A DNA stretch of 64,000 bases from NCBI GenBank assembly GCA_965219575.1, contig OZ244779.1, positions 1,800,352 to 1,864,351 on the forward strand, given 5' to 3'. Below are positions 1-64,000 of the stretch, piece after piece. Each line of letters begins with the position of its first letter. Positions within the stretch are counted from its first letter, which is position 1. Below the pieces are notes generated by a model. It was not told the origin of the DNA. It made no database searches and saw only the letters and a program-made list of their open reading frames with translations. The translations under genes and the position numbers were made by a program. This DNA is from Candidatus Oxydemutatoraceae bacterium (GTDB lineage Bacteria; Pseudomonadota; Gammaproteobacteria; Poriferisulfidales; Oxydemutatoraceae).

Positions 1-284
1 ACCCCCCATAAGAGCACCTTCTAGGAAAACTTTGGCTCGCACCTTTACATTAGTTGTCGACATATCTATTTGTGCATTTGCCGATAGAGAATACACGCTA
101 GCCGTTATAGCTATAACGCTTAAAAACGACATCCTAATAATCCCCCTGACGTTCTCCTTCTTTTTAGTGTCCATATCCAAAGTTAGTTTTCATGCTATTA
201 CTCTCGCAGATATACTAGGAATTGATACTCTAATGCGATAGTTTACCATGCAATGGTTGTCGCACCGGCATATGAACATAGGTT

Positions 285-3200
285 CTACTGGAGCGGACCC
301 TCTAAAAATACTTTGGCGCGTATCCTAATAGCTGAAGCAGTGACATCCACCGACACAGTCTCACTATCGCTTAACCCGCCGCTATCGGTGGCGGTGAAGG
401 TAATCGTTGCTTCTCCTTCTTGCTCGGCACTAATCACAAAGGTTGTAATCGTATCCGTGGTTATATCGGCAGCTTGCACCGGTGTTACCGAAACAATCGT
501 TCGGCTCGACGACATCGCCTCCAATGTAACAATATCGTCCAAATTGAAATTATCATCCGCTACCAAGACAGCGATTTGAGCCGCACTATTGACCGGTAGC
601 GTTTGCGCCGATGACGGTGTAATCATAATCGTCGGTGTAGTATTCGCCTCCACTCGTACTTCAAATTGTGCCGAGACCTCCGAGTTTGCTACACCTCTGT
701 CGTCGTTCACCGTCACCGTAATCACCGCACGACCGGCACCGACACCGCTAACCTCAAGCGTACGGGTGGCATCGTCGGTTGCGATAATCGTTGCGGTTGC
801 AATCATACTATCGCCGGTATTAATTCTTACACTGAGGCTATCGTCGGCATCGGCATCGTTTATCGCAACATCAAACTCGGTACTCAAACCTTCCAACAAC
901 CTAATCGGTTGCTCGGGAATACCGCTCAGCGTCGGTGCCGTATTGACACGCACCACTAGCTCTACACTATCGCTTAACCCACCGCGGTCGGTTGCGGTGA
1001 AGGTAATCGTCGCTTCTCCGCCTTGCTCGGCACTAATCCTAAAGGTTGTAATCGTATCCGTGGTTATATCGGTAACTTGCGCCGGTGTCACCGATATAAT
1101 CGTTTGGCTTGACGACATTGCCGCCAGTGCGACAATATCATTCAAATCGAAATTGCTATCCGTAACCGAGACGATGGTATCGGTCGTGGTATTGACCGGT
1201 AGCGTTTGCGCCGATGACGGTGTAATCATAATCGTCGGTGTAGTGTTCGCTTCGACTTGTACTTCAAACTCTGCCGAGACCTCCGAGTTTGCTACACTTC
1301 TGCCGTCATTTACCGTCACCGTAATCGTTGCTTCGCCCTCACCGACACCGCTAACCTCAAGCGTACGGGTGGCATCGTCGGTTGCGATAATCGTTGCGGT
1401 TGCAATCATGCTATCGCTGGTATCAATTCGTACATTGAGGCTATCGTCGGCATCGGCATCGTTTACCGCAACAGAAAGCTCGGTACTCAAACCTTCCAAC
1501 AACCTGATGGGTTGCTCGGGAATACCGCTCAGCGTCGGTGCCGTGTTGACACGCACCGCTAGTTCTATACTATCGCTTAACCCGCCGATGTCGGTTGCGG
1601 TGAATGTAATCGTCGCTTCTCCGCCTTGCTCGGCACTAATCCTAAAGGTTCTACTCGTATCCGTCGTTATATTAGCAACTTGCACCGGTGTCACCGAAAC
1701 AATCGTTCGGCTTGACGACATTGCCGCTAATGTGACAATATCATTCAAATCGAAATTGCTATCCGTAACCGAGACGATGGTATCGGTCGTGCTATTGACC
1801 GGTAGCGTTTGCGCTGATGACGGTGTAATCATAATCGTCGGTGTAGTATTCGCCTCCACTCGTACTTCAAATTGTGCCGAGACCTCAGAGTTTGCTACAC
1901 CTCTGTCGTCATTCACCGTCACCGTAATCACCGCACGACCGGCACCGACACCGCTAACCTCAAGCGTACGGGTGGCATCGTTGGTTGCGATAATCGTTGC
2001 GCTCGCAATCATGCTATCGCCGGTATCAATTCTTATACTGGGGCTGTCATCGGCATCGGCATCGTTTACCGCAACAGAAAGCTCGGTACTCAAACCTTCC
2101 AACAACCTGATGGGTTGTTCGGGAATACCGCTCAGCGTCGGTGCCGTATTGACACGCACCGCTAGTTCTACACTATCGCTTAACCCGCCGATGTCGGTTG
2201 CGGTGAATGTAATCGTCGCTTCTCCGCCTTGCTCGGCACTAATCCTAAAGGTTCTACTCGTATCCGTCGTTATACCGCCAGTTTGCGTTGATGTCACCGA
2301 AACAATCGTTCGGCTTGACGACATTGCCTCCAGTGTGACGATATCGTCCAGATTGAAATTATCATCCGCCACCGAGACAACGATAGCCGCCGTGCTATTG
2401 ATTGGTAGCGTTTGCGCTGTTGATGGTGTAATCATAATCGTCGGTGTAGTATTCGCTTCCACTTGCACTTCAAATTGTTCCGAGATCCTTGAATTTGCTA
2501 CACCTCTGCCGTCATCCACCGTCACCTTAATCGTTGCCTCACCCTCACCGACACCGACAACCTCAAGTGTGCGGGTGGCATCGTCGGTTGCGATAATCGT
2601 TGCGGTTGCAATCATGCTATCGCTGGTATCAATTCTTACATTGAGGTTATCGTCTGCATCGGCATCGTTTATCGCAACATCAAACTCAGTACTCAAACCT
2701 TCCAATAATCTGATGGGTTGCTCGGGAATACCGCTCAGCGTCGGTGCCGTATTCACACGCACCGCTAGCTCGGCATGAGCACTCAAGCTGTTTCGGTCGG
2801 TTGCGGTGAATCTAATCGTCGCTTCTCCGCCTTGCTCGGCATTCAGCACGAAGCGCACACTCGTATCGGTCGTTATGTCGGCAATGCGCGCCGGCATCAC
2901 CGAGACCACCGATGGGGTTGACGATACCGCCGTCAATGTAACAACATCGTCCAAATCGAAATTGCTGTCCGCAACCGAGACGATGGTATCGGTCGTGCTA
3001 TTGACTGGTAGCGTTAGTGCCGATGACGGTGCAAGCAATAACGTTGGAACGGTATTCTCTTCCACCGTCACATCAAACACCAAAGAAGCCGTTGCATTGG
3101 CTTCGCCGGTGCCGTCATCCACCGTTGCGGTAATCATCGTCTCACCGGCACGCTCTCCGCTAATCGTAAGCATGCGGGTGGTTCCGTCCCCGCTAATCAT

Positions 3201-6200
3201 TGCGCTTGCAATCGTATCGTCGGTGGAGGTGACTTCTACATTCAATGTACTGCCGTCCCTATCGTCCACCGACACCGGCACCATGATTAGCTCTCCCTCC
3301 AACAATGTGATATTGGTGTCTTGGGAGTCATCAACCCTAATCGTCGGTGTCGTGTTTTGTCCCAGCCTCGCACCTAGATTCGACGAGTATACACTCCTCG
3401 TATAGTCTTGCAAGTCGGTATACGCTATCCGCACACGGAACCTGTCGCCTGGGCTTACTTCATGGTCTTGAGGTGCCGATAACGTGGTCGGAACATCGTA
3501 GGAAATCTCAATATCGCCTAAAGTGCCACTCTGCCCGGCAATGTCTTCCCAACCCGAACCGTCACCCTCATCTATCAGACAATTCCTGTTGAGACTTCCT
3601 AGACACTGTTGCCAGTGATAGGTCATAGTTCCGCTCACGCCACCGTCGGTCTCACCCGTCGCATCTATGCCGGTAAAGATTAATATTGTCTCGGTCGTAG
3701 ATCTGGTGAGGTCATTTATCGACACCACGCCATTATCTTCCTTGTTCACCACTATCGCGTACACTCCTGTCGTAGTAGTCGCCCCGTCGCTCACTTCCAC
3801 CACAAAGCTCGCCGTCGCCGTAGTAGCAGTTGCGTCGGTCACAAAGTAGTCGCGAATAGTTAACGGTGCCGTCTCTCCCGACACATCGGCTTCGTCGGCA
3901 TTGATGCTACTCACACGCCAACGATAGCTTAAGTTGTCGAAGTTCTCGTCGGAAGCCTCGGCAGTCATCCTCACCATGCCACCTTCGCTCACCGGTGAAG
4001 GTGCGACATTAACCAGCGTAATCGTCGGTGCAATGTTCGGTACCGTATACACATCGGATTGCGTCGTCACCAATTGTCCGATGTTATCTACAACCGTTGC
4101 CTCCAGCCTATAGCGTGTGCCGGCGGTTCGCGACGGTCTATCGTAGGGGATGCGATATTCATTCTCGGTTGCACCGTCTATCAAAGTGTTGTTAATGAAC
4201 CACCGATAGCTCGTCGACGTAATCCCGTTGGCATCGGCGAGCGTTGAAGTCGTACTCAGCTGCCATCTATCGTCGCTGTCCGGTTCTATGCGTACAGCAC
4301 CGGTCAGCGGGGCATCTACCACTAGTGTGAAGCTCGCCTGCACGCGACCACCTCTGCCGTCATCCGCCGAGACTCTCACGATGGATCCTGCCGCGGTTTG
4401 GCTGGCATCGGCATTGGTTGCCGTGAAGGTCCATACACCGGTCATGGTGCTGAAGTTGCCTATCAAGCCACTCATCGGTTCTATTGCAATATCGTGTGTC
4501 AATGTGTCGCCGTCGGCATCGCTGAAGAAGTCGCTGATATCTCGTTCAAACGGCTCGCCGACCGTTGCGATAATAGCTCGAATCGGCACCCGAGGTGTCG
4601 GTGGAGTATTGACAGCTACCTCCAAAGTACGACTACTGCTTAAATCTGTGCCATCTGTTGCGGTCACTTTGATTTCCGCTATACCCGCTTTGTTCGCTCT
4701 CAGTGCCAAGGTTACACGGGTATCCGACCCGATATCGCCAATCCGCTCCGGCATCACCGATACGATCGTTCGGCTCGACGATGCTGCCGTCAATGTGATA
4801 CGATCGCCGAAGCTAAAATTACCATCCGATACACTAATCACTAGGTGTGCGGTGCTGCCCAGTTGTATCGGCTGTTCAGGTGTGGCAACAATCTCAAGTG
4901 CCGGGGCCACGGTGCCCCCCACCTGCACCGTAAATTGTGCCGAGACCTCCGAGTTCGCTACACCTCTGCCGTCGTTCACCGTCACGGTAATCGTCGTATT
5001 GCCGGCACCGACACCGACAATCTCAAGCGTGCGGACATTACCGGTGGTTGCGATAATCGTTGCGGTTGCAATCATGCTGTCGCTACTATCAATTCTTACA
5101 CTGAGACTATCTTCGGCATCGGCATCGTTTATCGCAATATCAAATTCGGTACTCAAACCTTCCAACAACCTGATGGGTTGCTCGGGAATACCGCTCAGCG
5201 TCGGTGCCGTATTGACACGCACTGGTATTTCTACACTATCGCTTAACCCACCGCGGTCGGTTGCGGTAAATGTGATTGTCGCTTCTCCGCTTCGCTCGGC
5301 ACTAATTATAAAGGTTGTAATCGTATCCGTGGTTATATCGGCAACTTGTGTCGGTGTCACCGAAACAATCGTTCGGCTTGACGACATCGCCTCCAGTGCG
5401 ACGATATCGTCCAAATTGAAGTTATCATCCGCCACCGAGACGAATATATGAGCCGTACTATTGATTGGTAGCGTTTGAGCCGATGACTGTGTAATCATAA
5501 TCGTCGGTGTAGTGTTCGCTTCCCGGGGGCTAATCATATAAATAGTAACCTCGCGATCGGCTTCGGTGACCGTGATGACTAATGCGGTGTTTGCATCTAT
5601 AGGAATAGGCTCGCTTCGCCCGTCGCCACCTTGGTTTGCAAAATAATCGGTATCCTCGCCTTGTCTAACTATTTTGATCGTCGCATCGGTATTATAGGCT
5701 TTTAATCGCAGGGTGATGTCACTAGTCCTAAAAGCAAAAAAACTTACAACATAATGGGCGGTTGTAGCCCCGAAAATTGGGGTCAATCTTGCACCGTGTG
5801 TCAATACTTCTAAATCTCTTAGACCTACGCCTTGACCCGACAACAAAATATCGCTATCCGCAGATTTGAGGATCGGATATTGGATGCTAGTACCGAAATC
5901 CCAGTCGCCGGTACTCCAGCCACTATATATCCCGGTTGCCGTTGTCGGTGATTGCAGTTCCACTAGGGTTTGCGTTGAACTGTTTGTGATAGTAGGAGAA
6001 CCAGAAGAAGAACCGACTAAGGTGTTAAAACCCGTCGCATAGCTATTCGTGATGGAACCACTAAAATACCAACCAACTAATCCGCCTACCCTGCGACCCC
6101 CTGATAAAACAGAACCCGTGGCATAGCTGTTCATGATGGAACCAACAGAATTTAAACCGACTAAACCACCTACATTATTATTTGCTTCAACAGAACCCAT

Positions 6201-9200
6201 CGCATAGCTATTCGTGATAGCACCCTGAGAATTATAACCGACTAAACCGCCTACCTCACTACTCCCTGAAACAGAACTCGTCGCATAGCTGTTCGTGATA
6301 GTGCCTCTATTAAAACCGACTAAACCGCCCACACTACTCCCTGAAACAGAACCCGTCGCATAGCTGTTCGTGATAGTACTACCAATATTCTCACCGACTA
6401 AACTACCTACATTAGAACCCCCAATAATGTCTACATTTAGCAAACCAACATTAGCGATTTCAGCATCACTGTTCGTATAACCAAACAAGCCTATGTTCCT
6501 CGTACCACTTCTGTCAATCCTAAGATTAGAAATCGTAAAACCATTGCCTTCAAACCTGCTTCTGAAAGCATTAGAAGAAGAATCCCCAAGCGGCTGCCAA
6601 CCTGCTCTCGTAGTCCATGTAATCCTATTGACTGTTGAGCTATAGCTGTCATCGTCGTTAAAATCTAAATCTCTCATCAATTCATAGCCCATGCATATAT
6701 CATTAGGACAACCCTCGGTGCTTCCCGTCGCCGTCTCGGCGGTTGCCCTATAGCTCGTGCCGTCCAGTTGAAAGCGGATTGCATTTAAGGTTTCTAAATC
6801 GTTGATATCTATCAGCCCGTTGCCATCGGCATCTACGGCGGTACTCGCTTCCATTGGTGCCGTATTGACCCGCACCAATAATTCTACACTATCGCTTAAC
6901 CCGCCGCTGTCGGTGGCGGTGAATGTGATCGTCGCTTCTCCACCTTTCTCGGCACTAATCATAAAGGTCGTACTCGTATTCGTGGTTATATTAGTAACTT
7001 GCACTGGTGTCACCGAAACAATCGTTCGGCTTGACGACATCGCTTCCAATGCAACTATATCGTCCAAATTGAAGTTATCATCCGCCACCGAGACAACGAT
7101 ATGAGCTGTACTATTGACCGATAGCGTTTGAGCCGATGACGGTGTAATCATAATCGCCGGTGCAATGTTCGCTCCTACTTGAGGGCTAACCATATGAATA
7201 CTAATCATATAAATAGTGGTTCCGGCATCGGCTTCGGTGACCGTAATGACTAATGTAGTGTTTGCGTTTATAGGAATAGGCTCGCTTCGCCCATCACTGC
7301 CCTTGTTTTCAAAATAATCGGTATCCTCGCCTTGTTTAACTACCTTAATCACCGCACCAGCATTATAGGCTTTCAATCGAAGGCTGATGTCGCTCGTCCC
7401 GGAAGCAAGAAAACTTATAACATAATGGGTCGTTGTCGCCCCGAAAATCGGGCTCAATCTTGTACCGGATGTCAATACTTCTAAATCTCTTAGACCTACG
7501 CCTTGACTCGACAACAGAATATCGCTATCTGCAAATTTGAGGATTGGATATTGGATACTAGTACCGAAATCCCAGTCATCGGTACTCCAGTTATAGTATA
7601 TATCACTGGAGGTACTGCTCGTGTCGGTCGCTACTTGCAATTGCTGTGTAGTTGCACCCCTACCACCGGAACTTGTCTGTATTCCGCTGGTACTTATATC
7701 CCAGTAGCTGTTTGTGATTGTGCCGTCATTATCACCAACTAAACCGCCTACACGACCACCTCCTGAAACAGAACCCGTCGCATAGCTGTTCATGATGGTG
7801 CCTCCATTATAACCAACTAAACCGCCGACGGAGAAATTACCACTCGCTGAAACAGAACCCGTCGCATAACTGTTCGTGATTATGCCTTGATTTCGACCGA
7901 CTAAACCGCCTACAATGAAATCTCCAGGAACAGAACCCGTTGCATAGCTGTTCATGATGGTGCCGTCATTCCAACCGACTAAACCGCCTGCATTGCCATC
8001 CCCTGGAACAGAACCCGTCGCATAGCTGTTCATGATGGTGCCATTCAAATTATAACCGACTAAACCGCCTGCATTGCCGTCCCCTGAAACAGAACCCGTC
8101 GCATAGCTATTCGTGATGGTACCGTCATTCCAACCGACTAAACCGCCAGCACTCGCACTATCACTCTCTAAAACAAAACTCGCCGCATAGCTGTTCGTGA
8201 TTGTGCCACCACTATTCCGACCGACTAAACCGCCTGCAGTGCGGGTCCCTGAAACAGAACCCGTCGCATAGCTGTTCGTGATAATACCGTCATTCCAACC
8301 GACTAAACCGCCTACATTGGAAGCACCCATGATATCTACATTTAACAAACCAACATTAGCAATTTCGGCACTACCTCCCGTAGAACCGAACAAACCTATG
8401 TTGCTTGTGCCACTTCTGTCAATCATAAGATTAGAAATCGTGAAACCGTTGCCTTCAAACTGACCGCTGAAAGCATTAGAGAGAGAATTCCCAATCGGCT
8501 GCCAACCGGCTCCCGTAGTCCATATAATTCTGTTGGCTATTGAACTATAGCTGCCATCTTCGTTAAAGTCTAAATCTCTCGTCAATTCATAGCCTCTGCA
8601 TCCGTTATTAGGGCAACCCATCGAAACCTTAGGCACCGTCTCACTCTCTCTATAGCCCGTCCCGTCCAGTTGATAACGCATCGCATTCAGTCTCTCTAAG
8701 TTATCAACCTCTATCAAACCATCGTCATCCCTATCGACATCTCCGTTAAACTCATAATAATTAAGGTAGAGAGTATAAGTAATAGTCTGTGTTGTTTCAC
8801 CACCATTCTCAACCTCAATGGTGATTGTAGTTATCCCGTCTGTGTTTAACGAAATCATACCACTTTCATCACCACTAGCTATGGCTGGACTTCTAGTTTC
8901 TTCATCAGCCGTAATATAAACCTTGGCACCGGGATTTAATGTTATCGGTCTGAATTGTATTGTGCTGGCACTACTAACTACCGTCCCTCTGTAGTTCGGC
9001 ACTACCACATCAAAATCAGGCGACAGATTACCCTCCACTAATTGCAATTCACTCAAACCATATCTAAGTGCAGGCGACAACAAGCTACCGCAGACAGGTA
9101 AATCTGTTGTAGTATCGCCCACACGACGACATTCGCTAATATCTGTGTTAGGATTATCCGTATATTTGAGCACCGGGTATTGGACGCTAGTGCCGAAATC

Positions 9201-10178
9201 CCAGTCATCGGTACTCCAGTTATAGTATATCTCGGCAGAGGTGCTGCCCGGACCAGTTGCTGCTTGCAGTTCTACCGTGGTTTGACTCGTGCCACCGGCA
9301 CTTGTCTCTATTCCACTGCTATTTATATCCCAATAGCTGTTTGTAGTAGTTCCGAAATTACGACCAACTAAACCGCCTACATTATCACCGCTCCCTGAAA
9401 CAGAACTCGTTGCATAGCTGTTCGTGATGATGCCACCATTCTCGCCGACTAAACCGCCTACACCGAAATCTCCTGAAACAGAACCCGTCGCATAGCTGTT
9501 CGTGATGATGCCACCATTCTCGCCGACTAAACCGCCTACACCGAAATCTCCTGAAACAGAACCCGTCGCATAGCTGTTCGTGATGGTGCCTCTATTCTCA
9601 CCGACTAAACCGCCTACACTATTATTTCCTGAAACAGAACCCGTCGCATAGCTGTTCGTGATGGTGCCTCTATTCTCACCAACTAAACCACCTATCTGAT
9701 TTCTCCCTTCAACAGAACCCGTCGCATAGCTGTTCGTGATGGTGCCTCTATTCTCACCGACTAAACCGCCTACCCTATCGCTAAAACCTCCTATTATATT
9801 TACATTTAATAAACCCAGATTAGCAATTTCAGCACTACTTCCCGTATGACCAAACAAGCCTATTTCACTCGTGTCACTTCTGTCAATCCTAAGATTAGAA
9901 ATCGTAAAAACGTTGCCTTCAAACTTGCCTCTGAAAGCATTAGAAGAATCCCCAATCGGCTGCCAACCTGCTCCCGTAGTCCATGTAATCCTATTAGCTA
10001 TAGAACCATAACTGCCAGCGTCGTTAAAGTCTAAATCTCTCGTCAGTTCATAGCCTCTGCATCCGTCATTAGGGCAACCTGTCACAACTTTAGGTGCCGC
10101 CTCGCTCTCTCTATAGCCCGTCCCGTCCGGTTGATAACGTATCGCATTCAGTCCCTCTAAATCATCAATCTCTATCAA
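285..10178 (-). CDS. Giant repetitive surface/adhesin protein, 3' (C-terminal) portion. It was cut off from its 5' portion by an IS insertion. It contains dockerin-like Ca-binding segments, GLUG-type GGLVG Gly-rich repeats, cadherin-like beta-sandwich domains and about 12 tandem Ig-like domains. This fragment has no signal peptide of its own.
   Basis: 3297-aa ORF. It has repeated DxDGNGLIDINDLExLNAIRYQxDG segments and many VGGLVGxNxGTITNSYATGSVSG units. LSPALRYGL...TYTLYL domains match the cadherin-like beta-sandwich pattern. A ~202-aa module at the C-terminus is repeated five times nearly identically. The upstream frame continues without interruption into the IS target duplication at 10219-10226. 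Confidence 0.85.
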   Translation of the reverse strand: MIEIDDLEGLNAIRYQPDGTGYRESEAAPKVVTGCPNDGCRGYELTRDLDFNDAGSYGSIANRITWTTGAGWQPIGDSSNAFRGKFEGNVFTISNLRIDRSDTSEIGLFGHTGSSAEIANLGLLNVNIIGGFSDRVGGLVGENRGTITNSYATGSVEGRNQIGGLVGENRGTITNSYATGSVSGNNSVGGLVGENRGTITNSYATGSVSGDFGVGGLVGENGGIITNSYATGSVSGDFGVGGLVGENGGIITNSYATSSVSGSGDNVGGLVGRNFGTTTNSYWDINSSGIETSAGGTSQTTVELQAATGPGSTSAEIYYNWSTDDWDFGTSVQYPVLKYTDNPNTDISECRRVGDTTTDLPVCGSLLSPALRYGLSELQLVEGNLSPDFDVVVPNYRGTVVSSASTIQFRPITLNPGAKVYITADEETRSPAIASGDESGMISLNTDGITTITIEVENGGETTQTITYTLYLNYYEFNGDVDRDDDGLIEVDNLERLNAMRYQLDGTGYRESETVPKVSMGCPNNGCRGYELTRDLDFNEDGSYSSIANRIIWTTGAGWQPIGNSLSNAFSGQFEGNGFTISNLMIDRSGTSNIGLFGSTGGSAEIANVGLLNVDIMGASNVGGLVGWNDGIITNSYATGSVSGTRTAGGLVGRNSGGTITNSYAASFVLESDSASAGGLVGWNDGTITNSYATGSVSGDGNAGGLVGYNLNGTIMNSYATGSVPGDGNAGGLVGWNDGTIMNSYATGSVPGDFIVGGLVGRNQGIITNSYATGSVSASGNFSVGGLVGYNGGTIMNSYATGSVSGGGRVGGLVGDNDGTITNSYWDISTSGIQTSSGGRGATTQQLQVATDTSSTSSDIYYNWSTDDWDFGTSIQYPILKFADSDILLSSQGVGLRDLEVLTSGTRLSPIFGATTTHYVISFLASGTSDISLRLKAYNAGAVIKVVKQGEDTDYFENKGSDGRSEPIPINANTTLVITVTEADAGTTIYMISIHMVSPQVGANIAPAIMITPSSAQTLSVNSTAHIVVSVADDNFNLDDIVALEAMSSSRTIVSVTPVQVTNITTNTSTTFMISAEKGGEATITFTATDSGGLSDSVELLVRVNTAPMEASTAVDADGNGLIDINDLETLNAIRFQLDGTSYRATAETATGSTEGCPNDICMGYELMRDLDFNDDDSYSSTVNRITWTTRAGWQPLGDSSSNAFRSRFEGNGFTISNLRIDRSGTRNIGLFGYTNSDAEIANVGLLNVDIIGGSNVGSLVGENIGSTITNSYATGSVSGSSVGGLVGFNRGTITNSYATSSVSGSSEVGGLVGYNSQGAITNSYAMGSVEANNNVGGLVGLNSVGSIMNSYATGSVLSGGRRVGGLVGWYFSGSITNSYATGFNTLVGSSSGSPTITNSSTQTLVELQSPTTATGIYSGWSTGDWDFGTSIQYPILKSADSDILLSGQGVGLRDLEVLTHGARLTPIFGATTAHYVVSFFAFRTSDITLRLKAYNTDATIKIVRQGEDTDYFANQGGDGRSEPIPIDANTALVITVTEADREVTIYMISPREANTTPTIMITQSSAQTLPINSTAHIFVSVADDNFNLDDIVALEAMSSSRTIVSVTPTQVADITTDTITTFIISAERSGEATITFTATDRGGLSDSVEIPVRVNTAPTLSGIPEQPIRLLEGLSTEFDIAINDADAEDSLSVRIDSSDSMIATATIIATTGNVRTLEIVGVGAGNTTITVTVNDGRGVANSEVSAQFTVQVGGTVAPALEIVATPEQPIQLGSTAHLVISVSDGNFSFGDRITLTAASSSRTIVSVMPERIGDIGSDTRVTLALRANKAGIAEIKVTATDGTDLSSSRTLEVAVNTPPTPRVPIRAIIATVGEPFERDISDFFSDADGDTLTHDIAIEPMSGLIGNFSTMTGVWTFTATNADASQTAAGSIVRVSADDGRGGRVQASFTLVVDAPLTGAVRIEPDSDDRWQLSTTSTLADANGITSTSYRWFINNTLIDGATENEYRIPYDRPSRTAGTRYRLEATVVDNIGQLVTTQSDVYTVPNIAPTITLVNVAPSPVSEGGMVRMTAEASDENFDNLSYRWRVSSINADEADVSGETAPLTIRDYFVTDATATTATASFVVEVSDGATTTTGVYAIVVNKEDNGVVSINDLTRSTTETILIFTGIDATGETDGGVSGTMTYHWQQCLGSLNRNCLIDEGDGSGWEDIAGQSGTLGDIEISYDVPTTLSAPQDHEVSPGDRFRVRIAYTDLQDYTRSVYSSNLGARLGQNTTPTIRVDDSQDTNITLLEGELIMVPVSVDDRDGSTLNVEVTSTDDTIASAMISGDGTTRMLTISGERAGETMITATVDDGTGEANATASLVFDVTVEENTVPTLLLAPSSALTLPVNSTTDTIVSVADSNFDLDDVVTLTAVSSTPSVVSVMPARIADITTDTSVRFVLNAEQGGEATIRFTATDRNSLSAHAELAVRVNTAPTLSGIPEQPIRLLEGLSTEFDVAINDADADDNLNVRIDTSDSMIATATIIATDDATRTLEVVGVGEGEATIKVTVDDGRGVANSRISEQFEVQVEANTTPTIMITPSTAQTLPINSTAAIVVSVADDNFNLDDIVTLEAMSSSRTIVSVTSTQTGGITTDTSRTFRISAEQGGEATITFTATDIGGLSDSVELAVRVNTAPTLSGIPEQPIRLLEGLSTELSVAVNDADADDSPSIRIDTGDSMIASATIIATNDATRTLEVSGVGAGRAVITVTVNDDRGVANSEVSAQFEVRVEANTTPTIMITPSSAQTLPVNSTTDTIVSVTDSNFDLNDIVTLAAMSSSRTIVSVTPVQVANITTDTSRTFRISAEQGGEATITFTATDIGGLSDSIELAVRVNTAPTLSGIPEQPIRLLEGLSTELSVAVNDADADDSLNVRIDTSDSMIATATIIATDDATRTLEVSGVGEGEATITVTVNDGRSVANSEVSAEFEVQVEANTTPTIMITPSSAQTLPVNTTTDTIVSVTDSNFDLNDIVALAAMSSSQTIISVTPAQVTDITTDTITTFRISAEQGGEATITFTATDRGGLSDSVELVVRVNTAPTLSGIPEQPIRLLEGLSTEFDVAINDADADDSLSVRINTGDSMIATATIIATDDATRTLEVSGVGAGRAVITVTVNDDRGVANSEVSAQFEVRVEANTTPTIMITPSSAQTLPVNSAAQIAVLVADDNFNLDDIVTLEAMSSSRTIVSVTPVQAADITTDTITTFVISAEQEGEATITFTATDSGGLSDSETVSVDVTASAIRIRAKVFLEGPLQ
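290..3400. repeat. Near-identical tandem DNA repeats, period about 606 bp and about 5 copies, inside the giant adhesin gene. More diverged copies continue to about 5500.
   Basis: Antisense ORFs at 666-959, 1257-1562 and 1872-2165 are near-identical and spaced about 606 bp apart. The protein shows 5 copies of a 202-aa unit. Confidence 0.8.
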
Positions 10179-10226
10179 ACCATCATCATCCCTATCAACA
10201 TCACCGTTAAACTCATAATAATTAAG

Positions 10227-10979
10227 GGTACTTGACTAGTTTAGGGACAAAATCCCACTCAAATATCCCTTACCATCTTCATTAGCATATCATACTTTTG
10301 GGAGGCTGAAAGGTGCCTGTGATTGAATCGCCACTCGCATTCTTTTAGATGAAGATGGAAATGTTTTCTCGACACGCCGCAGAACTTTGTTAATCTCCTT
10401 TTTGCCCATCCCCAAAAGTTTTCAATGCCATTGATATGTCTAGTACCACTGCCCAGTGTCTTTGAATGATTGATGCGGTAGTGTTTGTATCCATTCAACA
10501 CCAACCCGCCATAAGCTCTCCATTTGTCTGTGTATATAGTACTCTGATGTCCCACTAAACGCTTGATAATAGGTCGTATCCCGCTCTTTGAAGCATTTCG
10601 TATCACCTGCGTATAGACCTTCCCATCTCTTTTTAATATGCCGAATACCGGTACTTTGTTCGGTGCACCTCTACCTCTTTTGTCTCCCTTTTTGCGACCA
10701 CCGAAGTAGGACTCATCCAACTCTACCTCGCCGGAGAATACGCTCGTCTTCTCGCAGTGTTGTGCAATTCTTTCTCGGATTATATTGACATATCTATTCA
10801 CTGTATTTCTATTGACCCCGGCTGCTTGTGCGATTTGGGTTGCACTCAAATCAAGGGCAAAATACCTTACAATTTGCCTTATTTTCCTGTTTGAAATATG
10901 TGCCCCTCTAAAATGCCTGTTAGGTGTTGTCATTACTAGTTATTTTATCAAATCGTACTCCCTAAACTAGTCAAGTACC
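10227..10979 (-). mobile_element. IS1595-family insertion sequence, 753 bp. It has perfect 21-bp terminal inverted repeats GGTACTTGACTAGTTTAGGGA. An 8-bp target-site duplication TAATTAAG lies at 10219-10226 and 10980-10987.
   Basis: The inverted repeats were read directly at 10227-10247 and 10959-10979. The flanking 8-mer is identical on both sides. The single internal ORF is an IS1595-type transposase. Confidence 0.9.
10259..10933 (-). CDS. IS1595-family (ISXO2-like) transposase
   Basis: 224-aa protein with an N-terminal HTH region (ATQIAQAAGVNRNTVNRY). It carries the characteristic YTDKWRAYGGL and INGIENFWGWAKRRL motifs of IS1595 transposases. Confidence 0.85.
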   Translation of the reverse strand: MTTPNRHFRGAHISNRKIRQIVRYFALDLSATQIAQAAGVNRNTVNRYVNIIRERIAQHCEKTSVFSGEVELDESYFGGRKKGDKRGRGAPNKVPVFGILKRDGKVYTQVIRNASKSGIRPIIKRLVGHQSTIYTDKWRAYGGLVLNGYKHYRINHSKTLGSGTRHINGIENFWGWAKRRLTKFCGVSRKHFHLHLKECEWRFNHRHLSASQKYDMLMKMVRDI

Positions 10980-13264
10980 TAATTAAGATACAAAGTATAA
11001 ATAACAATCTGTGTTGTTTCACCACCATTCTCAACCTCAATGGTGATTGCAGTTATCCCGTCGGTGTTTAACGAAATCATACTACTCTCATCACCACTAT
11101 CTATAGCTATACCTCTAGCTTCTTCATCAGCCCTAATATAAACCTTGGCATCGGGATTTACTGTTATTGGTCTGAACCGGATTGTGCTTGTACTATGAAC
11201 TACCGTTCCTCTGTAGCTCGGCAATATCACATCAAAATCAGGCAATAAATCGCCTTCCACTAATTGCAATTCACCCAAACCATACCTCAGTGCAGGCGAC
11301 AACAAACTACCACAGACAGGTAAATCTGTTGCAGTATCACTTACACTACGACATTCGCTAATATCCGTGTTAGGATTATCCGTATATTTGAGCACCGGGT
11401 ACTGGCTATCAGTGCCGAAATCCCAATTCGTGTTACTCCATTCGTAATAGGGTTTGCCGGGGTCTGTGCCTTGTGCACTTTCTGCTTTCAATTCCACCGT
11501 GGTTTTACTCGTGCCACCGTCACTTATCTTTATTCCGCTGGTATTTATATCCCAGTAGCTACTCGTGATAGTACCATCATTATTCCGACCGATTAAACCG
11601 CCTACACCATTACTCCCTTCAACAGAACCCGTCGCATAGCTGTTTGCGATGGCACCACTAAAATAATTCTGACCGACTAAACCGCCTGCATTGCCGTCCC
11701 CTGAAACAGAACCCATCGCATAGCTGTTCGTGATGGTACCGCCGTTCTCACCGACTAAACCGCCTACATTAAAACGATCCCCAATAACAGAACCCGTCGC
11801 ATAGCTGTTCGTGATATTGCCGCCCCTATTACCACCGACCAAACCGCCTACATAGTCATCTCCTGAAACAAAACCCGTCGCATAGCTGTTCGTGATATTG
11901 CCGGCACTATTATCACCGACTAAACCGCCTACACGACCACTCCCTGAAACAGAACTCGTCGCATAGCTGTTCACGATGGTGCCGCCGTTCTCACCGACTA
12001 AACCGCCGAAACCGAAGATATCGAAGAAACCGCGAAGATCACTACTCCCTGAAACAGAACCTGTCGCATAGCTGTTTGTGATGGTGGCACCAAAACGATT
12101 CCGGCCGACTAAACCGCCAAAACCGGCTAAACGACCGAAACCGCCGAAATCGAAGAAATCGCGAAGATCACCACTCCCTGAAACAGAACCCGTCGCATAG
12201 CTGTTCACGATGGTGCCGCCGTTCTCACCGACTAAACCGCCGAAACCGACTAAACCGCCGAAACCGACTAAACCGCCGAAATCGCGAAGATTACCACTCC
12301 CTGAAACAGAACCCGTCGCATAGCTGTTCGTGATAGTGCCACCGTCATTCCTACCGACTAAACCGCCGAAACCGACTAAACCGCCGAAATCGAAGAAATC
12401 GCGAAGATTACCACTCCCTGAAACAGAACCCGTCGCATAGCTGTTCGTGATAGTGCCACCGTCATTCCTACCGACTAAACCGCCTACACTGCTACTCCCT
12501 AAAACAGAACCCGCCGCATAGCTGTTCGTGATTGTGCCACCGTCATTCCTACCGACTAAACCGCCTACACTGCTACTCCCTAAAACAGAACCCGTCGCAT
12601 AGCTGTTCGTGATTGTGCCGCCATTCTCACCGACTAAACCGCCTACCCCATTGCTAAAACCTCCGATTATATTTACATTTAGTAAGCCCAAATTAGCGAT
12701 TTCAGCACCACCGTCCGTACGACCAAACAAGCCTATTTGACCTGTGCCACCTCTGGCAATCGTAAGATTAGAAATCGTAAAATCGTTGCCTTCAAACCAA
12801 CCGCTGAAAGCATTAGAAAAGTCCCCGATCGGCTGCCAACCTGCTCCCGTAGTCCATATAACCTTGTTAGCTGTTGAACTATAGCTGTCATCGTCGTTAA
12901 AATCTAAGTTTCTTTTCAATTCATAGCCTCTGCAGATATCATTAGGGCAGCCTTCAGTAATCCCCGTCGCCCCGGCGGTTGCTTTATAGCTGGTGCCGTC
13001 CGGTTGAAAGCGGATTGCATTTAAGGTTTCCAAATCGTTGATATCTATCAGCCCGTTGCCATCGGCATCTACGACGGTATTAGTTTGAGCAACTATGTTC
13101 GTGCTGAATAGTGCGAGTAGAATAATCAACAAGAGGGTTTTCATGGAAATTATATATATTGTAAATACTGGGATTGTACAGCCAATATGCACACATGGGA
13201 CTGTTGAAAAAGTACCGCTCTGCACGAATTCAACCGCTTTTCGCCACATAATTATCCAACCCAC
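10979..13264 (-). CDS. Giant adhesin, 5' (N-terminal) portion. It has a Sec signal peptide, a dockerin-like segment, GLUG-type repeats and a cadherin-like beta-sandwich domain. It is terminated by a stop codon created at the IS junction.
   Basis: The N-terminus MKTLLLIILLALFSTNIVAQT looks like a signal peptide. Its architecture matches the modules of the 285-10178 fragment. The stop codon TAG spans the target duplication and the first base of the IS inverted repeat. Confidence 0.85.
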   Translation of the reverse strand: MGWIIMWRKAVEFVQSGTFSTVPCVHIGCTIPVFTIYIISMKTLLLIILLALFSTNIVAQTNTVVDADGNGLIDINDLETLNAIRFQPDGTSYKATAGATGITEGCPNDICRGYELKRNLDFNDDDSYSSTANKVIWTTGAGWQPIGDFSNAFSGWFEGNDFTISNLTIARGGTGQIGLFGRTDGGAEIANLGLLNVNIIGGFSNGVGGLVGENGGTITNSYATGSVLGSSSVGGLVGRNDGGTITNSYAAGSVLGSSSVGGLVGRNDGGTITNSYATGSVSGSGNLRDFFDFGGLVGFGGLVGRNDGGTITNSYATGSVSGSGNLRDFGGLVGFGGLVGFGGLVGENGGTIVNSYATGSVSGSGDLRDFFDFGGFGRLAGFGGLVGRNRFGATITNSYATGSVSGSSDLRGFFDIFGFGGLVGENGGTIVNSYATSSVSGSGRVGGLVGDNSAGNITNSYATGFVSGDDYVGGLVGGNRGGNITNSYATGSVIGDRFNVGGLVGENGGTITNSYAMGSVSGDGNAGGLVGQNYFSGAIANSYATGSVEGSNGVGGLIGRNNDGTITSSYWDINTSGIKISDGGTSKTTVELKAESAQGTDPGKPYYEWSNTNWDFGTDSQYPVLKYTDNPNTDISECRSVSDTATDLPVCGSLLSPALRYGLGELQLVEGDLLPDFDVILPSYRGTVVHSTSTIRFRPITVNPDAKVYIRADEEARGIAIDSGDESSMISLNTDGITAITIEVENGGETTQIVIYTLYLN
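12229..12282. repeat. In-frame 18-bp microsatellite, unit accgactaaaccgccgaa, three copies here encoding (GGLVGF)n. Shorter tracts of one or two copies lie nearby.
   Basis: Direct tandem copies are seen in the DNA. The protein reads DFGGLVGFGGLVGFGGLVGENGG. Confidence 0.75.
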
Positions 13265-13269
13265 CTGTA

Positions 13270-13560
13270 GGGGCAGTATAAAGCCGCCGATTGAGCCGGT
13301 AGGTCAATCGGCAACTCTGATGTCTGCCCTTAAGTACCGTCCAGAATAACCGTAACCGCTTGTGCCATTTGGTTTTGGTTTCCATAAATCGGGTGGATGA
13401 ATGTATAAATCGTGCCGACCAACGCGTTGCGGGCGGACATGTCGTAGGGGCGGACTTACATGTCCGCCTGCCCCTACAGTCCATAAAATACTTTTTCAAC
13501 AGCCCCACATACCATAATAGAAAATATCTTACGGCTTTAATACTAGTTATTGTTTCTGAG
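13270..13560. repeat. Mosaic intergenic repeat array made of modules A (CCGATTGAGCCAGTAGGTCAATCGG palindrome), B (GTAGGGGCGGAC...GTCCGCCC palindrome), C (catccaatttatggaaaccaaaacc...gcgcaagcggtt) and D (ggctgttgaaaaagt).
   Basis: The same modules recur at nine or more other loci in the window. Confidence 0.8.
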
Positions 13561-13849
13561 CTCATTTTTCTCTATATCGTTTATCGGCACCCAACCCGAC
13601 ATGGTGTCAGGCGATTGCTACAAATAACCAAACTTAGGATACTCCCGTTTATTTCCTTATCGGGTGTTATATTCACGGGTCGCCCGACATGGGCAAAGTT
13701 TGGTTTTTGTAGCATGAGATATAATAGCATAGTTATAGAAAATTATTGTACATTTGCATGATGTTGTATTATGCCATGACATATTGAACAAATGTTGTAT
13801 AATTGCTATCCAATATGGACAATGACCCCAACTAATAGAAATAAATCGA

Positions 13850-15121
13850 ATGAAGACTTTTGACAATGCAACCTGTCCGTTTTGTGCTTTGACATGCGAT
13901 GACTTAAGCGTTAAAAGCAACAACGGTAAACTCATCGTAGACGAAGACTTGCCGACATTTTGCCGTGCGAGCTATGAAAACGCATCTCAAATCTCTACGA
14001 CCAAACCTCGCTATAAAGGCAAAGAGATTACGCAAACCGAGGCTGTTGCCGAGGCGAGTAAAATGCTCAAACAAGCTAAACGCCCTTTGTTCGGCGGGCT
14101 GATTACCGACATACAAACGATGCGTGCGTTGGTGCCTCTGGCTAGGCAGTGCAATGCAACCTTAGATCACTTAGACAGCGATAAAACTTTACGCAATCTT
14201 AGAATAATGCATGGTTTCGGCATCGTCGGTGCCACACTCTCGGAAATACATCGCCGTGCCGATTTGCTTATCTTTGTAGGCAGTCGTTTATTCGACGATT
14301 ATCCACGATTACTTCAAAGAGTTTATAAGAATAAAACTCAAAAAAAATCGGTTTTAATCGGTCCTTGGCAACGCGAGAACATACCGGATATTTTGAAGGC
14401 GGATTGCGATATCGTGAATACCCCACCCGAAGCATTCCCCGATGTGATACAAAAGCTCGGGATGTATATCGATAGACAATTCGAGCAACACGAGCAACAC
14501 TCGAAAGCCGAGCCTCAAAACGATAAAGACGACGGCACGCTCTATGCAAAACTCGCAGCCGATATAGAACGCGCCGAGTATCCGGCTTTTGTTTGGTCGG
14601 CCAAAGATATGGATTACTCGCATGCCGATCTAGGCATCCTGCTACTCGCCCGAGTAATCAAAAAAATAAACTTAAGAAAACGTTGCGTCAGCTTGGTATT
14701 GAGCGGTAATCGCGGTGCGGGTAACACGCAGAGCGTTTGTTTATGGCAGAGCGGTTATCCCGGGTGTCTATCGTTTAATTCGGAACAGGCATACTACAAC
14801 CCGCTACATAACCGCACGCCCGAAATACTAAAAAACCGCCGTGCCGATCTACTCGTTTGGATTGCTTCCATCCATCCCGAACCGCCGCCGCCGAGTGACT
14901 TGCCGACGATCGTTTTTGCACATCCTAAGATTGCCGAAGGATTAACAAACGATTTAGTCGTGCCGTGCGGTGTCCCCGGCGTAGACCATACCGGCTATAG
15001 TTATCGCACCGACGGTGTTATAATACTGCCGCTACGCAAACTGCGAGACAGCGCACTTCCGGCATTGCACGAAATGCTACAAGACATACAACTTCAACTG
15101 GGTCAACAAAATGATGATTAA
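13850..15121 (+). CDS. fhcB: Formyltransferase/hydrolase complex subunit B (homolog of formylmethanofuran dehydrogenase subunit B)
   Basis: N-terminal CPFCALTCDDL and WQSGYPGCLSFN...YYNP match the FwdB/FhcB family. Confidence 0.85.
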   Translation: MKTFDNATCPFCALTCDDLSVKSNNGKLIVDEDLPTFCRASYENASQISTTKPRYKGKEITQTEAVAEASKMLKQAKRPLFGGLITDIQTMRALVPLARQCNATLDHLDSDKTLRNLRIMHGFGIVGATLSEIHRRADLLIFVGSRLFDDYPRLLQRVYKNKTQKKSVLIGPWQRENIPDILKADCDIVNTPPEAFPDVIQKLGMYIDRQFEQHEQHSKAEPQNDKDDGTLYAKLAADIERAEYPAFVWSAKDMDYSHADLGILLLARVIKKINLRKRCVSLVLSGNRGAGNTQSVCLWQSGYPGCLSFNSEQAYYNPLHNRTPEILKNRRADLLVWIASIHPEPPPPSDLPTIVFAHPKIAEGLTNDLVVPCGVPGVDHTGYSYRTDGVIILPLRKLRDSALPALHEMLQDIQLQLGQQNDD

Positions 15122-16736
15122 ATTAACCGGCGGCAAGATTTACGATCCGCTCAACGGGGTCGACGGTACGGTTGCCGATCTTTATATAAAAGATGGAAGA
15201 ATTATTCCGCCTCCGAACGACACCGACAAATATACCGTATACGATATCGCCGGCAGCGTAGTGATGCCGGGGGCAATCGATATACATACGCATATCGGCG
15301 GCGGCAAAGTCAATATCGCCCGCTGTATGATGAACGATGTACACGGAGCAGGCTGCGAAGGCGATGCGCTCGACACTCACAATGCCGGTATCCGCTATGC
15401 CGAGATGGGATACACCGCCGGTTTCGAGCCGGCAATGCTCGCTTGCAATGCGCGGCAAGCGCACTTGGAGATGGCCGATACACCCTGCGTCGATACCGGT
15501 GCTTATATCATGGTCGGAAATACCGATTTGTTTTTGAAATTGCTGGCAACCAAAGCCGATCCCAAAACCATACGCGACTATGTCGCTTGGATGATAGACA
15601 AAACCCAAGCGATAGCGGTTAAAATAGTCAACCCCGGCGGCATCAACGCGTTCAAGTTCAATCAGCGCAAGCTCGATATAGACGAAGCCTCGGTTCCTTA
15701 CGGTGTAACACCGCGTCAAATCGTGGAATGTCTGACGCGAACACTCAACGAACTCAATACACCGCACCCTTTGCATGTCCATGCCAGCAACTTGGGGGTG
15801 CCGGGAAATTATAGAACGACGCTTGATACGATCAAGGCTGCCGACGGTTATCCGATGCATCTGACGCATATACAATTTCATAGCTACGGCACCGAGGGTG
15901 ACAAACGCTTTTCGTCCGCTGCCGCCGAGATCTCCGAAGCTATCAACAACAATCCACATCTGACCACCGATGTAGGGCAGATTATGTTCGGTCAGACTGT
16001 CTCTACATCGGGAGATAATATGATGCAATACGCACACCATCCGCATGCCTCACCGGATAAATGGACGGTGATGGATATAGAAGCCGAAGCCGGTTGTGGG
16101 GTGGTGCCGTTTCATTACCAAGATAAAAAATTCGTCAATGCGCTACAATGGGCTATCGGCTTGGAAATTTTCCTATTAATCAAAGATCCGTGGCGTGTTT
16201 TCTTGACCACCGACCATCCGAACGGTGCACCTTTCACGAGTTACCCGCACTTGATACGCTTACTGATGGATCGCAGTTATCGCATCGATATGTTCTCGAG
16301 ATTACACCCCGAAGCCAGAAAAATGTCAACTTTAGACAGTATCAAAAGAGAATATTCTCTGTACGAAATTGCCGTAATGACCCGCGCAGCACCGGCGCGT
16401 AGTTTGGGGCTTCGCAATAAAGGACATTTAGGGGTCGGTGCCGATGCCGATGTCGTCGTCTACATACCCTCGCAAAATGTAGAGCAGATGTTTGCACACC
16501 CGCGTTATGTATTCAAAAACGGGGAATTGATGGTCAAAGACGGCAAGGTAATAAAAATACCGCCTTCTTACACCCATGTCGTTAAACCCGAATACGACTC
16601 CGGAATTGAGAAAATTATCAAGGCGCACTATGAAGACTATCGCACCGTCGGTTTCGAGAACAGTCAAATTAGTAATACCGAGATGGCCGAACAAATAGGC
16701 AGCCCTGTTGTCGAACACCCATGTCGAACCCCATAG
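15111..16736 (+). CDS. fhcA: Formyltransferase/hydrolase complex subunit A (FwdA-like amidohydrolase)
   Basis: PGAIDIHTHIGGGKVN metal-binding amidohydrolase motif. 541 aa. Its stop overlaps the start of the next gene. Confidence 0.85.
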   Translation: MMIKLTGGKIYDPLNGVDGTVADLYIKDGRIIPPPNDTDKYTVYDIAGSVVMPGAIDIHTHIGGGKVNIARCMMNDVHGAGCEGDALDTHNAGIRYAEMGYTAGFEPAMLACNARQAHLEMADTPCVDTGAYIMVGNTDLFLKLLATKADPKTIRDYVAWMIDKTQAIAVKIVNPGGINAFKFNQRKLDIDEASVPYGVTPRQIVECLTRTLNELNTPHPLHVHASNLGVPGNYRTTLDTIKAADGYPMHLTHIQFHSYGTEGDKRFSSAAAEISEAINNNPHLTTDVGQIMFGQTVSTSGDNMMQYAHHPHASPDKWTVMDIEAEAGCGVVPFHYQDKKFVNALQWAIGLEIFLLIKDPWRVFLTTDHPNGAPFTSYPHLIRLLMDRSYRIDMFSRLHPEARKMSTLDSIKREYSLYEIAVMTRAAPARSLGLRNKGHLGVGADADVVVYIPSQNVEQMFAHPRYVFKNGELMVKDGKVIKIPPSYTHVVKPEYDSGIEKIIKAHYEDYRTVGFENSQISNTEMAEQIGSPVVEHPCRTP

Positions 16737-17641
16737 AAGGTATCACTATCAACGGCGTAGAAATAGAGAATACCTACGCCGAGGCTTTCGGCATGAGAGC
16801 GACCCGCATCATTATCACTGCGATCAACTACAAATGGGCGCATTATGCGGCAAGCACGACGGTCGGTTTTGCAACTTCGGTGATAGGTTGCAATGTAGAA
16901 GCCGGTATAGAACGCCGCTATAAATCCTCCGAGACACCCGACAGCAGACCGGGCTATTCGGTTTTGCTGTTTGCGACTTCCACCGAAAGTCTAAGCGATC
17001 AACTGACGCGACGAGTCGCTCAATGCGTGCTGACCTGCCCTACCAGTGCGGTATTCTCCGGCATGGCCGGCGAGCGCAGAATTGCACTCGGACGTTATGT
17101 TCGTTATTTCGGAGACGGTTATCAGTCTTCCAAAGTGATAGGGGGAACACGCTATTGGCGGGTGCCGGTGATGGACGGCGAGTTTATCTGCGAGGACGAT
17201 ACCGGCGTGGCATCGGGAATCGGCGGCGGTAATTTTTTGATCTTTGCTCGCTCGTCGTCGCAAGCCCTACAGGCATGCGAAGCCGCAATCGATAGCATCT
17301 CGGACTTGCCGAATCTTGTTCTGCCGTTTCCCGGCGGCGGTGTGCGCTCGGGATCCAAGGTCGGCTCTCGCTATAAGTTCCTCGGCGCATCTACAAACGA
17401 ACAGTATTGTCCTACCTTAAAAGGCATTGTTGATAGCAAACTGCGCGCCAATACCGGGGCGGTGATGGAAATCGTGATAGACGGGCTCAATGTGCAAGAC
17501 ATCATAGATGCGATGCGAGTCGGCATTACCGCAGTCTGCGAGTTGGGATTATCCGAGGGAATAACGACAATCTCGGCGGGCAATTACGGTGGAAATCTAG
17601 GAAAATATCAATTTCATTTGTGGGAGATTATAGGCGCATGA
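16721..17641 (+). CDS. fhcD: Formylmethanofuran--tetrahydromethanopterin N-formyltransferase
   Basis: The N-terminus MSNPIEGITINGVEIENTYAEAFGMRATRIIITA is the typical Ftr start (INGVEIEDTFAEAF). Confidence 0.85.
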   Translation: MSNPIEGITINGVEIENTYAEAFGMRATRIIITAINYKWAHYAASTTVGFATSVIGCNVEAGIERRYKSSETPDSRPGYSVLLFATSTESLSDQLTRRVAQCVLTCPTSAVFSGMAGERRIALGRYVRYFGDGYQSSKVIGGTRYWRVPVMDGEFICEDDTGVASGIGGGNFLIFARSSSQALQACEAAIDSISDLPNLVLPFPGGGVRSGSKVGSRYKFLGASTNEQYCPTLKGIVDSKLRANTGAVMEIVIDGLNVQDIIDAMRVGITAVCELGLSEGITTISAGNYGGNLGKYQFHLWEIIGA

Positions 17642-18453
17642 GACTCACATTAACATCTTCTCCGACAATGCGCATCAATGCCGAGACGCTCACACCCGAT
17701 TATTGCAATAGCCTCTCCGCCGAGCAACTGGCGAAGCAAACACTACCGAGTTCGGAAGGCGATATTGCAGTAGGCGACTTATTCAACATAGAAGAGGACT
17801 CAAGCAGAAGTTTATTGATTAGCGGTGACTGCACCCAGTTCGATTATGTGGGTGCAAAAATGAAAGCAAACCAGATCAAAGTGGAAGGTTCGGTAGGCGA
17901 TTATGCGGCAGCCGCTTTGGACGGCGGACAGTTGGAAATTACCGGTGATGTCGGTCACTATACCGCATGTGGCATGTCCGGCGGCACCGTCATCGTCGAG
18001 GGCAATGCCGGCGATGCAACCGGCGGTGCTTCTATAGGTGCGGTGCAGGGAATGTCCGGTGGCACCGTACTAATCATGGGTGATGCCGGTGATCGTACCG
18101 CCAATTTGATGCGTCGCGGTCTGATCGTCGTGCGCGGCAACAACGGAGACTACGGTGCGACACACATGAAAGCCGGCAACCTCGTCGTGCTCAAACAAAA
18201 CGGCAGTCGCTGTGCTTACGGTATGCATCGCGGCACCGTGCTACTCGGCGATGCGAGTTCCGCCGAGAAGCTCGGCGATACCTTCATCGGTCAACCCTCT
18301 AATTACAATATGGATTTTTTGATACTACTTTACAAGCATATCGGTCAACTGGTGCCGGCGTTTCAAAACCTCCCCCGCAAGAAGTTAATCCGAAGATACA
18401 TCGGCGATTTCGCCGTCGGTGGTAAGGGTGAGGTGTTGGTGCCTTATGCTTAG
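17638..18453 (+). CDS. fhcC: Formyltransferase/hydrolase complex subunit C (FwdC-like beta-helix protein)
   Basis: Repeated GxAGDxxGxxMxGGxIxVxGNAGD units. The start ATG overlaps the fhcD stop in an ATGA arrangement. The ORF track instead proposes an earlier start at 17620. Confidence 0.8.
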   Translation: MRLTLTSSPTMRINAETLTPDYCNSLSAEQLAKQTLPSSEGDIAVGDLFNIEEDSSRSLLISGDCTQFDYVGAKMKANQIKVEGSVGDYAAAALDGGQLEITGDVGHYTACGMSGGTVIVEGNAGDATGGASIGAVQGMSGGTVLIMGDAGDRTANLMRRGLIVVRGNNGDYGATHMKAGNLVVLKQNGSRCAYGMHRGTVLLGDASSAEKLGDTFIGQPSNYNMDFLILLYKHIGQLVPAFQNLPRKKLIRRYIGDFAVGGKGEVLVPYA

Positions 18454-18459
18454 TAGAAC

Positions 18460-18800
18460 GGCTGTGCAGACATGCCGGGGCTGTTGAAAAATACCGTTTG
18501 GCACGGATAATGTTTTTATACGCAGTTTATACACAAAATTTAAGTTTACCTACCGTAGGGGCAGACTAACATGTCTGCCCGTAACGAATTGCTCCTGCAT
18601 GATTTATACATTTATTCATCCAATTTATGGAAACCAAAACCAAATGGCGCAAGCGGTTGAGGCTGTGCAGAACGGCAATTTAGGGCGGACATACAAGTCC
18701 GCCCTACAGTTGGTTTGCGTAATTAGATGGCGCAAGCGGTTGCAGTTGTGCAAAAACAGTACTTTTTCAACAGTCCCACGCTACAACTACCTCGTCGGGG
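18460..18800. repeat. Mosaic intergenic repeat array (modules D, B, C, B-like, C, D)
   Basis: ctgttgaaaaatacc, gtaggggcagactaacatgtctgccc and catccaatttatggaaaccaaaaccaaatggcgcaagcggtt were read directly. Confidence 0.75.
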
Positions 18801-18812
18801 GAATGGTTCGTG

Positions 18813-19508
18813 TTACTCTTTCTCACTCTTGAGTTCCATCACGACATCTACCAGCACCGCAATAATCAAATTTAAGATAGTAACAGAACCGATTGCAATA
18901 AAGCTATAAAGGTATATCCACGCCCACCAGTGCACCGCTTGCAACGGCAGAAATACCTGTTCCCAACTCGATAGTGTGAGTACTTGGGTTAGTGTGAATA
19001 AAGCGGTTGCAATATCCTTCCAGCGTTCCGGGTCGGTGAACTCGAACAGCAACGAACCCGCCGCTGCGTAGATATACATAATGATGAACAGCAACAGACT
19101 CGTATAAAGTATACGCGGCAAAGATTTGAGCAAACATTCAATGAGTACTTTTAATTCCGGCATCACCGAGATAATACGCAGTACTCTAAAGATACGCAGT
19201 AAGCGTGCGATTAATACCGAAGGACCCGGGCCTATGGGAACCAAAGAAACCGCAACGACAACCGTATCGAATACATTCCAGCCGTCTCGGAAAAAAGTTT
19301 TTTTATGCGGTTCACCGACAAAACGGATTATGATTTCAATCAAAAAGAAAATTGTCACGCTTTGGCTCAATGCCGAAATAATAACTTTGTATCTATCCTC
19401 CAGATTAAAAGTGTCGGCACCGATCAACAAAGCCGAGGCAATGATTAGTGCCACGACGATTATTTGAAAAGTTTTGCTCTCTCGGATGCTGTTAAATAAA
19501 ACGACCAT
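18813..19508 (-). CDS. Six-TM voltage-gated ion channel of the Ion_trans family, resembling bacterial NaChBac/BacNaV channels
   Basis: S4 segment LLRIFRVLRIISVM has Arg at every third position. The pore segment FTLTQVLTLSSWEQ resembles the TLESW filter of BacNaV channels. There are six hydrophobic segments. Confidence 0.6.
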   Translation of the reverse strand: MVVLFNSIRESKTFQIIVVALIIASALLIGADTFNLEDRYKVIISALSQSVTIFFLIEIIIRFVGEPHKKTFFRDGWNVFDTVVVAVSLVPIGPGPSVLIARLLRIFRVLRIISVMPELKVLIECLLKSLPRILYTSLLLFIIMYIYAAAGSLLFEFTDPERWKDIATALFTLTQVLTLSSWEQVFLPLQAVHWWAWIYLYSFIAIGSVTILNLIIAVLVDVVMELKSEKE

Positions 19509-19582
19509 TTTTTCTGTTTAAGGTGATTAGCGGTATAATATCGCAAATTAGTTAAATTTCAAATATAACAACGGAGGAAATT

Positions 19583-19855
19583 ATGCCCAAATACATTATA
19601 GAAAGAGATATCCCCGGTGCGGGTAATTTATCGGCAGATGAACTACAGGGCATCTCACAGAAATCATGCGGTATTCTAAAAAGCATGGGACCACAAATTC
19701 AGTGGGTTGAAAGCCAAGTAACCGCCGACAAAGTCTATTGCACCTATATCGCACCCGATATAGAAAGCATCAAGAAGCACGCCGAAGAGGGTGGCTTTCC
19801 TGCAAATAAAATTTCCGAGATCAAAACAACCATAGATCCGACTACTGCGGAATAG
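19583..19855 (+). CDS. DUF4242-like small protein
   Basis: A 90-aa protein beginning MPKYIIERDIPGAGNLSADEL resembles the DUF4242 family. I cannot verify this without a search. Confidence 0.45.
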   Translation: MPKYIIERDIPGAGNLSADELQGISQKSCGILKSMGPQIQWVESQVTADKVYCTYIAPDIESIKKHAEEGGFPANKISEIKTTIDPTTAE

Positions 19856-19870
19856 CCGGCGATTTCGCCT

Positions 19871-20146
19871 TCATCTAAAAATACAACCGCTATTCGTAAC
19901 GGTGACAGTAAAACCTTCCATGTCGCGCATCACATCCGCGACTTGGAAGGTTTCTATTTGGCTTGCTGATTGCTCGTCGTCTAATCCTTCAAAAGCCTCA
20001 TCAAGTACCAACAAATTGAATTGTCCCTCCTCGCACGATACTTTATAACCCCAACCGTGCTCCTCGGGTACTTCGGTAGTGTATATTTCGGCACCTACAA
20101 AGTGCCGCTCTAAATACGCTTTCACTATTTCTGTTTGCTTAGTCAT
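19871..20146 (-). CDS. Hypothetical protein, 91 aa
   Basis: A clean ORF convergent with the previous gene. No domain recognised. Confidence 0.4.
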   Translation of the reverse strand: MTKQTEIVKAYLERHFVGAEIYTTEVPEEHGWGYKVSCEEGQFNLLVLDEAFEGLDDEQSASQIETFQVADVMRDMEGFTVTVTNSGCIFR

Positions 20147-20228
20147 TTTATTGCCCCGACTTGTCTGCCGATTGCAGAATGTTAAATCTGCCGCTACAGA
20201 TACCTAGTATACACACCCGCTATAACCA

Positions 20229-20253
20229 TTCGTCGGATATTTGCTACCGCTCA
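20229..20253 (+). promoter_or_regulatory. Conserved 25-nt motif TTCGTCGGAWATTTGCTACCGYTCA, copy 1 of 2. It lies 94 nt upstream of the 20348 start codon.
   Basis: Identical apart from two positions to 21259-21283. That copy lies 96 nt upstream of the 21380 start. Confidence 0.5.
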
Positions 20254-20347
20254 TTGAATTTAGTAAAGCCACATATTTCGAAAAAGGATACCCTGTGACT
20301 GATTTGCTATAAGGCATCAATTTACATATAATTCAGAGGAGAAGACA

Positions 20348-20575
20348 ATGAACACAGTAATATCGTTATTAGAAAAAATCCCCGGTGCCTCTAATGAGGA
20401 AGTTTTAGAGGTTGCTACCAAATTGCGCAGAACCGATGATTTGGTAGCTCATAAAGATTTAGAAACGATCATAGCGAAACTAGAAGCACGACTGATCAAG
20501 CAGATGTATGCTGTGGGCGGAGTAACCGTTGCAATAACGCTCACAGGTGTCGGATTGATGATCCAGTTTTTATGA
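20348..20575 (+). CDS. DUF1640-like small membrane protein with a coiled-coil region and a C-terminal TM helix
   Basis: 75 aa. The C-terminus is hydrophobic (AVGGVTVAITLTGVGLMIQFL). It resembles the neighbouring DUF1640 paralogs. Confidence 0.5.
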   Translation: MNTVISLLEKIPGASNEEVLEVATKLRRTDDLVAHKDLETIIAKLEARLIKQMYAVGGVTVAITLTGVGLMIQFL

Positions 20576-20585
20576 TGAAGCAATA

Positions 20586-20745
20586 CCATAGAACCGCCGA
20601 TTGAGCCAGTAGGTCAATCGGCAATACAAAGCCGCCGATTGAGCCAGTAGGTCAATCGGCAATACAAAGCCGCCGATTGAGCCAGTAGGTCAATCGGCAA
20701 TTATGATGTGCGCCCGATAGGTTGATCGGCGTTACATTGTTCAGG
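20586..20745. repeat. Tandem array of three perfect 38-bp module-A palindromic units plus one degenerate unit (REP-like)
   Basis: acaaagccgccgattgagccagtaggtcaatcggcaat appears three times, then gcgcccgataggttgatcggcg. Confidence 0.85.
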
Positions 20746-20759
20746 ACTACGATAATAAT

Positions 20760-21074
20760 TTAACCCATGCGTAACAACGCGATGATGACACCGGTAAAAC
20801 CGGCACCTATAACACATATAGCCACAATGCTTTCTACATATAGCCACGATAATCTTCTCTCAACTATACCGATATGCTTTTCAACTATACCTATACGCCT
20901 CTCAACGGCATCAAAACGAGCGTCTATTTTATCAAGGACTTCTTGCATTGACATCGATACTTGTCGGTCAATCGCACGCGCCGTTATCTCCGCTTGCGTT
21001 CTCGACATTCCTGCTTGTTCCAATTCGTGCATCGTGTTAAAAGTCTCCGTGCTTCGGTTGATCGTTGTATTCAT
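20760..21074 (-). CDS. DUF1640 family protein
   Basis: 104 aa. The FNTMHELEQAGMSRTQAE motif is shared with the 53231-53491 paralog. It has a C-terminal TM helix. Confidence 0.65.
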   Translation of the reverse strand: MNTTINRSTETFNTMHELEQAGMSRTQAEITARAIDRQVSMSMQEVLDKIDARFDAVERRIGIVEKHIGIVERRLSWLYVESIVAICVIGAGFTGVIIALLRMG

Positions 21075-21076
21075 TT

Positions 21077-21215
21077 TTACTCCTTTGAATTATATGTTAA
21101 TCAATGCCCTAGAGCAAACTAAGGGATAGCCTATCTCACCCTGTAGCACGATTTTCCTAATTTTGATGAACAGCCCTAAATACCCGACGAACGGTTTTAT
21201 ATAAAGGGAATGTAG
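21077..21215 (-). promoter_or_regulatory. Diverged copy of the ~145-nt upstream element E (see 53495-53640)
   Basis: ctcctttgaatta...cccgacgaacggttttatataaaggg aligns with the 5' and 3' parts of the other two copies. Confidence 0.45.
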
Positions 21216-21258
21216 GACATAGGGGTTACTTTACGGTTTTAACAACCTAAAAGTAGCT

Positions 21259-21283
21259 TTCGTCGGAAATTTGCTACCGTTCA
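21259..21283 (+). promoter_or_regulatory. Conserved 25-nt motif, copy 2 of 2
   Basis: Same motif as at 20229-20253, at the same distance from the start codon. Confidence 0.5.
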
Positions 21284-21379
21284 CCGGAAATATAACAAAG
21301 TACTTCTTTTATAGGTCAAAATCGGACTAATCTTTGTTATTCAAGTTTATAAGTCAAACGATTAGGAGGAATTATTAAC

Positions 21380-23485
21380 ATGATGGAAACTTTCAGATCT
21401 AAAACAGATACTATCATCGAGGTACCGCAAGATTGGGTTGCTTTGTATGTAAAAGAGAATCCCGAAGCTATGGAGATATTAAACACGCATAAAATCTATA
21501 ACGATGTTTCATATCTCAATGCCGAGCGTGGATTAGATCCGATTACTCGACAAAAACTGAGCATATTTAGGATACGCCATTTAGCCGATAAAAACCGCAG
21601 AAACCCGTGTGCGATTGCCCGCGCCGCATCGCCGTGGTGGGCGAAACAAAGACTGACCAGCACAAATACCACGCTTAGAATCTATAAAGTTTTGCAAACA
21701 AAGAATATACAAACAGTTGAAGATCTAGCCGCTTGGACAACCGAAAAATTGCACGAGCAAACACCTTTCGGCTACAAAACTTTATACAACCTCTGCATTT
21801 TCTTAAATAAAATCATCGGCGATAATCCGATAGCCGACAAAAAACAAACTCGGGATGGTGATATTGACGACGCGCTTATACGCGACGCAATAGCCGAACC
21901 GGACAAACTCAAACAGCTGATGAAAATACTGCACTACACAGATAACTGCAAAGATCCGTGTAAGTTGGCGCGTTTGGCTCTACCGTGGTTGGGCAAATGG
22001 AAGCTGATAGACACAAACTTTCCCAAAGCACCTATAGAAGTTATGAGGAGAGACGGTATCGAAACAATCTCGGATCTTGCAACATGCTCCCCGGAAAGAT
22101 TACTCGGCAAGAGAATGTTCGGGCGTAAGTCTCTGCACATTATTCTAAATTGCTTAAATACCGCACTGCTCGGAAAGCTAATATCCGATATAGATTATCC
22201 GGCAAATGTCGATTTGATACCGAACTCGAAGGTCTCTATACACCTTAGGCTCGGCTTCATTGAAAATCTAAGATGTTTTTTGTCTTCGCTCTATCCCGTT
22301 GATCTCTATATTTTTACGCGTCGGACGGCATTTGAAGCTACATTTCAAACTATACAAAAAATTTCGGATACCTGCGGCAAGTCGATCGTATATGTCACTT
22401 TAAGCCAAGCTGCGATGATAAAGAATTTTAGGAATTCTCTCTTAGGGCATATCTTCAGGCAAAAAATCATACGGCTATCGGAGGAGGCCGATTTTCCATT
22501 GTCTTTAGATCAAATAGAAACTATGGATCTATGGTTCAGCGGCATCCACTCGCATCGAACATTTTTCGGAAATCTAATCGGCGCAGTGAATGAGCGCGGT
22601 ATACGCGTCGTTAAAATCGGCAACAAATATTATCTCGGTTCGATTGAGCAGTTGGTTTGGAAGCGTACCGTAGAGGCGGCGAAAGCATTATTATCTTCGT
22701 CCGTAGACAAAGGGTGGAGTGAGACCGAAGCCTTTTTACGGGTGCAAAGATTGTTGCCCGACGGTGCCAAGCAATTCAAAAATCTATTGTGGGATTATGC
22801 CTCCGATTTATGCTACTTTAAAATTAATCCCGACGGTACGCGCACATTGATAGACTACGGGAAAGGACTGCACAAAACTATCAAAGTAATCCTTTCCGAA
22901 TCCGATTCGCCGATGCACTACGATGAAATCATCAAGGCGATAAAACTTAAGCTGGGGCTAAATCTGACTATGCTACAAGTATGTCCGGCGGCAAATAGTG
23001 TCGGTCTTGCCTTTAGAAAGGGGCTGTACGGTCTTGACAAACATATACCTTTCTCCGACAAACAGATTGCTCGTATCTGTCGTGCAGCCGAATCTATCGT
23101 CTACGCCGATAGGGCAAAAAAGCAGTGGCATTGTTTTGAAATACTCTCTAAATTGCCGGAACAAGCCGATGAGACCTTCGACAAGTTAGATATCCGTTTG
23201 CTAAACATCGTGCTTTCTAAATCCCGGAGATTGAGCTATCTTAACAGAATGGTCTGGACAACGACCGAAGGTTACAACAAAGGAGAAAAACGTCTGAACA
23301 AAACTCAAGCAATCATCGCTATGATCAAAAATGCCGGACATCCGTTGACGGGAAGCGAAATCAAAGCGCGATTACAAAAAGTAACCGGTGTCAATAAAAT
23401 TTTGCATATACCGAAGCATCCGTCTTTAATTCGCATCGCACCCGGTGTTTGGGATGTTAAGGACAAGGATGTACCGAATAGTTAG
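21380..23485 (+). CDS. Hypothetical 701-aa protein with two tandem RpoA alphaCTD-like helix-hairpin-helix modules and two or three HARE-HTH-like winged-helix modules
   Basis: Two ~80-aa modules (CAIARAASPWWAKQRL...NIQTVEDLAAWTTEKL...FGYKTLYNL and CKLARLALPWLGKWKL...GIETISDLATCSPERLL...FGRKSLHIIL) follow the alphaCTD pattern of RpoA. The C-terminal segments ...GHPLTGSEIKARLQKV...LIRIAPGVWDV and ...MHYDEIIKAI...AFRKGLYGL follow the HARE-HTH pattern. Confidence 0.7.
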   Translation: MMETFRSKTDTIIEVPQDWVALYVKENPEAMEILNTHKIYNDVSYLNAERGLDPITRQKLSIFRIRHLADKNRRNPCAIARAASPWWAKQRLTSTNTTLRIYKVLQTKNIQTVEDLAAWTTEKLHEQTPFGYKTLYNLCIFLNKIIGDNPIADKKQTRDGDIDDALIRDAIAEPDKLKQLMKILHYTDNCKDPCKLARLALPWLGKWKLIDTNFPKAPIEVMRRDGIETISDLATCSPERLLGKRMFGRKSLHIILNCLNTALLGKLISDIDYPANVDLIPNSKVSIHLRLGFIENLRCFLSSLYPVDLYIFTRRTAFEATFQTIQKISDTCGKSIVYVTLSQAAMIKNFRNSLLGHIFRQKIIRLSEEADFPLSLDQIETMDLWFSGIHSHRTFFGNLIGAVNERGIRVVKIGNKYYLGSIEQLVWKRTVEAAKALLSSSVDKGWSETEAFLRVQRLLPDGAKQFKNLLWDYASDLCYFKINPDGTRTLIDYGKGLHKTIKVILSESDSPMHYDEIIKAIKLKLGLNLTMLQVCPAANSVGLAFRKGLYGLDKHIPFSDKQIARICRAAESIVYADRAKKQWHCFEILSKLPEQADETFDKLDIRLLNIVLSKSRRLSYLNRMVWTTTEGYNKGEKRLNKTQAIIAMIKNAGHPLTGSEIKARLQKVTGVNKILHIPKHPSLIRIAPGVWDVKDKDVPNS

Positions 23486-23595
23486 CTTTTCCTCGGTAGC
23501 GTATTCATATTTTGATTACCGCCGTATCGCGGGATTGTGGTTTCCATCGATTAAAGCGATTCTATTTTGCTCGCACAAGGTATAATTTACCTACG

Positions 23596-25401
23596 ATGTG
23601 TGGTATTGCCGGTGAATTTTGTTTCGGGGGGCGGGCGACGAGTGCCGAAAATCTGCAACGGATGCTGGAACACATTGATTTTCGCGGTCCCGATAGTCGG
23701 CAGACTTGGTTGGACGGGCAGATAGGTTTTGCGCATGCACGGCTCGCAATCATAGATTTATCGGCTACCGGATCCCAACCTATGGTGGATCGTGATTTGG
23801 ATTTAGTGCTGGTGTTCAACGGGGTCATCTATAACTATCGCACGCTACGCGCTCGCCTGGAATCCTACGGCTACCGCTTCTTCGGCACCAGCGACAGCGA
23901 GGTTATCCTAAAAGCCTATCATCGTTGGCGGGAAGCCTGTGTTGAAAAACTCGACGGTATCTTTGCATTCGCAATTTGGGATCGCCGGTGCGAGTCTCTT
24001 TTCCTTGCTCGCGATCGTCTGGGAATCAAACCGCTTTATTATGCACGCACCGCAAATTGTTTTCGTTTTGCCTCGAACCCGCAGGCGTTGCTGGCAACCG
24101 ACGAGATTAATACCGAGATCGATGCGGTTGCATTACATCGTCATCTGAGTTTACATGCGGTCATCCCCGCGCCTCGTACCTTATTACGCGGCATACGCAA
24201 GCTCGAACCTGCACACACGATGTCGGTTGATTATAACGGTACTTTTGCCAAGCATCGTTATTGGTCCTTATCCGAGCAGGCACAATGTTTAGACATGCAA
24301 GAAGACGAATGGATAGAATTAATCGAATACGAATTGTCGAAGGCTGTTAAAAAACGTTTTGAAATAGCCGATGTAGAGGTCGGTGTCTTATTGTCGGGTG
24401 GATTGGACTCCAGTCTATTGGTGGCACTGCTCGCCAAGCTCAATGTCGCAAACATCAAGACTTATACGATCGGCTTCGAAAGCAAAGGCAAAGAGATCGG
24501 CGACGAGTTCGCCTACTCCGATGCAGTCGTAGAACACTTCAATACGGATCATCATCGCTTTAGCGTATCCGACACACAATTATACGAGCGGCTGCCCGAG
24601 GCGATTGCAAAGATGGCCGAACCTATGCCGGCGCAAGACTGTATCGCTTTTTATCTGCTTGCCGAGCAAGTCGGCGCAGACATTAAAGTTGTGCAGAGCG
24701 GACAAGGTGCCGACGAAGTGTTCGGCGGTTATTTTTGGTATCCCGAAATGCACCGTGCATCGGGTACGCCGTTGCAACGATTTAGTCGACATTATTTCGA
24801 TCGTAGCCACGACGAATACTCGGCAACCGTCGCACCATCTTTGCATATAACCGACAGCACTTCGCCTTTGGTCGCAGATCGTCTCGGACAAATCAAACTA
24901 TCCGATTATATAAACACCGTTTTATGCTTCGATGTAGAAACTTTGATCGTCGACGACCCGGTCAAGCGCGTGGACAATATGATGATGGCGTGGGGTGTAG
25001 AGGCAAGAGTGCCGTTTCTGGATCGTCATCTGGTAGAAACTGTCTGCGCGATGCCGCCCGAACTTAAACTCGGCGACGGCGGCAAATATAGCCTCAAAAA
25101 AATCGCTCGCCGCTATCTGCCAACCGAGGTGATAGACCGCAAAAAGGGCTATTTTCCCGTTCCTGCTCTAAAATATGTGCAGGGAATGTTTTATGAAATG
25201 ATGTGCGATGCCCTAAACTCGAATGCTTGCCGCGAACGCGAACTATTTCAACGCAGCTACATAACACACTTGCTAAACTCGGAGAAAGATCAGCTGACAC
25301 CGATACAAGGTAACAAACTCTGGCATTGTGCATTGCTCGAAATGTGGCTACAAACGCATGTAGACCGACACGGCACCGTACCGACACAGGTAATGAGATA
25401 A
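23596..25401 (+). CDS. asnB: Asparagine synthase (glutamine-hydrolysing)
   Basis: MCGIAGEF is a class-II amidotransferase N-terminus. SGGLDSS PP-loop. The ORF-track start at 23512 is probably an upstream extension. Confidence 0.85.
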   Translation: MCGIAGEFCFGGRATSAENLQRMLEHIDFRGPDSRQTWLDGQIGFAHARLAIIDLSATGSQPMVDRDLDLVLVFNGVIYNYRTLRARLESYGYRFFGTSDSEVILKAYHRWREACVEKLDGIFAFAIWDRRCESLFLARDRLGIKPLYYARTANCFRFASNPQALLATDEINTEIDAVALHRHLSLHAVIPAPRTLLRGIRKLEPAHTMSVDYNGTFAKHRYWSLSEQAQCLDMQEDEWIELIEYELSKAVKKRFEIADVEVGVLLSGGLDSSLLVALLAKLNVANIKTYTIGFESKGKEIGDEFAYSDAVVEHFNTDHHRFSVSDTQLYERLPEAIAKMAEPMPAQDCIAFYLLAEQVGADIKVVQSGQGADEVFGGYFWYPEMHRASGTPLQRFSRHYFDRSHDEYSATVAPSLHITDSTSPLVADRLGQIKLSDYINTVLCFDVETLIVDDPVKRVDNMMMAWGVEARVPFLDRHLVETVCAMPPELKLGDGGKYSLKKIARRYLPTEVIDRKKGYFPVPALKYVQGMFYEMMCDALNSNACRERELFQRSYITHLLNSEKDQLTPIQGNKLWHCALLEMWLQTHVDRHGTVPTQVMR

Positions 25402-26861
25402 TGCGCCCACTCTACACCGCCGAACAAAGCCGCGACATAGACCGAATGATTATCGCACAAACGCCTATCGCCGGATACGAACTGATGCAACGTGCCGGAC
25501 GGGCGTGCTTTAGTCATTTAATCGGACACCGGCCGCAAGCACGCAGTATCGTCGTTTACGCCGGTATCGGCAACAACGGCGGCGACGGCTATATCGTCGC
25601 CGATCTGCTTCGCCGAGCAGGACGGCAAGTCAAAGTGTGCCAACTCGGCGATACCGGCACTATCGAAGGCGATGCGTTGCAAGCGTGCAATGACTATCTT
25701 GCCGCCGGTGGTGAGAGAATCGGTGCCGACCAAACTATCGAAGCCGACTTAATCGTCGATGCGGTGTTCGGTAGCGGCTTAAACCGAGATTTATCGGAAC
25801 AGTCACTGGCTTGGATAGAACGAATCAACCGACTACAATTGCCGGTGCTTTCGGTGGACATTCCCTCGGGACTCGATGCAGACCGGGGATGCGCACGACC
25901 TATCGCAGTGAACGCCGATATTACCGTTAGCTTTATTACTCGCAAGCGCGGCATGTACACCGCCGACGGTAAAAATCACTGCGGGCAAATTATCTTTGAA
26001 GACCTGCAAAGCCGGGAGGATATCGTTGCACAAATTGAACCCGACTGCCGACTGCTCAACCACGACGAGGCAATCGAATGGCTACCACCTCGCCGCCGGG
26101 ATACGCATAAAAAAGCCTGCGGTCATGTTTTGATAATCGGCGGCAATCACGGCATGGCGGGGGCTGTTTGTCTTGCCGGCAAAGCTGCTCTGTATAGCGG
26201 TGCCGGCTTGGTCGGCGTACTCAGCCACGCACAACATAGCACTGCGGTCACTACGGTATGTCCGTCGTTGATGGCACACGACGCAGCGTGTGCGGAGACG
26301 ACAAAAAGACTGATAAATCGCTGCGACATCGTTGTTATCGGTCCCGGATTAGGCACCGATGCTTGGGCACTCGCTTTGATGGCCGATGTCTTGGACAGCG
26401 ACAAACCGTTGGTCGTCGATGCCGATGCCCTACACCTATTGGCAGAAGATCCGCTTAAGTCGGAACGTTGGATACTCACCCCACACCCGGGCGAAGCGGC
26501 ACATTTATTGCATACGACAACGCATGAGGTACAGAGAGATCGCTTTGCCGCTGCGCAAAACATACAGACTCGCTACGGCGGTGTGTGCGTACTCAAAGGA
26601 GCCGGCACCGTCGTTGCAAGCGATGAACACACCATCGTATGCGAAGGCGGCAACCCGGGCATGTCGAGTGCCGGCATGGGCGATGTATTAAGCGGTGTTA
26701 TTGCATCGCTACAAGGACAAGGACTCACTCGAGTAAAAGCTGCCCTGCTCGGCACCTGCGCCCATGCCCGCGCCGGCGACCTTGCAGCGGCTAAGTCGCC
26801 GCGGGGTTTGAGCTCCGAAGTTGTGATAGGGCATTTGCGGACGGCGGTTGCGAGCAGATGA
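25401..26861 (+). CDS. nnr: Bifunctional NAD(P)H-hydrate repair enzyme (epimerase plus dehydratase; YjeF)
   Basis: N-terminal YjeF-N domain (GIGNNGGDG). The C-terminal carbohydrate-kinase-like domain carries GDVLSG. The start overlaps the asnB stop (TAATG). Confidence 0.85.
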   Translation: MRPLYTAEQSRDIDRMIIAQTPIAGYELMQRAGRACFSHLIGHRPQARSIVVYAGIGNNGGDGYIVADLLRRAGRQVKVCQLGDTGTIEGDALQACNDYLAAGGERIGADQTIEADLIVDAVFGSGLNRDLSEQSLAWIERINRLQLPVLSVDIPSGLDADRGCARPIAVNADITVSFITRKRGMYTADGKNHCGQIIFEDLQSREDIVAQIEPDCRLLNHDEAIEWLPPRRRDTHKKACGHVLIIGGNHGMAGAVCLAGKAALYSGAGLVGVLSHAQHSTAVTTVCPSLMAHDAACAETTKRLINRCDIVVIGPGLGTDAWALALMADVLDSDKPLVVDADALHLLAEDPLKSERWILTPHPGEAAHLLHTTTHEVQRDRFAAAQNIQTRYGGVCVLKGAGTVVASDEHTIVCEGGNPGMSSAGMGDVLSGVIASLQGQGLTRVKAALLGTCAHARAGDLAAAKSPRGLSSEVVIGHLRTAVASR

Positions 26862-26862
26862 G

Positions 26863-27324
26863 ATGACTTATGTGCTACATATCGAAGATGCCTCGGCAAT
26901 GAAACATTTAGGTGTTTGCCTGGCAAAATATGTGCGCCCGGCGACCTCGCTGTGGCTACAAGGTCCGCTGGGGGCAGGTAAAACAACCTTGTGTCAGGGA
27001 TTAATTCGAGGACTCGGCTATGAGCAGGCGGTAAAAAGTCCGACTTTTACTTTGGTAAATAGTTATACTATAGGACAGTTGCTCGTGCATCACTTTGATT
27101 TTTATAGGGTCTGCGACGCTTATGAATTTGATTTAATCGGAGGTCGTGATTACTTTGCAAACAATGCCTTTTGTGTTATCGAATGGCCGGAACGCGCCGA
27201 AGCAATGCTGCCTCGGCCTACGCTATCGATTAACTTGGCAATAGAAAAACACTCGCGACAGCTTAAAATAGCGAGTCATTCGGAATACTCCGTGAAAAAA
27301 ATAGTTGAGGATTTTAAGTCTTGA
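26863..27324 (+). CDS. tsaE: tRNA threonylcarbamoyladenosine biosynthesis protein TsaE
   Basis: GPLGAGKTT P-loop. KSPTFTLVNSY and HFDFYR motifs match YjeE. Confidence 0.85.
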   Translation: MTYVLHIEDASAMKHLGVCLAKYVRPATSLWLQGPLGAGKTTLCQGLIRGLGYEQAVKSPTFTLVNSYTIGQLLVHHFDFYRVCDAYEFDLIGGRDYFANNAFCVIEWPERAEAMLPRPTLSINLAIEKHSRQLKIASHSEYSVKKIVEDFKS

Positions 27325-28661
27325 ATAGACATACGAGATATCTGAGTTTTTTATATCTCTGCACGGTGTTGTGCATGATTTCAAGCGGCGCACACGCAGC
27401 AACGCTGCTTGGTCTGCAAATCAGTGAAGTAGATCAAAGCACACACATCGTCTTAAACTTTGACAACAGTCCGCAATACAAAACTATCATTCTTGCAGAC
27501 CCACCTCGTTTCGTAGTCGACCTGTTTGACACGGTACCCGCCGACCCGGACCTTGCATCGGGCATCAGTAATGCTTTCGTCAAAAACATACGCACCGCCT
27601 CCAAAGAGGGCGGAAACTATAGAGTTGTTTTTGATTTGGTTGCCGGCATACGACAATCGTCGGTACAGATGCTCTCTTTGGATGGCAAACAGATCTCTTT
27701 CAAATTGAATTACCCGACATGGTTTAGCATTCAACCTCGAACTCCCGAACAAATCGGCAAACCGTTGACTAAACCGACCACCGTAAAACAAATAGACAAA
27801 GCGCGGTTGCGCAACGCATTGGTCATGATAGATCCTGGACACGGCGGAAAAGACCCCGGTGCAATCGGAGTGTCCGGAACTCGAGAAAAAAATATCGTAA
27901 TGTCAACCGCGCGTATTTTAGAAAGCATGCTCAACAGCGAATACGGCATCGAGGCAATGTTGACACGCAGCGACGATCGGTTCATGGATTTGCGCAAAAG
28001 ACTGGAGGCGGCGCGCACCCATCAAGCCGACCTGTTCATCTCGCTACACGCCGACGCCTTCCATCACAGTAATGTAAGGGGCGCATCGGTTTATGTGTTA
28101 TCCGATAAAGGTGCGTCGAGCGAAGCCGCACGCATCCTCGCACAGCGCGAGAACGAGGCGGTTATCGGTGGGATCAATATCGACGACAAAGATAACGCCC
28201 TCGCCTCCATACTCGTGGATTTATCGCAAACCGCTTCGATGGGACGAGCCAACGTGCTCGGCAACTATATCCTTGCCGCCTTCGGGAAGAATGTAAGAAG
28301 TAGAAATATAGAATCGGCAGGCTTCCTCGTTCTAAAATCCCCCGATGTGCCGTCGGTACTGGTAGAACTCGGCTACCTCACCAATCCCGAAGAGGAAAAA
28401 CTACTTAAACAACCCGGTTATCAAACACAACTGGCGAGAAATATCATGGCCGGCATCAAACGTTACTTAAACGACTACGCTACCGCCGATATGATCCTTG
28501 CCCATACCGCAATACGCGACTACACCGTCGCCCGAGGCGATACCCTCTACGGCATCGCCGAACGTTTCAACAGCTCGGTCAATCGCATCAAACAACTCTC
28601 GGGCCTCGGCACCGACACCATTCGCATCGGACAGACGCTGAAAGTACCGGTGGGCAGATAG
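27321..28661 (+). CDS. amiC: N-acetylmuramoyl-L-alanine amidase of the AmiB/AmiC family, with an N-terminal AMIN domain and a C-terminal LysM domain
   Basis: Amidase_3 core (IDPGHGGKDPGA, LHADA). The C-terminal LysM reads YTVARGDTLYGIAERF. A signal peptide is present. The start is probably TTG. Confidence 0.8.
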   Translation: MNRHTRYLSFLYLCTVLCMISSGAHAATLLGLQISEVDQSTHIVLNFDNSPQYKTIILADPPRFVVDLFDTVPADPDLASGISNAFVKNIRTASKEGGNYRVVFDLVAGIRQSSVQMLSLDGKQISFKLNYPTWFSIQPRTPEQIGKPLTKPTTVKQIDKARLRNALVMIDPGHGGKDPGAIGVSGTREKNIVMSTARILESMLNSEYGIEAMLTRSDDRFMDLRKRLEAARTHQADLFISLHADAFHHSNVRGASVYVLSDKGASSEAARILAQRENEAVIGGINIDDKDNALASILVDLSQTASMGRANVLGNYILAAFGKNVRSRNIESAGFLVLKSPDVPSVLVELGYLTNPEEEKLLKQPGYQTQLARNIMAGIKRYLNDYATADMILAHTAIRDYTVARGDTLYGIAERFNSSVNRIKQLSGLGTDTIRIGQTLKVPVGR

Positions 28662-28827
28662 CGGACTATCGTACCCACCTACAGTACCGTACAAGTCGGA
28701 CAAACTATGGATATAAAGGCGTTGCATTCGTATCGGTCACCGACAGACTTAAGGTGATGTATAATATCTATTCTCTCTAATAAGTAATACTATCAGGATT
28801 TCTAAAAACTCTATAAAATAAGGCACG

Positions 28828-30135
28828 ATGAAAGATAAGAACGTTGACTTAAAAGACCACCGATCGAATAAAGAAATAGAACTTCCTATTATGGATGCGA
28901 CGAGTGGTGCGGATATTATCGATATCCGTTCTATCTATCAGCAGTTGGGCTATTTCACTTTTGACCCGGGTTTCGTTTCAACCGCAAGTTGTGAGAGCAA
29001 GATCACTTATATAGACGGCGATGCCGGGCTACTCTATTATCGCGGTTATCCGATAGAACAGCTGGCGGAAAAAAGTAATTATTCCGAGGTGTGTTATTTA
29101 CTTTTATACGGTGAATTGCCGAGTACCGATCGGTTGCGAAGTTTTAACGCAAGTCTGACCGAACACGCAAACTTGGACATGGAAAAAATAACCGCACTAC
29201 TCGACGGTTTTGACAGGCACGGACATCCGATGGCGATGTTGATGGCAGCACTCTGCCACCTCGCTGCGATGTATCACGACGAATTAGCGATTCATGACGA
29301 AACATACCGAGAGCAATCCGCTCACCGTTTAATTGCCAAAGTGCCGGCGATTGCTGCGTGCATACTTCGTTATAAACAAGGCAAGACATTCAAAAAACCG
29401 AATAAAGATTTAGCTTATATCGAAAGATTCTTGGATATGGTGTTCGACGATTTCAATCTACAATCGCCGTTATATCAAAAATACGCAGCGGCGATGGACC
29501 TGATATTATTGCTACATGCAGACCACGAGCAAAATGCTTCTACTTCGACGGTACGCTTGAGCGGTAGTACGGAAACAAATCCTTATGCAGCCTTGGTGGC
29601 AGGCATCGCTTCGTTGTGGGGACCGGCACACGGCGGGGCCAACGAGGCGGTGATAGACATGCTGGAGAATATAGTCGAATCGGGACAGCCGTTGCAATCT
29701 TATATCGATAGAGCCAAAGATAAAAACAGTCATTTTCGGCTAATGGGCTTCGGGCATCGTATCTATAAAAATTACGACCCGCGTGCAAAAATTATAAGTA
29801 CTATCTGTCACGAGTTGCTATCCGAACTCAACAATGACTATACCGACAAACCGCTGCTAGACACCGCCAAAGAACTAGAAAACATCGCACTAAAAGACGA
29901 CTATTTCATCTCGCGCAAACTTTATCCGAATGTAGATTTTTATTCCGGAATCATCCTCAATGCGATGGGCTTGCCGCGCGATATGTACACCGTCATCTTC
30001 GCCCTCGCCCGCACTATCGGTTGGGTTAGCCACTGGAATGAAATGCTCGGCGATCCGCTGACTCGCATCGGCAGACCGAGACAGCTTTATACCGGCCATA
30101 CGCGCAGAGATTATATCGCTGTATCCGACAGATAA
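28828..30135 (+). CDS. gltA: Citrate synthase (type II)
   Basis: FDPGFVSTASCESKITYIDGD and GFGHRIYKNYDPRA are signature motifs. Confidence 0.9.
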   Translation: MKDKNVDLKDHRSNKEIELPIMDATSGADIIDIRSIYQQLGYFTFDPGFVSTASCESKITYIDGDAGLLYYRGYPIEQLAEKSNYSEVCYLLLYGELPSTDRLRSFNASLTEHANLDMEKITALLDGFDRHGHPMAMLMAALCHLAAMYHDELAIHDETYREQSAHRLIAKVPAIAACILRYKQGKTFKKPNKDLAYIERFLDMVFDDFNLQSPLYQKYAAAMDLILLLHADHEQNASTSTVRLSGSTETNPYAALVAGIASLWGPAHGGANEAVIDMLENIVESGQPLQSYIDRAKDKNSHFRLMGFGHRIYKNYDPRAKIISTICHELLSELNNDYTDKPLLDTAKELENIALKDDYFISRKLYPNVDFYSGIILNAMGLPRDMYTVIFALARTIGWVSHWNEMLGDPLTRIGRPRQLYTGHTRRDYIAVSDR

Positions 30136-30139
30136 CGAC

Positions 30140-30850
30140 AACCACCGATTGAGCTTGTAGGGGCGGACTTATATGTCCGCCCGAACACGCGTCGTGTTAG
30201 CATAAATAAAATCGTACGCCATCCAATTCATGAAACCAAAACCATCCCGGCGTAAGCGGTTGAGCTTGTGCAGAACGGTATCGTTTTGGGCAGACACACA
30301 GGTCTGCCCCTACGACTCGGTGGTTATCGTAAATTCAATGGCGCAAGCGGTTGGATTTTTGCGATGCCAATACTTTTTCAACAGCCCCACATAAGACTGT
30401 TGAAAAAGTATTTTCATAGAGTGGTAGGGGCGGACTTATATGTCCGCCCGAAACGTATCATGTTTGCGCGATTAACGCGTTCACCCATTAATATTATGGA
30501 AACCATTATTTGTTGGCGCAGGTGGTTGGTGTCGTGCAGAACAGCACTTAAGGGCAGACATCAGAGTTGCCGATTGACCTACCGGCTCAATCGGCGGCTT
30601 TATACTGCCCCTACAACTCAGTGGTTATCGTAAATTTAATGGCGCAAGCGGTTGGATTTTTGCGATGCCAATACTTTTTCAACAGCACCATCGTATCTGC
30701 GCTGTTTTATACATTCATCCATCCAATTTATGGAAACCATAATCGGGTGGCGCAAAGCAGCTGGTGTTGCGCGTAACAGTACTTAAGGGTAGACATCAGA
30801 ATTGCCGATTGACCTACCGACTCAATCGGCGGTTTTATCCTGCCTCTACG
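30140..30850. repeat. Large mosaic intergenic repeat array. It holds multiple copies of modules A, B, C and D.
   Basis: gtaggggcggacttatatgtccgccc occurs twice. The ccgattgacctaccggctcaatcgg palindrome occurs twice. The catccaat...gcgcaagcggtt module occurs about four times. The tactttttcaacagcccc / ctgttgaaaaagta inverted pair is also present. Confidence 0.8.
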
Positions 30851-31936
30851 CTAGGTAAACACATTATTCTTGCAAAGATATTCGCTCATTCTCGCTTGAC
30901 ATTCTGCTAACCGCTTTCTTGAGAGCTCACAGTAAGTGGAATCTATATCAATACCTAGATAATGGCAATCCTCTTCCATAGCGGCAATAGCCGTTGTGCC
31001 GCTCCCGCTATACGGGTCCAGAACGATGCCGTTCTTCGGTGAAAGCAGTTTTATAATTTCTTTGATAATTGAAAGAGGAAATATAGCACTGTGTTTATTT
31101 CCGGGAATTGATTCAACCGACGAAATAATCACATCCTTTTTCATTTTCTTTCCATGTATTTTAATAATAGTGTAACCGTTCTTCTCGATCTGGCTTTTAC
31201 GCCCCCCTTCTTGCCCTCCGAAAGCCTCTGCGTGTATTCCGCGAATCTTCATACGAAATCCCTCTATTTTAGATTCTTTTACTTCTTCAGTAACCTCGTC
31301 GAGAGATTTATGCGCTTTTCTTTTCAGCTCCGAAGATAAATCCGAATTTTCAATCAATGTCCTATATCTTTCTCCTAATCTATTTGAAGGCTTATGCCGT
31401 TTTCTTTCGTCTACCTCGTTAAAAAATTTATCGGGGTTGTAATAATATTTTGTACCTTTTACAAAATGAAAAAATGGTTCCGTGCTACTTACCAGACGCC
31501 GCCCGAATTGCCTCGGTGTGGGGTTTCTCTTTACCCAAGTTATTTCATTGACAAGCTTCACACTATGGTCATTAGTTGCTTTTATGGCAAATCTATACGG
31601 CACAAGTAAAAGCGAACCATTCAGATATTTATCACCGATGTTATAAACGATATTTCCCGAAGGTTTTACTACTCTGACAATTTCCGAAAATACTTCAAGT
31701 AGAGAGTCAATATAAGACTCAACCGTTTTTTCGTGACCGGTCCCGATTCCCATTCCGTTATAATTTCGTTGCATATAGTACGGTGGGGATGTCACCACTA
31801 AATCAATACTATTATCCGGTAACTGCTTCAGCAAAAAAGCGGCATCTCCACACTGTATTGAATCTATTAGGCAATTCATCCGGCTTTTATGTGAAAGACC
31901 CTTTTGGGATTTTTCTAATTCTATAAAAGAACTCAT
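30851..31936 (-). CDS. Beta-class amino-DNA methyltransferase (N6-adenine or N4-cytosine). It appears to be an orphan.
   Basis: Motif IV VTSPPYY lies near the N-terminus. Motif I VLDPYSGSGTT lies near the C-terminus. GC content is low. No restriction endonuclease ORF is adjacent. Confidence 0.8.
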   Translation of the reverse strand: MSSFIELEKSQKGLSHKSRMNCLIDSIQCGDAAFLLKQLPDNSIDLVVTSPPYYMQRNYNGMGIGTGHEKTVESYIDSLLEVFSEIVRVVKPSGNIVYNIGDKYLNGSLLLVPYRFAIKATNDHSVKLVNEITWVKRNPTPRQFGRRLVSSTEPFFHFVKGTKYYYNPDKFFNEVDERKRHKPSNRLGERYRTLIENSDLSSELKRKAHKSLDEVTEEVKESKIEGFRMKIRGIHAEAFGGQEGGRKSQIEKNGYTIIKIHGKKMKKDVIISSVESIPGNKHSAIFPLSIIKEIIKLLSPKNGIVLDPYSGSGTTAIAAMEEDCHYLGIDIDSTYCELSRKRLAECQARMSEYLCKNNVFT

Positions 31937-32004
31937 GTCTCACCCTTGTTGGATATATTTATCCATCGTTTCTTTACCATGTTTATAAGTTTCAATAATT
32001 TAGA

Positions 32005-32160
32005 CACCATTTTCTCCCATTGATTAAAAATTGTAAATAGTTCTTGTGCACACAATCTCGCAATATTAGCCGATATCAAAGCCCAAGAATTCATTATCCG
32101 ATGAACGGTTGTATTTGAGTATATAAAAGGTGCTCGACGGTTGGATTATGCAGTAATACG
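32005..32160 (-). promoter_or_regulatory. Upstream element E, copy A. It lies 5' of the methyltransferase gene.
   Basis: About 85% identical over about 145 nt to 53495-53640. It contains a gtgcac-centred palindrome. Confidence 0.5.
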
Positions 32161-32164
32161 CTAT

Positions 32165-32235
32165 GCGACTGTTGAACCACAAAACCGCCGATTGAGCCAG
32201 TAGGTCAATCGGTGTCACATTGTGCAGAACCTTAG
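32165..32235. repeat. Module-A REP-like palindrome plus the cattgtgcagaacc tail
   Basis: aaaaccgccgattgagccagtaggtcaatcggtgtcacattgtgcagaacc. Confidence 0.75.
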
Positions 32236-32408
32236 TACCAATGTGTGGGACGGACAAGCTAGGGCTTGTCCTCACAGGTATAGAGCGGTAGAGGTTTGCA
32301 TATCCGACACTGTACATGACGCAATGATTGTTTAATTTATCGTTGCACTTAATTTTAAGTTAAAGTATATAATTGCATGCACACAAAGAGAGCTAAAAAT
32401 CTGTTCAA

Positions 32409-35240
32409 ATGAGAAAGCAACTGAAAATAACAATCTCGGCACTATGTTTAGTCATTTTTACAATAGCAGAAACCAATGCTTTTATGATGACAAACTCTTA
32501 TCCATCTAGCAAAACATTAGCTGCGCAGTCGGTAAATAATACCGGAATGAATACCTACGAGGCTATAATGCTTCAACAGGTACAGCAAAATTTCAATCCT
32601 GTAGGGATTTGGCAACTTACAGCAGCCGAAGCTACAGGATTTCAATGTTCCGTTGATGTTGATATCGATATTAATGATCTTCTTGACTTTTCTCAAGTAA
32701 ACACAGAGCTTGATGCTGTGGTGACATCTAATAGATTAAGTATTGTAAATAGACAAACATCAGCAGTATATACGGAAATCCGCAGACATCCGCCCAATCG
32801 ATATATACTCGAAAACAGGGGAAGCTTCTCTCAATTTGTGAATGGCCTCTTAGTTCGAGTGGTAGGAAGGGATGCAGTAGACCTTACTCTTATCTCTGAT
32901 GAGGAAGTAGTAGGAACAGGTGTTGTAACCGCAACCGTAACTGCAGAAGCGATAAACTTTGAAGTTCGTTGCTCTGCTACTTACACGATAGCGGCAAAAA
33001 AAATTAGTTCCCCCCGTTTATCTAAGCTTTCTTTATCTACGGGAACACTGCATCCGAACTTTGACGGCACAGTCTTTAGGTATTTTGCAGCCGTTCCCAA
33101 TAATACTCGACAAATTACGCTGAGATTGAATGCCGAGGAGAGTAACAACACGATCACCGTCAACGGCAATCGGATAACCGGAACTGCAACTATTCCCCTA
33201 GGTTCTAATACCGATACGATTACCGTAGGTATACGGACGGCAGACGGTAATAGAACAAATACTTACATCGTTGATATCATACGGCTTGCACAACGAAATT
33301 TTAATCCCGTAGGAACTTGGGAAACCACTGCGAGAGAAAATATAAACCTTCAATGTCCCTTGCTTCCCAATTTAAGTTTAAGCCGTGACGATTTTGACCC
33401 GATAGGCAGAGAGTACGATATAGTCATGACATCGGGCGGGTTAAACCTCATAGATAGAGTGGATTCGGAAACGTCTACCGAAATTGGCAGAAATATACCG
33501 AATCGTTATAGCTTGCAATACATTGAGAGAGAGTCTATATCCGAACAAGGTGTCACATTGACAATAGAAGGAACGAGCACTCTAGATTTTATCCTGATCT
33601 CCGATGAGGAAGCGATAGTTGCGGTTGTCAGGGACATAAAAGTGACGAGCCTCGAAAATATTCCCTGCCTTACATCGTATACGGTAAGCGCAAAAAAAGC
33701 CGCAATATCTACTGCTATCCTAAAAGATATTTCATTATCGGCAAGCACGCTTAACTCAATCTTCACCGGCTTAGTCAGGAATTATTCTGCAACCGTTGAC
33801 AGTGGTGTCGGCCAACTTGGGATAACGATTGAAACTTCCCATATAAATCAATCGGTCACGATAAACGGTACCACACTATCCAGAGGCTTAAATCGTAGTC
33901 AATTGATAAGTAGTACGGTACCGCTAAGCGTGGGTAACAATACGATCGTTATAGGAGTGACATCGGCGGACGGCATATTGACATCAAGCTACACTTTGCA
34001 AGTTATCCGTCGAAGCCCTGCTTTGATCGGATTGTCTTTATCTCCCGGAACGCTCAACCCCGGCTTTAGTAGAGAGAGATTAAGATATGCAGCAACCGTA
34101 GAGAGTGATATAGAACGAATTACACTAACTCCTACAGCCGATAGTGCCGGACATAGGGTCATCATTACCGCCAACGGAAGATCTATAAACGGAAATTCAG
34201 TTCCTTTGAATGTAGGAGACAATACCATAGCTATCTCGGTCACTACGCGAGACAGTCAAGCAACGACAAGATACACCTTAACTGTAAGGCGATTAGAACC
34301 CTGCTTGACCGACCTCTTCTTATCATCGGGATCACTCAGCCCAACCTTCGGTAATCCCAGTCAATGCAGTAATGCAGCGATACGATATGCGGCAACCGTA
34401 GAGAGTGATATAGAACGAATCACATTAACCCCTACAGCCAATAGTGCCACACATACAATCGCCATTACTGCCAACGGAAATTCTATAACCGGAAATACAG
34501 TTCCTCTGAATGTGGGAGACAATACTATAGCTATTTCAGTCACTACGCGAGACAGTCGAGCAACGACAAGATATGTCGTAACTGTAAGGCGATTAGAGCC
34601 CTGCTTGACCGACCTCTCTCTATCGTCGGGATCACTCAGCCCGACCTTCATAACATGCTCGGATGAAACGGTAAATTACCGAGCAATCGTGAGAAACAAT
34701 GTAAGCCAAATTGAAATAACGGCTACGGCAAATAGTATCGCACATACGATTACTTTCAACAGTAATCAAAATAGTACGGTACCGCTAAGCGTAGGCGACA
34801 ATACGATTACCGTATCGGTAACAACGGCAGACGGTATGGCTAGAAAAGATTACAACTTAGTTATAAGACGTTTAAGTACGGCAACTTTAACCGGACTAAC
34901 AGTGGAAGTAAATTCGCAAATGCTAGAACTAAACCCTAACTTCAGCCTTATCAACTTAGACTACAGAATAAATGTAGAAAATACTATGACCCTTGTTACT
35001 ATACAACCTACGGCCTCGGCCGGTCGCATCATCAGGGTACGCTATACACCGGACGATGGCACCGCAATTGACCGTCTCGTCTCGAGTGGCGATACGGTTA
35101 CCATAACGCCATTGTTCTATGGTAAGAATAATGTCTACATCGATGTTATGCACAACGGTGCTATGGAGAGATATTCACTAGCCGTGATTATAGGTGTTAT
35201 TCTGCGTATAAAATTATTTTTAGAAGGTGCCTTGCAATAA
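32409..35240 (+). CDS. Secreted 943-aa protein with a signal peptide. It has a duplicated N-terminal module and six or more cadherin-like beta-sandwich domains. It ends with the C-terminal motif RIKLFLEGALQ.
   Basis: MRKQLKITISALCLVIFTIAETNA is a signal peptide. Repeated units of the form LSxLSLSxGTLxPxF...RYxA.V...I.VGDNTI.I.VT..DG...YTL.V.R are present. Two of the units are near-identical. Confidence 0.8.
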   Translation: MRKQLKITISALCLVIFTIAETNAFMMTNSYPSSKTLAAQSVNNTGMNTYEAIMLQQVQQNFNPVGIWQLTAAEATGFQCSVDVDIDINDLLDFSQVNTELDAVVTSNRLSIVNRQTSAVYTEIRRHPPNRYILENRGSFSQFVNGLLVRVVGRDAVDLTLISDEEVVGTGVVTATVTAEAINFEVRCSATYTIAAKKISSPRLSKLSLSTGTLHPNFDGTVFRYFAAVPNNTRQITLRLNAEESNNTITVNGNRITGTATIPLGSNTDTITVGIRTADGNRTNTYIVDIIRLAQRNFNPVGTWETTARENINLQCPLLPNLSLSRDDFDPIGREYDIVMTSGGLNLIDRVDSETSTEIGRNIPNRYSLQYIERESISEQGVTLTIEGTSTLDFILISDEEAIVAVVRDIKVTSLENIPCLTSYTVSAKKAAISTAILKDISLSASTLNSIFTGLVRNYSATVDSGVGQLGITIETSHINQSVTINGTTLSRGLNRSQLISSTVPLSVGNNTIVIGVTSADGILTSSYTLQVIRRSPALIGLSLSPGTLNPGFSRERLRYAATVESDIERITLTPTADSAGHRVIITANGRSINGNSVPLNVGDNTIAISVTTRDSQATTRYTLTVRRLEPCLTDLFLSSGSLSPTFGNPSQCSNAAIRYAATVESDIERITLTPTANSATHTIAITANGNSITGNTVPLNVGDNTIAISVTTRDSRATTRYVVTVRRLEPCLTDLSLSSGSLSPTFITCSDETVNYRAIVRNNVSQIEITATANSIAHTITFNSNQNSTVPLSVGDNTITVSVTTADGMARKDYNLVIRRLSTATLTGLTVEVNSQMLELNPNFSLINLDYRINVENTMTLVTIQPTASAGRIIRVRYTPDDGTAIDRLVSSGDTVTITPLFYGKNNVYIDVMHNGAMERYSLAVIIGVILRIKLFLEGALQ

Positions 35241-35351
35241 TTCGGGTTGACACTTTTCACGATCAGCACAAACATATGAACAGTTTTCCTTAACAATATC
35301 CAAATATAGAATCAGATTGCATATTTGTCCAAAATCGGATAGGATAAAAGT

Positions 35352-36515
35352 ATGAAGTATATTCCTCGAATCCTCTTAAAATCCCTTAAATCAATGTCTA
35401 AACAGTACCCTGTTGTAGCTGTGCTAGGTCCCAGACAGTCCGGAAAAACAACAATAACCCAAAAAGCCTTTCCTTCAAAACATTATATTTCTTTAGAGGA
35501 CTTAGACAACAGACAGTTTGCGCAACAAGATCCTAGAGGTTTCTTGGATAGCTATAAAAAAGGAGCTATTATTGATGAAGCCCAAAGATGCCCCGATTTG
35601 CTCTCCTATATTCAAACACATGTTGATCAAAACAAAAAAAAAGGACAATTTATTATCACCGGCTCTAATCAATTCTTACTAGAAGAAAAAATCACTCAAT
35701 CTCTAGCCGGACGGGTTTCCTTATTAAGGCTTCTTCCCTTATCCCTTCAGGAGCTAAAACAAGCTAAAAAAACAACTCCCTTAAACAAAATGATTTTTAA
35801 GGGATTTTACCCTCAACTCCATGTAGAAAATATTGAAATCGGTTCATTTTTTAATAATTACATAGAAACCTATGTAAGCAAGGATGTCCGCTTGATAAAA
35901 AATATAAGCAATTTATCTTCGTTTAACACTTTTATTAAACTATGCGCTAACCGAGCCGGACAACTGCTTAACTTGCAGTCTTTAGCAAACGACTGTGGCA
36001 TCACCCAAAATACGGTCAAGTCATGGATTTCTATTCTAGAGAGTAGCTTTATCTTAAAAAGAATATACCCCTATTATAAAAACTTTAATAAAAGGCTCGT
36101 AAAATCTCCAAAGATATACTTTTATGACACCGGTTTGCTTTGCCGATTATTATCTGTCAAAAAAGCGCAGGATCTAGCTTTTCATGCTCTAAAAGGTTTT
36201 ATTTTTGAAAACTTGATTTTCTCGGAGATAGAAAAATATTTTTTTAATCAAGGACAGAAAGCTCCACTTTATTTTTGGAGAGATAAAACAGGTCATGAAA
36301 TTGATTTTTTAATTGACAGTGACCATTTAAAGATAATAGAGGTTAAATCCGCTCAAACTTTTTCAACGGATTTCTTAAAGAACATCACTTATTTTTCTAA
36401 AATCAATCCAACTAAAAAAAGAAACTACTTAATTTATGCCGGAAAAGAAAAGCAAATTAGAGGCGATTGCTCTATTTTGCCTTGCTGGGACATCGATAAA
36501 ATTTTAGGTACTTAA
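35352..36515 (+). CDS. AAA-family ATPase with a C-terminal DUF4143 domain
   Basis: The Walker A reads VLGPRQSGKTT and the Walker B reads IIDEAQ. The C-terminal region is DUF4143-like. The gene is AT-rich. Confidence 0.75.
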   Translation: MKYIPRILLKSLKSMSKQYPVVAVLGPRQSGKTTITQKAFPSKHYISLEDLDNRQFAQQDPRGFLDSYKKGAIIDEAQRCPDLLSYIQTHVDQNKKKGQFIITGSNQFLLEEKITQSLAGRVSLLRLLPLSLQELKQAKKTTPLNKMIFKGFYPQLHVENIEIGSFFNNYIETYVSKDVRLIKNISNLSSFNTFIKLCANRAGQLLNLQSLANDCGITQNTVKSWISILESSFILKRIYPYYKNFNKRLVKSPKIYFYDTGLLCRLLSVKKAQDLAFHALKGFIFENLIFSEIEKYFFNQGQKAPLYFWRDKTGHEIDFLIDSDHLKIIEVKSAQTFSTDFLKNITYFSKINPTKKRNYLIYAGKEKQIRGDCSILPCWDIDKILGT

Positions 36516-36519
36516 GGCT

Positions 36520-36800
36520 GTTGAAAAAGTGCGGGCATCGCACATTAGAACCGCCGATTGAGCCGGTAGGTCAACCGGCAATTCTGATGTCTATCCTTAA
36601 GTACCGTCATGCGCAATACCAGCCGCCCTGTGCCAACAAATTATGGTTTCCATAGATTAAATGGATGAATGTGTAAATCGTGCAGGCGCAACGCGTTACG
36701 GGCAGAACAGAGCCGCCGATTGAGCCAGTAGGTCAATCGGCAATTTTGATGTCCGCCCCTACCACTCTATGAAATACTTTTTCAACAGCCCCGCGACACG
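36520..36800. repeat. Mosaic intergenic repeat array (modules D, A, C, A, B, D)
   Basis: ggctgttgaaaaagtgcgggcatcgcac. ccgccgattgagccggtaggtcaaccggcaat occurs twice. A C module is present. Confidence 0.8.
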
Positions 36801-36913
36801 ACCACCCCGTCAGGCTGCACCGACATTATATTGGGGGAGGATCAATTTCGTAGTTTATATCGTGGTTTTTGCATGTTTAGAAAAGCATGTCAGCCCTCTT
36901 TACAGGATTACGA

Positions 36914-38053
36914 TTATAGTTTGATGCCGTCGAAAAAGTCTTTGATTACCGGCGCAAATTGATCAGCATCCACGAGAAAAGAATCGTGCCCGTAGTTTGA
37001 ATCCAATTCAACCAAGTCTACCGACTTACCGGCTTTTTGAAGTCCTTCGGCGATTTCACGCTGCTGTTCGAAAGGAAATAATATATCGGTGTCGACACCG
37101 ATAACCAAAGAATGCTTGGCGTGTACGTGTGCAAGTCCGGCATTGACCGAACCGCCGTGCTCGGCAACATCGAATAAGTCCATTGCGCGCGATAAATAGA
37201 GGTAGCAGTTTGCGTCAAACTGGGAAACAAATTTTCGGGCGTTGTAATCCAAATAAGATTCTATTTCAAACTCTAGACCGAATGGCTCAAGCGAACGTCG
37301 CTTGGCCGAGACTCTGGCTCGGTTAAAACGGTAGCGCCATTCGGAAGCCGAACGATACGACATTAAGCCTAGTTTCCTCGCCAGTACCATCCCGCAACTA
37401 GGTTCGTCATCGATAGGATAATGTCCATCGTTCCAGTTCGGGTCGCAGCGTATGATTTCTCGCTGCAAAGAACGCACCGCAATGGTAAAAGGCAATGCCC
37501 TGGTTGCAGCAGAAATGCAAACAAAGTAGTCCAACTCTTGCGGATACTGCAACGCATAAGCCAAGGCACTCATCCCACCCATAGAAGCACCGACTACTGC
37601 GAGCAAATGATCTATGCCCAGATCGTTCAGCGCATGGTGCGCGGATTTCGCAATATCCTCTATACTCAGTTCGGGAAAATCGATACCGTATGCTTTACCG
37701 GTTCGTGGATCGACCGATCGGGGTGATGTGGAACCGTAACAACTCCCTAATGAATTGACGCAAATTACATAAAAATGATCGGTATCTATGGGTTTGTTCG
37801 AACCTACCATATACTCCCACCACCCGACGGATGTATCTTCGGGCGACGAACAGGCGTGCGCAGTAGGCGATAAACCGGTGAACAGCAATACGACATTGTC
37901 GTGGTTGGGTGACAATTGACCCCATGCTTCGTACGCGATTTGTACCTCGGGCAATCGTCCGCCTCGGTACATTAAAAAGTCGCTGGTTCCGTAATCGCCG
38001 GACAATTTGATACACTTCGTCGCCGGAGGAATGTAGACTGCATTTTCTTCCAT
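36914..38053 (-). CDS. metX: Homoserine O-acyltransferase (MetX family alpha/beta hydrolase)
   Basis: GASMGGM nucleophile elbow. The overall pattern and the 379-aa length fit MetX. Confidence 0.85.
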   Translation of the reverse strand: MEENAVYIPPATKCIKLSGDYGTSDFLMYRGGRLPEVQIAYEAWGQLSPNHDNVVLLFTGLSPTAHACSSPEDTSVGWWEYMVGSNKPIDTDHFYVICVNSLGSCYGSTSPRSVDPRTGKAYGIDFPELSIEDIAKSAHHALNDLGIDHLLAVVGASMGGMSALAYALQYPQELDYFVCISAATRALPFTIAVRSLQREIIRCDPNWNDGHYPIDDEPSCGMVLARKLGLMSYRSASEWRYRFNRARVSAKRRSLEPFGLEFEIESYLDYNARKFVSQFDANCYLYLSRAMDLFDVAEHGGSVNAGLAHVHAKHSLVIGVDTDILFPFEQQREIAEGLQKAGKSVDLVELDSNYGHDSFLVDADQFAPVIKDFFDGIKL

Positions 38054-38102
38054 CGCTATTTACCCTTTACCTTAGCTTAAACGAGGTTTTTTAATATCGT
38101 CG

Positions 38103-38507
38103 CTAATTCCGCTTGCATGTTTTTATGGAGCTCACATAAACGATCGCAATCAAACCGACGCCTAGCATGGTCAACCTGCCGAGTTGTGTTTCCATAAATA
38201 GAAATGCAGATGTAGAGAATGCTATCGCCAATGTCAGGACAAACAAAATCTTATGCTTGAGCTCCAAGCATCTATCACGCTCCCATTTGAGTATCGCCGG
38301 CCCGACATGGCGATTCTCCACGAGCAGTTTGCGGAATCTAGGCGAAGTGCGCGCATAGCAAGCCGCTGCGACCACCAAAAAAGGAGAGGTCGGAACCACC
38401 GGTAGTATTAATGCGATCAATCCGAATAACAAAGAGAGATGCCCGACGAGCAAGATGAACCAACTTTTGAGCGAACGACTCTCCATCGTGGTTTGTAATT
38501 CGTTCAT
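38103..38507 (-). CDS. YbaN-like inner membrane protein (DUF454)
   Basis: LPVVPTSPFLVVAAACYARTSPRFRKLL is the typical DUF454 core. The ORF-track N-terminal extension overlaps cbiX, so the real start is probably at 38507 in an ATGA overlap. Confidence 0.7.
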   Translation of the reverse strand: MNELQTTMESRSLKSWFILLVGHLSLLFGLIALILPVVPTSPFLVVAAACYARTSPRFRKLLVENRHVGPAILKWERDRCLELKHKILFVLTLAIAFSTSAFLFMETQLGRLTMLGVGLIAIVYVSSIKTCKRN

Positions 38508-38869
38508 CGTTGTAGTGCGATGCGCTTCAGTAAATCTTCCATTTCGGGCTGCTTGCCGACGTAGTCGCATATCCGCATATCGATATGCGGATAGCGATTG
38601 CGTTGTTCCGCTACTATCCCGGGAATGTCGTCGGCGATATGTTTGCCTGCCGCTAAAAAATAAGGCAACAGAATTATCTCGTCGATGCCGTCGTCGGCAC
38701 ATCGTTGTATGCCGTCGGCTATCGAAGGCTCGGTAAGTTCTAAAAACACACAATCTATAAGATCGAAGTGCGCTCGTATCTTGCCTCTCAATCTATCGGT
38801 TAAATTGCGGATCTCGTCGTTTGAATATTGTCGGTTGCTACCGTGTGCAATAAGTAAAAGTGCTTTCAT
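38504..38869 (-). CDS. cbiX: Sirohydrochlorin chelatase of the CbiX family (short form)
   Basis: MKALLLIAHGS...LLPYFLAAGKHIADDIP. Length 121 aa. Confidence 0.8.
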   Translation of the reverse strand: MKALLLIAHGSNRQYSNDEIRNLTDRLRGKIRAHFDLIDCVFLELTEPSIADGIQRCADDGIDEIILLPYFLAAGKHIADDIPGIVAEQRNRYPHIDMRICDYVGKQPEMEDLLKRIALQR

Positions 38870-38921
38870 GGTTCTTAGGATAATGATAAAATTGTTTTAT
38901 TATATTATACTCCTACAAACA

Positions 38922-39587
38922 ATGGCATACCGAAAAAGATACACTTGTTTATTTATCTTGATAGCCACGATTGCATTTACCGGGTGCAGCGGGGGTAAAG
39001 TCAAAAACCTCGCTAAAACCGATATAGACATCGTTGCCGACACCATAGTCAACAACCTAGACGATTATATCTTGCGATTGGCACACGAGCTATATAGAAC
39101 AAACCCCGAAGAATTAGCCAAATCTCGCAACTTTAGCTTAGAGCAGCGTCTCAACCAAATCGTTGATTACCCCGTTGAAGTCGCCTACCGAGAAATCGAC
39201 AACAAACGGCAAGTCAAGGCGATCGAGCTTGCGTTGGACGATTCTTACGACGGCGATAGAGTCTTTGCGTTGATGATCGGCATCAGTAGCATGATTCGAA
39301 TTTCATACGATAACCAACGGGAATTCTTCATCTTTGATTCTATAGACCCTCAAAAGCTATACGACAGTAGCTACAACCTGCAACTGTTAAAACAAAAACT
39401 TTTGAATATGTCGCCCAAGCTATTTCGTATAGATACAAATTACGGTGATACCAATAACGCCTATGCCCTAATAGAAAAAATCGGCACGACCCAAGATCTT
39501 ATGTCGCACATTATTTCCGATAAAACCAGCCGAGTGATCAACAAAACCATAATCGGTACCGCAACCGCTTTCGTTCCTATCATATAA
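38922..39587 (+). CDS. Hypothetical lipoprotein
   Basis: MAYRKRYTCLFILIATIAFTGCSGG carries a lipobox. The ORF-track start at 38685 is an artefactual extension. Confidence 0.6.
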   Translation: MAYRKRYTCLFILIATIAFTGCSGGKVKNLAKTDIDIVADTIVNNLDDYILRLAHELYRTNPEELAKSRNFSLEQRLNQIVDYPVEVAYREIDNKRQVKAIELALDDSYDGDRVFALMIGISSMIRISYDNQREFFIFDSIDPQKLYDSSYNLQLLKQKLLNMSPKLFRIDTNYGDTNNAYALIEKIGTTQDLMSHIISDKTSRVINKTIIGTATAFVPII

Positions 39588-40129
39588 CTTTGTACTCGTG
39601 CAGATGTGCAGGGGCTGTTGAAAAAGTATCCACGAACTGTAGGAACGGTACATTCCTCTCCTTCGGAGGGGTGGCAGGTGCAGCCTAACGGGGTGGTCTT
39701 AAAAATGAGGGTGTAATCTTCTTCAACGCCACATCTGTAAGGCACCCGGAAACCTACAAATTTACAAAAAAAATGAAATGGTTAGCCGAGGATAAGTATA
39801 ATATCCCGTTTTTCTGGATTGAGCATCAAACCTATGAGGATACGGGCAGATATGGATGGAAGCTATATTCTTTTAGATCATAAACAGACTAGTTAGGCGC
39901 AGATACGTCAGAACCCTGTTCAAGGCTTGATCTAATGAGGAGATTCTCAATCGGTAAACGCAGGATAAAATGCTACACAATGACAAGTTTAGGTTGGACT
40001 CCGGCTGGAGTGTCATGGTGAGTTCAGAGCGGGAGATTTCCTGCCTCTTGAATAAACTGACGACCGAATCTATGACAGCTTTTTGGTAATCCAGAATCGT
40101 CTTCAAAATGGAGTTTCATGTTATGCACT

Positions 40130-41680
40130 TTATGCACTCAGCCTCCAGTTTTCATGCAAGACTTTAAGCAATTCACTTTGATAACTTTGCAGGTGTTCCG
40201 GTGTCCACTGCTTAGCACCCAACGCTTTTAATGTTAATGCGTAGGCTGGTACTTTGTCCGTACCAGAGGAGTAGGCCTCCTTTTTCTTCTCAAATCCCCA
40301 ATTCTTCGCCGATGCGTTACGGTTTTGGCCGAGAGGAATCAGATTCGCGAGGCGATGTACCCACTCTTTGTGATTTTCATCAGACCATGAGTTTGCCCAC
40401 TCGGTATTATTTATCGTTTGCGGTAGAACATGCTCAATAGTCAGCTTTCTACCATCGTATGAGGTAGCACCATCCGAAATAAAAGAATCAAGGCGAAGGA
40501 TCAGGTAGTTTCTTCGTTTTGCAGTGAGTTTATCATAGATATTTTCGTTCAACGCCTCACGCATTTTTTCTTTTTCCATCTCGGTCAATTCAACGGCTTG
40601 GACGGGAGAGTTAAGTGAATTTTCGCCCTCCAATGCTTCTATAACATCGCTGTAGCACTTGATCCTGTGGTTAACGCTCAGGCCGCATATATGCATATAG
40701 GCTGCCAAACGCTCAAGACTATTGAAAAACTGCGCAACGTATTTTGGATTTTCATTTCCAGAAAGAAACAGTATCGCCACCGGTATCCAGTCCGAGTTAT
40801 CAATACGGTTAAGCCAATAAAGGTATGTATTTACTTCTTCAGCGTAGGATTTGGCTTTGTAGTTGTTAGAGTAAACCGTTGCCAAAGCACTTGCATAAGG
40901 TTCTAATTCTTCAATAAGTGCTTTAGGCTCGACTTTACTAAGCACATAGTTTCTAAACTCATCTAGAAGGGGCTTCCTCGCCTTCTCTTTGGCATAAATC
41001 ATTCGAACATAGGTGAACAGGTTGTTGAAGCCATCACGACCTAATTCGTGCTCCATATTTTGCCATCGCTCGTTGTGTTCATCTTGCTCTTCGTCCGTAG
41101 CGAACTCGCCGATAATGTCTGCCTTAATGATGTCTGTCGGCTTAAGATCAAGTCCACGATCATTTAGGACTGAAAACACACGGAAAGCTGAATCCTTACT
41201 TGACGCAATTACGACAACAAGATAGCAGTTATTAACCAAAAAAGTCACAAAATCAAAGATGCTATTAGCATCGTTACCAAAATTTTCCTTGATTTTCAGG
41301 AGAAGTGATTGGCTGTTTTTTTTGATGTTTCTTTGAGATTCGGTTTTAAACTCTTCTTCGTTAAGACCTTTTAGCTTATCAAAATCTAGTTTTTGTATGT
41401 GATCCAAGAAAAATTGATTGTCATTTTTTTCCCCTAACGTCAGGCGGGGTTTAGACTCTAATTTTTGGGTTTCTTTTCCGGGTTCGATAATATACTCATT
41501 AACAATTTCCTCCTGCTTGGGCTCTTACTCAGACTTGTAGAAATCAAAAAGATCATCGAAAAGTGCTTCAGTATGCTCTTGCTCCCACGCATAAGGCCTT
41601 TGATAGGGCGGAACGACGAAAAAGTGAGATCCGAATATTTCTAACAAGGGCTGTTCCTCAGCACTGATTGTCTCGCTCAT
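40130..41680 (-). pseudogene. GmrSD-like (DUF262/DUF1524) type-IV-restriction-type gene, disrupted. An in-frame TAA lies at codon 52 (41525-41527). The canonical DGQQR motif is not recognisable.
   Basis: The N-terminal fragment FVVPPYQRPYAWEQEH is the DUF262 YQRxYxW motif. Downstream are FSVLNDRGLDLKPTDIIKA (second half of DUF262) and EHVLPQ...N...W (DUF1524 HxxP). The two pieces are in one frame separated only by a stop. Confidence 0.7.
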
Positions 41681-41864
41681 GACATTACCTCATTTTTAGG
41701 GCTATCTAAGTCACTTGGCTCATCGCTAGTACCGTCAAAGCTAAAAAGTATGGTTTTAGAGTTTGCCATTTTATCATCTCCTCAAAAAGTTAATGTTTTA
41801 CCTATTTACAAAGCCTGTCTATTATTTGAAAACATATTATCACTAGCAACATGCTCGCTAGGTA

Positions 41865-42060
41865 TTATATATCGGGCTGTTGAAAAAGTGCGGCATCGTA
41901 CGAATCCAATCACTTGCGCCATTTGGTTTTGGTTTCCATAAATTGGATGGATGAATGTATAAATCGTGTAGGCACAACGCGTTACGGGCGGACATGTTAG
42001 TCCGCCCCTACAGGTGGGTTGGATAATTATGCGGCGCAAGCGGTTACGGTTTTGCAGAAC
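41865..42060. repeat. Repeat modules D, C, B and C, located immediately 5' of the IS3-family transposase fragment
   Basis: ggctgttgaaaaagtgcggcatcgtacgaatc...ggtttccataaattggatggatgaatgtataaatcgtg...gggcggacatgttagtccgcccctac. Confidence 0.75.
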
Positions 42061-42098
42061 AGTATTTTTTCAACAGTCCCATATTAATTCACTTAAAA

Positions 42099-42290
42099 AT
42101 GAGATTGTTGAAAAAGTATCTACGAACCGTAAAAGCAGGCTTCAACGGTTGCCTGAACCAATTCTGGTTTCGTTCAATAAAAGAGGCAAGAGAGATTATA
42201 GAAAACTGGCGCACAGATTATAATGAAGTCCGTCCGCACAGCGCACTAAGGTATCAACCCCCGAGTGTACTTGCGGAGGCAACAGCATGA
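42099..42290 (+). pseudogene. C-terminal fragment of an IS3-family (rve integrase core) transposase
   Basis: FNGCLNQFWFRSIKEAREIIENWRTDYNEVRPHSALRYQPP is the classic C-terminus of IS3 OrfB. Confidence 0.75.
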
Positions 42291-42395
42291 AAACTGGCTT
42301 TGCAGGTAATCCTAAAAATGGAAGAACGTCACGATTATGGTTTCCATGGATTAAATGGGTAAATGTATCAATCGTTCACAAAATGCAAAATCGGA
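42290..42395. repeat. Module-C-like repeat abutting the 3' end of the transposase fragment
   Basis: gattatggtttccatggattaaatgggtaaatgtatcaatcgttcac resembles the C modules elsewhere in the window. Confidence 0.55.
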
Positions 42396-42396
42396 T

Positions 42397-42705
42397 TTAA
42401 CTGCCGTTCTGCAATACGACATACTCTTTCTTAATGTTTTTCTTAAAACTATCGGGGATATTTTCCCAATCCATAATATCTACCGAAACTAGAATATCGC
42501 TCTTTGAAAAATTCTCTCTTAGTTCATAAATCTCATCGGAACTACAGTCAAAAACGACCAAATCTAAGTCGGATGTCTCCCGAGCTTCCTGTGTGATGCG
42601 AGATCCGTAGACCCAAACTTTTTTATTCGGAATATACCGGTTGATGATTTCCTTGACCATTCGGAGTTGATCCGCGTCCAAATCTATAAGTCGCTCATCG
42701 GTCAT
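42397..42705 (-). CDS. Nucleotidyltransferase (MNT/MntA-like, HI0073 family). Putative antitoxin.
   Basis: VWVYGSRITQEARETSDLDLVVF is the GS...DxD minimal nucleotidyltransferase motif. Confidence 0.75.
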   Translation of the reverse strand: MTDERLIDLDADQLRMVKEIINRYIPNKKVWVYGSRITQEARETSDLDLVVFDCSSDEIYELRENFSKSDILVSVDIMDWENIPDSFKKNIKKEYVVLQNGS

Positions 42706-43120
42706 TTCTATTTGCCATTTTCTTGTAGATTGCCTCGCAATCTTCAATGAAGCCTCCTATCTTATCCAGTGCCTGCATCGCTTTTTCTATGCTGTAGTCA
42801 TGTGCGGCATTTCCTCTGATTTTGTTATATTCAACTAGCCGCCGATGCGTTTCTTTATTTATTAGAAGATCCTCGTGTGCGCGGCGAAAAATGGGAATCG
42901 GTGAGTTTTCTAACTCCACCAAACCGTTTTCTTTCAAGTATTTCTTTATGTGTTTCCATAAAGTGTCATAACAAATCTCAAAACATTTAATAACCGAATT
43001 TTTGACGGCACGTCGGTTGACCTCGGATAAGTTTTGTTCGTCCAAAGTCAAAAAACTTCCGTATTGTGCTTTCAATTCGCCAAGCGATTTATCTAATTTC
43101 TCATAATTGGTTTCGTTCAT
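42695..43120 (-). CDS. HEPN-domain protein (HI0074-family nucleotidyltransferase substrate-binding protein). Putative toxin.
   Basis: The IRGNAAHDY segment is an Rx4H HEPN motif. 141 aa. It sits immediately upstream of the MNT gene with a 5-nt gap. Confidence 0.7.
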   Translation of the reverse strand: MNETNYEKLDKSLGELKAQYGSFLTLDEQNLSEVNRRAVKNSVIKCFEICYDTLWKHIKKYLKENGLVELENSPIPIFRRAHEDLLINKETHRRLVEYNKIRGNAAHDYSIEKAMQALDKIGGFIEDCEAIYKKMANRNDR

Positions 43121-43179
43121 TTAGTTTTCCTCTGGTGCAGGGTGGGCATTTAAGTTTACCCTTAAAAATGCAAACATTA

Positions 43180-43450
43180 TGCCACAGTAAACTGCCGATT
43201 GAGCCAGTAGGTCAATAGGCGTGACATTGTGCAGAACCTTAGCGTGCTAGGTAGCTCATACATTACAAAATACAATATCCGCCGGTTGAGCCAGTAGGTC
43301 AATCGGCGTGACATTGTGCAGAACTTTAGGGGCTGCTGAAAAAGTGCGGACATCGCACAAATCCAACCGCTATGCGCCATTTGATTTTGGTTTCCATAAA
43401 TTGGATGAATGAATAAAATAGTGCAGATACGCAGCGACCACCCCGTCAGG
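43180..43450. repeat. Mosaic repeat array (A, A, D, C)
   Basis: aactgccgattgagccagtaggtcaataggcgtgacattgtgcagaacc occurs twice. ggggctgctgaaaaagtgcggacatcgcac...ggtttccataaattggatgaatg follows. Confidence 0.8.
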
Positions 43451-43511
43451 CTAATGCCTGCCACTCGTCCGGTGGTGGGGAATGGGCCGACACCCTACTT
43501 GTAATGTCGGG

Positions 43512-44267
43512 CTATACCGGGTTGTCTATCTCTATGTAGCGGTGATCAATCCGAAAATGTTCGGCTAAATGTTTGCCTAAGGCTTGTACTCCGTAGCGTT
43601 CGGTAGCGTGATGGCCGGCAGCGTAGTAGTGTATGCCCTCTTCCCTGGCAATATGCACCGTTCTCTCGGAAATCTCGCCGCTAATATAAGCATCCAAACC
43701 CAAGCGCGCCGCATCTTCTATGCAATCTTGTGCGGCACCGGTGCAGAGTCCCACGGTTTCAATTTGTGAACCACCGCCGGCTATCAGTTGCGGCGGTCTG
43801 GACAAAACCTGCTCTATTTTTTTCGCTAAGGCATCGGCACTGCACGGTGATACGGTACCGTGCCTCGCCAACTCGATGCCACCTAAATCACCGAAGGTGC
43901 CTTTGAGGGAAATGCCTAATCGCTTTGCCAGCTGCACATTGTTTCCGACTTCGTCGTGGGCATCCAGAGGAATATGGTAAGCGAGCAATCCGATATCGTT
44001 CTTTAACAAAGTGCGCAGTCGCTTTGCTTTCATCCCGAGTATCGCAGGATTTTCGTTGCGCCAAAAATAACCGTGATGCACCAGCAACACATCACCGTCA
44101 TTCTCTATCGTAGCGTCTATTAAGGCTTGCGCAGCGGTAACCCCCGATACGATGCAACGAATAACACGCGTGCTGCCAACCTGTAAACCATTAGGAGCAT
44201 AATCGTTGAAGCGTCCTACCTGCAGATATCGATCGGCATAACTTGCGATATCGTTCAACGATGTCAT
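43512..44267 (-). CDS. Nif3-family dinuclear metal centre protein (YbgI/YqfO-like)
   Basis: 251 aa. HHGYFW and IAAGHHATERYG are Nif3/NGG1p-interacting-factor motifs. Confidence 0.8.
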   Translation of the reverse strand: MTSLNDIASYADRYLQVGRFNDYAPNGLQVGSTRVIRCIVSGVTAAQALIDATIENDGDVLLVHHGYFWRNENPAILGMKAKRLRTLLKNDIGLLAYHIPLDAHDEVGNNVQLAKRLGISLKGTFGDLGGIELARHGTVSPCSADALAKKIEQVLSRPPQLIAGGGSQIETVGLCTGAAQDCIEDAARLGLDAYISGEISERTVHIAREEGIHYYAAGHHATERYGVQALGKHLAEHFRIDHRYIEIDNPV

Positions 44268-45571
44268 GGTTCTACTATGCGGCTTCGTGCGGCAGCGGCG
44301 TGCGCATACAAACCTTCGGCGGTGGCGAGTGTTTCGGCTATCTCTGCCAGATGTGCTGCGGCCTTTGCATTACACTGCACGATACTCGTGCGTTTTTGAA
44401 AATCATAGACACCCAACGGAGAAGAGAAGCGCGCACTGCCGCCGGTGGGCAACACATGGTTTGAACCCGCACAATAATCCCCCAATACCTCGCAGCTATA
44501 GGAACCTATAAAAACGGCTCCGGCATTTTTTATATAGTCTATCCATTGCTCGGCATCGTCCACCGCAAGCTCTAAATGTTCGGGCGCAATTGCATTGGCT
44601 ATTCGTATTGCGTGTTGCAAATCGGCAACCTTGACCAACAAGCCGTTATTATTGAGCGCAGCTTCTATTACTGTATTGCGTGCCATCGTCGGTAGCAAGC
44701 GATCTATTTCGGAACGCACCTGAGCCAAATAATCCGCATCGGGGCATAACAATATCGCACGCGCACGCTCGTCGTGTTCGGCTTGTGAAAATAAATCGAG
44801 TGCAAGCCACGACGCTTGCGTAGTACCGTCGGCGACGATTAAAATCTCGGAAGGTCCGGCAACCATGTCTATACCCACTCTGCCGAACACTTGACGTTTG
44901 GCTTCGTTGACATAAGCGTTTCCGGGTCCGACAATTTTAGAGACCGGAGTAATCGTTCGGGTGCCGTAAGCAAGGGCGGCAATCGCCTGCGCACCACCGA
45001 TGGTATATGCTTCGTCTATTTGCATCAATTCCAGCGCACACATCAATAACGGATTGAGGTGGCCACCGGGCGCAGGCAACATCGCAACGATACGCTCTAC
45101 GCCGGCAACTTGGGCAGGGATTGCATTCATTAAAAGCGACGACGGATATGCAGCTTTGCCACCCGGTATATAAAGCCCGACCGCATCTATCGCTCCGATT
45201 TTCTGCCCTAAGCGCACGCCGATCTCGTCTACGAATTGCCAATCTCGGCCGAGTTGTTTTTCGGCATAGCGGCGGATACGATCGGCTGCTTTGCCGAGTG
45301 CCTCCGACCATTCGGGCGATACGCTTGCGGCAAGTTGCGACCTTCGCTTCGCCGAAATGCGTAAAGCCGATACCGAGTCGGCTTTGATCTGATCGAATTG
45401 CTCGGTATAGTCCAGTATCGCCTCGTCGTCGCGATCGCGTACATCGTCGATGATAGAGCGTACCGAATTTTCAATATCGGCACCGACAATCTGCGCGTGT
45501 GCTATGTATTTTTTTATCTGTTCATCGAAGTCTGCGTCGGAAGCATCGAGCTGTTGCAAGGCCAGTGTCAT
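44264..45571 (-). CDS. hisD: Histidinol dehydrogenase
   Basis: QAEHDERARAILL, GPGNAYV and SGGxARF-type motifs. The start MTLALQQLD overlaps the aro stop (TAATG). Confidence 0.9.
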   Translation of the reverse strand: MTLALQQLDASDADFDEQIKKYIAHAQIVGADIENSVRSIIDDVRDRDDEAILDYTEQFDQIKADSVSALRISAKRRSQLAASVSPEWSEALGKAADRIRRYAEKQLGRDWQFVDEIGVRLGQKIGAIDAVGLYIPGGKAAYPSSLLMNAIPAQVAGVERIVAMLPAPGGHLNPLLMCALELMQIDEAYTIGGAQAIAALAYGTRTITPVSKIVGPGNAYVNEAKRQVFGRVGIDMVAGPSEILIVADGTTQASWLALDLFSQAEHDERARAILLCPDADYLAQVRSEIDRLLPTMARNTVIEAALNNNGLLVKVADLQHAIRIANAIAPEHLELAVDDAEQWIDYIKNAGAVFIGSYSCEVLGDYCAGSNHVLPTGGSARFSSPLGVYDFQKRTSIVQCNAKAAAHLAEIAETLATAEGLYAHAAAARSRIVEP

Positions 45572-46647
45572 TAAGCCTTTCCTGCTTGTACCGCCGAGGC
45601 AAGTATCTCCAGTACTTCGGTGGTGTCGTTCCAACCCATGCACGCATCGGTAATACTCTGCCCGTATACCAATCCTTGTTTGTCGAGCGTGCCGTCCGAA
45701 TTGAATTTGAGGTCTTGCCGACCTTCTACCAAATGGCTCTCTATCATCACACCCATAATGCGTCGCTCGCCGGCTCGTAATTGCCGTGCAACATCCTCGG
45801 CAGCGATCTTCTGCCGCTCGAATTGTTTGCTACTGTTGGCATGGCTAAAATCAATCATCACTTTTTCGGCCTGTTTGCTTTCGGCGAGCAGAGTCGCTGC
45901 GTATTCGACGCTGTCGCTGTCGTAGTTGGTTTTACCGCCTCCGCCGCGCATGATGATATGGCAATCGGCATTGCCGGTTGTTGAAAAAATAGCCGAGTGT
46001 CCGCCTTTGGTCACCGATAAAAAGTGATGCGGTTGCGAGGCCGAGCGCATCGCATCTACGGCTATTTGTATGTTGCCGTGCGTGCCGTTTTTAAATCCGA
46101 CCGGACAAGATAAACCGGAAGCGAGTTCGCGGTGGGTCTGGCTCTCGGTGGTACGCGCACCTATCGCCCCCCAAGCGATCAAATCCGAAATATATTGCGG
46201 GCTAATCAAATCCAGATATTCGGTTGCCGCCGATACACCTTTGCTATTCAAATCCAACAACAGCTTGCGAGCAACTTTGACACCTTTGTTAATCCTAAAA
46301 CTATTGTCTAAATCGGGGTCGTTGATCAAGCCTTTCCAGCCCACCGTGGTACGCGGTTTTTCAAAATACACGCGCATGACTATGTGTAGCTGATCTTCGT
46401 ACTGCGCGATCAGGGGTTGCAGACGGTCGGCGTATTCAAGTGCCGCCTGCGTGTCGTGAACTGAGCAAGGACCGGCGATTACGAGCAAGCGACGATCCTC
46501 GTCGTGTAAGATATTTTTAATCGCTAGACGAGATTTATAAACACATTCCGATACCGCTTCGGTAATCGGCAAGCGGCTCGTCAAGTCCTGCGGAGCAATA
46601 AGATCTTTAATCTCGTTTATTCTTAGATCGTCTGTTTCATATTTCAT
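45571..46647 (-). CDS. aroG: 3-deoxy-7-phosphoheptulonate (DAHP) synthase, class I alpha
   Basis: LLVIAGPCSVHD, KPRTTVGWKGLINDP and IMRGG are AroG/F/H signatures. Confidence 0.85.
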   Translation of the reverse strand: MKYETDDLRINEIKDLIAPQDLTSRLPITEAVSECVYKSRLAIKNILHDEDRRLLVIAGPCSVHDTQAALEYADRLQPLIAQYEDQLHIVMRVYFEKPRTTVGWKGLINDPDLDNSFRINKGVKVARKLLLDLNSKGVSAATEYLDLISPQYISDLIAWGAIGARTTESQTHRELASGLSCPVGFKNGTHGNIQIAVDAMRSASQPHHFLSVTKGGHSAIFSTTGNADCHIIMRGGGGKTNYDSDSVEYAATLLAESKQAEKVMIDFSHANSSKQFERQKIAAEDVARQLRAGERRIMGVMIESHLVEGRQDLKFNSDGTLDKQGLVYGQSITDACMGWNDTTEVLEILASAVQAGKA

Positions 46648-46649
46648 TT

Positions 46650-47045
46650 GTGTTATTGTAGCTTATATGGGGCTGTTGAAAAAGTGCCGGCATTGCACAA
46701 AACTTGTGCAGACACGACGGGGCTGTTGAAAAAGTATCGTCAGCGTGCAACCGTGTAACCGCTTGCGTCGTGAATTTATAATAACCACCAAGCCGTAGGG
46801 GCAGACCTGTGTGTCTGCCCTTAAGTGCCGTTCTGCACGACACCAACCGCTTGCGCCAACAAATAATGGTTTCCATAAATTGGGTGGATGAATGTATAAA
46901 TCATGCAGGCGCAACGCGTTACGGGTAGAACAGAGCCGCCGATTGAGCCAGTAGGTCAATCGGCAATTTAATTTTAGTCCGCCCCTACCACTCTGTAAAA
47001 TACTTTTTCAACAGCCCCACGCCACAACCACCGATTGCGCTTGCG
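46650..47045. repeat. Mosaic repeat array (D, D, B, C, A, B, D)
   Basis: ggggctgttgaaaaagtgccggcattgcac appears twice. Also present are gtaggggcagacctgtgtgtctgccc, ggtttccataaattgggtggatgaatgtataaatc and ccgccgattgagccagtaggtcaatcggcaat. Confidence 0.8.
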
Positions 47046-47051
47046 CCCTTT

Positions 47052-48290
47052 CTACAAACAAGTAACAGGAATTTGAATAATCCTCTCGGCAAGAAGTTTT
47101 ATTTCTCTAGCATTGTTGACCACAACGCCGTAAGGAAGCCGATGATCTTTGATAAATTTCCGTAAAGAAGAAAGCTGCTTCAAGGTGGTGGTCGTGCCTA
47201 ATTTGATCTCAACGGGTAAAACACCGAAAGTACCCTCTAGTACAAGGTCTATTTCTACCCCACCTCTAGTACGATAGTAGTAGTAATCGAAGTGTAAAGG
47301 TCCTAGAGCTTGAATACCTTTCAATACCTCCTCGATAACAAAACTTTCAAAGTTTAGACCGACCGAGGGATGTTTCAACAATCTATCTTTTGTTTCAATA
47401 CCCAATAGATAGTGAACTAGGCCTAAGTCTCTAAAAATTCCTTTGGGCATTTTCACGACCGATTTGGATTTGGATTTTTCGTAAGACGGCACCTTGCGCC
47501 ATAGGAAAGTTTTATCGATGATTTCGAGGTAATCTCTCACGCTCACTTCGGAACAGTCAATCGCACGTCCTAACTGCGCTTTGTTGATAATCGTCCCCGA
47601 CAAGCTGCTTAACATTTCAATAAAACGTCTGTACTTTAGCGTATCAATTTTGGGGAAAAGTTTTTTAATGTCCCTGTTGATGTACGTTTGATAATAGTTT
47701 TCCATCCACGCTCGATGAAATTCCATATTATCGGACCTAACAATTTCCGGGTAGCCGCCCTTTAATAGTCCTTTCCAAATATCGGTTCTAGAAAACACCC
47801 CATCGCTTAAAAAAGCAAGGTCATCCTCGTGATCGAGCGGCTTCGTGAATATCCGGTAAAAGTCGGGCAACGGCTTATGAAGAATCTCATTGGTTTTTAG
47901 GGTTCCCAACTCTACGATCCCTACTCTGCCGGCTAAGGTGTCGGAAACACTTTTAAGGAGATCCGGAGAACTTGAGCCGGTGAGCAGAAAACGTCCTTTC
48001 TTTTGTCTATCGCTATCTACAACAGATCTAAGTTCCTTGAATAGTTGCGGATACTCTTGTACTTCATCGATGATTAAATGGTCTTTGTGCTCTTGAAAGA
48101 AAAAGTCTATATCTCTGGTTATATAATCAAAATCTTTACCCTTTTCAAGATCAAAGTATTTCCAGCCGGGCGCACATTTTTTAGCCAGCGTGGTTTTACC
48201 TACCTGCCTAGACCCTACGATTAGGACTACGGGAAAAAACGATAATAGCTTATCGATATTCTGTTCTACATTCCTTTTTATATATGTCAT
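47052..48290 (-). CDS. AAA-family ATPase with a C-terminal DUF4143 domain (second paralog)
   Basis: The Walker A reads IVGSRQVGKTT and the Walker B reads IIDEVQ. The gene is AT-rich. Confidence 0.75.
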   Translation of the reverse strand: MTYIKRNVEQNIDKLLSFFPVVLIVGSRQVGKTTLAKKCAPGWKYFDLEKGKDFDYITRDIDFFFQEHKDHLIIDEVQEYPQLFKELRSVVDSDRQKKGRFLLTGSSSPDLLKSVSDTLAGRVGIVELGTLKTNEILHKPLPDFYRIFTKPLDHEDDLAFLSDGVFSRTDIWKGLLKGGYPEIVRSDNMEFHRAWMENYYQTYINRDIKKLFPKIDTLKYRRFIEMLSSLSGTIINKAQLGRAIDCSEVSVRDYLEIIDKTFLWRKVPSYEKSKSKSVVKMPKGIFRDLGLVHYLLGIETKDRLLKHPSVGLNFESFVIEEVLKGIQALGPLHFDYYYYRTRGGVEIDLVLEGTFGVLPVEIKLGTTTTLKQLSSLRKFIKDHRLPYGVVVNNAREIKLLAERIIQIPVTCL

Positions 48291-48335
48291 ATCCTAATTG
48301 TACACTAGGATTTTACATATCAAATAATGGTGAGT

Positions 48336-49313
48336 CTAACGGCAATCTATTAAGATACGCCCCTGCACTCGCCTGCTCAGCAGTCGTTCAAAGCACATCG
48401 GCAATTCTTCCGGCTTGACAAGGTCGCAAAGCATCGCTTGTGCTAAAGTGGGCAGATATTTATCGCCTAGACTTTGCCAAATTTTCCGTTTCAGCGGCAT
48501 CGGACAATTCGCCGAAGTTACGCCGAGTAGGTTGATGCCGCGGATAATCAGCGGCATCACGTTGAGATTCACTTCCGACGATTCGGCCAAACCCACACTC
48601 ACTACATTGCCGCCGTTTCGGATGGCCTTTAGCAAGTTTGCCAGCGTGTTGCCACCTAGATTGTCTATCGCACCGCCCCATGTCGCTTTGGCCAATGCGC
48701 CGTCCACCGGACTAATCGCGCCGATGATTTTGGCGGCACCCAAACTCTTTAAGTACTCGTCGGCTTGCCGTTTATGGGTTGCCGCAACCGCTTCAAAGCC
48801 TAGTCGGTTGAGAAAATGCACGGCAAAACTTCCGACACCACCGCTCGCGCCGGTCACGACAACCGCGCCCAACTCGGGTGATTGGTCGTTTTGTAGCATG
48901 CGCTCCAAACTCAGTGCTGCGGTAAAACCGGCGGTGCCTATAATCATCGCAGTGCGCAAATCCAATCGTGACGGTACGGGAATGAGTATGTCGGCAGGCA
49001 CGATTGCATAAGGCGCATAACCACCGTCGTATATCTCTCCTAAACCACTGCCGGTTGCCAACACTTCGTCGCCCTTTTTGAATTCCGACACTGTGCTCTG
49101 CTCAACCACACCTGCCAAATCTATGCCCCCCGTCAATACTTCTTTTTTAATAATCGGTGCGCGACCGGTGGCGGCTATGGCATCCTTATAATTAACCCCC
49201 GAATAATGAACTTTAACTAAAACTTGACCTGCTTGAGGTTCGCCTATCTGCACGGTCTCGAAGCCGGCACGAAACGGTTTTTTATGGATACGAAAGGCTC
49301 GGCAACTTATCAT
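48336..49313 (-). CDS. yhdH: YhdH/AcuI-family NADPH-dependent oxidoreductase (MDR superfamily; putative acrylyl-CoA reductase)
   Basis: AMIIGTAGFTAALS and VVTGASGGVGS match E. coli YhdH. The probable start MISCRAF is in an ATGA overlap with the purK stop. Confidence 0.75.
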   Translation of the reverse strand: MISCRAFRIHKKPFRAGFETVQIGEPQAGQVLVKVHYSGVNYKDAIAATGRAPIIKKEVLTGGIDLAGVVEQSTVSEFKKGDEVLATGSGLGEIYDGGYAPYAIVPADILIPVPSRLDLRTAMIIGTAGFTAALSLERMLQNDQSPELGAVVVTGASGGVGSFAVHFLNRLGFEAVAATHKRQADEYLKSLGAAKIIGAISPVDGALAKATWGGAIDNLGGNTLANLLKAIRNGGNVVSVGLAESSEVNLNVMPLIIRGINLLGVTSANCPMPLKRKIWQSLGDKYLPTLAQAMLCDLVKPEELPMCFERLLSRRVQGRILIDCR

Positions 49314-50479
49314 CGCAACGCACCCTCTTGCAATGCTCGGTGATATTGCTCGGCACAATCCTGTAATGCGTTGGGATCGGTATCGAAGTCCTCACCCAAC
49401 AAACAAAAATGTCCCATTTTTCTACCACTACGCGAGTGCCGCTTACCGTATAAGTGTAACCGTAATCTCGGGTCTTTTAATAAAATATCCCACTGCGGCT
49501 CTCCGTTTTTCCATAAATCACCGAGTAGGTTGACCATCACCACCGGCACTAACAGTTGCGTGTCGGATGCCGGCAAGTCACACATCATTCTCACTTGCTG
49601 ATCAAACTGCGAACTTAGGCAAGCATCCAGAGTGTAATGTCCGGTATTGTGCGGACGCGGCGCAATTTCATTGACGAACAATTCTCCGCCCTGCTCGGTA
49701 TCTGTAACGAAAAACTCAACGGCTAAGATACCTTGATATTGCAGTGCGTCGGCTATGCGCCGAGCATCGTTGCGGGCTTGTGCCTGCAGAGCCTCATCTA
49801 CACTCGCCGGCACTCGGGATAGATGCAATATACCGTTTCTATGTATGTTCTCGGCAACCGGGAAAAATGTGCATATCCCCTGTTGCGAGCGTGCCAGCAC
49901 CACCGAAATCTCGCTCGCAAGCCGCAAACGGCTTTCGGCAACGCACGGCACTCGCTTCATCTCGTCGAATGCCGAATTAGCCTGCGCAACGCTATCAACC
50001 ACGCTTTGACCTTTGCCGTCATAACCCAGACGCGCGGTCTTTAATACCAGCGGAGACGACAAATGCTCGAACGCCTCGCCTATATCGGTAGCGCAATGCA
50101 CCGGATAGAAGGGCGTGGTTGCGACACCGGCATCTGTGATAAAGGTTTTTTCGGTGATACGGTCTTGGGCGATGTCTAAGGCATGTGCGGAAGGTCTGGT
50201 CGGCAGATCGTGTTTTTCCAAATGTTCGATAAGTTGCACCGGAACATTCTCGAACTCCAGAGTCGCAGCGTCGCATTCTCGCGCAAACCGTGAACATGCC
50301 GTATCGTCGGAAAATGGTTGCTTGATGTGTAGGTCGGCACTACGCCCGGCGGGACTATCGTCGGACGGATCCCAAACAACACAACGATAGCCCATCGTAT
50401 GTGCGCTGTTGACGAACATCAGACCTAATTGTCCACCGCCCAGTACTCCTAAGGTTGCGCCGGGGGCTAAGCTATTCAT
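49310..50479 (-). CDS. purK: N5-carboxyaminoimidazole ribonucleotide synthase
   Basis: ATP-grasp. N-terminal LGVLGGGQLG. 389 aa. Lies directly downstream of purE. Confidence 0.9.
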   Translation of the reverse strand: MNSLAPGATLGVLGGGQLGLMFVNSAHTMGYRCVVWDPSDDSPAGRSADLHIKQPFSDDTACSRFARECDAATLEFENVPVQLIEHLEKHDLPTRPSAHALDIAQDRITEKTFITDAGVATTPFYPVHCATDIGEAFEHLSSPLVLKTARLGYDGKGQSVVDSVAQANSAFDEMKRVPCVAESRLRLASEISVVLARSQQGICTFFPVAENIHRNGILHLSRVPASVDEALQAQARNDARRIADALQYQGILAVEFFVTDTEQGGELFVNEIAPRPHNTGHYTLDACLSSQFDQQVRMMCDLPASDTQLLVPVVMVNLLGDLWKNGEPQWDILLKDPRLRLHLYGKRHSRSGRKMGHFCLLGEDFDTDPNALQDCAEQYHRALQEGALR

Positions 50480-50486
50480 CTCGAAC

Positions 50487-50996
50487 TTAAGGTTCTAGGG
50501 TGCTGTTATGCACAGCCTGTTGCTGCGCTTGTCCGAAATCTTCTAGGGCTTTTTGTAGCGACCGAGAATGTGTTGCGAGCATCCGACAAGCAAATAAAGC
50601 GGCATTTGCCGCACCCGCTTCACCGATCGCAAAAGTTGCAACCGGCACGCCTTTGGGCATCTGCACGATGGATAGCAAGGAATCTTGTCCTTTCAAATGC
50701 GCAGTGGGTATAGGCACGCCCAATACCGGTAGCGTGGTTAACGACGCAATCATTCCCGGTAAGTGGGCAGCTCCGCCGGCACCGGCAATAATGCACTGCA
50801 ATCCACGCGACTCGGCACTTTGTGCGTATCGATACATCAGCTCCGGTGTGCGGTGCGCCGATACGACTTTCTTTTCGAAATGCACAGCGAAGCGTGCCAA
50901 CATCTCGGCAGCACACCGCATTACCGGCCAGTCGCTTTGGCTACCCATCACGATGCCCACGAGTGTATCATCGGCAGATATATTTTCAGCTGACAT
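50487..50996 (-). CDS. purE: N5-carboxyaminoimidazole ribonucleotide mutase
   Basis: [11 protein letters not shown] and [10 protein letters not shown] are PurE signatures. Confidence 0.9.
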
Positions 50997-51026
50997 GGTA
51001 TTGATAATCCGATAAAGATTTGTATT

Positions 51027-53129
51027 CTAACTGCTTTTGCCGAAACTTTTCAATACGAATGCGTACTTGAACGCAATTTCTTTTAGATAATCGAAACGTC
51101 CGGCAGCACCGGCGTGTCCCTTGCCCATATCCACCTTTAACAACAAACAACGATTGTCTTTCTTATACGCACGCAGTTTTGCGACCCATTTGGCAGGCTC
51201 CCAATAGCCGACGCGCGGGTCGCTCAATCCCGCCGTCACCAACATGTCGGGGTAAGATTGGCGTTTAACCTGATCGTAGGGGGAATACGATTTTATATAG
51301 CGGTAGAGTTCGTAATCGTCTATGGGGTTGCCCCATTCTTGCCATTCCGGAGGAGTCAGCGGCAAGTTGGCATCGCACATCGTATTCAGCACATCGACGA
51401 AAGGCACTTCGGCAAGTGCCGTATTGAACAGTTCGGGGGCGGTATTGATTGCATTGCCGATCGTCATACCGCCTGCCGAGCCGCCGTGTATCGCAATGCC
51501 ACCGCGATAACCGAGCTTCTGCTCTATCAAATAATCGGCACACGCGATGAAATCGTTGAAAGTATTCTTCTTTTGCTTGAATTTTGCGGTTTTATACCAC
51601 GCGTAGCCTTTCTCCGTACCGCCGCGGATATGGGCAATCGCATAAATAAACCCTCTGTCAATCAAAGACAAACGATGTGTAGAAAAAGCTGCCGGCATCG
51701 GGTATCCGTATGCACCGTAAGCATAAAGCAACAACGGCGCGCTACCGTCGAGCGGGGTGCTGTTGAGATAGACTATGCTGATCGGAATATCCACACCGTC
51801 GTCGCCACGTGCATGAAGCTGTCGTGTGCTATAACGGCTTGCGTCATAACCACTCGGTAGTCGTTGCGCTTTGCGCAGTGTGCGTCGGTGACTTTGCATA
51901 TCGTAATCGTAGATGCAACGCGGTGTCTTCGGCGAACTATACTTAAGACGAAGTATCCGACTATCGTATTCAAAAATATCTACCAAATCGGCTTCGTAGC
52001 ACGGTTCGTCAAAGTGGATATATTGCGTTTGCACCTGCGAAAATTGATTGACTATCGAGGTGGGTATCAGTGCAATATGCGTTGCGGCATCGCATCGTTC
52101 CAGACACACCAAGTAATCCTTGAACACCATAAAACCTTCCAATAGTACGCCGAGTTCGGGAATGTAGATGTCGTGCCAAACAGCCGGCTTGTCTATATCG
52201 GCAACCGAGAGCTTGAAGTTTTCGGCACCCGCAGCGTTGTTATAAATAAGCAATTTTCCGCAACACTCCTCGGTCTTATATTCGGTATTCAATTCGCGCC
52301 GGCGTACCAACTCGGGTGCTTGCCCGGGTGCATCGGCGGGAATTATCCAATCCTCCGATGTCGTATGGTCGTAGCTATGTATCACGATAAAACGGCGAGA
52401 GCGGGTATGATACAAATCGATGAAAAAACCCGGATCTTTTTCTTTGTATACCGACACGGTTTTATCGGGTGCATCGTCTATGCAGTAACAAAACACCGAA
52501 TCGGGACGGTGGACATCGTTCAGCTTGACATAAAACAGATGACGGCTATCGGCAGACCAAACCAAGTCGCCGTGCAAGCGGTCGAATAATCGCCGCACCG
52601 GCATATCGCCATGCGTGTTGCGTAGATACAGCGTATAACATTCGGATCCGTTATCGTCTACGCAATAGGCTATATAGCGATGGTCGGGACTATGACTAAA
52701 ACCGACGACTTGGAAATAGTCCGACCCTTCGGCTGCGCGATTGACATCCAGCAACACCTCTTCGGTTTGATCGGCAAGCAGGCGACGGTTATAAATCGGA
52801 TACTGTTTGCCTTCGTGATAGCGTAAATAATACTCGTAATTCCCGTCTTTATCGGGTACCGATCGGTCTTCTTCCTGAATACGCCCTCGCAACTCCTCAT
52901 AAAGGTTTTGCTGCAAATCTTCGCTGTCTTTCATCATCGCTTCGGTATAAGCGTTCTCGGCTTCCAGATAACGACGTATTTCGGGTTCCAGTTTAGTCGA
53001 GTCGGTCAACATTTGTTGCCAATGCCGGCTACGCAACCAGGCATATTCATCGACCCGAACATCGTCGTGATTACAAAACTCGGTAGGAATACGATCGGCG
53101 ACGGGCGCAATAAGAGGTTCTTCGTGCAT
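51027..53129 (-). CDS. ptrB: Oligopeptidase B / S9 prolyl oligopeptidase family protease
   Basis: 700 aa. The C-terminal peptidase S9 domain carries GGSAGG. The N-terminus is propeller-like. Confidence 0.85.
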   Translation of the reverse strand: MHEEPLIAPVADRIPTEFCNHDDVRVDEYAWLRSRHWQQMLTDSTKLEPEIRRYLEAENAYTEAMMKDSEDLQQNLYEELRGRIQEEDRSVPDKDGNYEYYLRYHEGKQYPIYNRRLLADQTEEVLLDVNRAAEGSDYFQVVGFSHSPDHRYIAYCVDDNGSECYTLYLRNTHGDMPVRRLFDRLHGDLVWSADSRHLFYVKLNDVHRPDSVFCYCIDDAPDKTVSVYKEKDPGFFIDLYHTRSRRFIVIHSYDHTTSEDWIIPADAPGQAPELVRRRELNTEYKTEECCGKLLIYNNAAGAENFKLSVADIDKPAVWHDIYIPELGVLLEGFMVFKDYLVCLERCDAATHIALIPTSIVNQFSQVQTQYIHFDEPCYEADLVDIFEYDSRILRLKYSSPKTPRCIYDYDMQSHRRTLRKAQRLPSGYDASRYSTRQLHARGDDGVDIPISIVYLNSTPLDGSAPLLLYAYGAYGYPMPAAFSTHRLSLIDRGFIYAIAHIRGGTEKGYAWYKTAKFKQKKNTFNDFIACADYLIEQKLGYRGGIAIHGGSAGGMTIGNAINTAPELFNTALAEVPFVDVLNTMCDANLPLTPPEWQEWGNPIDDYELYRYIKSYSPYDQVKRQSYPDMLVTAGLSDPRVGYWEPAKWVAKLRAYKKDNRCLLLKVDMGKGHAGAAGRFDYLKEIAFKYAFVLKSFGKSS

Positions 53130-53230
53130 GTTTTTGATTTACGGTATTAACCGATATAGATAGAGTGGCTGCCTGTTGGTTTTGATATATAAAATATTTT
53201 TAATGGCCTTATGCAATCGCAATAGACCAC

Positions 53231-53491
53231 TTATTTTATCGATAACAATGCAAACATAATGCCGACCAGACTAACAATGATGCCGGCAAAACCAATGCCG
53301 ATAATGGTGTTTGCAATGATATTATCTTTTTTAATTTGGTCCAATTTTTCGAGTACCAACTGAATACCATTCGATACTTGGCTATCAACCGCACGCGCAG
53401 TGGTCTCGGCTTGAACTCGTGACATGCCTGCTTGTTCCAGTTTATGCATAGTATTGAACACCTCTTCGCTTGAATTAAATGGCTTAGACAT
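53231..53491 (-). CDS. DUF1640 family protein (paralog of 20760-21074)
   Basis: FNTMHKLEQAGMSRVQAE plus a C-terminal TM helix. Confidence 0.65.
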   Translation of the reverse strand: MSKPFNSSEEVFNTMHKLEQAGMSRVQAETTARAVDSQVSNGIQLVLEKLDQIKKDNIIANTIIGIGFAGIIVSLVGIMFALLSIK

Positions 53492-53494
53492 TAT

Positions 53495-53640
53495 TATCTC
53501 CTATTGCTTAAAAATTGTAAATAGTGCGTGCGCACGCGACCTTATTCGCAATATTAGCCGATATGAAAACCCGAGAATTCGTTATCCGACGAACGGTCGT
53601 ATTTTGGTATATAAAAGGTATCCGACGGTTGGGTTGTACT
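53495..53640 (-). promoter_or_regulatory. Upstream element E, copy B. It starts 4 nt from the DUF1640 start codon, and its first bases supply the RBS (aggaga). It contains a perfect 12-bp palindrome GCGTGCGCACGC.
   Basis: Aligned by eye with 32005-32160 (about 85% identity) and with 21077-21215. Confidence 0.55.
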
Positions 53641-54154
53641 AAAAAGGTTGTTCTTTGAGGGTCGTATAGTGTGCGCTTTCCGAACTCAGTTCCGAGCGTT
53701 CTACATGAAGCGAGCGAACATGCCATTGCACGGTGGTATCGAGAGGTTCACAAAACGGTGGTGTGGCTACTCCTCTGTAGAGGGTGACATGAGGCTTGAA
53801 GGTGCGCGGGGTTTTGAATCGGCACGGTGATAGTGCTTTGCATAGTTGTTTGTGCAGAGATAATAATTCTATCGGTATGATGTTCGGTGCTATATAAAAA
53901 ATGCGGTGGCGTTCGAAGTATCCGAATTCTCCGAGCGTCATATCGAATGCACCGATATCGATGTTCGTAATTTTATCCAGTACGCATTGTTTGCGTTCGG
54001 AGTCGCAATCACCGAGAAAAGCCAAAGTCAGATGTAGGCTCCGGGGTGGCATCATCCTACCGCTCACAAGCACTTTTCGTTGTATCCTAATTAAGTTTTT
54101 GCAAGTTTCTGCGTCGGGGCACAAAGCAATGAAGATACGCTCTTTACTCGCCAT
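53639..54154 (-). CDS. thpR: RNA 2',3'-cyclic phosphodiesterase (2H phosphoesterase, ThpR/LigT)
   Basis: Two HxTx motifs, HLTLAFLG and HVTLYRG. Confidence 0.8.
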   Translation of the reverse strand: MASKERIFIALCPDAETCKNLIRIQRKVLVSGRMMPPRSLHLTLAFLGDCDSERKQCVLDKITNIDIGAFDMTLGEFGYFERHRIFYIAPNIIPIELLSLHKQLCKALSPCRFKTPRTFKPHVTLYRGVATPPFCEPLDTTVQWHVRSLHVERSELSSESAHYTTLKEQPF

Positions 54155-54163
54155 ACGATACGC

Positions 54164-55144
54164 TCACGAAAACCGATCAAAAATATGGTCGGCTAAGGCA
54201 CCGTGTTCGAGCAAAGCGGATTTCATAGAATCCGAAAGTTCGGAGGGTAGGCATAAATAAAAATCGGTATCCAAAAGTTGCGGGTGGTCGCCGGTAATCT
54301 GTTGTATCCAGTCGGCAACGCACGATGGGTCATCGCTTGCATCGGTCAATATCGAATATTCTAGTTGGTCTAAGGCATCGCGCCATGCGAAACATAAGTT
54401 TTCCATATAAATCGGTAGCTCAAAACTTGTTCTATACAGATGTATCGGCACTTCGCTTTCTTGCGCGACGATATGCTCTATCAGGCTTTTGGTTTCGGCA
54501 AAACCTGTGTCGCAGGCTATCAAAACCATCGGTCTTTCTAGATCCTCGCTGAAACTAAAGCATCCATAAGGTCCCTCTACATCGAACCATTCTCCGAGAC
54601 GGTATTGTTCGCATAAGTTACGCGGTGCCTCATTATCGCCGCACTGTATATGAAATTCCAGTTCGGTCGCATCGCAAGGGCAACTGGCGATAGACAGATA
54701 CCGATTACCGTAATCCCGATGTTTTAAGACAACCGACTGCCCGGCCATAAATCTAAGACGGTGGCTACGCGCAACCCGCATACGCACCACTACGAGTTGT
54801 TCGGTTATTTTATCTACCTTGGATAACTTGGCGCGGAAACTTTGAAACGGTATGTGTATGCTACTATCGGCAATCTCGGCTTCTACGGTGATATCGCTTA
54901 TCGGTGTATGCGAACACATCAAAAAATAATTTTGCGCTTTCAGGTTCTCGGCAAATACATAATCGGAGTCCTTGATTCTATCTATTTCACCTTTGATCAG
55001 GCGCGCCGAACACAAACCGCAATTGCCGTTATTGCAACCGTAAGCAACATTCAAACCCGCTTTGAGTGCGGCCTCGAGTATTGCTTCGCCGTGTTCTAAG
55101 ACAAATCGTTTGCCGTCGGCTTCCAGTAAAACTTCAAAAGACAT
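54164..55144 (-). CDS. Ferredoxin-NAD(P) reductase-family oxidoreductase with an N-terminal plant-type 2Fe-2S ferredoxin domain
   Basis: CNNGNCGLC...C cluster. RYLSIAS is the RxYS FAD motif. A NAD-binding GxG region follows. Confidence 0.75.
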   Translation of the reverse strand: MSFEVLLEADGKRFVLEHGEAILEAALKAGLNVAYGCNNGNCGLCSARLIKGEIDRIKDSDYVFAENLKAQNYFLMCSHTPISDITVEAEIADSSIHIPFQSFRAKLSKVDKITEQLVVVRMRVARSHRLRFMAGQSVVLKHRDYGNRYLSIASCPCDATELEFHIQCGDNEAPRNLCEQYRLGEWFDVEGPYGCFSFSEDLERPMVLIACDTGFAETKSLIEHIVAQESEVPIHLYRTSFELPIYMENLCFAWRDALDQLEYSILTDASDDPSCVADWIQQITGDHPQLLDTDFYLCLPSELSDSMKSALLEHGALADHIFDRFS

Positions 55145-55180
55145 GGGAATGTGCCGATATTGTATTTGTGTAGCCCTGCA

Positions 55181-55825
55181 TCAATCGAGTATTTGCATAA
55201 TTTTCTCTTGTACCGCCGCAATGCTCAGGGTACCGTCTACCGCGTTATACACTACGCGATGCGAATCGGCTTGCCGGGAATAATACGCAACCAACGGAGC
55301 TGTCTGGCGATGATAATTTTGCAGACGTTGGCCGACAACCTCGGGTTTGTCGTCTTCTCGTTGTATTAATTCCTCGCCGCTGAGGTCGTCTTTGCCCGGT
55401 TGCATCGGGGGTTGGTATTTTATATGGTATGTACGCCCCGACGCTCGATGTATACGACGACCGCCGATGCGCTCTATGATAACTTCGTCGGCAACCGCTA
55501 TTTCGATCACATACTCTACGGCGATGCCGTGTGCATCCAGTGCTTGTGCTTGAGCGAAGGTGCGCGGAAAGCCGTCGAATAAAAATCCCGCTTCGCAATC
55601 GGGACCGGCAACCCGTGTCTTGACCAAATCTATAATCAGACTATCCGGCACCAAATCACCGGCGGTCATATAGGCTTCGGCTTGCAGTCCTAATTCGGTA
55701 CGACCGCTCACCGCTTCGCGCAACATATCTCCGGTAGAAATTTGTGGTATCCTATACCGCTTACATATAAATTGCGCTTGTGTGCCTTTGCCGGCACCCG
55801 GCGCACCTAATAAAATGACTCTCAT
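55181..55825 (-). CDS. adk: Adenylate kinase
   Basis: [18 protein letters not shown]-loop. 214 aa. Confidence 0.9.
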
Positions 55826-55875
55826 AATAAGTTTAACCGAAAATAAAAATTAAAAGATAGCATTATAATAGAACA

Positions 55876-57138
55876 ATGAGTAAAGCAAACATTCTTTACG
55901 CACAGTCCGGAGGGGCAACAGCCGTTATCAACGCGACCGCCTGCGGATTAATAGAAACCGCCCGAAGCTACTCCGATAAGATAGACAAAGTATATGCTGC
56001 GCACAACGGTATACTCGGCGTTCTCAACGAAGAGTTGATCAACACCGGTAATGAAAGCGATAAAAGCATTATGGCTTTGAAACATACACCGGGAAGTGCC
56101 TTCGGTACTTGCCGCTATAAACTTAAAGGAATAGAGGAGGATAAAGCACAATATCAAAGATTGATTGAAGTGTTCAAAGCGCATGATATCCGCTATTTCT
56201 TTTATAACGGTGGGGGAGATTCGCAAGATACCAGTCTTAAAATCTCTCAAATCGGGCAATCTTTCGGCTATCCTATAAACTGTATCGGTATACCCAAGAC
56301 CATAGATAACGATTTACCGCTCACCGATTGCTGTCCGGGATTCGGAAGTGTTGCAAAATATATCGCAACCTCGGTACGAGAAACTGCGCTCGATGTCGCC
56401 GGGATGGCTTCTACTTCAACCAAGGTGTTCGTTTTGGAAGTAATGGGCAGACACGCCGGTTGGATTGCAGCGGCATCCGGACTTGCACGCTCCTCCCAGC
56501 GAGATGCGCCACACTTGATTTTACTCCCCGAAGTGCCGTGGCACGAATCAAGAGCTCTGGCAAAAATTAAGCGACAAGTTGAATACAGAGGTTATTGCGT
56601 GGTTGTCGCATCGGAAGGATTAAGAGATAGAGAAGGTAGATTCCTCTCCGAAAGTGGTACGCACGATGCTTTCGGACATGCACAGTTAGGTGGCGTAGCA
56701 CCTTTGATTGCAAAAATCGTCAAAAATAAGCTGGGGTACAAATGCCATTGGGCGGTATCCGACTATCTGCAACGCTCGGCGCGTCATATTGCGTCTCGTA
56801 CCGATGTGGAACAGGCTTATACATTGGGACGGCAAGCGATAGAATTCGCACTTGCCGGGCATAATGCGGTGATGTTGACCATCGTTAGGTTGTCGGACAA
56901 ACCGTACCTATGGAAAGTCGGTTCGGTCGATCTGAGTAAAGTTGCCAACCGTGAATACACTCTGCCCAGAGAATACATAAGCAAAGACGGCCTTAGTACT
57001 ACGGCTGCTTGCGATAACTACATACGCCCGTTGATAGACGGCGAGGATTATCCTCCTTATGAAAAAGGCCTGCCGAAGTATGTAAAAATGAAAAAAGGCA
57101 TGATCACCAAACGTTTGGAAAAATTTGAGATTACTTAA
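55876..57138 (+). CDS. pfp: Pyrophosphate-dependent 6-phosphofructokinase (PPi-PFK)
   Basis: ILYAQSGGATAVINA, PKTIDNDL and MGRHAGW are PFK-A family motifs of the PPi-dependent subgroup known from methanotrophs. Confidence 0.8.
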   Translation: MSKANILYAQSGGATAVINATACGLIETARSYSDKIDKVYAAHNGILGVLNEELINTGNESDKSIMALKHTPGSAFGTCRYKLKGIEEDKAQYQRLIEVFKAHDIRYFFYNGGGDSQDTSLKISQIGQSFGYPINCIGIPKTIDNDLPLTDCCPGFGSVAKYIATSVRETALDVAGMASTSTKVFVLEVMGRHAGWIAAASGLARSSQRDAPHLILLPEVPWHESRALAKIKRQVEYRGYCVVVASEGLRDREGRFLSESGTHDAFGHAQLGGVAPLIAKIVKNKLGYKCHWAVSDYLQRSARHIASRTDVEQAYTLGRQAIEFALAGHNAVMLTIVRLSDKPYLWKVGSVDLSKVANREYTLPREYISKDGLSTTAACDNYIRPLIDGEDYPPYEKGLPKYVKMKKGMITKRLEKFEIT

Positions 57139-57141
57139 ACT

Positions 57142-57939
57142 ATGGAGGTACAAGAGTATTCAATAGATAAGGAACCACTCTATCTGAGTAGTGCCGACGA
57201 AATAGAGGTCTACACCAAAGCCTCTGCCAATAAATTGCCGGTATTGCTCAAAGGACCTACCGGTTGCGGTAAAACACGCTTTATAGAATATATGGCATGG
57301 CGACTTGAAAAACCTCTGATTACCGTCTCGTGTCACGACGATCTGAGCACATCCGATTTAGTCGGTCGCTATCTACTCAAAGACAACGAAACAACTTGGA
57401 TAGACGGCCCGCTTACTCGCGCAGTGCGCTACGGCTGTATTTGCTACTTGGACGAAATCGTAGAAGCACGCAAGGATACCACCGTCGTAATCCATCCTTT
57501 GTGCGACGACAGGCGCCTGTTGGCTATAGAAAAGCGCGGCGAACTGATCTCCGCCGACGATAATTTCTGTATGACGGTCTCTTACAACCCCGGCTATCAG
57601 AGTGTACTGAAAAATCTTAAACAAAGTACGCGGCAACGGTTTGTGGCAATAGAATTCAATTATCCGAACTCCGAAATAGAGCAGGAAATTTTATGCAAGG
57701 AAACCGGCATAGATGGCGAAACGGCAAAAAATTTAGTCCGATTCGCAGAGATGACACGTAATCTGAAAGGCAACGGCTTAGACGAAGGTGCCAGCACTCG
57801 CCTTTTGGTGCATACCGCAAAACTCATTGTGGCGGGCATCGCTGCACCTTCGGCGGTGCAACACTGCATCAGTTATGCCTTAAGCGACGACCCCCATATC
57901 TTAAGATCCATAGAGGAACTAAGCTCCTCGGTTTTCTGA
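57142..57939 (+). CDS. CbbQ/NirQ/NorQ/GvpN-family MoxR-type AAA+ ATPase
   Basis: LLKGPTGCGKTRF Walker A. Walker B reads CYLDEI. About 265 aa, typical of CbbQ/NorQ. Confidence 0.8.
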   Translation: MEVQEYSIDKEPLYLSSADEIEVYTKASANKLPVLLKGPTGCGKTRFIEYMAWRLEKPLITVSCHDDLSTSDLVGRYLLKDNETTWIDGPLTRAVRYGCICYLDEIVEARKDTTVVIHPLCDDRRLLAIEKRGELISADDNFCMTVSYNPGYQSVLKNLKQSTRQRFVAIEFNYPNSEIEQEILCKETGIDGETAKNLVRFAEMTRNLKGNGLDEGASTRLLVHTAKLIVAGIAAPSAVQHCISYALSDDPHILRSIEELSSSVF

Positions 57940-57965
57940 ATCGGCGGTAGCGAAGGTTTCGGTAA

Positions 57966-59192
57966 TTATCGGATAGTGCTTAAAATTCCGTTGCACACCG
58001 TCTCGGCGGTTGCCATTGCCGCAGTCCAGCCTAAAGTGCCGTGCCCGGTATTCAACCATAAACGTCGATGATATGGATTCCCCACATAGGGCAAGTTAGA
58101 GGGAGTCGCCGGACGCAACCCCGCCCATTCGGTATATCGATTTAACGAAATCTCGGGCATATGGGTGTTCACCCATTGTTTGAGATATGCGACACGGTTC
58201 GGATTGATATCGGCATCGTAGCCGTCAAGTTCGGCGATACCTGCGATACGCAATTTTTGTCCCAAGCGGCTGGCAACGAGTTTGTATTGATCGTCGACCA
58301 ACGAGACTTTAGGCGCATGTGATCTCGATCCGGCATCGCTTAAATCGATGGTGATCGAATAACCTTTGAGTGGATAAATGTTCAGAGATATACCTACTTT
58401 TTTTAATAGCATCGGCGAATGAGCACCCAAACAACACACGGTATGATCGGTAGCAAAGTCGCCTCGATCGCTCTGCACGATAACTTCTCCGGACTTCAAT
58501 TTGAGGTTTCGCACGCAAGTGTTATATAAGAATTTTACCCCTTGCGCTCTGCACAGTCGTTCCAGTTCCAAGCAGAAAAGTCTAGCGTCTCCGGTTGCGT
58601 CTTCCGGGCTATAGAAACCGCCGACGATATTCTCGGAACGAGACTTCAATGCCGGTTCTATTTCTACAATCCGGTCTTTATCGACGGTCTGTCTTATATT
58701 CGGTGAAACCCGCCTCAGCAAAGCCGTTTGACGGGTGGCGATTTTATAAGCGGCGTCATCGACATAGAAATGTAATATCCCTTTTTTTGAAAAATCAAAG
58801 TTAATATCGACCTGCTCGAGTAATCGATAATATAATTCTCGGGAGCGCACACAAATCTCCGCTAAGCGACTCAGATTCGATTCGAAGACCGTGCGGCGGC
58901 AATTACGAATAAAGTGATAGATCCAACACCATTCGTCCCACGACAAATGCGCCTTAAAAAACAAACCACCTTGTTGCTTGAATAGACTTTTGAATAAATA
59001 AGTAAAAGCCGACGAATGTGCAATCGGTATTGCATTGCTGACCGACAACTGCGCACCGTTGGCATAACTTGCCCCCAGTGCAGGCTGGGCTTCTCGATCT
59101 ACGACCGACACATCGAAACCTCGAAGGCTCAAACTATAAGCAGTGGTCAGTCCGGCAACACCTGCCCCTAAAACACAAATACGCATATTCAA
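57966..59192 (-). CDS. dadA: D-amino acid dehydrogenase (FAD-dependent)
   Basis: MRICVLGAGVAGLTTAY Rossmann fold. 408 aa. DadA-like throughout. Confidence 0.8.
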   Translation of the reverse strand: MNMRICVLGAGVAGLTTAYSLSLRGFDVSVVDREAQPALGASYANGAQLSVSNAIPIAHSSAFTYLFKSLFKQQGGLFFKAHLSWDEWCWIYHFIRNCRRTVFESNLSRLAEICVRSRELYYRLLEQVDINFDFSKKGILHFYVDDAAYKIATRQTALLRRVSPNIRQTVDKDRIVEIEPALKSRSENIVGGFYSPEDATGDARLFCLELERLCRAQGVKFLYNTCVRNLKLKSGEVIVQSDRGDFATDHTVCCLGAHSPMLLKKVGISLNIYPLKGYSITIDLSDAGSRSHAPKVSLVDDQYKLVASRLGQKLRIAGIAELDGYDADINPNRVAYLKQWVNTHMPEISLNRYTEWAGLRPATPSNLPYVGNPYHRRLWLNTGHGTLGWTAAMATAETVCNGILSTIR

Positions 59193-59267
59193 TTCATCCG
59201 GTATTATGGAAATTTATATAAGTAAACCTATGAGTTCACCTTACAATCCTATTATAATTATAAGGTA

Positions 59268-60641
59268 ATGAATAAAGATAAAGTAATTTCTATCGAAGCC
59301 CTTTATCGATTGCATCTAAAAAAATATGATTATCGAGTAGATCCTGCACAGCTAAAGATCGTCGCTCATCTACAAACTATATCGGATCAACTGAATACCC
59401 CGGCACCGAAAAAAACCTGGGCAAGCCGGCTGAAGTCTAAAAATAATCGCCGTCTCTCGGAAACTCGGCCTATCCGAGGGCTTTATTTAAGGAATTATAT
59501 ACTTAAATACATAACTGATCAATGAAAGCTATATAAATCAGGGGTTATTTAAGGTTTTATTTATTTTAATTTTGTGACACAATGATACATAAATAACCTA
59601 TGGAGATAAAAAGAGGTGTTGCTAAAGCCTACCCTGATCGCACAAAGCATTAGAACAAAAACCCCACAAATAAGGAACTAAATACTCGCTTTAAGCTAGA
59701 GAAGCGAGAGTGATTTATGTATTTAAGTATATAATTCCCTTTATTTATGGGGCGGCGTCGGCAGAGGTAAGACCTATATGCTCGATTTTTTCTACGAAGT
59801 GTTGTCGGTCGATAAAAAACGACGGCTTCATTATTACCAATTCATGCAGGAGGTTCACGATTCTCTGAAAAAATTAACGAAGCAAAAAAATCCTTTGAGA
59901 ATTATTGCCGAAGACTTGGCCGGTCGAGTGCGGGTATTATTCTTGGACGAGTTTTTTGTATCCGACATCACCGATGCAATGATCCTTTATCGCTTACTTG
60001 CCGCTTTATTCGAATGTCAAATCGTGCTCCTCACTACCTCTAATTTTGCGCCCGAAGACTTATATAAAGACGGTTTGCAGCGTGCGCGTTTTTTGCCGGC
60101 CATTGCGTTGATAGAGCGTCATACCGAAGTCGTGGCAATGCAGACAGGTGTTGATTATCGCTCGCTACATATCAAAAATTCCGGTAGCTATCATGTGCCT
60201 TACAACGAACGATCGGAGGCTTTAATGAGACAGTGTTTCACTGCGCTCGATTGCGGAAATGCCGATAGCAATCGCTCTATAGAGATAAACGATCGCAACA
60301 TCAAGGTGGTGATGCGCGCACCCGATGTCGTTTGGTTCGAGTTCGAAGAGCTTTGTCAAACACCGCGCTCGGTAGCCGACTATATTATGATCGCACGCCT
60401 CTACCATACCGTTTTAATATCCGGAGTTCCGATATTCAACCACCGAGACGATGCGGCTCGCCGCTTCATACAACTGGTCGACGAGTTCTACGATAAAAAT
60501 GTAATCCTGGTGCTATCGGCACAAGCGCAGGCTCGCGAGCTATATCGAGCAGGTCGTTTGAGATTTGAGTTCGATAGAACCGTTAGCCGACTCTTGGAAA
60601 TGCAAAGTTTGAAATACTGGTCTAATGCCCGCACCCGATAG
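59268..60641 (+). pseudogene. zapE: Cell division protein ZapE (AFG1-like ATPase), interrupted by a 250-bp MITE. The insertion lies between the codons for RGLYL and WGGVGRGKT.
   Basis: 59268-59525 encodes the ZapE N-terminus up to RGLYL. 59739-60641 encodes LYLWGGVGRGKTYMLDFFY... in frame. The first ATG after the insert (59778) lies downstream of the P-loop. Confidence 0.85.
59489..59738. mobile_element. MITE of about 250 bp, AT-rich, with no ORF. It has perfect 24-bp terminal inverted repeats GGAATTATATACTTAAATACATAA. A 9-bp target-site duplication CTTTATTTA lies at 59480-59488 and 59739-59747.
   Basis: The inverted repeats were read at 59490-59513 and 59715-59738. The flanking 9-mers are identical. 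The element sits inside an otherwise contiguous zapE reading frame. Confidence 0.85.
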
Positions 60642-60652
60642 CGGTGTCGTAT

Positions 60653-61603
60653 TCATAGGCACTTGCCCAGTGATGTATCTTTGATGATTTGTTTTGCAAT
60701 GTGCTCGGGTGAAACCGTATCGACCGCATAGCGCGTGATAATCGGCAGCCTTCGCATCCAGGTTAGCTGCCGCTTGGCAAATTGGCGGCTTGCAGCCAAT
60801 GCGGTCCGCACCATCTCGGAGTAGCCGTAATTCCCGGTTAAATGTTGCCATACTTGGCGATATGCGATCGCTCGCATCGAGGCACTGTGCTCGTCTAAAT
60901 CTCCTCTTAACATCAACGCTGCGACCTCGTCGATTAAACCTCGCTCCAACATATCGTTTAGACGTTGTTCTATACGCCGGTGCATCGTTGTGCGCTCGTC
61001 GAAATCGAGTGCGATATAGTGTATTGCCCCCGTAGATGTTTCGGGCGGTTGCATTCGGTAGTGGCTCATCGTCCGTTTGCTCTCCGAATAAACACTCAGT
61101 GCTCTCAATATACGCTGCTTATCCTTGGGGTGAATACGAGTTGCGGTTGCCGGATCTATACTTTGTAATTCCTTATATAAATTCTCGGTAGTCTTATGAC
61201 GTTCTAAAAGTTCTGCTCGGGTTTCGGGACGAGTTTCGGGCATCGGCGACAAGCCGTTTGCCAATATATTGAAATAAAACATCGTACCACCGACCAGTAG
61301 CGGAATACGGCGGCGACGGCATATTCGTTTGATTGCACCGAGGGCATCTTTTCTAAATCGTGCAGCGGAATAATATTCGTCGGGTTCTATGATATCTATT
61401 AAGTGGTGAGGTATGCGGGTGCGTATCTGCGCCTCGGGCTTCGCCGTTCCTATATCCATGGTCTTATAAACCAATGCCGAATCGACGCTGACAATCTCGA
61501 CGGGAAGCCGCTTTGCAATCTCGATCGCAACCGTACTTTTACCGCCTGCGGTAGGGCCGACCAAACATATTAGCTCATCGTGTGCATCACCCGGTGCTTG
61601 CAT
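60653..61603 (-). CDS. miaA: tRNA dimethylallyltransferase
   Basis: LVGPTAGGKS P-loop. 316 aa. Lies immediately downstream of mutL as in E. coli. Confidence 0.9.
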   Translation of the reverse strand: MQAPGDAHDELICLVGPTAGGKSTVAIEIAKRLPVEIVSVDSALVYKTMDIGTAKPEAQIRTRIPHHLIDIIEPDEYYSAARFRKDALGAIKRICRRRRIPLLVGGTMFYFNILANGLSPMPETRPETRAELLERHKTTENLYKELQSIDPATATRIHPKDKQRILRALSVYSESKRTMSHYRMQPPETSTGAIHYIALDFDERTTMHRRIEQRLNDMLERGLIDEVAALMLRGDLDEHSASMRAIAYRQVWQHLTGNYGYSEMVRTALAASRQFAKRQLTWMRRLPIITRYAVDTVSPEHIAKQIIKDTSLGKCL

Positions 61604-61612
61604 CTGCGGTAT

Positions 61613-63442
61613 TTATTGCCCTCTCTTAAATAGTTTATCCAAGTGTTTTATGCTCAGTTGCAACCACGTAGGGCGACCATGGTTGCATTGACCGCTACGC
61701 TCGGTTGATTCTATATCGCGCAATATCACATTCATCTCGTCCAAGGATAATTTACGGTTGGCACGCACCGCACCACCGTGGCAAGCCATCGCAGATAATA
61801 CATCGTCGATACGATCTTCTATACGCCGAGACGAGTCGTTGTGCATAAAATCGGCCAATACATCGAGCAATAATCGGCTGAGATCAATTTCTTTTAACAA
61901 CGAAGGCACTCGCCTAATTCTCAGTCTACACAAGCCGATACGTTCTACGCTCAAACCGATTTTTTCCAATGTCTCGGTATGCAGTTCGCATAGGTCGGCT
62001 TCCCTTTCACTTACTTCCAAGGTTTCCGGAACGAGCAGAGGCTGCGAGTGTATGCCTTGCTTTTGATAGGCTTCTTTGAGACGCTCGTAGACTATACGCT
62101 CGTGTGCGGCGTGCATATCGACTATCACAAAACCGTCGGCATTTTGTGCGATGATGTAAATACCGTGCACTTGGCAAACCGCCTCACCCAGAGGTAGCAT
62201 TGCTTGATTTTCGATAGTCGGGGCGGAAGACTCGGTCTGCGTATAGCCGGTCATCGGTTGGATACGCTCGGTGACTTGCTTATAAAAATCCCGACCCGAT
62301 TGATCGCCACCTCGTCTACCCACGAATAAGTTTAGGTGCGGCTGCCCGGCCTTTTTAACCGTCGCTTTATGCAAAAAGTTATCGTTTTGCAATGTGCCTT
62401 GGTACTCGGCTAAATTCGGTACCGTCTCGGGTGATATTCGGGCAAGTGCGCGTTGGGTGGCAATACGCACAAAATCGTGTACCAATCTTTGGTCGTGAAA
62501 GCGTACTTCGTGTTTTGCAGGATGTACGTTTACGTCTACCTTAGTTGCAGCGATATCCAAATACAAAATATAACAAGGATGTCGGTCTTGATACAGTACA
62601 TCGTTATACGCTCGACGCACCGCATGGGCGAGCGTCTTATCGCGCACGACCCGTCCGTTGACATAGCAATACTGCATATCGGGCTGACTACGCGCAATGG
62701 TCGGTAATCCGAACCAACCGGAAATTGCCAGGTCTTCTATACTTTCCGAAAACCGGATATTTTGTTCGGCAAAAGCCTTACCGAGTATTTTTTTCAAACG
62801 CGAGTGTAATTCGGTCTTACTCTCGGTCTTAGGAAAATGGAATATCGTTTTACCGTTATGCTCGAGTACGAGTTCGACATCATGGCGCACAAGTGCAATG
62901 CGGTACAGAAACTGCTGTATATGAGAAAATTCGGTGCGTTCGGTTTTGAGAAACTTTCGTCTCGCCGGTATATTAAAAAACAAATCCTCGACCGTCACCG
63001 TCGTGCCCTTACTGTGTGCCGTAGGGACGACCTGGTCGGCGGTAGCGTCCCCTCCGTCGACCACGATTTGATGTCCGTGTTCTTTCTCGGATGTATTGGA
63101 ACTTAATGTCAGACGCGACACCGAGGCAATACTCGGTAAGGCTTCGCCTCTAAATCCAAACTGCTTGATCGCCATTAAATCTTCTACACCGGAAATTTTG
63201 CTGGTTGCATGGCGCGACAGTGCCAATGTCAACTGCTCGGCGGGAATACCGTCTCCGTTATCGCCGACTTCTATAGACTTAGAACCGCCGCGCTCTATTT
63301 TAACCACAATCCGATTCGCGTCGGCATCCAAACTGTTTTCTACCAATTCTTTGACAATGGATACCGGACGTTCTATTACTTCGCCGGCGGCGATTTGATT
63401 GACGAGCTGAGACGGTAAAACTTTGATAGTACTTAGAACCAT
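61613..63442 (-). CDS. mutL: DNA mismatch repair protein MutL
   Basis: N-terminal GHKL ATPase (AAGEVIERP, ELVENSLDA, GFRGEAL). 609 aa. Confidence 0.9.
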   Translation of the reverse strand: MVLSTIKVLPSQLVNQIAAGEVIERPVSIVKELVENSLDADANRIVVKIERGGSKSIEVGDNGDGIPAEQLTLALSRHATSKISGVEDLMAIKQFGFRGEALPSIASVSRLTLSSNTSEKEHGHQIVVDGGDATADQVVPTAHSKGTTVTVEDLFFNIPARRKFLKTERTEFSHIQQFLYRIALVRHDVELVLEHNGKTIFHFPKTESKTELHSRLKKILGKAFAEQNIRFSESIEDLAISGWFGLPTIARSQPDMQYCYVNGRVVRDKTLAHAVRRAYNDVLYQDRHPCYILYLDIAATKVDVNVHPAKHEVRFHDQRLVHDFVRIATQRALARISPETVPNLAEYQGTLQNDNFLHKATVKKAGQPHLNLFVGRRGGDQSGRDFYKQVTERIQPMTGYTQTESSAPTIENQAMLPLGEAVCQVHGIYIIAQNADGFVIVDMHAAHERIVYERLKEAYQKQGIHSQPLLVPETLEVSEREADLCELHTETLEKIGLSVERIGLCRLRIRRVPSLLKEIDLSRLLLDVLADFMHNDSSRRIEDRIDDVLSAMACHGGAVRANRKLSLDEMNVILRDIESTERSGQCNHGRPTWLQLSIKHLDKLFKRGQ

Positions 63443-63495
63443 AAGATTACCTTAATAGAATATAATGTAGCTCACACTAACTGCTAAATTATACA

Positions 63496-64000
63496 TGAAT
63501 ATCACCCGAATTTATCCCGAACATGAAAAATACGAATGGTCTCGAGGCATCTATTTGGACGACCCGTTCTTATCCGATAGCGATAGCCCCATCGTTTATT
63601 CCAACTTCTTGACCAGTTTGGACGGGCGTATTGCGATAGCCGAAGACAAACCGATGTTGCTACCGGAACAACTTACCAGCAATACCGATCATCGATTGTT
63701 CTTGGAATTGCAAGCACAAGCCGATTGCCTCATTACCCACGGTGGTTATCTACGCGCATTAGCGGCGGGACATCTGAACAACATCTTGCATATCGGGCAC
63801 ACCGAAGCACATGCCGATCTAGCCGACTGGCGTTCGCAACGAGGCTTATCCGAACAGCCGCTCGTCGTTGTCTGTAGCAATACGCTCGAGTTCCCCATGC
63901 CGGCCGGCCTAGCTAAAAAAAATATCTGGATTGCAACGAGCGATAACGGCAACGAACGACGAATTCGAACATGGAAAAAACAAGGTTATAAAGTCGTCGT
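63496..64000 (+). CDS. RibD C-terminal-like reductase (dihydrofolate-reductase-like fold). Partial: it runs off the window end.
   Basis: ATG at 63496. SNFLTSLDGRIA...LLPEQLTS fits the RibD_C pattern. No stop within the window. Confidence 0.5.

What the first reader, a model, noticed from the sequence alone, without database searches (positions are those of the whole stretch)
39590..43500. Decayed defence / mobile-element islet between housekeeping genes
The interval is bounded by repeat arrays. It holds, in order, an unexplained ~500-bp noncoding stretch, a GmrSD-like gene with a premature stop, an IS3-family transposase C-terminal fragment, and a HEPN/MNT pair in the less common HEPN-first order. 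GC content is low throughout. It looks like a former defence island that is now mostly eroded. It also shows where foreign DNA integrates in this genome, between a lipoprotein gene and nif3-hisD.
Basis: partly seen in the sequence, partly recalled or inferred. Interest (0 to 1): 0.5.

Follow-up and report, generated by a model that had tools for sequence, protein, structure and literature searches.

The report
Eroded defence islet with live toxin-antitoxin
A 3.9-kb strain-variable stretch between two housekeeping genes of a sponge-symbiont-like bacterium holds the wreckage of at least three anti-phage or mobile elements plus one intact toxin-antitoxin pair; this is an ordinary kind of bacterial "junkyard", now fully itemised.

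Summary
Window 39588-43511 lies between a lipoprotein gene and nif3-hisD-aroG. In the closest sequenced species (a Ca. Porisulfidus MAG, about 86% nt identity in the flanks) the same two genes are only 468 bp apart and carry none of the islet genes. A second strain (98.7% identical) has the islet with every lesion, so it is not an assembly artefact.

- **GmrSD-like gene:** Between the two strains it evolves neutrally (omega about 1.6).
- **"Unexplained 500 bp":** this is a MITE fragment, a 70-codon internal stub of a PP-loop (SspD/DndC/BrxP-like) gene, and the first 48 codons of a Res helicase-nuclease gene. In intact relatives that Res gene follows the GmrSD-like gene in a five-gene cluster: SNF2, DUF4391, methylase, GmrSD-like, Res.
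- **IS3 piece:** only the last roughly 190 bp of the element, including its right end.
- **HEPN/MNT pair:** intact, with catalytic motifs present and strong purifying selection (omega about 0.07). Its HEPN-first order is the rule in its clade, and most members sit inside type I restriction operons with MNT fused to HsdS.

Verdict: a new member of a known kind, of modest interest.

The parts
39594..39700 (.). Left-boundary fragment of the genome's MITE family. It comprises a terminal repeat (GGGGCTGTTGAAAAAGT at 39611-39627) and a roughly 50-nt hairpin module (39647-39698). That module recurs in inverted orientation at 43436-43490.
   Evidence: (D4, D7, I8).
39701..39913 (+). Internal stub of a PP-loop (adenine-nucleotide alpha-hydrolase, PAPS-reductase-like) protein. 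It covers about residues 36-107 of a roughly 420-430 aa protein and contains an in-frame stop at 39878-39880.
   Evidence: phmmer against 1.84 billion representatives gave 66 hits, best E 1.8e-15. tblastn placed the stub at 39701-39913. Intact members have weak SspD/BrxP/DndC and PAPS_reduct similarity.
39975..40119 (-). N-terminal stub (first 48 codons) of a roughly 1010-aa ResIII/DEAD/RE_endonuc gene. It carries a +1 frameshift (an extra T at about 40095) and is truncated after codon 48.
   Evidence: tblastn with the genes downstream of the intact homologues, 75-78% identity, E 3e-13. Nucleotide alignment confirms the frameshift.
40121..40138 (.). 9-bp tandem duplication (AGTGCATAA on the minus strand) spanning the stop codon of the GmrSD-like gene.
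40130..41680 (-). GmrSD-like (DUF262 + DUF1524) pseudogene. It has a TAA at 41525-41527 and a 43-codon in-frame deletion (junction about 41518/41519) that removes the DGQQR motif. Intact homologues are about 563 aa.
41681..41867 (.). 187-bp AT-rich stretch (34% GC) upstream of the pseudogene. It holds no remnant of the methylase gene that precedes intact homologues. Its origin is unknown.
41868..42084 (.). Complete short MITE copy, with terminal inverted repeats at 41874-41889 and 42064-42079.
42092..42131 (.). Solo MITE terminus, 92% identical to 39616-39641. It abuts the truncated IS3 remnant.
   Evidence: D7, D14.
42140..42331 (+). Right end of an IS3-family element: the last roughly 50 codons of the transposase (stop at 42288-42290) plus the terminal inverted repeat ending ...GTCA at 42331.
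   Evidence: Aligns at 79% nt identity with a fuller (itself degenerate) IS3 copy in L178 whose right end is defined.
42332..42378 (.). Fragment of a MITE internal module.
   Evidence: (D1).
42397..42705 (-). MNT (minimal nucleotidyltransferase), 102 aa from the ATG. The G-S-x10-D-x-D motif is intact. The putative antitoxin.
42695..43120 (-). HEPN protein (NTase_sub_bind, HI0074-like), 141 aa, with the motif R102-x4-H107-x-Y109. The putative RNase toxin.
43182..43490 (.). Right-boundary repeat cluster. It holds two direct copies of a 49-nt module (43194-43242 and 43281-43329), a truncated MITE (43329-43431) and the hairpin module (43436-43490) that is inverted relative to 39647-39698.
   Evidence: (D2, D4, I8).

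Best explanation
Window 39588-43511 is an accessory "junkyard" spacer in a MITE-rich gammaproteobacterium related to Ca. Porisulfidus. It holds four relics and one working module.

**Relic 1.** A GmrSD-like pseudogene and the first 48 codons of the adjacent Res gene. These are what is left of a roughly 11-kb, five-gene, type III-like cluster (SNF2 helicase, DUF4391, N6/N4 methylase, GmrSD-like, Res). Elsewhere this cluster travels next to Tn7-like genes.

**Relic 2.** A 70-codon stub of a PP-loop protein. Its intact relatives head uncharacterised operons that look like DNA-modification systems.

**Relic 3.** The right end of an IS3 element.

**Relic 4.** One complete MITE and several MITE fragments. 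These sit at almost every junction, which suggests (by inference) that MITE/IS insertion and recombination between repeats did the truncating.

**The working module** is a 722-bp HEPN->MNT cassette. The mechanism is inferred by homology to type VII HepT/MntA-type systems. HEPN is an Rx4H RNase toxin. MNT (GSx10DxD) neutralises it by AMPylating the tyrosine two residues after the catalytic histidine (Y109). Loss of the cassette, or of MNT activity, would free the toxin. This addiction-like property would explain why this pair stays intact while its neighbours decay.

The cassette belongs to a clade that is always HEPN-first. Most members lie inside type I R-M operons as hsdM-HEPN-MNT::hsdS. The window's copy is a free-standing derivative.
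For: **Accessory status**
- L002 has the lipoprotein gene and nif3 468 bp apart, and no islet genes occur in 80 nif3 loci.
- A second strain, L001, aligns without gaps across the islet.

**GmrSD-like pseudogene**
- One stop plus a 43-codon deletion of DGQQR, compared with 563-aa homologues.
- 9.5 nonsynonymous to 1.5 synonymous changes between strains, omega about 1.6, against 0.03-0.3 in core genes.
- 86 private replacements at 339 otherwise invariant sites.

**Res stub and native five-gene context:**

**PP-loop stub:**

**IS3 right end:**

**MITE family:** 16 terminal-repeat matches against 0.01 expected.

**HEPN/MNT pair**
- Full length relative to 56 homologues, with R102 invariant and H107 nearly invariant.
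- AF2 model with pLDDT 87. Best PDB matches are HEPN toxins of HEPN-MNT systems and HI0074, with TM 0.7-0.82.
- omega 0.07 for both genes against the 86%-identical pair in another genome, where homology stops exactly at the gene pair.
- The same 90% cluster is present elsewhere in the sister species' genome.
- Gene order and type I R-M embedding.
Against: - No expression or activity data exist, and promoter-like sites are not above chance.
- The HEPN and MNT score below NCBIfam's HepT, MntA and HI0074 cut-offs. The gene order is the reverse of the characterised systems, so the AMPylation mechanism is extrapolated.
- Between the two strains the HEPN/MNT genes have no differences, so recent selection cannot be measured.
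- The role of MITEs in the deletions is inferred from position only.
- The pseudogene has far fewer stops (1) than its divergence would predict under neutrality (5-11). The relic is therefore either recently inactivated or not entirely neutral.
- Gain versus loss at this site is not polarised, because only one sister species shares the synteny.
Confidence: 0.8

Rival explanations
1. The islet is ancestral to the two species and was deleted in the sister species. On this view the site is not a place where foreign DNA enters, only a place where old cargo is being lost.
For: Only one genome (L002) shares the downstream synteny, so polarity cannot be set. L002's 468-bp spacer is itself remodelled: it holds repeat modules and about 250 bp of unrelated sequence. 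The lesions are shared by both strains, so the cargo is not recent.
Against: The islet GC is below that of the flanks. The sister genome carries a cassette of the same HEPN cluster at another position. Near-identical cassettes sit between unrelated housekeeping genes in L092 and L178. Both points argue for movement rather than vertical retention.
Confidence: 0.25
2. The whole islet, including HEPN/MNT, is inert DNA on its way out.
For: Every neighbouring element is broken. The sister species' copy of the HEPN has the catalytic His replaced by Tyr. In L177 and L178 the partner MNT is internally deleted or interrupted by an IS. Such pairs do therefore decay in this group.
Against: Both ORFs are full length with all catalytic motifs. 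omega is 0.07 over dS 0.6-1.2 against L092. Translational-coupling overlap and an RBS-like GAGGAA upstream of the HEPN are preserved.
Confidence: 0.1
3. The 425-aa remainder of the GmrSD-like gene (TTG start at 41407) is still a working stand-alone DUF1524/HNH nuclease.
For: A long open frame with an intact GmrSD_C domain (83.8 bits). Only one stop is present, where 5-11 are expected if the divergence were neutral.
Against: The DGQQR motif and the N-terminal part of DUF262 are gone. The strain-to-strain substitution pattern is neutral at 9.5N:1.5S. The partner genes are deleted. There are 86 private changes at invariant sites.
Confidence: 0.07
4. The islet arrived en bloc as a composite element bounded by the inverted roughly 50-nt hairpin modules at 39647-39698 and 43436-43490.
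For: The modules are inverted. Their 17-nt core is 94% complementary and the similarity is about 77% over 49 nt (I8, 29). The modules are absent from L002's empty spacer.
Against: The same module is a common dispersed repeat elsewhere in the window and in L002. No transposase is intact and no target duplication was identified. The cargo comes from at least four unrelated sources in different states of decay, which suggests stepwise accretion.
Confidence: 0.1

Closest known systems
Type VII toxin-antitoxin HepT/MntA (Shewanella SO_3166/SO_3165; Aphanizomenon HEPN/MNT) and the HI0073/HI0074 pair
   Same: A two-gene module of a small HEPN protein with Rx4H followed by x-Tyr, and a minimal nucleotidyltransferase with GSx10DxD. 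The genes overlap. The predicted fold matches these crystal structures at TM 0.66-0.82. It passes Pfam NTase_sub_bind, Polbeta and NTP_transf_2.
   Different: The gene order is reversed: HEPN is first, whereas MNT is "almost always" 5' according to PMC3710099 and in SO_3165/3166 (PMC4621449). Scores fall below the NCBIfam HepT, MntA and HI0074 cut-offs. Most clade relatives have MNT fused to a type I specificity subunit.
GmrSD / BrxU / SspE-type DUF262-DUF1524 enzymes (type IV, modification-dependent restriction)
   Same: The domain pair GmrSD_N + GmrSD_C. Intact homologues match the PADLOC "Orf5" and "HEC-06" models end to end.
   Different: Here it is a pseudogene lacking DGQQR. Intact relatives are embedded between a methylase and a Res gene in a five-gene SNF2/DUF4391 cluster, not stand-alone.
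PrrC-type anticodon nuclease embedded in the EcoprrI type Ic R-M locus
   Same: In the wider clade of this HEPN, an RNase-type toxin gene lies inside a type I R-M operon. This matches the "second line of defence guarded by the R-M complex" scheme described in PMC3710099.
   Different: PrrC carries its own ABC-type NTPase regulator and no MNT. Here the regulator is an MNT domain, fused to HsdS in relatives. The window's copy has no R-M genes around it.
Defence islands and IS/MITE-driven gene decay in host-restricted symbionts
   Same: A low-GC variable spacer between core genes. It holds fragments of several defence systems, an IS remnant and abundant MITEs.
   Different: It is very small (3.9 kb), has no integrase or tRNA, and only one of five cargo items is still intact.

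Membership tests
HEPN-MNT (type VII HepT/MntA-like) toxin-antitoxin | HEPN fold with an Rx4-6H motif | tested here: met
   RGNAAH at residues 102-107; R102 is invariant and H107 at least 90% conserved across 21 homologues. The AF2 model has pLDDT 87 and its best PDB matches are HEPN toxins with TM 0.7-0.82. Pfam NTase_sub_bind scores 54.1 bits against a 31.8 cut-off.
HEPN-MNT (type VII HepT/MntA-like) toxin-antitoxin | Tyrosine two residues after the catalytic His (the AMPylation site in HepT and the Aphanizomenon HEPN) | tested here: met
   Y109 is invariant in the alignment. That this residue is the modified one is from my own knowledge of the published systems and is consistent with PDB entries for AMPylated HEPN among the fold matches.
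HEPN-MNT (type VII HepT/MntA-like) toxin-antitoxin | MNT with the GSx10DxD nucleotidyltransferase motif | tested here: met
   The sequence is YGSRITQEARETSDLDLVVF. Pfam Polbeta scores 45 bits and NTP_transf_2 32.6 bits, both above their cut-offs.
HEPN-MNT (type VII HepT/MntA-like) toxin-antitoxin | Antitoxin (MNT) gene upstream of the toxin gene | tested here: not met
   HEPN is upstream here and in 78 of 78 related loci.
HEPN-MNT (type VII HepT/MntA-like) toxin-antitoxin | Passes the NCBIfam equivalog models HepT_toxin and MntA_antitoxin | tested here: not met
   Scores are 15.9 and 34.4 bits against cut-offs of 60. HI0074 subfamily scores 45.1 against 55.8.
HEPN-MNT (type VII HepT/MntA-like) toxin-antitoxin | Toxicity of HEPN and its neutralisation or AMPylation by MNT | not testable with these tools
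   This needs expression assays and mass spectrometry.
GmrSD family (DUF262 + DUF1524) | N-terminal DUF262/ParB-like domain with the DGQQR motif | tested here: not met
   The 43 codons that include IDGQQRLTT are deleted, and there is a stop at codon 52.
GmrSD family (DUF262 + DUF1524) | C-terminal DUF1524 (HNH-like) domain | tested here: met
   GmrSD_C scores 83.8 bits and covers profile positions 3-138 of 138.
IS3 family insertion sequence | OrfA (HTH) plus OrfB with a DDE rve core, and both terminal inverted repeats | tested here: not met
   Only the last roughly 50 codons (rve_3) and the right end are present. It is a remnant, not an element.
MITE | Short, non-coding, multi-copy, with terminal inverted repeats | tested here: met
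   There are 16 terminal-repeat matches against 0.01 expected, and six complete copies of 206-308 bp. Target-site duplications and the parent autonomous element were not identified.
Genomic island (site-specific) | Integrase and a tRNA or att site | tested here: not met
   No tRNA lies in 30000-50000, and no integrase ORF is present.

The most novel reading that the evidence does not exclude
The window's HEPN->MNT pair may be a freed copy of an undescribed type I R-M "guard" module. In most relatives the MNT antitoxin domain is the N-terminus of the HsdS specificity subunit, and the HEPN gene sits between hsdM and hsdS. This would tether the toxin's neutraliser to the restriction complex. Phage anti-restriction proteins, or loss of the complex, would then unleash the RNase. 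The logic is PrrC-like but is achieved through an AMPylating antitoxin. In the window, the free-standing form would act as an addiction module that keeps an otherwise dead islet in place.
Probability: 0.3. Interest if true: 0.6.

Novelty: new member of a known kind. Interest (0 to 1): 0.3.

Why it matters
As a genome feature this is ordinary. Small defence-gene graveyards next to IS and MITE copies are expected in host-associated bacteria. Its value is as a cleanly dissected example.

- Every base of a 3.9-kb variable spacer can be assigned, except about 250 bp.
- Four independent relics are dated relative to a strain split.
- There is a contrast in selection between a dead nuclease gene (omega about 1.6) and a live toxin-antitoxin pair (omega about 0.07).

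The more useful by-product is the context of the HEPN clade. All 78 informative relatives are HEPN-first, and 46 of them have MNT fused to HsdS inside type I R-M operons. This gives a concrete, testable link between type VII-like TA modules and restriction complexes.

Tried and rejected
- **Rfam, E-value mode, 38500-44500.** The only match was a sub-threshold mir-580 hit (28 bits against an 83 gathering score) on the hairpin formed by adjacent inverted MITE ends at 42046-42130. I rejected it as chance.
- **tRNA/tmRNA scan, 30-50 kb.** Nothing found.
- **Promoter and terminator scan.** Counts were not above shuffled expectation.
- **Remnants of SNF2, DUF4391 or the methylase from the five-gene cluster.** None found anywhere in the window.
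- **Remnants of hsdR, hsdM or hsdS around HEPN/MNT.** None found.
- **First metagenome scan with the single HEPN protein.** No relatives found. The alignment-based scan succeeded.
- **Upstream 116-aa or 443-aa neighbours of GmrSD homologues as possible remnants at 41681-41867.** No match.
- **Phage collection.** No DNA match. The plasmid collection gave only a 64% match of the GmrSD region to an Acinetobacter plasmid.
- **Literature on DUF4391.** Nothing relevant.
- **Identity of the PADLOC "Orf5" model.** I could not establish which named system it belongs to.
- **Is the IS3 remnant the MITE's parent?** A MITE terminus abuts the remnant and a MITE module follows it. However, the IS3 right end defined from L178 (…GGTCA) is unrelated to the MITE terminus, so I do not claim a parent-offspring link.


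Full report
**1. What is there**

- A GmrSD-like gene lies on the minus strand at 40130-41680. It is split into a 51-codon and a 425-codon ORF in the same frame by a single TAA at 41525-41527.
- A 63-codon ORF at 42099-42290 (+) matches only the last 40 positions of rve_3 and positions 328-366 of 369 of the IS3 transposase model.
- An HEPN gene (NTase_sub_bind, 141 aa, 42695-43120, minus strand) is followed, with an 11-nt overlap, by an MNT gene (102 aa from the ATG, 42397-42705).
- The flanks are a lipobox-bearing ORF ending at 39587 on one side and nif3 (stop at 43512), hisD and aroG on the other.

The islet is therefore 39588-43511, which is 3924 bp.

**2. Source and accessory status**

The nif3 protein occurs identically on a 1.28-Mb ENA metagenome contig, L001.

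- L001 is 98.7% identical to the window over a 17.5-kb gapless alignment that includes the whole islet. Two independent assemblies of two strains therefore share every lesion, so this is not an assembly artefact.
- Among one-genome-per-species GTDB representatives, the closest nif3 (90% aa identity) is in a Ca. Porisulfidus MAG, L002. Ca. Porisulfidus MAGs come from sponge genome projects (PMC12988363).
- In L002, aroG-hisD-nif3 and lipoprotein-cbiX-DUF454-metX are collinear with the window at 83-86% nt identity. However, the nif3 and lipoprotein genes are only 468 bp apart.
- Neither L002 nor any of 79 further nif3 loci contains a homologue of HEPN, MNT, the IS3 piece or the GmrSD-like gene.
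- The L002 spacer contains its own repeat modules and about 250 bp of unrelated sequence.

GC is 41.8% in the islet against 46.8% for the window. That is moderately low: 7.7% of equal-sized windows are as low. There is no tRNA and no integrase.

**3. The GmrSD-like gene is more damaged than stated, but not ancient wreckage**

- Of 4296 homologues, the intact ones are about 563 aa and the nearest is only 61-67% identical.
- Besides the stop, which replaces a Pro codon, the alignment shows a 43-codon in-frame deletion. It removes GYFLGSIVL...IDGQQRLTT..., the signature motif of the DUF262 domain.
- Between the two strains the gene has 9.5 nonsynonymous and 1.5 synonymous differences, giving omega about 1.6. 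Neighbouring core genes give 0.03-0.3.
- It carries 86 private replacements at 339 positions that are invariant in six intact homologues. Those homologues themselves have 1-18.
- A neutral simulation predicts about 11 stops if all the divergence from the nearest homologue were unconstrained, and about 5 for even a 15% divergence. Only one stop is present.

Most of the divergence therefore predates inactivation. The donor was a divergent but functional lineage, and inactivation was fairly recent yet older than the strain split. This tension is recorded as unexplained in the notebook.

**4. The "unexplained ~500-bp noncoding stretch" is three remnants**

1. **39594-39700** is a fragment of the genome's MITE family (see section 6).
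2. **40119 down to 39975 (minus strand)** encodes the first 48 residues of a Res-type protein (ResIII/DEAD/RE_endonuc, about 1010 aa). In intact relatives this gene starts 1-2 nt after the GmrSD-like stop codon. The window copy has a 9-bp tandem duplication at the stop, a +1 frameshift (an extra T after codon 8), and is cut off after codon 48.
3. **39701-39913 (plus strand)** is a 70-codon internal piece (residues about 36-107) of a roughly 420-aa PP-loop protein with an internal stop.
   - An exhaustive phmmer search gave 66 hits, best E 1.8e-15.
   - Family members have no Pfam domain above threshold, but show weak PAPS_reduct, SspD, BrxP and DndC similarity.
   - They head multi-gene operons of unknown function. 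One of these, in a Bathymodiolus symbiont, ends in a GmrSD_N+HNH gene.

About 60 bp (39914-39974) and the 187-bp AT-rich stretch at 41681-41867 remain unassigned.

**5. Native context of the GmrSD-like gene**

In a Thiogranum MAG (L091), a Logan contig (L090) and an Acinetobacter gerneri plasmid, the intact gene is the fourth of five co-directional genes: SNF2-type helicase (about 1090 aa), DUF4391 (260 aa), N6/N4 methylase (630-670 aa), GmrSD-like (563 aa), and Res (1010 aa).

In two of these cases the cluster lies next to Tn7-like tniQ/tniB genes. Solo copies also exist. No remnant of the first three genes survives in the window.

The intact homologue matches the PADLOC models "Orf5" and "HEC-06" end to end. 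GmrSD-like genes embedded in helicase/methylase defence operons have been noted before (PMC11232893).

**6. Repeats**

The motif GGGGCTGTTGAAAAAGT occurs 16 times in the window (2 mismatches or fewer), against 0.01 expected. It forms the terminal inverted repeats of at least six 206-308-bp modular, non-coding elements.

In the islet:
- a complete copy lies at 41868-42084;
- a solo terminus lies at 42092-42131, abutting the IS3 remnant;
- an internal-module fragment lies at 42332-42378;
- the boundary pieces lie at 39594-39700 and 43182-43490.

The two boundaries carry inverted copies of a roughly 50-nt hairpin module (I8), but that module is dispersed elsewhere too. The family is present in L002 and absent from the other fetched loci.

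Repeat pieces sit at nearly every junction between relics. This fits repeat-mediated truncation, but that is an inference from position only.

**7. The IS3 piece**

The stretch from about 42140 to 42331 aligns at 79% nt identity with the 3' end of a fuller IS3 copy in L178. That copy's right inverted repeat (...GGTCA) is defined by the interrupted gene it sits in. The window piece therefore comprises the last roughly 50 codons plus the right terminal repeat.

In L178 that IS interrupts the MNT gene of an 80%-identical HEPN/MNT pair. In the window the IS remnant lies 65 bp beyond the intact MNT, in the opposite orientation. These are independent events.

**8. The HEPN/MNT pair is alive**

- The HEPN is full length relative to 56 homologues and retains R102-x4-H107-x-Y109, with R102 and Y109 invariant.
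- An AlphaFold model (pLDDT 87) matches HEPN toxins of HEPN-MNT systems, AMPylated HEPN structures, MntA-HepT and HI0074, with TM 0.66-0.82.
- The MNT keeps G-S-x10-D-x-D.
- Compared with an 86%-identical pair in another genome (L092), where DNA homology begins 5 nt before the HEPN start and ends 7 nt before the MNT stop, omega is 0.07 for each gene at dS 0.6-1.2.
- The cassette lies between different housekeeping genes in L092 and L178.
- A copy of the same 90% cluster exists elsewhere in the sister species' genome, there with the catalytic His changed to Tyr.

The pair is thus a mobile 722-bp two-gene unit under purifying selection.

By homology, the likely mechanism is an RNase toxin neutralised through AMPylation by its partner. 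This step is inferred, not shown. The proteins fall below the NCBIfam HepT, MntA and HI0074 cut-offs, and the gene order is reversed.

**9. Gene order explained**

In 80 metagenome loci encoding relatives of this HEPN (38-74% identity), the picture is different:
- All 78 loci with room downstream have HEPN followed by MNT.
- In 46 of them the MNT domain is the N-terminus of a 380-570-aa ORF with HsdS similarity, and hsdM lies directly upstream in 41 of these 46.
- In 28 the MNT is free-standing (99-221 aa).
- Four are cut by the contig end.

The same arrangement (hsdR-hsdM-HEPN-MNT::hsdS) is seen in three long contigs. The best PADLOC hit of the window's MNT is the N-terminus of a type I specificity-subunit model.

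The window's MNT ends (…YVVLQNGS*) exactly where the fusions continue into HsdS. No hsd remnants flank it.

General clustering of MNT-type HEPN genes with R-M operons has been noted (PMC3710099, Table 1). I found no description of the MNT::HsdS fusion clade in four literature searches (and the two reads), but the search was limited.

**10. Verdict**

The feature is an ordinary decayed defence and mobile-element spacer: a new member of a known kind.

Its content is now almost completely assigned: four relics from unrelated systems and one functional-looking toxin-antitoxin cassette. The most interesting lead lies outside the window, in the type I R-M-embedded relatives of that cassette.

Noticed in passing
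window 13198-13505, 18478-18776, 30394-30688, 36515-36791, 41868-42084, 46720-47017 (and solo ends at 30372, 39612, 43330, 46670): An abundant modular MITE family with terminal repeat GGGGCTGTTGAAAAAGT, 206-308 bp long, occurring roughly once per 10 kb. It is built from reusable hairpin modules. It is shared with the sister-species locus L002 (8 terminal-repeat hits in 20 kb) and absent from the other fetched loci. The parent autonomous element and the target duplication were not identified.
   Followed up: partly
L093 2463-5916, L094 2448-5889, L177 5615-9009, and 46 of the loci L095-L174: Type I R-M operons with an HEPN gene between hsdM and hsdS, and an MNT domain fused to the N-terminus of HsdS. 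All 78 informative relatives of the window's HEPN are HEPN-first. This is a possible PrrC-like guard arrangement.
   Followed up: partly
L178 5001-7374: An IS3-family element 79% identical (nt) to the window's remnant interrupts the MNT gene of an 80%-identical HEPN/MNT pair, between codons about 59 and 76. In L177 a 78%-identical HEPN is followed by an internally deleted MNT and then a complete type I R-M operon with its own HEPN.
   Followed up: partly
protein P0365 (sister-species contig CBDAVG010000002.1, position not fetched): The sister species carries an HEPN of the same 90% cluster somewhere other than the nif3 spacer. Its catalytic His of Rx4H is replaced by Tyr (RGNAAYDY), so it is probably a disarmed toxin.
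   Followed up: no
proteins P0371, P0374, P0377 (31,357-bp ENA contig, not fetched): A third lineage (nif3 about 96% identical) also has the MNT and a GmrSD-like ORF, called as 372 aa. At several sites that ORF retains family-consensus residues that the window copy has lost. It would be useful for dating the decay.
   Followed up: no
L091 4010-14726 and 15110-21692; L179 (Acinetobacter gerneri plasmid NZ_OR492670) 811-13918: The five-gene SNF2, DUF4391, methylase, GmrSD-like, Res cluster lies next to Tn7-like tniQ/tniB (and a TnsA-like gene) in two unrelated hosts. It is probably transposon cargo. I could not find a named defence system that corresponds to it.
   Followed up: partly
L175 6001-12116 (Bathymodiolus septemdierum symbiont AP013042), L176 6001-10975: The roughly 420-aa PP-loop family, a stub of which lies at window 39701-39913, has no Pfam domain above threshold. 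It heads operons of 4-7 unannotated genes, one ending in a GmrSD_N+HNH gene. This may be an uncharacterised DNA-modification or defence system.
   Followed up: partly
window 35394-36512 (+) and 47055-48290 (-): Two AAA_14/DUF4143 ATPase genes, 28% identical to each other, each sit beside a MITE. They bracket the block that is syntenic with L002, are absent from the L002 locus, and lie in low-GC stretches. They are further variable cargo at the edges of the conserved block.
   Followed up: partly
window 36751-54267 vs L001: Strain-to-strain differences are very patchy. There are no differences across 40978-42263 or 42265-45558, against up to about 3% in 49300-51000. This suggests recent recombination between strains.
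   Followed up: no

What the first reader, a model, noticed from the sequence alone, without database searches (positions are those of the whole stretch)
53495..53640. A ~145-nt conserved element (E) sits 5' of three minus-strand genes
Copies at 53495-53640 and 32005-32160 are about 85% identical. A diverged copy lies at 21077-21215. The element sits upstream of the two DUF1640 paralogs (53231-53491 and 20760-21074) and of the orphan DNA methyltransferase (30851-31936). It carries a central palindrome: GCGTGCGCACGC in B and a gtgcac-centred one in A. It carries an AT-rich tatataaaagg segment. In copy B it supplies the RBS. It could be a shared promoter/operator, a 5'-UTR regulatory RNA, or a small mobile promoter cassette.
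Basis: seen in the sequence. Interest (0 to 1): 0.55.

Follow-up and report, generated by a model that had tools for sequence, protein, structure and literature searches.

The report
Conserved promoter-leader captured by a methyltransferase
The ~140-nt element is the conserved upstream control region (promoter plus untranslated leader) of a small membrane-protein gene family in a sponge-associated bacterium; one copy lost its gene to an incoming restriction-modification module and now heads a DNA methyltransferase. This is an ordinary kind of feature with an instructive history.

Summary
Two of the three claimed copies are real. B (53492-53633) and A (32008-32146) are 81% identical (E=6e-36). 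Copy C shares only a ~15-20-nt box and the order of features.

The window comes from a 'Candidatus Porisulfidus' genome. The element (E) is found in at least nine other genomic contexts in related genomes. It always abuts the start codon of an 86-93-aa tail-anchored coiled-coil gene, whatever lies upstream. It is better conserved than four-fold degenerate sites.

E is not in Rfam, is not coding, and shows no mobile-element hallmarks. The pattern scan found two copies in each of three related genomes. It has no unusually stable global RNA fold. One short hairpin (the 'palindrome') keeps pairing through compensatory changes.

Copy A is E plus the first ~6 codons of the small gene, fused to a 25-codon stub whose stop overlaps the methyltransferase ATG. 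This layout is conserved in three genomes. Relatives carry a 370-aa ORF after the methyltransferase that the window has lost. Four mutually unrelated type II methyltransferases, two of them with a confirmed or candidate restriction partner, lie next to E-small-gene units.

Best reading: a lineage-specific promoter/5'-leader module that inserted restriction-modification genes reuse. The transcription start site is unresolved.

The parts
53492..53633 (-). Element E, copy B: the whole spacer between the LigT-like gene stop (53639) and the ATG of the 86-aa gene
   Evidence: blastn against copy A; nhmmer E=2e-40; alignments with orthologous regions show conservation starting at CCCAACCGTC and ending at the ATG
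53607..53618 (-). Invariant AT-rich box CCTTTTATATAC. It contains TATAC(C/T), a -10-like hexamer, and is the candidate distal promoter P1
   Evidence: Invariant in 12 canonical copies. The -35 is poor. In the variant copy L020b this box is replaced by a strong TTGACC-17-TATTTT match at the equivalent position
53582..53597 (-). Box ACCGTTCGTCGGATAA (core TTCGTCGGRTA). It overlaps a weak hairpin H1: 53590-53594 pairs with 53577-53581
   Evidence: The only element shared by A, B, C, D and the 701-aa gene upstream region; always in sense orientation, 95-121 nt before the ATG. One H1 pair breaks in 8 of 15 sequences
53549..53564 (-). Conserved block ATATCGGCTAATATTG
   Evidence: Alignments. It can pair with the downstream invariant block (P2, 84.5% of cells paired, no double-sided changes)
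53526..53537 (-). Palindrome / hairpin H2 (GCGTGCGCACGC in B). Its loop or centre always holds RTG
   Evidence: Three of six pairs keep pairing through changes on both sides; 85.6% of cells paired, against 31-43% when the partner is slid. There are 9 sense-strand G-U cells against 3 A-C cells
53511..53524 (-). Invariant block CTATTTACAATTTT. It contains TACAAT (candidate -10, P3) and TTTACA (candidate -35 of TTTACA-17-GATAAT)
   Evidence: Invariant in canonical copies. TTTACA-17-GAYAAT is the only sigma-70-like match conserved in all copies. This is the only part of E kept after the natural deletion in L017
53489..53502 (-). Shine-Dalgarno AGGAG (53498-53502), AT-rich spacer and ATG (53489-53491) of the small gene
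   Evidence: Read from the sequence; conserved GGAGA
53231..53491 (-). 86-aa tail-anchored coiled-coil protein gene (remote, sub-threshold DUF1640/CCDC90-like)
   Evidence: Translation; 30 homologues; only 15 cluster representatives in 1.84 billion proteins; AlphaFold2 predicts a single long helix; Pfam results
32008..32146 (-). Element E, copy A. Box at 32119-32130, TTCATCGGATA at 32095-32105, H2 at 32044-32055, invariant block at 32027-32040, GGGAG at 32014-32018
   Evidence: blastn; nhmmer E=1e-36. A-type copies from three genomes form one clade
31933..32010 (-). 25-codon stub ORF (MVSKLLKLINMVKKRWINISNKGET). It starts at the small gene's ATG position, and its TGA overlaps the methyltransferase ATG (ATGA)
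   Evidence: Translation. The ORF is open and the same length in L006 and L014, but its residues are not conserved
30851..31936 (-). N6/N4 (beta-class) type II DNA methyltransferase, now solitary
   Evidence: Pfam PF01555 1.8e-45; PADLOC MTase_II 2e-55; 95.6% identical to the L006 protein
30136..30850 (.). Stack of dispersed repeat modules. It occupies the place of the 370-aa ORF (putative restriction partner, unverified) present in L006 and L014
   Evidence: Window and L006 are colinear except for this segment; sequence; ORFs
21075..21237 (-). Region C, upstream of the 104-aa paralogue. A distant relative at best: TATATA plus ACCGTTCGTCGGGTA (21181-21195), palindrome TGCTCTAGGGCA (21105-21116), TTGCTC-17-TATAAT (21089-21117)
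20201..20347 (+). Region D, upstream of a 75-aa membrane-protein ORF. It is an inverted relative of C with box TTCGTCGGATA (20229-20239) and TTGCTA-17-TATAAT (20304-20332)

Best explanation
E is the lineage-specific cis-regulatory region (promoter plus ~120-nt 5' leader) of a small tail-anchored coiled-coil protein gene family in 'Candidatus Porisulfidus'. Copy B is the native arrangement. Copy A is a paralogous E whose gene was displaced by an inserted type II restriction-modification module. What remains in A is E, the first ~6 codons, and a 25-codon stub ORF that ends on the methyltransferase start codon, so E now drives the methyltransferase.

Shown:
- A and B are homologous.
- E has a fixed position and fixed boundaries.
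- E is under purifying selection.
- The A-type layout is conserved in three genomes.
- Restriction-modification genes recur next to E units.
- One hairpin (H2) is maintained by compensatory substitutions.

Inferred:
- Transcription starts in the distal AT-rich box (TATACT-type -10, weak -35).
- The transcript therefore begins near the TTCGTCGGATA box and carries hairpin H2 and the invariant AU-rich block next to the Shine-Dalgarno sequence.
- These leader features tune mRNA stability or translation of whatever cistron follows.
- A second, proximal start (TACAAT) is possible.
For: Homology and extent:
- A and B are homologous at E=6e-36, and homology extends into the first codons.

Position and boundaries:
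- E is present at every A/B-type small-gene locus recovered from related genomes (reduced to its last ~45 nt by a deletion at one L017 copy; not assessable at L021 and L025, whose contigs end inside E). The 5' boundary is the same although the upstream neighbour differs: LigT, a transposase, YhdP, DUF6940, an abhydrolase, or a restriction-enzyme gene.

Selection:
- E identity to copy B is 0.77-0.84 in relatives whose four-fold degenerate sites are 0.63-0.72 identical. Unrelated flanks align at about 0.5.
- The distal blocks are kept as well in A-type copies (methyltransferase downstream) as in B-type copies. The function of E is therefore independent of the gene it precedes.

Hairpin H2:
- Three pairs show double-sided changes and 85.6% of cells are paired.
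- Wobble pairs favour the sense strand.

Promoter position:
- In the E' copy of L020, the distal box is replaced by the best sigma-70 match of the whole set (TTGACC-17-TATTTT, 10.9 bits) at the same position relative to the TTCGTCGG box.

Origin of copy A:
- L011 has an intact E-small gene behind the same 122/134/379-aa gene trio that precedes the A-type E-stub-methyltransferase in L006.
- L022 shows the small gene cut to 33 codons in front of another methyltransferase.
- L020 has E-small gene-MTase-REase (PADLOC REase_II 3.8e-49) flanked by ~390-nt direct repeats.
- L008 has E-small gene-MTase321-223-aa ORF.
Against: - No transcription start data exist.
- No candidate promoter has a convincing -35. 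The -10-like TATAC has C instead of T at its last position in B, L008 and L020a.
- The best conserved sigma-70-like match (TTTACA-17-GAYAAT) would start transcripts inside the coding sequence.
- C-type relatives carry a near-consensus promoter directly before the ribosome-binding site. That promoter would exclude the palindrome from the RNA.
- Leader folding is no more stable than shuffled sequence.
- Hairpin H1 is broken in about half of the copies.
- L017 keeps intact small-gene, MTase and REase ORFs after deletion of all but the last ~40 nt of E. The distal part is therefore dispensable at least where an upstream gene can read through.
- The sequences are few and related, so covariation counts are weak statistics.
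Confidence: 0.65

Rival explanations
1. E works mainly at the DNA level, as an array of binding sites for one or more transcription factors. The oriented TTCGTCGGRTA box and the palindrome overlap a proximal promoter (TTGC..-35 / TACAAT or TATAAT -10), and the mRNA has only a ~20-nt leader.
For: - The TTCGTCGGRTA box is the one feature shared by A, B, C, D and the 701-aa gene. At the 701-aa gene it occurs twice, 21 nt apart (two helical turns).
- C, D and L019 have near-consensus TTGCYN-17-TATAMT promoters whose -35 lies inside a sequence-conserved palindrome TGCYNTARGGCA.
- The last 40 nt of E, containing TACAAT, are what survives in L017.
Against: - In A/B-type copies the palindrome sequence is not conserved: GCGTGCGCACGC, TTGTGTGCACAA, GACTGCGTGTGCGGTC, CTTGCATGAGGCAAG. 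It changes by compensatory substitutions, even between A and B in one genome.
- Spacing between TTGC and TACAAT is 14-15 nt, too short for sigma-70.
- Imperfections are mostly G-T on the sense strand.
- No regulator gene is linked to E.
Confidence: 0.2
2. E is a dedicated regulatory leader RNA with a coupled upstream ORF, hok/mok-like or attenuator-like. A 10-19-codon ORF starts at the RTG held in the H2 loop, is preceded by AAGG/AAGGAG, and ends 2 nt before or overlapping the main ATG. Opening of H2 would gate translation of the downstream, possibly toxic, membrane protein.
For: - All 15 copies have ATG or GTG at the same loop position, with AAGG (or GGAG) 4-5 nt upstream.
- The ORF runs to within 2 nt of the main start in most B-type copies, or overlaps it.
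- H2 covaries.
- The product is a small membrane-anchored protein found in defence-island-like neighbourhoods.
Against: - All three frames are open for 8-13 codons in this AT-rich stretch.
- The peptide is not conserved beyond nucleotide-invariant positions, and its frame differs in the L020 type.
- No antisense promoter or terminator is evident.
- Folding stability is not exceptional.
- The protein (86-117 aa) is larger than typical type I toxins.
- No toxicity data exist.
Confidence: 0.1
3. E is a small mobile or repeat element (MITE/REP-like 'promoter cassette') that spreads through the genome, like the many other dispersed intergenic repeats of this organism.
For: - The window is full of 30-150-nt dispersed intergenic repeats of similar identity.
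- E occurs in front of unrelated genes: the small gene and the methyltransferase.
- E plus the small gene forms direct repeats around a restriction-modification unit in L020.
Against: - The pattern scan found only two copies in each of three related genomes, and a profile search finds two in the window.
- E is always oriented and positioned against a start codon.
- The 3' end of the A/B homology lies inside a coding sequence.
- There are no terminal inverted repeats or target duplications.
- A-type copies are one vertically inherited clade.
- E is absent from the viral and JGI metagenome collections.
Confidence: 0.04
4. The similarity is a neutral remnant of a segmental duplication and has no function of its own.
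For: A and B are only two copies, and the duplication included a piece of coding sequence.
Against: - E is more conserved than four-fold degenerate sites across genomes, while adjacent flanks are unalignable.
- Blocks of 12-14 nt are invariant.
- The A-type copy has stayed intact in three diverged genomes.
Confidence: 0.02

Closest known systems
Conserved promoter / 5'-UTR regions of paralogous bacterial gene families (ordinary cis-regulatory regions)
   Same: - Fixed orientation and distance to the start codon.
- Contains the Shine-Dalgarno sequence and -10-like boxes.
- Co-diverges with the gene family (B versus C).
- Under purifying selection.
   Different: - Unusually long (~140 nt) and evenly conserved, with 12-14-nt invariant blocks.
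- Retained intact after the native gene was replaced by a methyltransferase.
- The transcription start and any regulator are unknown.
Restriction-modification gene insertion with long target duplication (Furuta, Abe and Kobayashi 2010, PMC2853133)
   Same: In the relative L020, a type II MTase+REase pair is flanked by ~390-nt direct repeats (95-96% identical) made of E plus the small gene. No mobility gene lies inside the unit. The repeat length is in the range listed in that paper.
   Different: - The window's copy A has no second repeat on the far side of the methyltransferase. There the small gene is truncated rather than duplicated.
- The empty-site comparison required by the paper's criteria was available only loosely (L011 versus L006).
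hok/mok-type translational coupling and type I toxin leaders
   Same: - A small membrane protein gene with a long conserved leader.
- A short overlapping or abutting upstream ORF.
- A hairpin at the upstream ORF start.
   Different: - No antisense RNA gene was found.
- No fold-back structure is evident and folding energy is unexceptional.
- The protein is larger and has a coiled-coil domain.
- The upstream ORF is not statistically supported.
C-box operators of controller (C) proteins in restriction-modification operons
   Same: A palindrome in the promoter region of an operon that, in several genomes, contains restriction-modification genes.
   Different: - No helix-turn-helix C protein is encoded.
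- The palindrome sequence is not conserved.
- The same element precedes small genes with no restriction-modification genes nearby (the peptidase S9 locus).

Membership tests
Any Rfam family (riboswitches, leaders, sRNAs) | Covariance-model match at or near the gathering score | tested here: not met
   No match at gathering score in the whole window. At E<=10 around both copies there were only a snoRNA hit (15 bits against 50) and a CRISPR-repeat hit outside E.
Structured cis-regulatory RNA (riboswitch-like) | Thermodynamically or evolutionarily supported multi-helix fold across the element | tested here: not met
   z-scores are -0.35, +1.27, +0.12, -1.05 and +0.05. The RNAalifold consensus is -9.6 kcal/mol. 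Only one short hairpin (H2) shows convincing compensatory change.
Single conserved RNA hairpin in a leader | Pairs maintained by changes on both sides, with strand-specific wobble | tested here: met
   H2: 3 of 6 pairs have double-sided changes and 85.6% of cells are paired, against 31-43% with slid partners. There are 9 G-U against 3 A-C cells. Caveat: 15 related sequences.
Sigma-70 promoter | -35 and -10 hexamers at 16-18 nt spacing, conserved among copies, upstream of the translated start | tested here: inconclusive
   TATACT and TACAAT are conserved -10-like hexamers without good -35 partners. The only full conserved match (TTTACA-17-GAYAAT) would start transcription inside the coding sequence.
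Sigma-70 promoter | Mapped transcription start | not testable with these tools
   No transcript data are available.
MITE / REP-type mobile repeat | Many dispersed copies, terminal inverted repeats or a REP hairpin, target-site duplication, insertion independent of gene starts | tested here: not met
   The pattern scan found two copies in each of three related genomes. There are two strong profile hits in the window. The ends CCCAACCGTC and ATGTCTAAA are not inverted repeats. E always abuts a start codon.
Protein-coding sequence across E | Reading frame conserved among copies | tested here: not met
   1-nt and 4-5-nt indels lie inside E between copies (alignment columns 136-141). ORFs over E differ between A and B.
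Transcription-factor operator (palindrome) | Conserved half-site sequence among co-regulated copies | tested here: not met
   Half-sites differ between A (TTGTG/CACAA) and B (GCGTGC/GCACGC) in the same genome, and among relatives. Half-sites are conserved only within the C/D type.
Restriction-modification insertion with long target duplication | R and M genes flanked by direct repeats longer than 30 bp that correspond to a single copy at the empty site, with no other mobility genes | tested here: inconclusive
   Met for the flanking repeats in L020 (372-762 and 2397-2766, 95-96% identical; MTase plus REase between them). An empty site in the same species was not available. The window's copy A has no second repeat.
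DUF1640 / CCDC90-like (PF07798), for the downstream proteins | Pfam match at the gathering score (33.5 bits) | tested here: not met
   B protein: no hit. C-type proteins and six relatives: 13.5-20.6 bits, mostly to profile positions 2-40. A family profile finds only 15 clusters in 1.84 billion proteins. This is a remote relation at most.
Type I toxin-antitoxin / hok-mok | Antisense or divergent small RNA complementary to the leader; toxic small membrane peptide | not tested
   No antisense promoter or terminator stood out on reading the opposite strand. Toxicity and RNA expression cannot be tested here.

The most novel reading that the evidence does not exclude
E plus the small membrane-protein gene is a dedicated 'landing pad and expression platform' for restriction-modification modules in Porisulfidus. 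Unrelated methyltransferase or restriction-modification cassettes integrate repeatedly just behind, or within, the small gene, by homologous recombination or long target duplication using E-small-gene as the handle. They are then expressed and controlled by E's leader, which has a covarying hairpin holding the start of a short upstream ORF. That would make E a new, portable post-transcriptional control module for defence genes.
Probability: 0.12. Interest if true: 0.55.

Novelty: new member of a known kind. Interest (0 to 1): 0.3.

Why it matters
- It shows how a solitary ('orphan') methyltransferase in an uncultured sponge symbiont came to be expressed. The methyltransferase sits on the promoter-leader of a displaced small gene, after losing the 370-aa ORF that still follows it in sister genomes.
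- It flags a small, lineage-restricted gene with its control region as a recurrent neighbour of restriction-modification genes (four of six locus types). This is a testable lead on how such modules insert and are expressed without their own promoters.
- For genome annotation, E marks true start codons of very short genes and one pseudogenised stub.
- E does not reveal a new class of RNA or mobile element.

Tried and rejected
- **Rfam.** Searched at gathering and permissive thresholds; nothing found.
- **Global RNA fold.** Rejected on z-scores.
- **Hairpin H1 (GTTCG/CGAAT).** It looked compensatory in A and L004, but one pair breaks in 8 of 15 copies and it is replaced by different hairpins in the L020 type.
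- **Coding potential of ORFs across E.** Rejected because of frame-breaking indels.
- **Mobile-element reading.** Rejected on copy number and boundaries.
- **Wider distribution.** The JGI metagenome scan gave only two chance hits. Viral contigs gave none for the DNA pattern or the protein. The phage database gave no match for the window.
- **Sequence look-alikes, considered by eye from memory only.** These included sigma-54 (-24/-12 spacing two bases short), FliA -10 (GCCGATAA versus TCGGATAA), Fur box, lac-operator-like CGGATAAC, DnaA box, and CsrA GGA-in-loop. None fitted in spacing or conservation. None is claimed.
- **Methyltransferase target site in the palindrome.** Rejected because A-type palindromes differ (GTGCAC, TGTACA, TGCGCA) while the enzyme is 89-96% conserved.
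- **AlphaFold2 of the small protein.** It gave one long helix (pLDDT 70, pTM 0.26), too featureless for fold search.
- **Short contig as a possible transcript (L025).** It is a metagenome scaffold and uninformative for 5' ends.

Full report
**Observation**

I read the three claimed sites and compared them.
- Copies B and A are clearly homologous. blastn aligns 53475-53635 with 31991-32147 at 80.7% identity over 161 columns, E=6e-36.
- The similarity begins at CCCAACCGTC, about 140 nt upstream of the ATG. It continues ~17 nt into the B coding sequence. Copy A has ATG GTG TCT AAA where B has ATG TCT AAG.
- Copy C is not a copy in the same sense. Only a 20-nt stretch matches A and B (E about 2-3). 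A profile built from 15 family members gives C E=0.017, no better than chance hits.
- C does have a real relative of its own. D (20221-20356) is an inverted copy upstream of a 75-aa membrane-protein ORF, 68% identical over 140 nt (E=2e-12).

**Organism and distribution**

- The window is a bacterial chromosome. It encodes citrate synthase, prolyl oligopeptidase and a LigT-like protein, among others. It is crowded with dispersed intergenic repeats.
- I scanned one genome per species with TTTATATAN{2,12}ACYGTTYRTCGGRTA. This gave six true hits, two in each of three genomes titled 'uncultured candidatus Porisulfidus sp.', plus four chance hits.
- JGI metagenomes gave two chance hits only. Viral contigs gave none.
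- The 86-aa protein has 30 close homologues. A profile of it finds only 15 cluster representatives among 1.84 billion proteins.
- Pfam PF07798 (DUF1640/CCDC90-like) appears only below threshold, at 13.5-20.6 bits against a 33.5-bit cut-off. It gives no hit at all for the B protein.
- AlphaFold2 predicts one long helix.

**E in related genomes**

- I fetched the loci of homologues. E precedes the small gene at every A/B-type locus where the upstream sequence could be read. Two exceptions: one L017 copy keeps only the last ~45 nt after a deletion, and the L021 and L025 contigs end inside E.
- The 5' boundary is the same each time, although the upstream neighbour differs: LigT, a transposase, YhdP, DUF6940, an abhydrolase, or a restriction-enzyme gene.
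- E identity to copy B is 0.77-0.84 in relatives whose four-fold degenerate sites are only 0.63-0.72 identical. Unrelated flanks score about 0.5.
- Invariant blocks are CCTTTTATATAC, ACC..GTTC, TCGGATA, CTATTTACAATTTT and GGAGA.
- Indels of 1 and 4-5 nt inside E exclude a conserved reading frame.

**RNA structure**

- There is no Rfam match.
- Five representative leaders fold no better than shuffled sequence, with z-scores from -1.05 to +1.27.
- The RNAalifold consensus is weak at -9.6 kcal/mol.
- I counted pairs on a 15-sequence alignment.
Three of its six pairs change on both sides (TTGC/GCAA, TTGT/ACAA, CTGC/GCAG, GACTGC/GCGGTC, CTTGC/GCAAG). It has 9 G-U cells against 3 A-C cells.
  - H1, around the TCGGATAA loop, loses one pair in 8 of 15 sequences.
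  - A five-pair stem next to the Shine-Dalgarno sequence (CUAUU/RRURG) is always pairable, but it varies on one side only.
- The evidence therefore supports one small sense-strand hairpin, not a structured riboswitch-like RNA. Copy B has shifted register to a perfect 12-nt palindrome.

**Promoter**

- Consensus scans and a position-weight scan over all copies give no clean answer.
- The only sigma-70-like match conserved everywhere is TTTACA-17-GAYAAT. Its -10 lies between the Shine-Dalgarno sequence and the ATG, so it would start transcripts inside the gene.
- TACAAT (inside the invariant block) and TATAC(T/C) (inside the distal invariant box) are -10-like hexamers without good -35 partners.
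- Two natural variants help.
  - In the E' copy of L020, the distal box is replaced by a strong TTGACC-17-TATTTT match at the equivalent position upstream of the TTCGTCGG box.
  - In L017, all but the last ~40 nt of E is deleted, while the small gene and the restriction-modification genes behind it stay intact.
- I favour a distal start with a ~120-nt leader, because that places the covarying hairpin in the RNA. A proximal start may exist as well. This step is inference.

**The shared box**

- TTCRYYGGRWA occurs six times in the window. All six are intergenic, all are in sense orientation, and all lie 95-121 nt before a start codon: at A, B, C and D, and twice, 21 nt apart, before the 701-aa ORF.
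- This count is circular, because the pattern was derived from those sites.
- The box is the only link between the A/B and C/D types. It could be a protein-binding site or the 5' end of the transcripts.

**What copy A is**

- In A, E is followed by a 25-codon ORF whose TGA overlaps the methyltransferase ATG.
- The same layout, with the ORF open but its residues not conserved, is present in L006 and L014. The three A-type elements form one clade.
- L006 and L014 carry a 370-aa ORF directly after the methyltransferase. It has no family match, so calling it a restriction partner is a guess.
- The window is colinear with L006 except that this ORF is replaced by ~715 nt of repeat modules.
- L011, in another genome, has an intact E-small gene behind the same 122/134/379-aa gene trio that precedes the A-type unit in L006.

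**Association with restriction-modification genes**

- Other loci show the same association.
  - L020: E-93-aa gene-MTase250-REase222 (PADLOC REase_II 3.8e-49)-E'-86-aa gene. The two E-gene units form ~390-nt direct repeats at 95-96% identity.
  - L022: the first small gene is cut to 33 codons before that methyltransferase.
  - L008: E-90-aa gene-MTase321-223-aa ORF, next to a CRISPR-like array.
  - L023: MTase297 lies just upstream.
- The three methyltransferases compared directly share only catalytic motifs.
- The L020 layout resembles 'insertion with long target duplication' described for restriction-modification systems (PMC2853133).
- Four of six locus types have an adjacent methyltransferase. 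I could not test this enrichment statistically.

**Interpretation**

- E is the promoter-leader of a narrow small-gene family. Copy A is that module after the gene was displaced by a restriction-modification insertion. E is retained because it now expresses the methyltransferase.
- The distal blocks are as well kept in A-type as in B-type copies. Their function therefore does not depend on the small gene.
- A DNA-level operator array remains a serious rival for the box and, in the C/D type, for the palindrome.
- A coupled upstream ORF starting in the H2 loop is present in all 15 copies, but it is not distinguishable from chance in this AT-rich stretch.
- A mobile-element reading and a neutral-remnant reading are rejected.

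**Novelty and verdict**

This is an uncatalogued but ordinary kind of feature: a lineage-specific cis-regulatory region containing one conserved hairpin. The reuse of E by restriction-modification genes is the most interesting aspect. Interest 0.3.

Noticed in passing
window 30136-30850: About 715 nt of stacked dispersed repeat modules (GGGCAGAC..GTCTGCCCCTAC, TAGGGGCGGACTTATATGTCCGCCC, the CCGATTGACCTAC..GGCTCAATCGG hairpin, GGAAACCAT..TGGCGCA). It sits exactly where sister genomes (L006 4245-5357, L014 4718-5830) have a 370-aa ORF after the methyltransferase. This looks like gene loss by repeat replacement.
   Followed up: partly
window 13281-13311, 20589-20727 (three in tandem), 30570-30601, 30805-30836, 32180-32212, 36548-36578, 36710-36740, 43189-43242, 43276-43329, 46933-46963: A ~30-nt hairpin repeat, CCGCCGATTGAGCCAGTAGGTCAATCGGC, is dispersed in intergenic regions in both orientations. 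It is REP-like or terminator-like. Three tandem copies separate the convergent C and D genes.
   Followed up: no
window 13266-13415 / 30466-30615; 30706-30837 / 36546-36677; 18574-18704 / 46799-46929; 18555-18659 / 41907-42011: Several 100-150-nt intergenic repeat pairs at 79-89% identity, mostly in inverted orientation. Repeated intergenic modules are common in this genome.
   Followed up: no
window 285-10178 and 10979-13264 (minus strand): A giant 3297-aa ORF and a 761-aa ORF built from 603-nt and 78-84-nt periodic repeats. They look like repetitive surface or adhesin-like proteins.
   Followed up: no
window 21259-21269 and 21280-21290 (+): Two tandem copies of the box (TTCGTCGGAAA, TTCACCGGAAA) lie 21 nt apart, 100-121 nt upstream of a 701-aa ORF (21380-23485). 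That ORF carries two RNA polymerase alpha-CTD-like domains.
   Followed up: partly
window 20221-20356 versus 21066-21199: The upstream regions of the 75-aa ORF (D, + strand) and the 104-aa paralogue (C, - strand) are 68% identical, including the first codons (MNT). This is a second case of an upstream region and gene start shared between different small membrane-protein genes.
   Followed up: partly
L020 372-762 and 2397-2766: Direct repeats of ~390 nt (95-96% identical), consisting of most of E plus the small gene, flank a type II MTase (874-1626) and REase (1626-2294). This resembles restriction-modification insertion with long target duplication.
   Followed up: partly
L008 195-903: Eleven copies of a ~36-nt repeat (GATTATAACATTTGAATTAGGGGTATCAGGACAAC) with a 66-67-nt period. 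This is a CRISPR-like array beside the E-small gene-MTase321-223-aa ORF unit. L022 has a TIR-domain gene and AAA_14/DUF4143 genes nearby, suggesting a defence-island setting.
   Followed up: no
L017 2459-2503; L018 2501-2775; L022 718-819; L017 about 4528 onward: Natural variants of the unit. In L017, E is deleted down to its last ~45 nt. The small gene is frameshifted in L018. It is truncated to 33 codons before a methyltransferase in L022. The second L017 copy has an in-frame stop.
   Followed up: partly
window 32409-36515 (+): Relative to L006, the window has about 4.7 kb extra between the abhydrolase gene (36914-38053) and E copy A. The extra segment holds a 943-aa cadherin-like repeat protein, a 387-aa ORF and repeats.
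   Followed up: no

What the first reader, a model, noticed from the sequence alone, without database searches (positions are those of the whole stretch)
59268..60641. zapE disrupted by a 250-bp MITE with 24-bp inverted repeats and a 9-bp target duplication
Removing 59489-59747 restores ...RPIRGLYLWGGVGRGKTYMLDFFYEVL..., a canonical ZapE P-loop region. The insert has perfect inverted repeats GGAATTATATACTTAAATACATAA and their reverse complement. It has a duplicated CTTTATTTA. It has no ORF and is about 75% AT. The upstream fragment terminates 11 codons into the MITE. The first ATG after it lies downstream of the Walker A codons. So functional ZapE is unlikely. The MITE appears to be a single copy in this window. 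Its autonomous partner is unknown.
Basis: seen in the sequence. Interest (0 to 1): 0.6.

Follow-up and report, generated by a model that had tools for sequence, protein, structure and literature searches.

The report
Small transposon remnant splits zapE gene
A 250-base non-autonomous copy (MITE) of a 1,348-base IS1595-family insertion sequence, whose intact copies appear to sit in the same genome, has very recently landed just before the ATP-binding codons of the cell-division gene zapE and knocked it out; this is ordinary transposon mutagenesis, unusually well documented.

Summary
Perfect 24-nt inverted repeats lie at 59491-59514 and 59715-59738. In-silico excision restores a 371-aa ZapE (Pfam AFG1_ATPase, E 1e-121).

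A sister genome (L001) has the empty site. Its zapE is 1116/1116 nt identical to the excised window gene, so the insertion is very recent and polymorphic.

The "unknown" partner was found. It is a 1,348-bp IS1595-family insertion sequence (L015, L016) with identical inverted repeats and a 319-aa zinc-ribbon + DDE transposase. The insert equals IS 1-121 plus IS 1219-1348, an internal 1,097-bp deletion. Three intact transposase variants appear to lie on the window's own 2.37-Mb contig.

- The true target duplication is 8 bp (TTTATTTA), not 9.
- The element is 59490-59739.
- AT content is 70%, not 75%.
- Excising the stated 59489-59747 is one base too many.

ZapE is inactivated. The upstream piece is an 85-aa stub, and the downstream ORF starts after the Walker A motif.

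In a near-identical strain (L014), a transposase-bearing fragment of the same IS abuts the same 8-mer in a scrambled arrangement. This is unexplained.

Verdict: a new member of a known kind, of modest interest.

The parts
59268..59489 (+). zapE 5' fragment (codons 1-74). As it stands, the ORF runs on into the insert to the stop at 59523-59525, giving an 85-aa product.
   Evidence: It is identical to the first 222 nt of the intact zapE in L001. The exact 85-aa product is on record as P0242.
59482..59489 (.). Left copy of the 8-bp target-site duplication TTTATTTA.
   Evidence: the empty site GGGCTTTATTTATGGGG in L001. The 8-bp length is fixed by the full-length copies in L015 (AAATTTTT) and L016 (CTAATCTC).
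59490..59739 (+). 250-bp MITE: an internally deleted copy of a 1,348-bp IS1595-family insertion sequence. The given strand is the transposase-sense orientation.
   Evidence: BLAST against the L015 IS: MITE 1-121 matches IS 1-121 at 97.5%, and MITE 120-250 matches IS 1217-1348 at 94.7%. It is absent from L001. GC is 30.1% (computed over 59490-59738) against 46.8% for the window.
59491..59514 (+). Left terminal inverted repeat (the transposase-proximal end). The element's terminal base at 59490 is A, as in the L015 copy.
59490..59610 (+). Left arm: the inverted repeat plus the 5' untranslated leader, ribosome-binding site and first transposase codons (ATGGAGATAAA) of the parent IS.
   Evidence: The deletion junction lies in the A-run GATAAAAAGAGG, a 2-nt microhomology.
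59611..59739 (+). Right arm: the last ~130 bp of the parent IS. It includes the 3' part of the IS's small 52-aa ORF, a hairpin at 59685-59708, and the right inverted repeat.
59715..59738 (-). Right terminal inverted repeat. The terminal base at 59739 is C on the + strand, which reads as G on the element's end.
59740..59747 (.). Right copy of the 8-bp target-site duplication TTTATTTA.
59748..60641 (+). zapE 3' fragment (codons 75-371 plus the stop). The Walker A codons GGVGRGKT lie at 59751-59774. The only usable start is ATG 59778, giving a 287-aa ORF that lacks Walker A.
   Evidence: The 287-aa product is on record as P0243. The Walker A motif as defined for E. coli ZapE comes from PMC3958796.

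Best explanation
Window 59490-59739 is a non-autonomous, internally deleted copy (MITE) of a 1,348-bp IS1595-family insertion sequence.

The parent IS has 24-25-bp terminal inverted repeats (G/A)GGAATTATATACTTAAATACATAA. It encodes a 319-aa transposase with a zinc-ribbon and an IS1595-type DDE domain, followed by a small 52-aa ORF. It makes 8-bp target duplications.

The MITE keeps IS positions 1-121 (repeat, leader, first transposase codons) and positions 1219-1348 (tail and repeat). It has lost the 1,097 bp between them, with the junction in an A-run.

It sits in the 8-mer TTTATTTA at zapE codons 72-74, three nucleotides upstream of the Walker A codons. This leaves an 85-aa N-terminal stub and a downstream ORF that can only start after the P-loop. 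ZapE ATPase function is therefore lost in this genome.

The event is very recent and polymorphic. A sister genome has the unoccupied site and a nucleotide-identical zapE.

What is shown: the anatomy, the parentage, the 8-bp duplication, the empty site and the disruption of the reading frame.

What is inferred:
- The 250-bp element arrived already deleted, moved in trans by transposase from the intact copies that appear to lie on the same 2.37-Mb contig. The alternative is deletion in place after a full-length insertion.
- The loss of ZapE is tolerated because ZapE is conditionally dispensable.
For: - Inverted repeats and duplication.
- Restored ZapE: Pfam E 1.2e-121.
- Empty site in L001: the BLAST segments overlap by exactly the duplicated bases, and zapE is 1116/1116 nt identical.
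- Parent IS in L015: inverted repeats 24/24 identical, arms 97.5% and 94.7% identical, 8-bp duplication AAATTTTT.
- Second copy in L016: 98.6% identical, 25-bp perfect repeats, 8-bp duplication CTAATCTC.
- Transposase family: precomputed PF12760 + PF12762; NCBIfam NF033547 'IS1595 family transposase', 194 bits, profile positions 1-214 of 215.
- Three distinct intact 319-aa variants (P0246, P0366, P0370) are listed with longest contig 2,369,097 bp. The exact window products P0242 and P0243 have the same longest-contig length.
- IS1595 family features in the literature: 8-bp duplications, a single transposase gene, an N-terminal zinc finger (PMC8101967).
- ZapE: Walker A GGVGRGK84T; not essential under standard laboratory conditions in E. 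coli (PMC3958796).
Against: - Only one copy of the 250-bp form is known. I could not search the rest of the source genome, so the defining MITE property of repeated, trans-mobilised copies is untested.
- The arms differ from the two sequenced IS copies by 10-11 of ~252 positions, and those two copies differ from each other by 8. The direct donor copy is therefore not identified.
- That the transposase variants lie on the same contig as the window is inferred from equal contig length, not read from the DNA.
- In a near-identical strain (L014), a transposase-bearing fragment of the IS abuts the same 8-mer. Some relation between the two alleles cannot be excluded.
Confidence: 0.9

Rival explanations
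1. In-place decay. A full-length 1,348-bp IS inserted into zapE, and 1,097 bp were later deleted on the spot by slippage in the A-run. On this reading the 250-bp element never transposed as a MITE and may be unique.
For: - Only one copy of the 250-bp form is known.
- The deletion junction has A-run microhomology.
- A near-identical strain (0 mismatches in 10.5 kb of flanks) has a transposase-bearing fragment at the same 8-mer.
- The divergence of the arms from IS copies (10-11 of ~252) is only a little above the divergence between IS copies (8 of ~252).
Against: - It needs two rare events in the very short time in which zapE accumulated 0 substitutions in 1,116 nt.
- The L014 fragment is in the opposite orientation. 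Its left arm is identical to the L016 copy (0/121) but differs from the MITE at 5 of 121 positions, so it is not the MITE's precursor.
- In L014 the left side of the site is in the empty configuration.
Confidence: 0.17
2. The insert belongs to a family that makes 9-bp duplications (IS4, the IS903 group of IS5, IS1, or IS256). On this reading the element is 249 bp with a 9-bp duplication.
For: - A perfect 9-nt direct repeat CTTTATTTA flanks the insert.
- In one MAG, a related end lies next to IS256-like transposase genes (L007).
Against: - Two full-length copies with identical inverted repeats have 8-bp duplications that cannot be extended to 9 (L015 AAATTTTT; L016 CTAATCTC).
- They encode an IS1595-family transposase.
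- Related elements also show 8 bp: L002 AAAATTTT, with its empty site in L007, and L003 AGTTATAA.
- In L005 the related end is followed by different sequence, so it is separable from the IS256-like element.
Confidence: 0.02
3. Assembly artefact or chimera. The insert is not present in any real chromosome.
For: - The window comes from a metagenome-type assembly.
- The allelic contig L014 (3x coverage) is visibly scrambled at this site and carries homopolymer indels.
Against: - The insert has exact inverted repeats, an exact target duplication and a clean deletion junction.
- It has element-specific substitutions relative to every available IS copy. Misassembly does not produce these.
- The same two truncated products are on record from a 2.37-Mb contig held by both NCBI and ENA.
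Confidence: 0.02

Closest known systems
IS1595-family insertion sequences (zinc-ribbon-bearing groups; possibly the ISNwi1 group, whose end consensus I recall from ISfinder as ggnnatTAT, unverified here)
   Same: - The parent element has a single DDE transposase with PF12762 and an N-terminal PF12760 zinc ribbon, and matches NCBIfam NF033547.
- Its ends begin with GG, and it makes 8-bp target duplications.
- These are the family features given in PMC8101967.
   Different: - The window element lacks the transposase entirely.
- The specific IS (1,348 bp, 25-bp repeats GGGAATTATATACTTAAATACATAA, with an extra conserved 52-aa ORF) was found only in unnamed metagenome assemblies.
- I could not check it against ISfinder. 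The subgroup assignment rests on memory.
IS1595-family MITE of Haloquadratum walsbyi related to ISHwa6 (165 bp, inverted repeats 25, direct repeat 8, 7 copies; Table 4 of PMC3852290)
   Same: It is a short non-autonomous element with ~25-bp inverted repeats and 8-bp duplications, derived from an IS1595-family IS.
   Different: - The host domain differs, and no sequence relation was tested.
- That one is a multi-copy family. Here only one copy is known.
- Here the deletion breakpoints relative to the parent are mapped to the base.
Eukaryotic Merlin transposons and their MITEs
   Same: They share the DDE_Tnp_IS1595 catalytic domain, terminal 5'-GG, and 8-9-bp duplications (PMC8101967).
   Different: They are eukaryotic, related to the IS1016 group, and lack the zinc ribbon. 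There is no direct relation to this element.
Gene-disrupting bacterial MITEs in general (e.g. Neisseria Correia elements, Acinetobacter MITE-Aba12; from my own knowledge)
   Same: They are small, AT-rich elements bounded by inverted repeats that interrupt or re-wire genes, and some carry outward promoter-like sequences.
   Different: They have different parent families and duplication lengths. Here the outward promoter-like match is no better than chance.

Membership tests
MITE derived from an IS1595-family insertion sequence | Terminal inverted repeats identical or near-identical to those of a transposase-encoding IS of the family. | tested here: met
   Both 24-nt repeats are 24/24 identical to those of the L015 and L016 elements. 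Those elements encode a 319-aa PF12760 + PF12762 / NF033547 transposase.
MITE derived from an IS1595-family insertion sequence | Target-site duplication of the family's length (8 bp). | tested here: met
   TTTATTTA flanks 59490-59739. The empty site is in L001. The 8-bp length is fixed by the parent copies. The family value comes from PMC8101967.
MITE derived from an IS1595-family insertion sequence | Small size and no transposase gene. | tested here: met
   The element is 250 bp. Only a 17-codon fusion ORF remains. IS positions 122-1218, which include all but the first codons of the transposase, are absent.
MITE derived from an IS1595-family insertion sequence | Subterminal sequence homologous to the parent (a deletion derivative). 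| tested here: met
   Left arm 118/121 and right arm 125/132 identical to the L015 IS.
MITE derived from an IS1595-family insertion sequence | Several dispersed copies with different target duplications, as evidence of mobilisation in trans. | not testable with these tools
   There is one copy in the 64-kb window. The 2.37-Mb source contig could not be fetched. Scans of the species-representative genomes and of JGI metagenomes found no other copy of the interior.
MITE derived from an IS1595-family insertion sequence | An autonomous partner in the same genome. | tested here: met
   P0246, P0366 and P0370 (three intact 319-aa variants) are listed with the same 2,369,097-bp longest contig as the window's own products P0242 and P0243. 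That they share one contig is inferred from the equal length.
ZapE / AFG1-like ATPase (the interrupted gene) | Full-length match to the AFG1_ATPase family, with Walker A GxxGxGKT. | tested here: met
   After excision, PF03969 E 1.2e-121 over profile positions 5-358 of 361. GGVGRGKT is identical to the E. coli ZapE motif (PMC3958796). Relatives are named ZapE by their sources.
ZapE / AFG1-like ATPase (the interrupted gene) | An uninterrupted reading frame in this genome. | tested here: not met
   The gene is split into an 85-aa ORF and a 287-aa ORF. No in-frame start retains Walker A.

The most novel reading that the evidence does not exclude
The 8-mer TTTATTTA just upstream of the zapE P-loop codons may be a preferred landing site for this IS1595-family element. 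It appears to have been hit twice independently in one strain background: by the 250-bp MITE in the window, and by a transposase-bearing copy, in the opposite orientation and now scrambled, in L014.

Three alleles (empty, MITE, IS fragment) would then coexist in a host-associated population. That would mean ongoing transposition with either strong site targeting or selection for loss of ZapE.

The same end sequence also bounds a 351-bp MITE-like element in a Nitrosopumilaceae archaeon MAG. This would point to movement of the element family across domains.
Probability: 0.3. Interest if true: 0.45.

Novelty: new member of a known kind. Interest (0 to 1): 0.3.

Why it matters
This is a cleanly resolved natural example of how a MITE arises and acts.
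- The parent IS, the exact deletion breakpoints, the empty site and the resulting null allele are all in hand.
- zapE shows zero substitutions since the event.
- It shows active IS1595-family transposition and gene inactivation in progress in an uncultured gammaproteobacterium.
- It flags zapE, a conditionally dispensable FtsZ-associated ATPase, as a gene that is polymorphic for loss in this population.

It does not reveal a new kind of element or mechanism.

Tried and rejected
1. **Rfam scans.** The region at permissive threshold and the whole window at gathering threshold gave no RNA family, and there are no tRNAs. The insert is not a known structured RNA or intron.
2. **Inverted-repeat 20-mer in species-representative genomes.** There were six loci sharing only the ends, not the interior. 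The L002 element (1,457 bp, IS1595 family) and relatives in L010-L012 share only the first 12-15 end nucleotides, so they are cousins, not the partner.
3. **Same 20-mer in JGI metagenomes.** One solitary end, L008, which was uninformative.
4. **The 753-bp IS at window 10227-10979.** It is also IS1595 family, but its repeats are different (GGTACTTGACTAGTTTAGGGA), so it is not the partner.
5. **P0135, a 287-aa ZapE homologue.** It looked like a second truncated zapE in a related species. The L013 DNA shows an intact full-length ORF, so it is a mis-called start.
6. **Exact look-ups of the window's 85-aa and 287-aa products, and of P0370.** All returned 'not on record', although the cluster table lists them. 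The source contig could therefore not be fetched.
7. **Outward promoter in the left repeat** (TTGATC-17-TATAAT on the minus strand). The number of such matches in the region is below the shuffle expectation, so I make no claim.
8. **Repeat-like 17-mers at window 32110-32126 and 32357-32373.** Not significant (E 0.15), and treated as chance.
9. **ISfinder subgroup consensus.** The Siguier et al. FEMS review was not held, so the ISNwi1-group suggestion stays a recollection.

Full report
**Observation.**
GGAATTATATACTTAAATACATAA lies at 59491-59514, and its reverse complement at 59715-59738. There are no other matches in the window even with three mismatches, and none are expected by chance. CTTTATTTA occurs at 59481-59489 and 59739-59747.

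Joining 59268-59489 to 59748-60641 gives a 371-aa protein reading ...RPIRGLYLWGGVGRGKTYMLDFFYEVL.... It matches Pfam AFG1_ATPase over positions 5-358 of 361 with E 1.2e-121.

As it stands, the upstream ORF ends 11 codons into the insert. Downstream there is an in-frame TAA at 59724, and the first start after it is ATG 59778, which lies past the Walker A codons.

Small corrections:
- The stretch to excise is 59490-59747 (258 nt). The stated 59489-59747 is one base too many.
- The insert is 30% GC, i.e. 70% AT, against 46.8% GC for the window.

**Empty site.**
The MiaA protein encoded next door is found unchanged on a 1.28-Mb contig of ENA assembly ERZ25070844 (L001). There, a 371-aa AFG1_ATPase gene is called in the place of zapE.

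Aligning the two shows GGGCTTTATTTATGGGG uninterrupted in L001. The two BLAST segments overlap by exactly the duplicated bases.

The window's zapE, once excised in silico, is identical to L001's at all 1,116 nucleotides. The surrounding 6.3 kb carries 21 substitutions. The insertion is therefore real, recent and polymorphic, and zapE has not decayed since.

**What the insert is.**
The cluster that holds the intact ZapE also holds the window's two fragments as called proteins: P0242 (85 aa, ending RNYILKYITDQ) and P0243 (287 aa). Both are on a 2,369,097-bp contig held by NCBI and ENA. The cluster also holds a third, differently broken allele.

That third allele (L014, ENA ERZ25072152) carries a truncated IS1595-family transposase gene. 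Its upstream leader and end are the reverse complement of the left ~120 nt of the window insert.

Searching with that transposase gave a 319-aa full-length protein, P0246, at 97% identity. Its locus L015 holds a complete 1,348-bp insertion sequence:
- Both 24-nt inverted repeats are identical to the window's.
- MITE positions 1-121 match IS 1-121 (118/121).
- MITE positions 120-250 match IS 1217-1348 (125/132).

The window element is thus the IS minus positions 122-1218. This deletion runs from the fourth transposase codon to the middle of a small 52-aa ORF downstream of the transposase. The junction lies in an A-run.

A second copy (L016, from ERZ25070844) is 98.6% identical to the first and has perfect 25-nt repeats.

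The transposase carries Pfam PF12760 (zinc ribbon) and PF12762 (DDE_Tnp_IS1595). It matches NCBIfam NF033547 'IS1595 family transposase' at 194 bits over the whole profile.

**Eight base pairs, not nine.**
L015 is flanked by AAATTTTT and L016 by CTAATCTC. Neither can be extended to nine. In both, the element includes one more base at each end than the 24-nt repeat: A or G on the transposase side, and G on the other.

Applied to the window, the element is 59490-59739 (250 bp) and the duplication is TTTATTTA (59482-89 and 59740-47). The ninth matching C arises because the base before the target happens to equal the element's last base.

Eight bp is the IS1595 family value (PMC8101967). Related elements elsewhere also show it: L002 AAAATTTT, with its empty site in L007, and L003 AGTTATAA.

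**Partner in the same genome.**
The 90% cluster of P0246 has nine members. Three distinct intact 319-aa variants (P0246, P0366, P0370) are listed with longest contig 2,369,097 bp, the same length as for the window's own fragments.

I infer that at least three intact copies lie on the window's source chromosome. I could not fetch that DNA.

The window itself has no copy of this IS. Its other IS, a 753-bp IS1016-like element at 10227-10979, has unrelated repeats.

**Consequence.**
E. coli ZapE is an ATPase with Walker A GGVGRGK84T. It is not essential under standard conditions but is needed without oxygen or above 37 C (PMC3958796).

Here the identical motif is cut off from its start codon. The gene yields at most an 85-aa stub and a 287-aa product without the P-loop.

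zapE converges on miaA and diverges from the DAO-family gene, so no downstream gene is polar-affected. A promoter-like match facing out of the left repeat is no better than chance.

Relatives at 64-84% identity all have full-length ZapE with the motif.

**Did it arrive as a MITE?**
The arms differ from the two IS copies at 10-11 of ~252 positions, and those copies differ from each other at 8. Seven differences are private to the MITE.

This fits a separate non-autonomous lineage. It does not exclude a recent deletion from an unsampled third copy.

One-step mobilisation in trans is more parsimonious than insertion plus deletion within a time too short for any zapE substitution. However, only finding further copies with the same junction would settle it. 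I put the in-place alternative at about 0.17.

**The third allele (unexplained).**
L014's flanks have no substitutions against the window over 10.5 kb, only homopolymer indels. It is therefore essentially the same strain. The contig has 3x coverage.

Its zapE reads as follows:
- zapE 1-286;
- a 40-nt filler derived from IS ~1011-965;
- zapE 293-352;
- IS 777 down to 2, in reverse orientation;
- C, then zapE 215 to the end.

The right-hand junction (...AATTCCC|TTTATTTATGGGG) is identical to the window's. However, the interior next to it is the transposase-side arm, in the opposite orientation to the MITE. That arm is identical to the L016 copy (0/121) and differs from the MITE at 5 of 121 positions.

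Candidate explanations are an independent, one-ended or abortive insertion at the same 8-mer (a hot spot), homology-facilitated illegitimate recombination with an intact allele, or a chimeric low-coverage contig. I could not decide between them.

zapE contains 20 pure-A/T 8-mers and the window 670, so sharing the same site by chance is unlikely.

**Wider distribution.**
The 20-nt end occurs in only a handful of other genomes:
- Four loci of one Gammaproteobacteria MAG (CATOTD01), where a 58-64-bp unit bearing it is interrupted by other insertion sequences.
- One further gammaproteobacterial MAG (L006).
- A complete 351-bp MITE-like element with an 8-bp duplication in a 2.1-Mb contig labelled Nitrosopumilaceae archaeon (L003).

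None of these shares the window element's interior.

**Comparison with what is known, and novelty.**
MITEs derived from IS1595-family elements are already described. An example is a 165-bp element with 25-bp repeats and 8-bp duplications in Haloquadratum walsbyi (PMC3852290).

This is a new member of that kind, in an uncultured gammaproteobacterium whose closest named ZapE relative is a Chromatiales MAG at 65% identity. The mechanism is ordinary.

The value lies in the completeness of the record and in the possible site preference at zapE.

Noticed in passing
window 10227-10979 (flanking ORFs 285-10178 and 10979-13264, minus strand): A 753-bp IS1016-like member of the IS1595 family splits what looks like one giant (>4,000 aa) repeat protein gene; the homologous products in L009 carry weak/faint Pfam Glug hits. 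The IS has a 224-aa transposase without a zinc ribbon (NF033547), perfect 21-bp repeats GGTACTTGACTAGTTTAGGGA, and an 8-bp duplication TAATTAAG. The same insertion is present in ENA ERZ25072152 (L009, 99.97% identical).
   Followed up: partly
L014 6200-7200 (ENA ERZ25072152 ctg50883_3x_l): This is a third zapE allele in an essentially identical strain. It has a duplicated zapE segment (nt 214-352), a 40-nt filler derived from the IS interior, and IS positions 777-2 in reverse orientation. The IS fragment abuts the same TTTATTTA as the window's MITE. It may be a hot spot, an abortive transposition product, or a low-coverage chimera.
   Followed up: partly
L003 6798-7148 (CBDCOI010000001.1, MAG labelled Nitrosopumilaceae archaeon): A 351-bp element with no long ORF, bounded by GGGAATTATATACTTAAGTAC... 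/ ...GTATTTAAGTATATAATTCCC and an 8-bp duplication AGTTATAA. It has the same ends as the bacterial IS, but in an archaeal genome. The interior is unrelated.
   Followed up: partly
L002 6018-7545, L004 7550-7640, L005 7854-7911, L007 4025-4090 (CATOTD01 Gammaproteobacteria MAG): A 58-64-bp unit starting with the same end sequence recurs at least four times. In L002 and L004 it is followed by a 1,457-bp IS1595-family IS (complete in L002, cut off by the locus end in L004) with ends GGGAATTATATATTT and duplication AAAATTTT. It lies next to IS256-like transposase genes in L007. That genome is dense with nested insertion sequences: the L002 transposase cluster has 47 member sequences.
   Followed up: partly
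L010 1133-3330, L011 1201-3333, L012 1131-3330: Relatives of the L002 transposase (75-81% identity) are followed by an N6/N4 DNA methyltransferase gene that overlaps the transposase stop by 4 nt. In L010 and L012 this lies behind a GGGAATTATATACTTGACTCC end. These look like IS1595-family elements carrying a passenger gene.
   Followed up: no
L015 2554-2712 and L016 2254-2412: A lysine-rich 52-aa ORF just downstream of the transposase gene is called in both full-length IS copies. The MITE keeps only its 3' part. Its function is unknown.
   Followed up: no
window 59464-59478: A 5-bp GC-rich hairpin (CTCGG-CCTAT-CCGAG) lies inside zapE, 3 nt upstream of the target 8-mer. Together with the T-rich target it scores as terminator-like. 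It could contribute to site choice.
   Followed up: no
L013 2249-3364 (ENA ERZ21861969 ctg21141l): zapE of a related species (about 75% nucleotide identity) is recorded as a 287-aa protein (P0135). The DNA encodes an intact full-length ORF, so this is a gene-caller start error, not a second pseudogene.
   Followed up: yes
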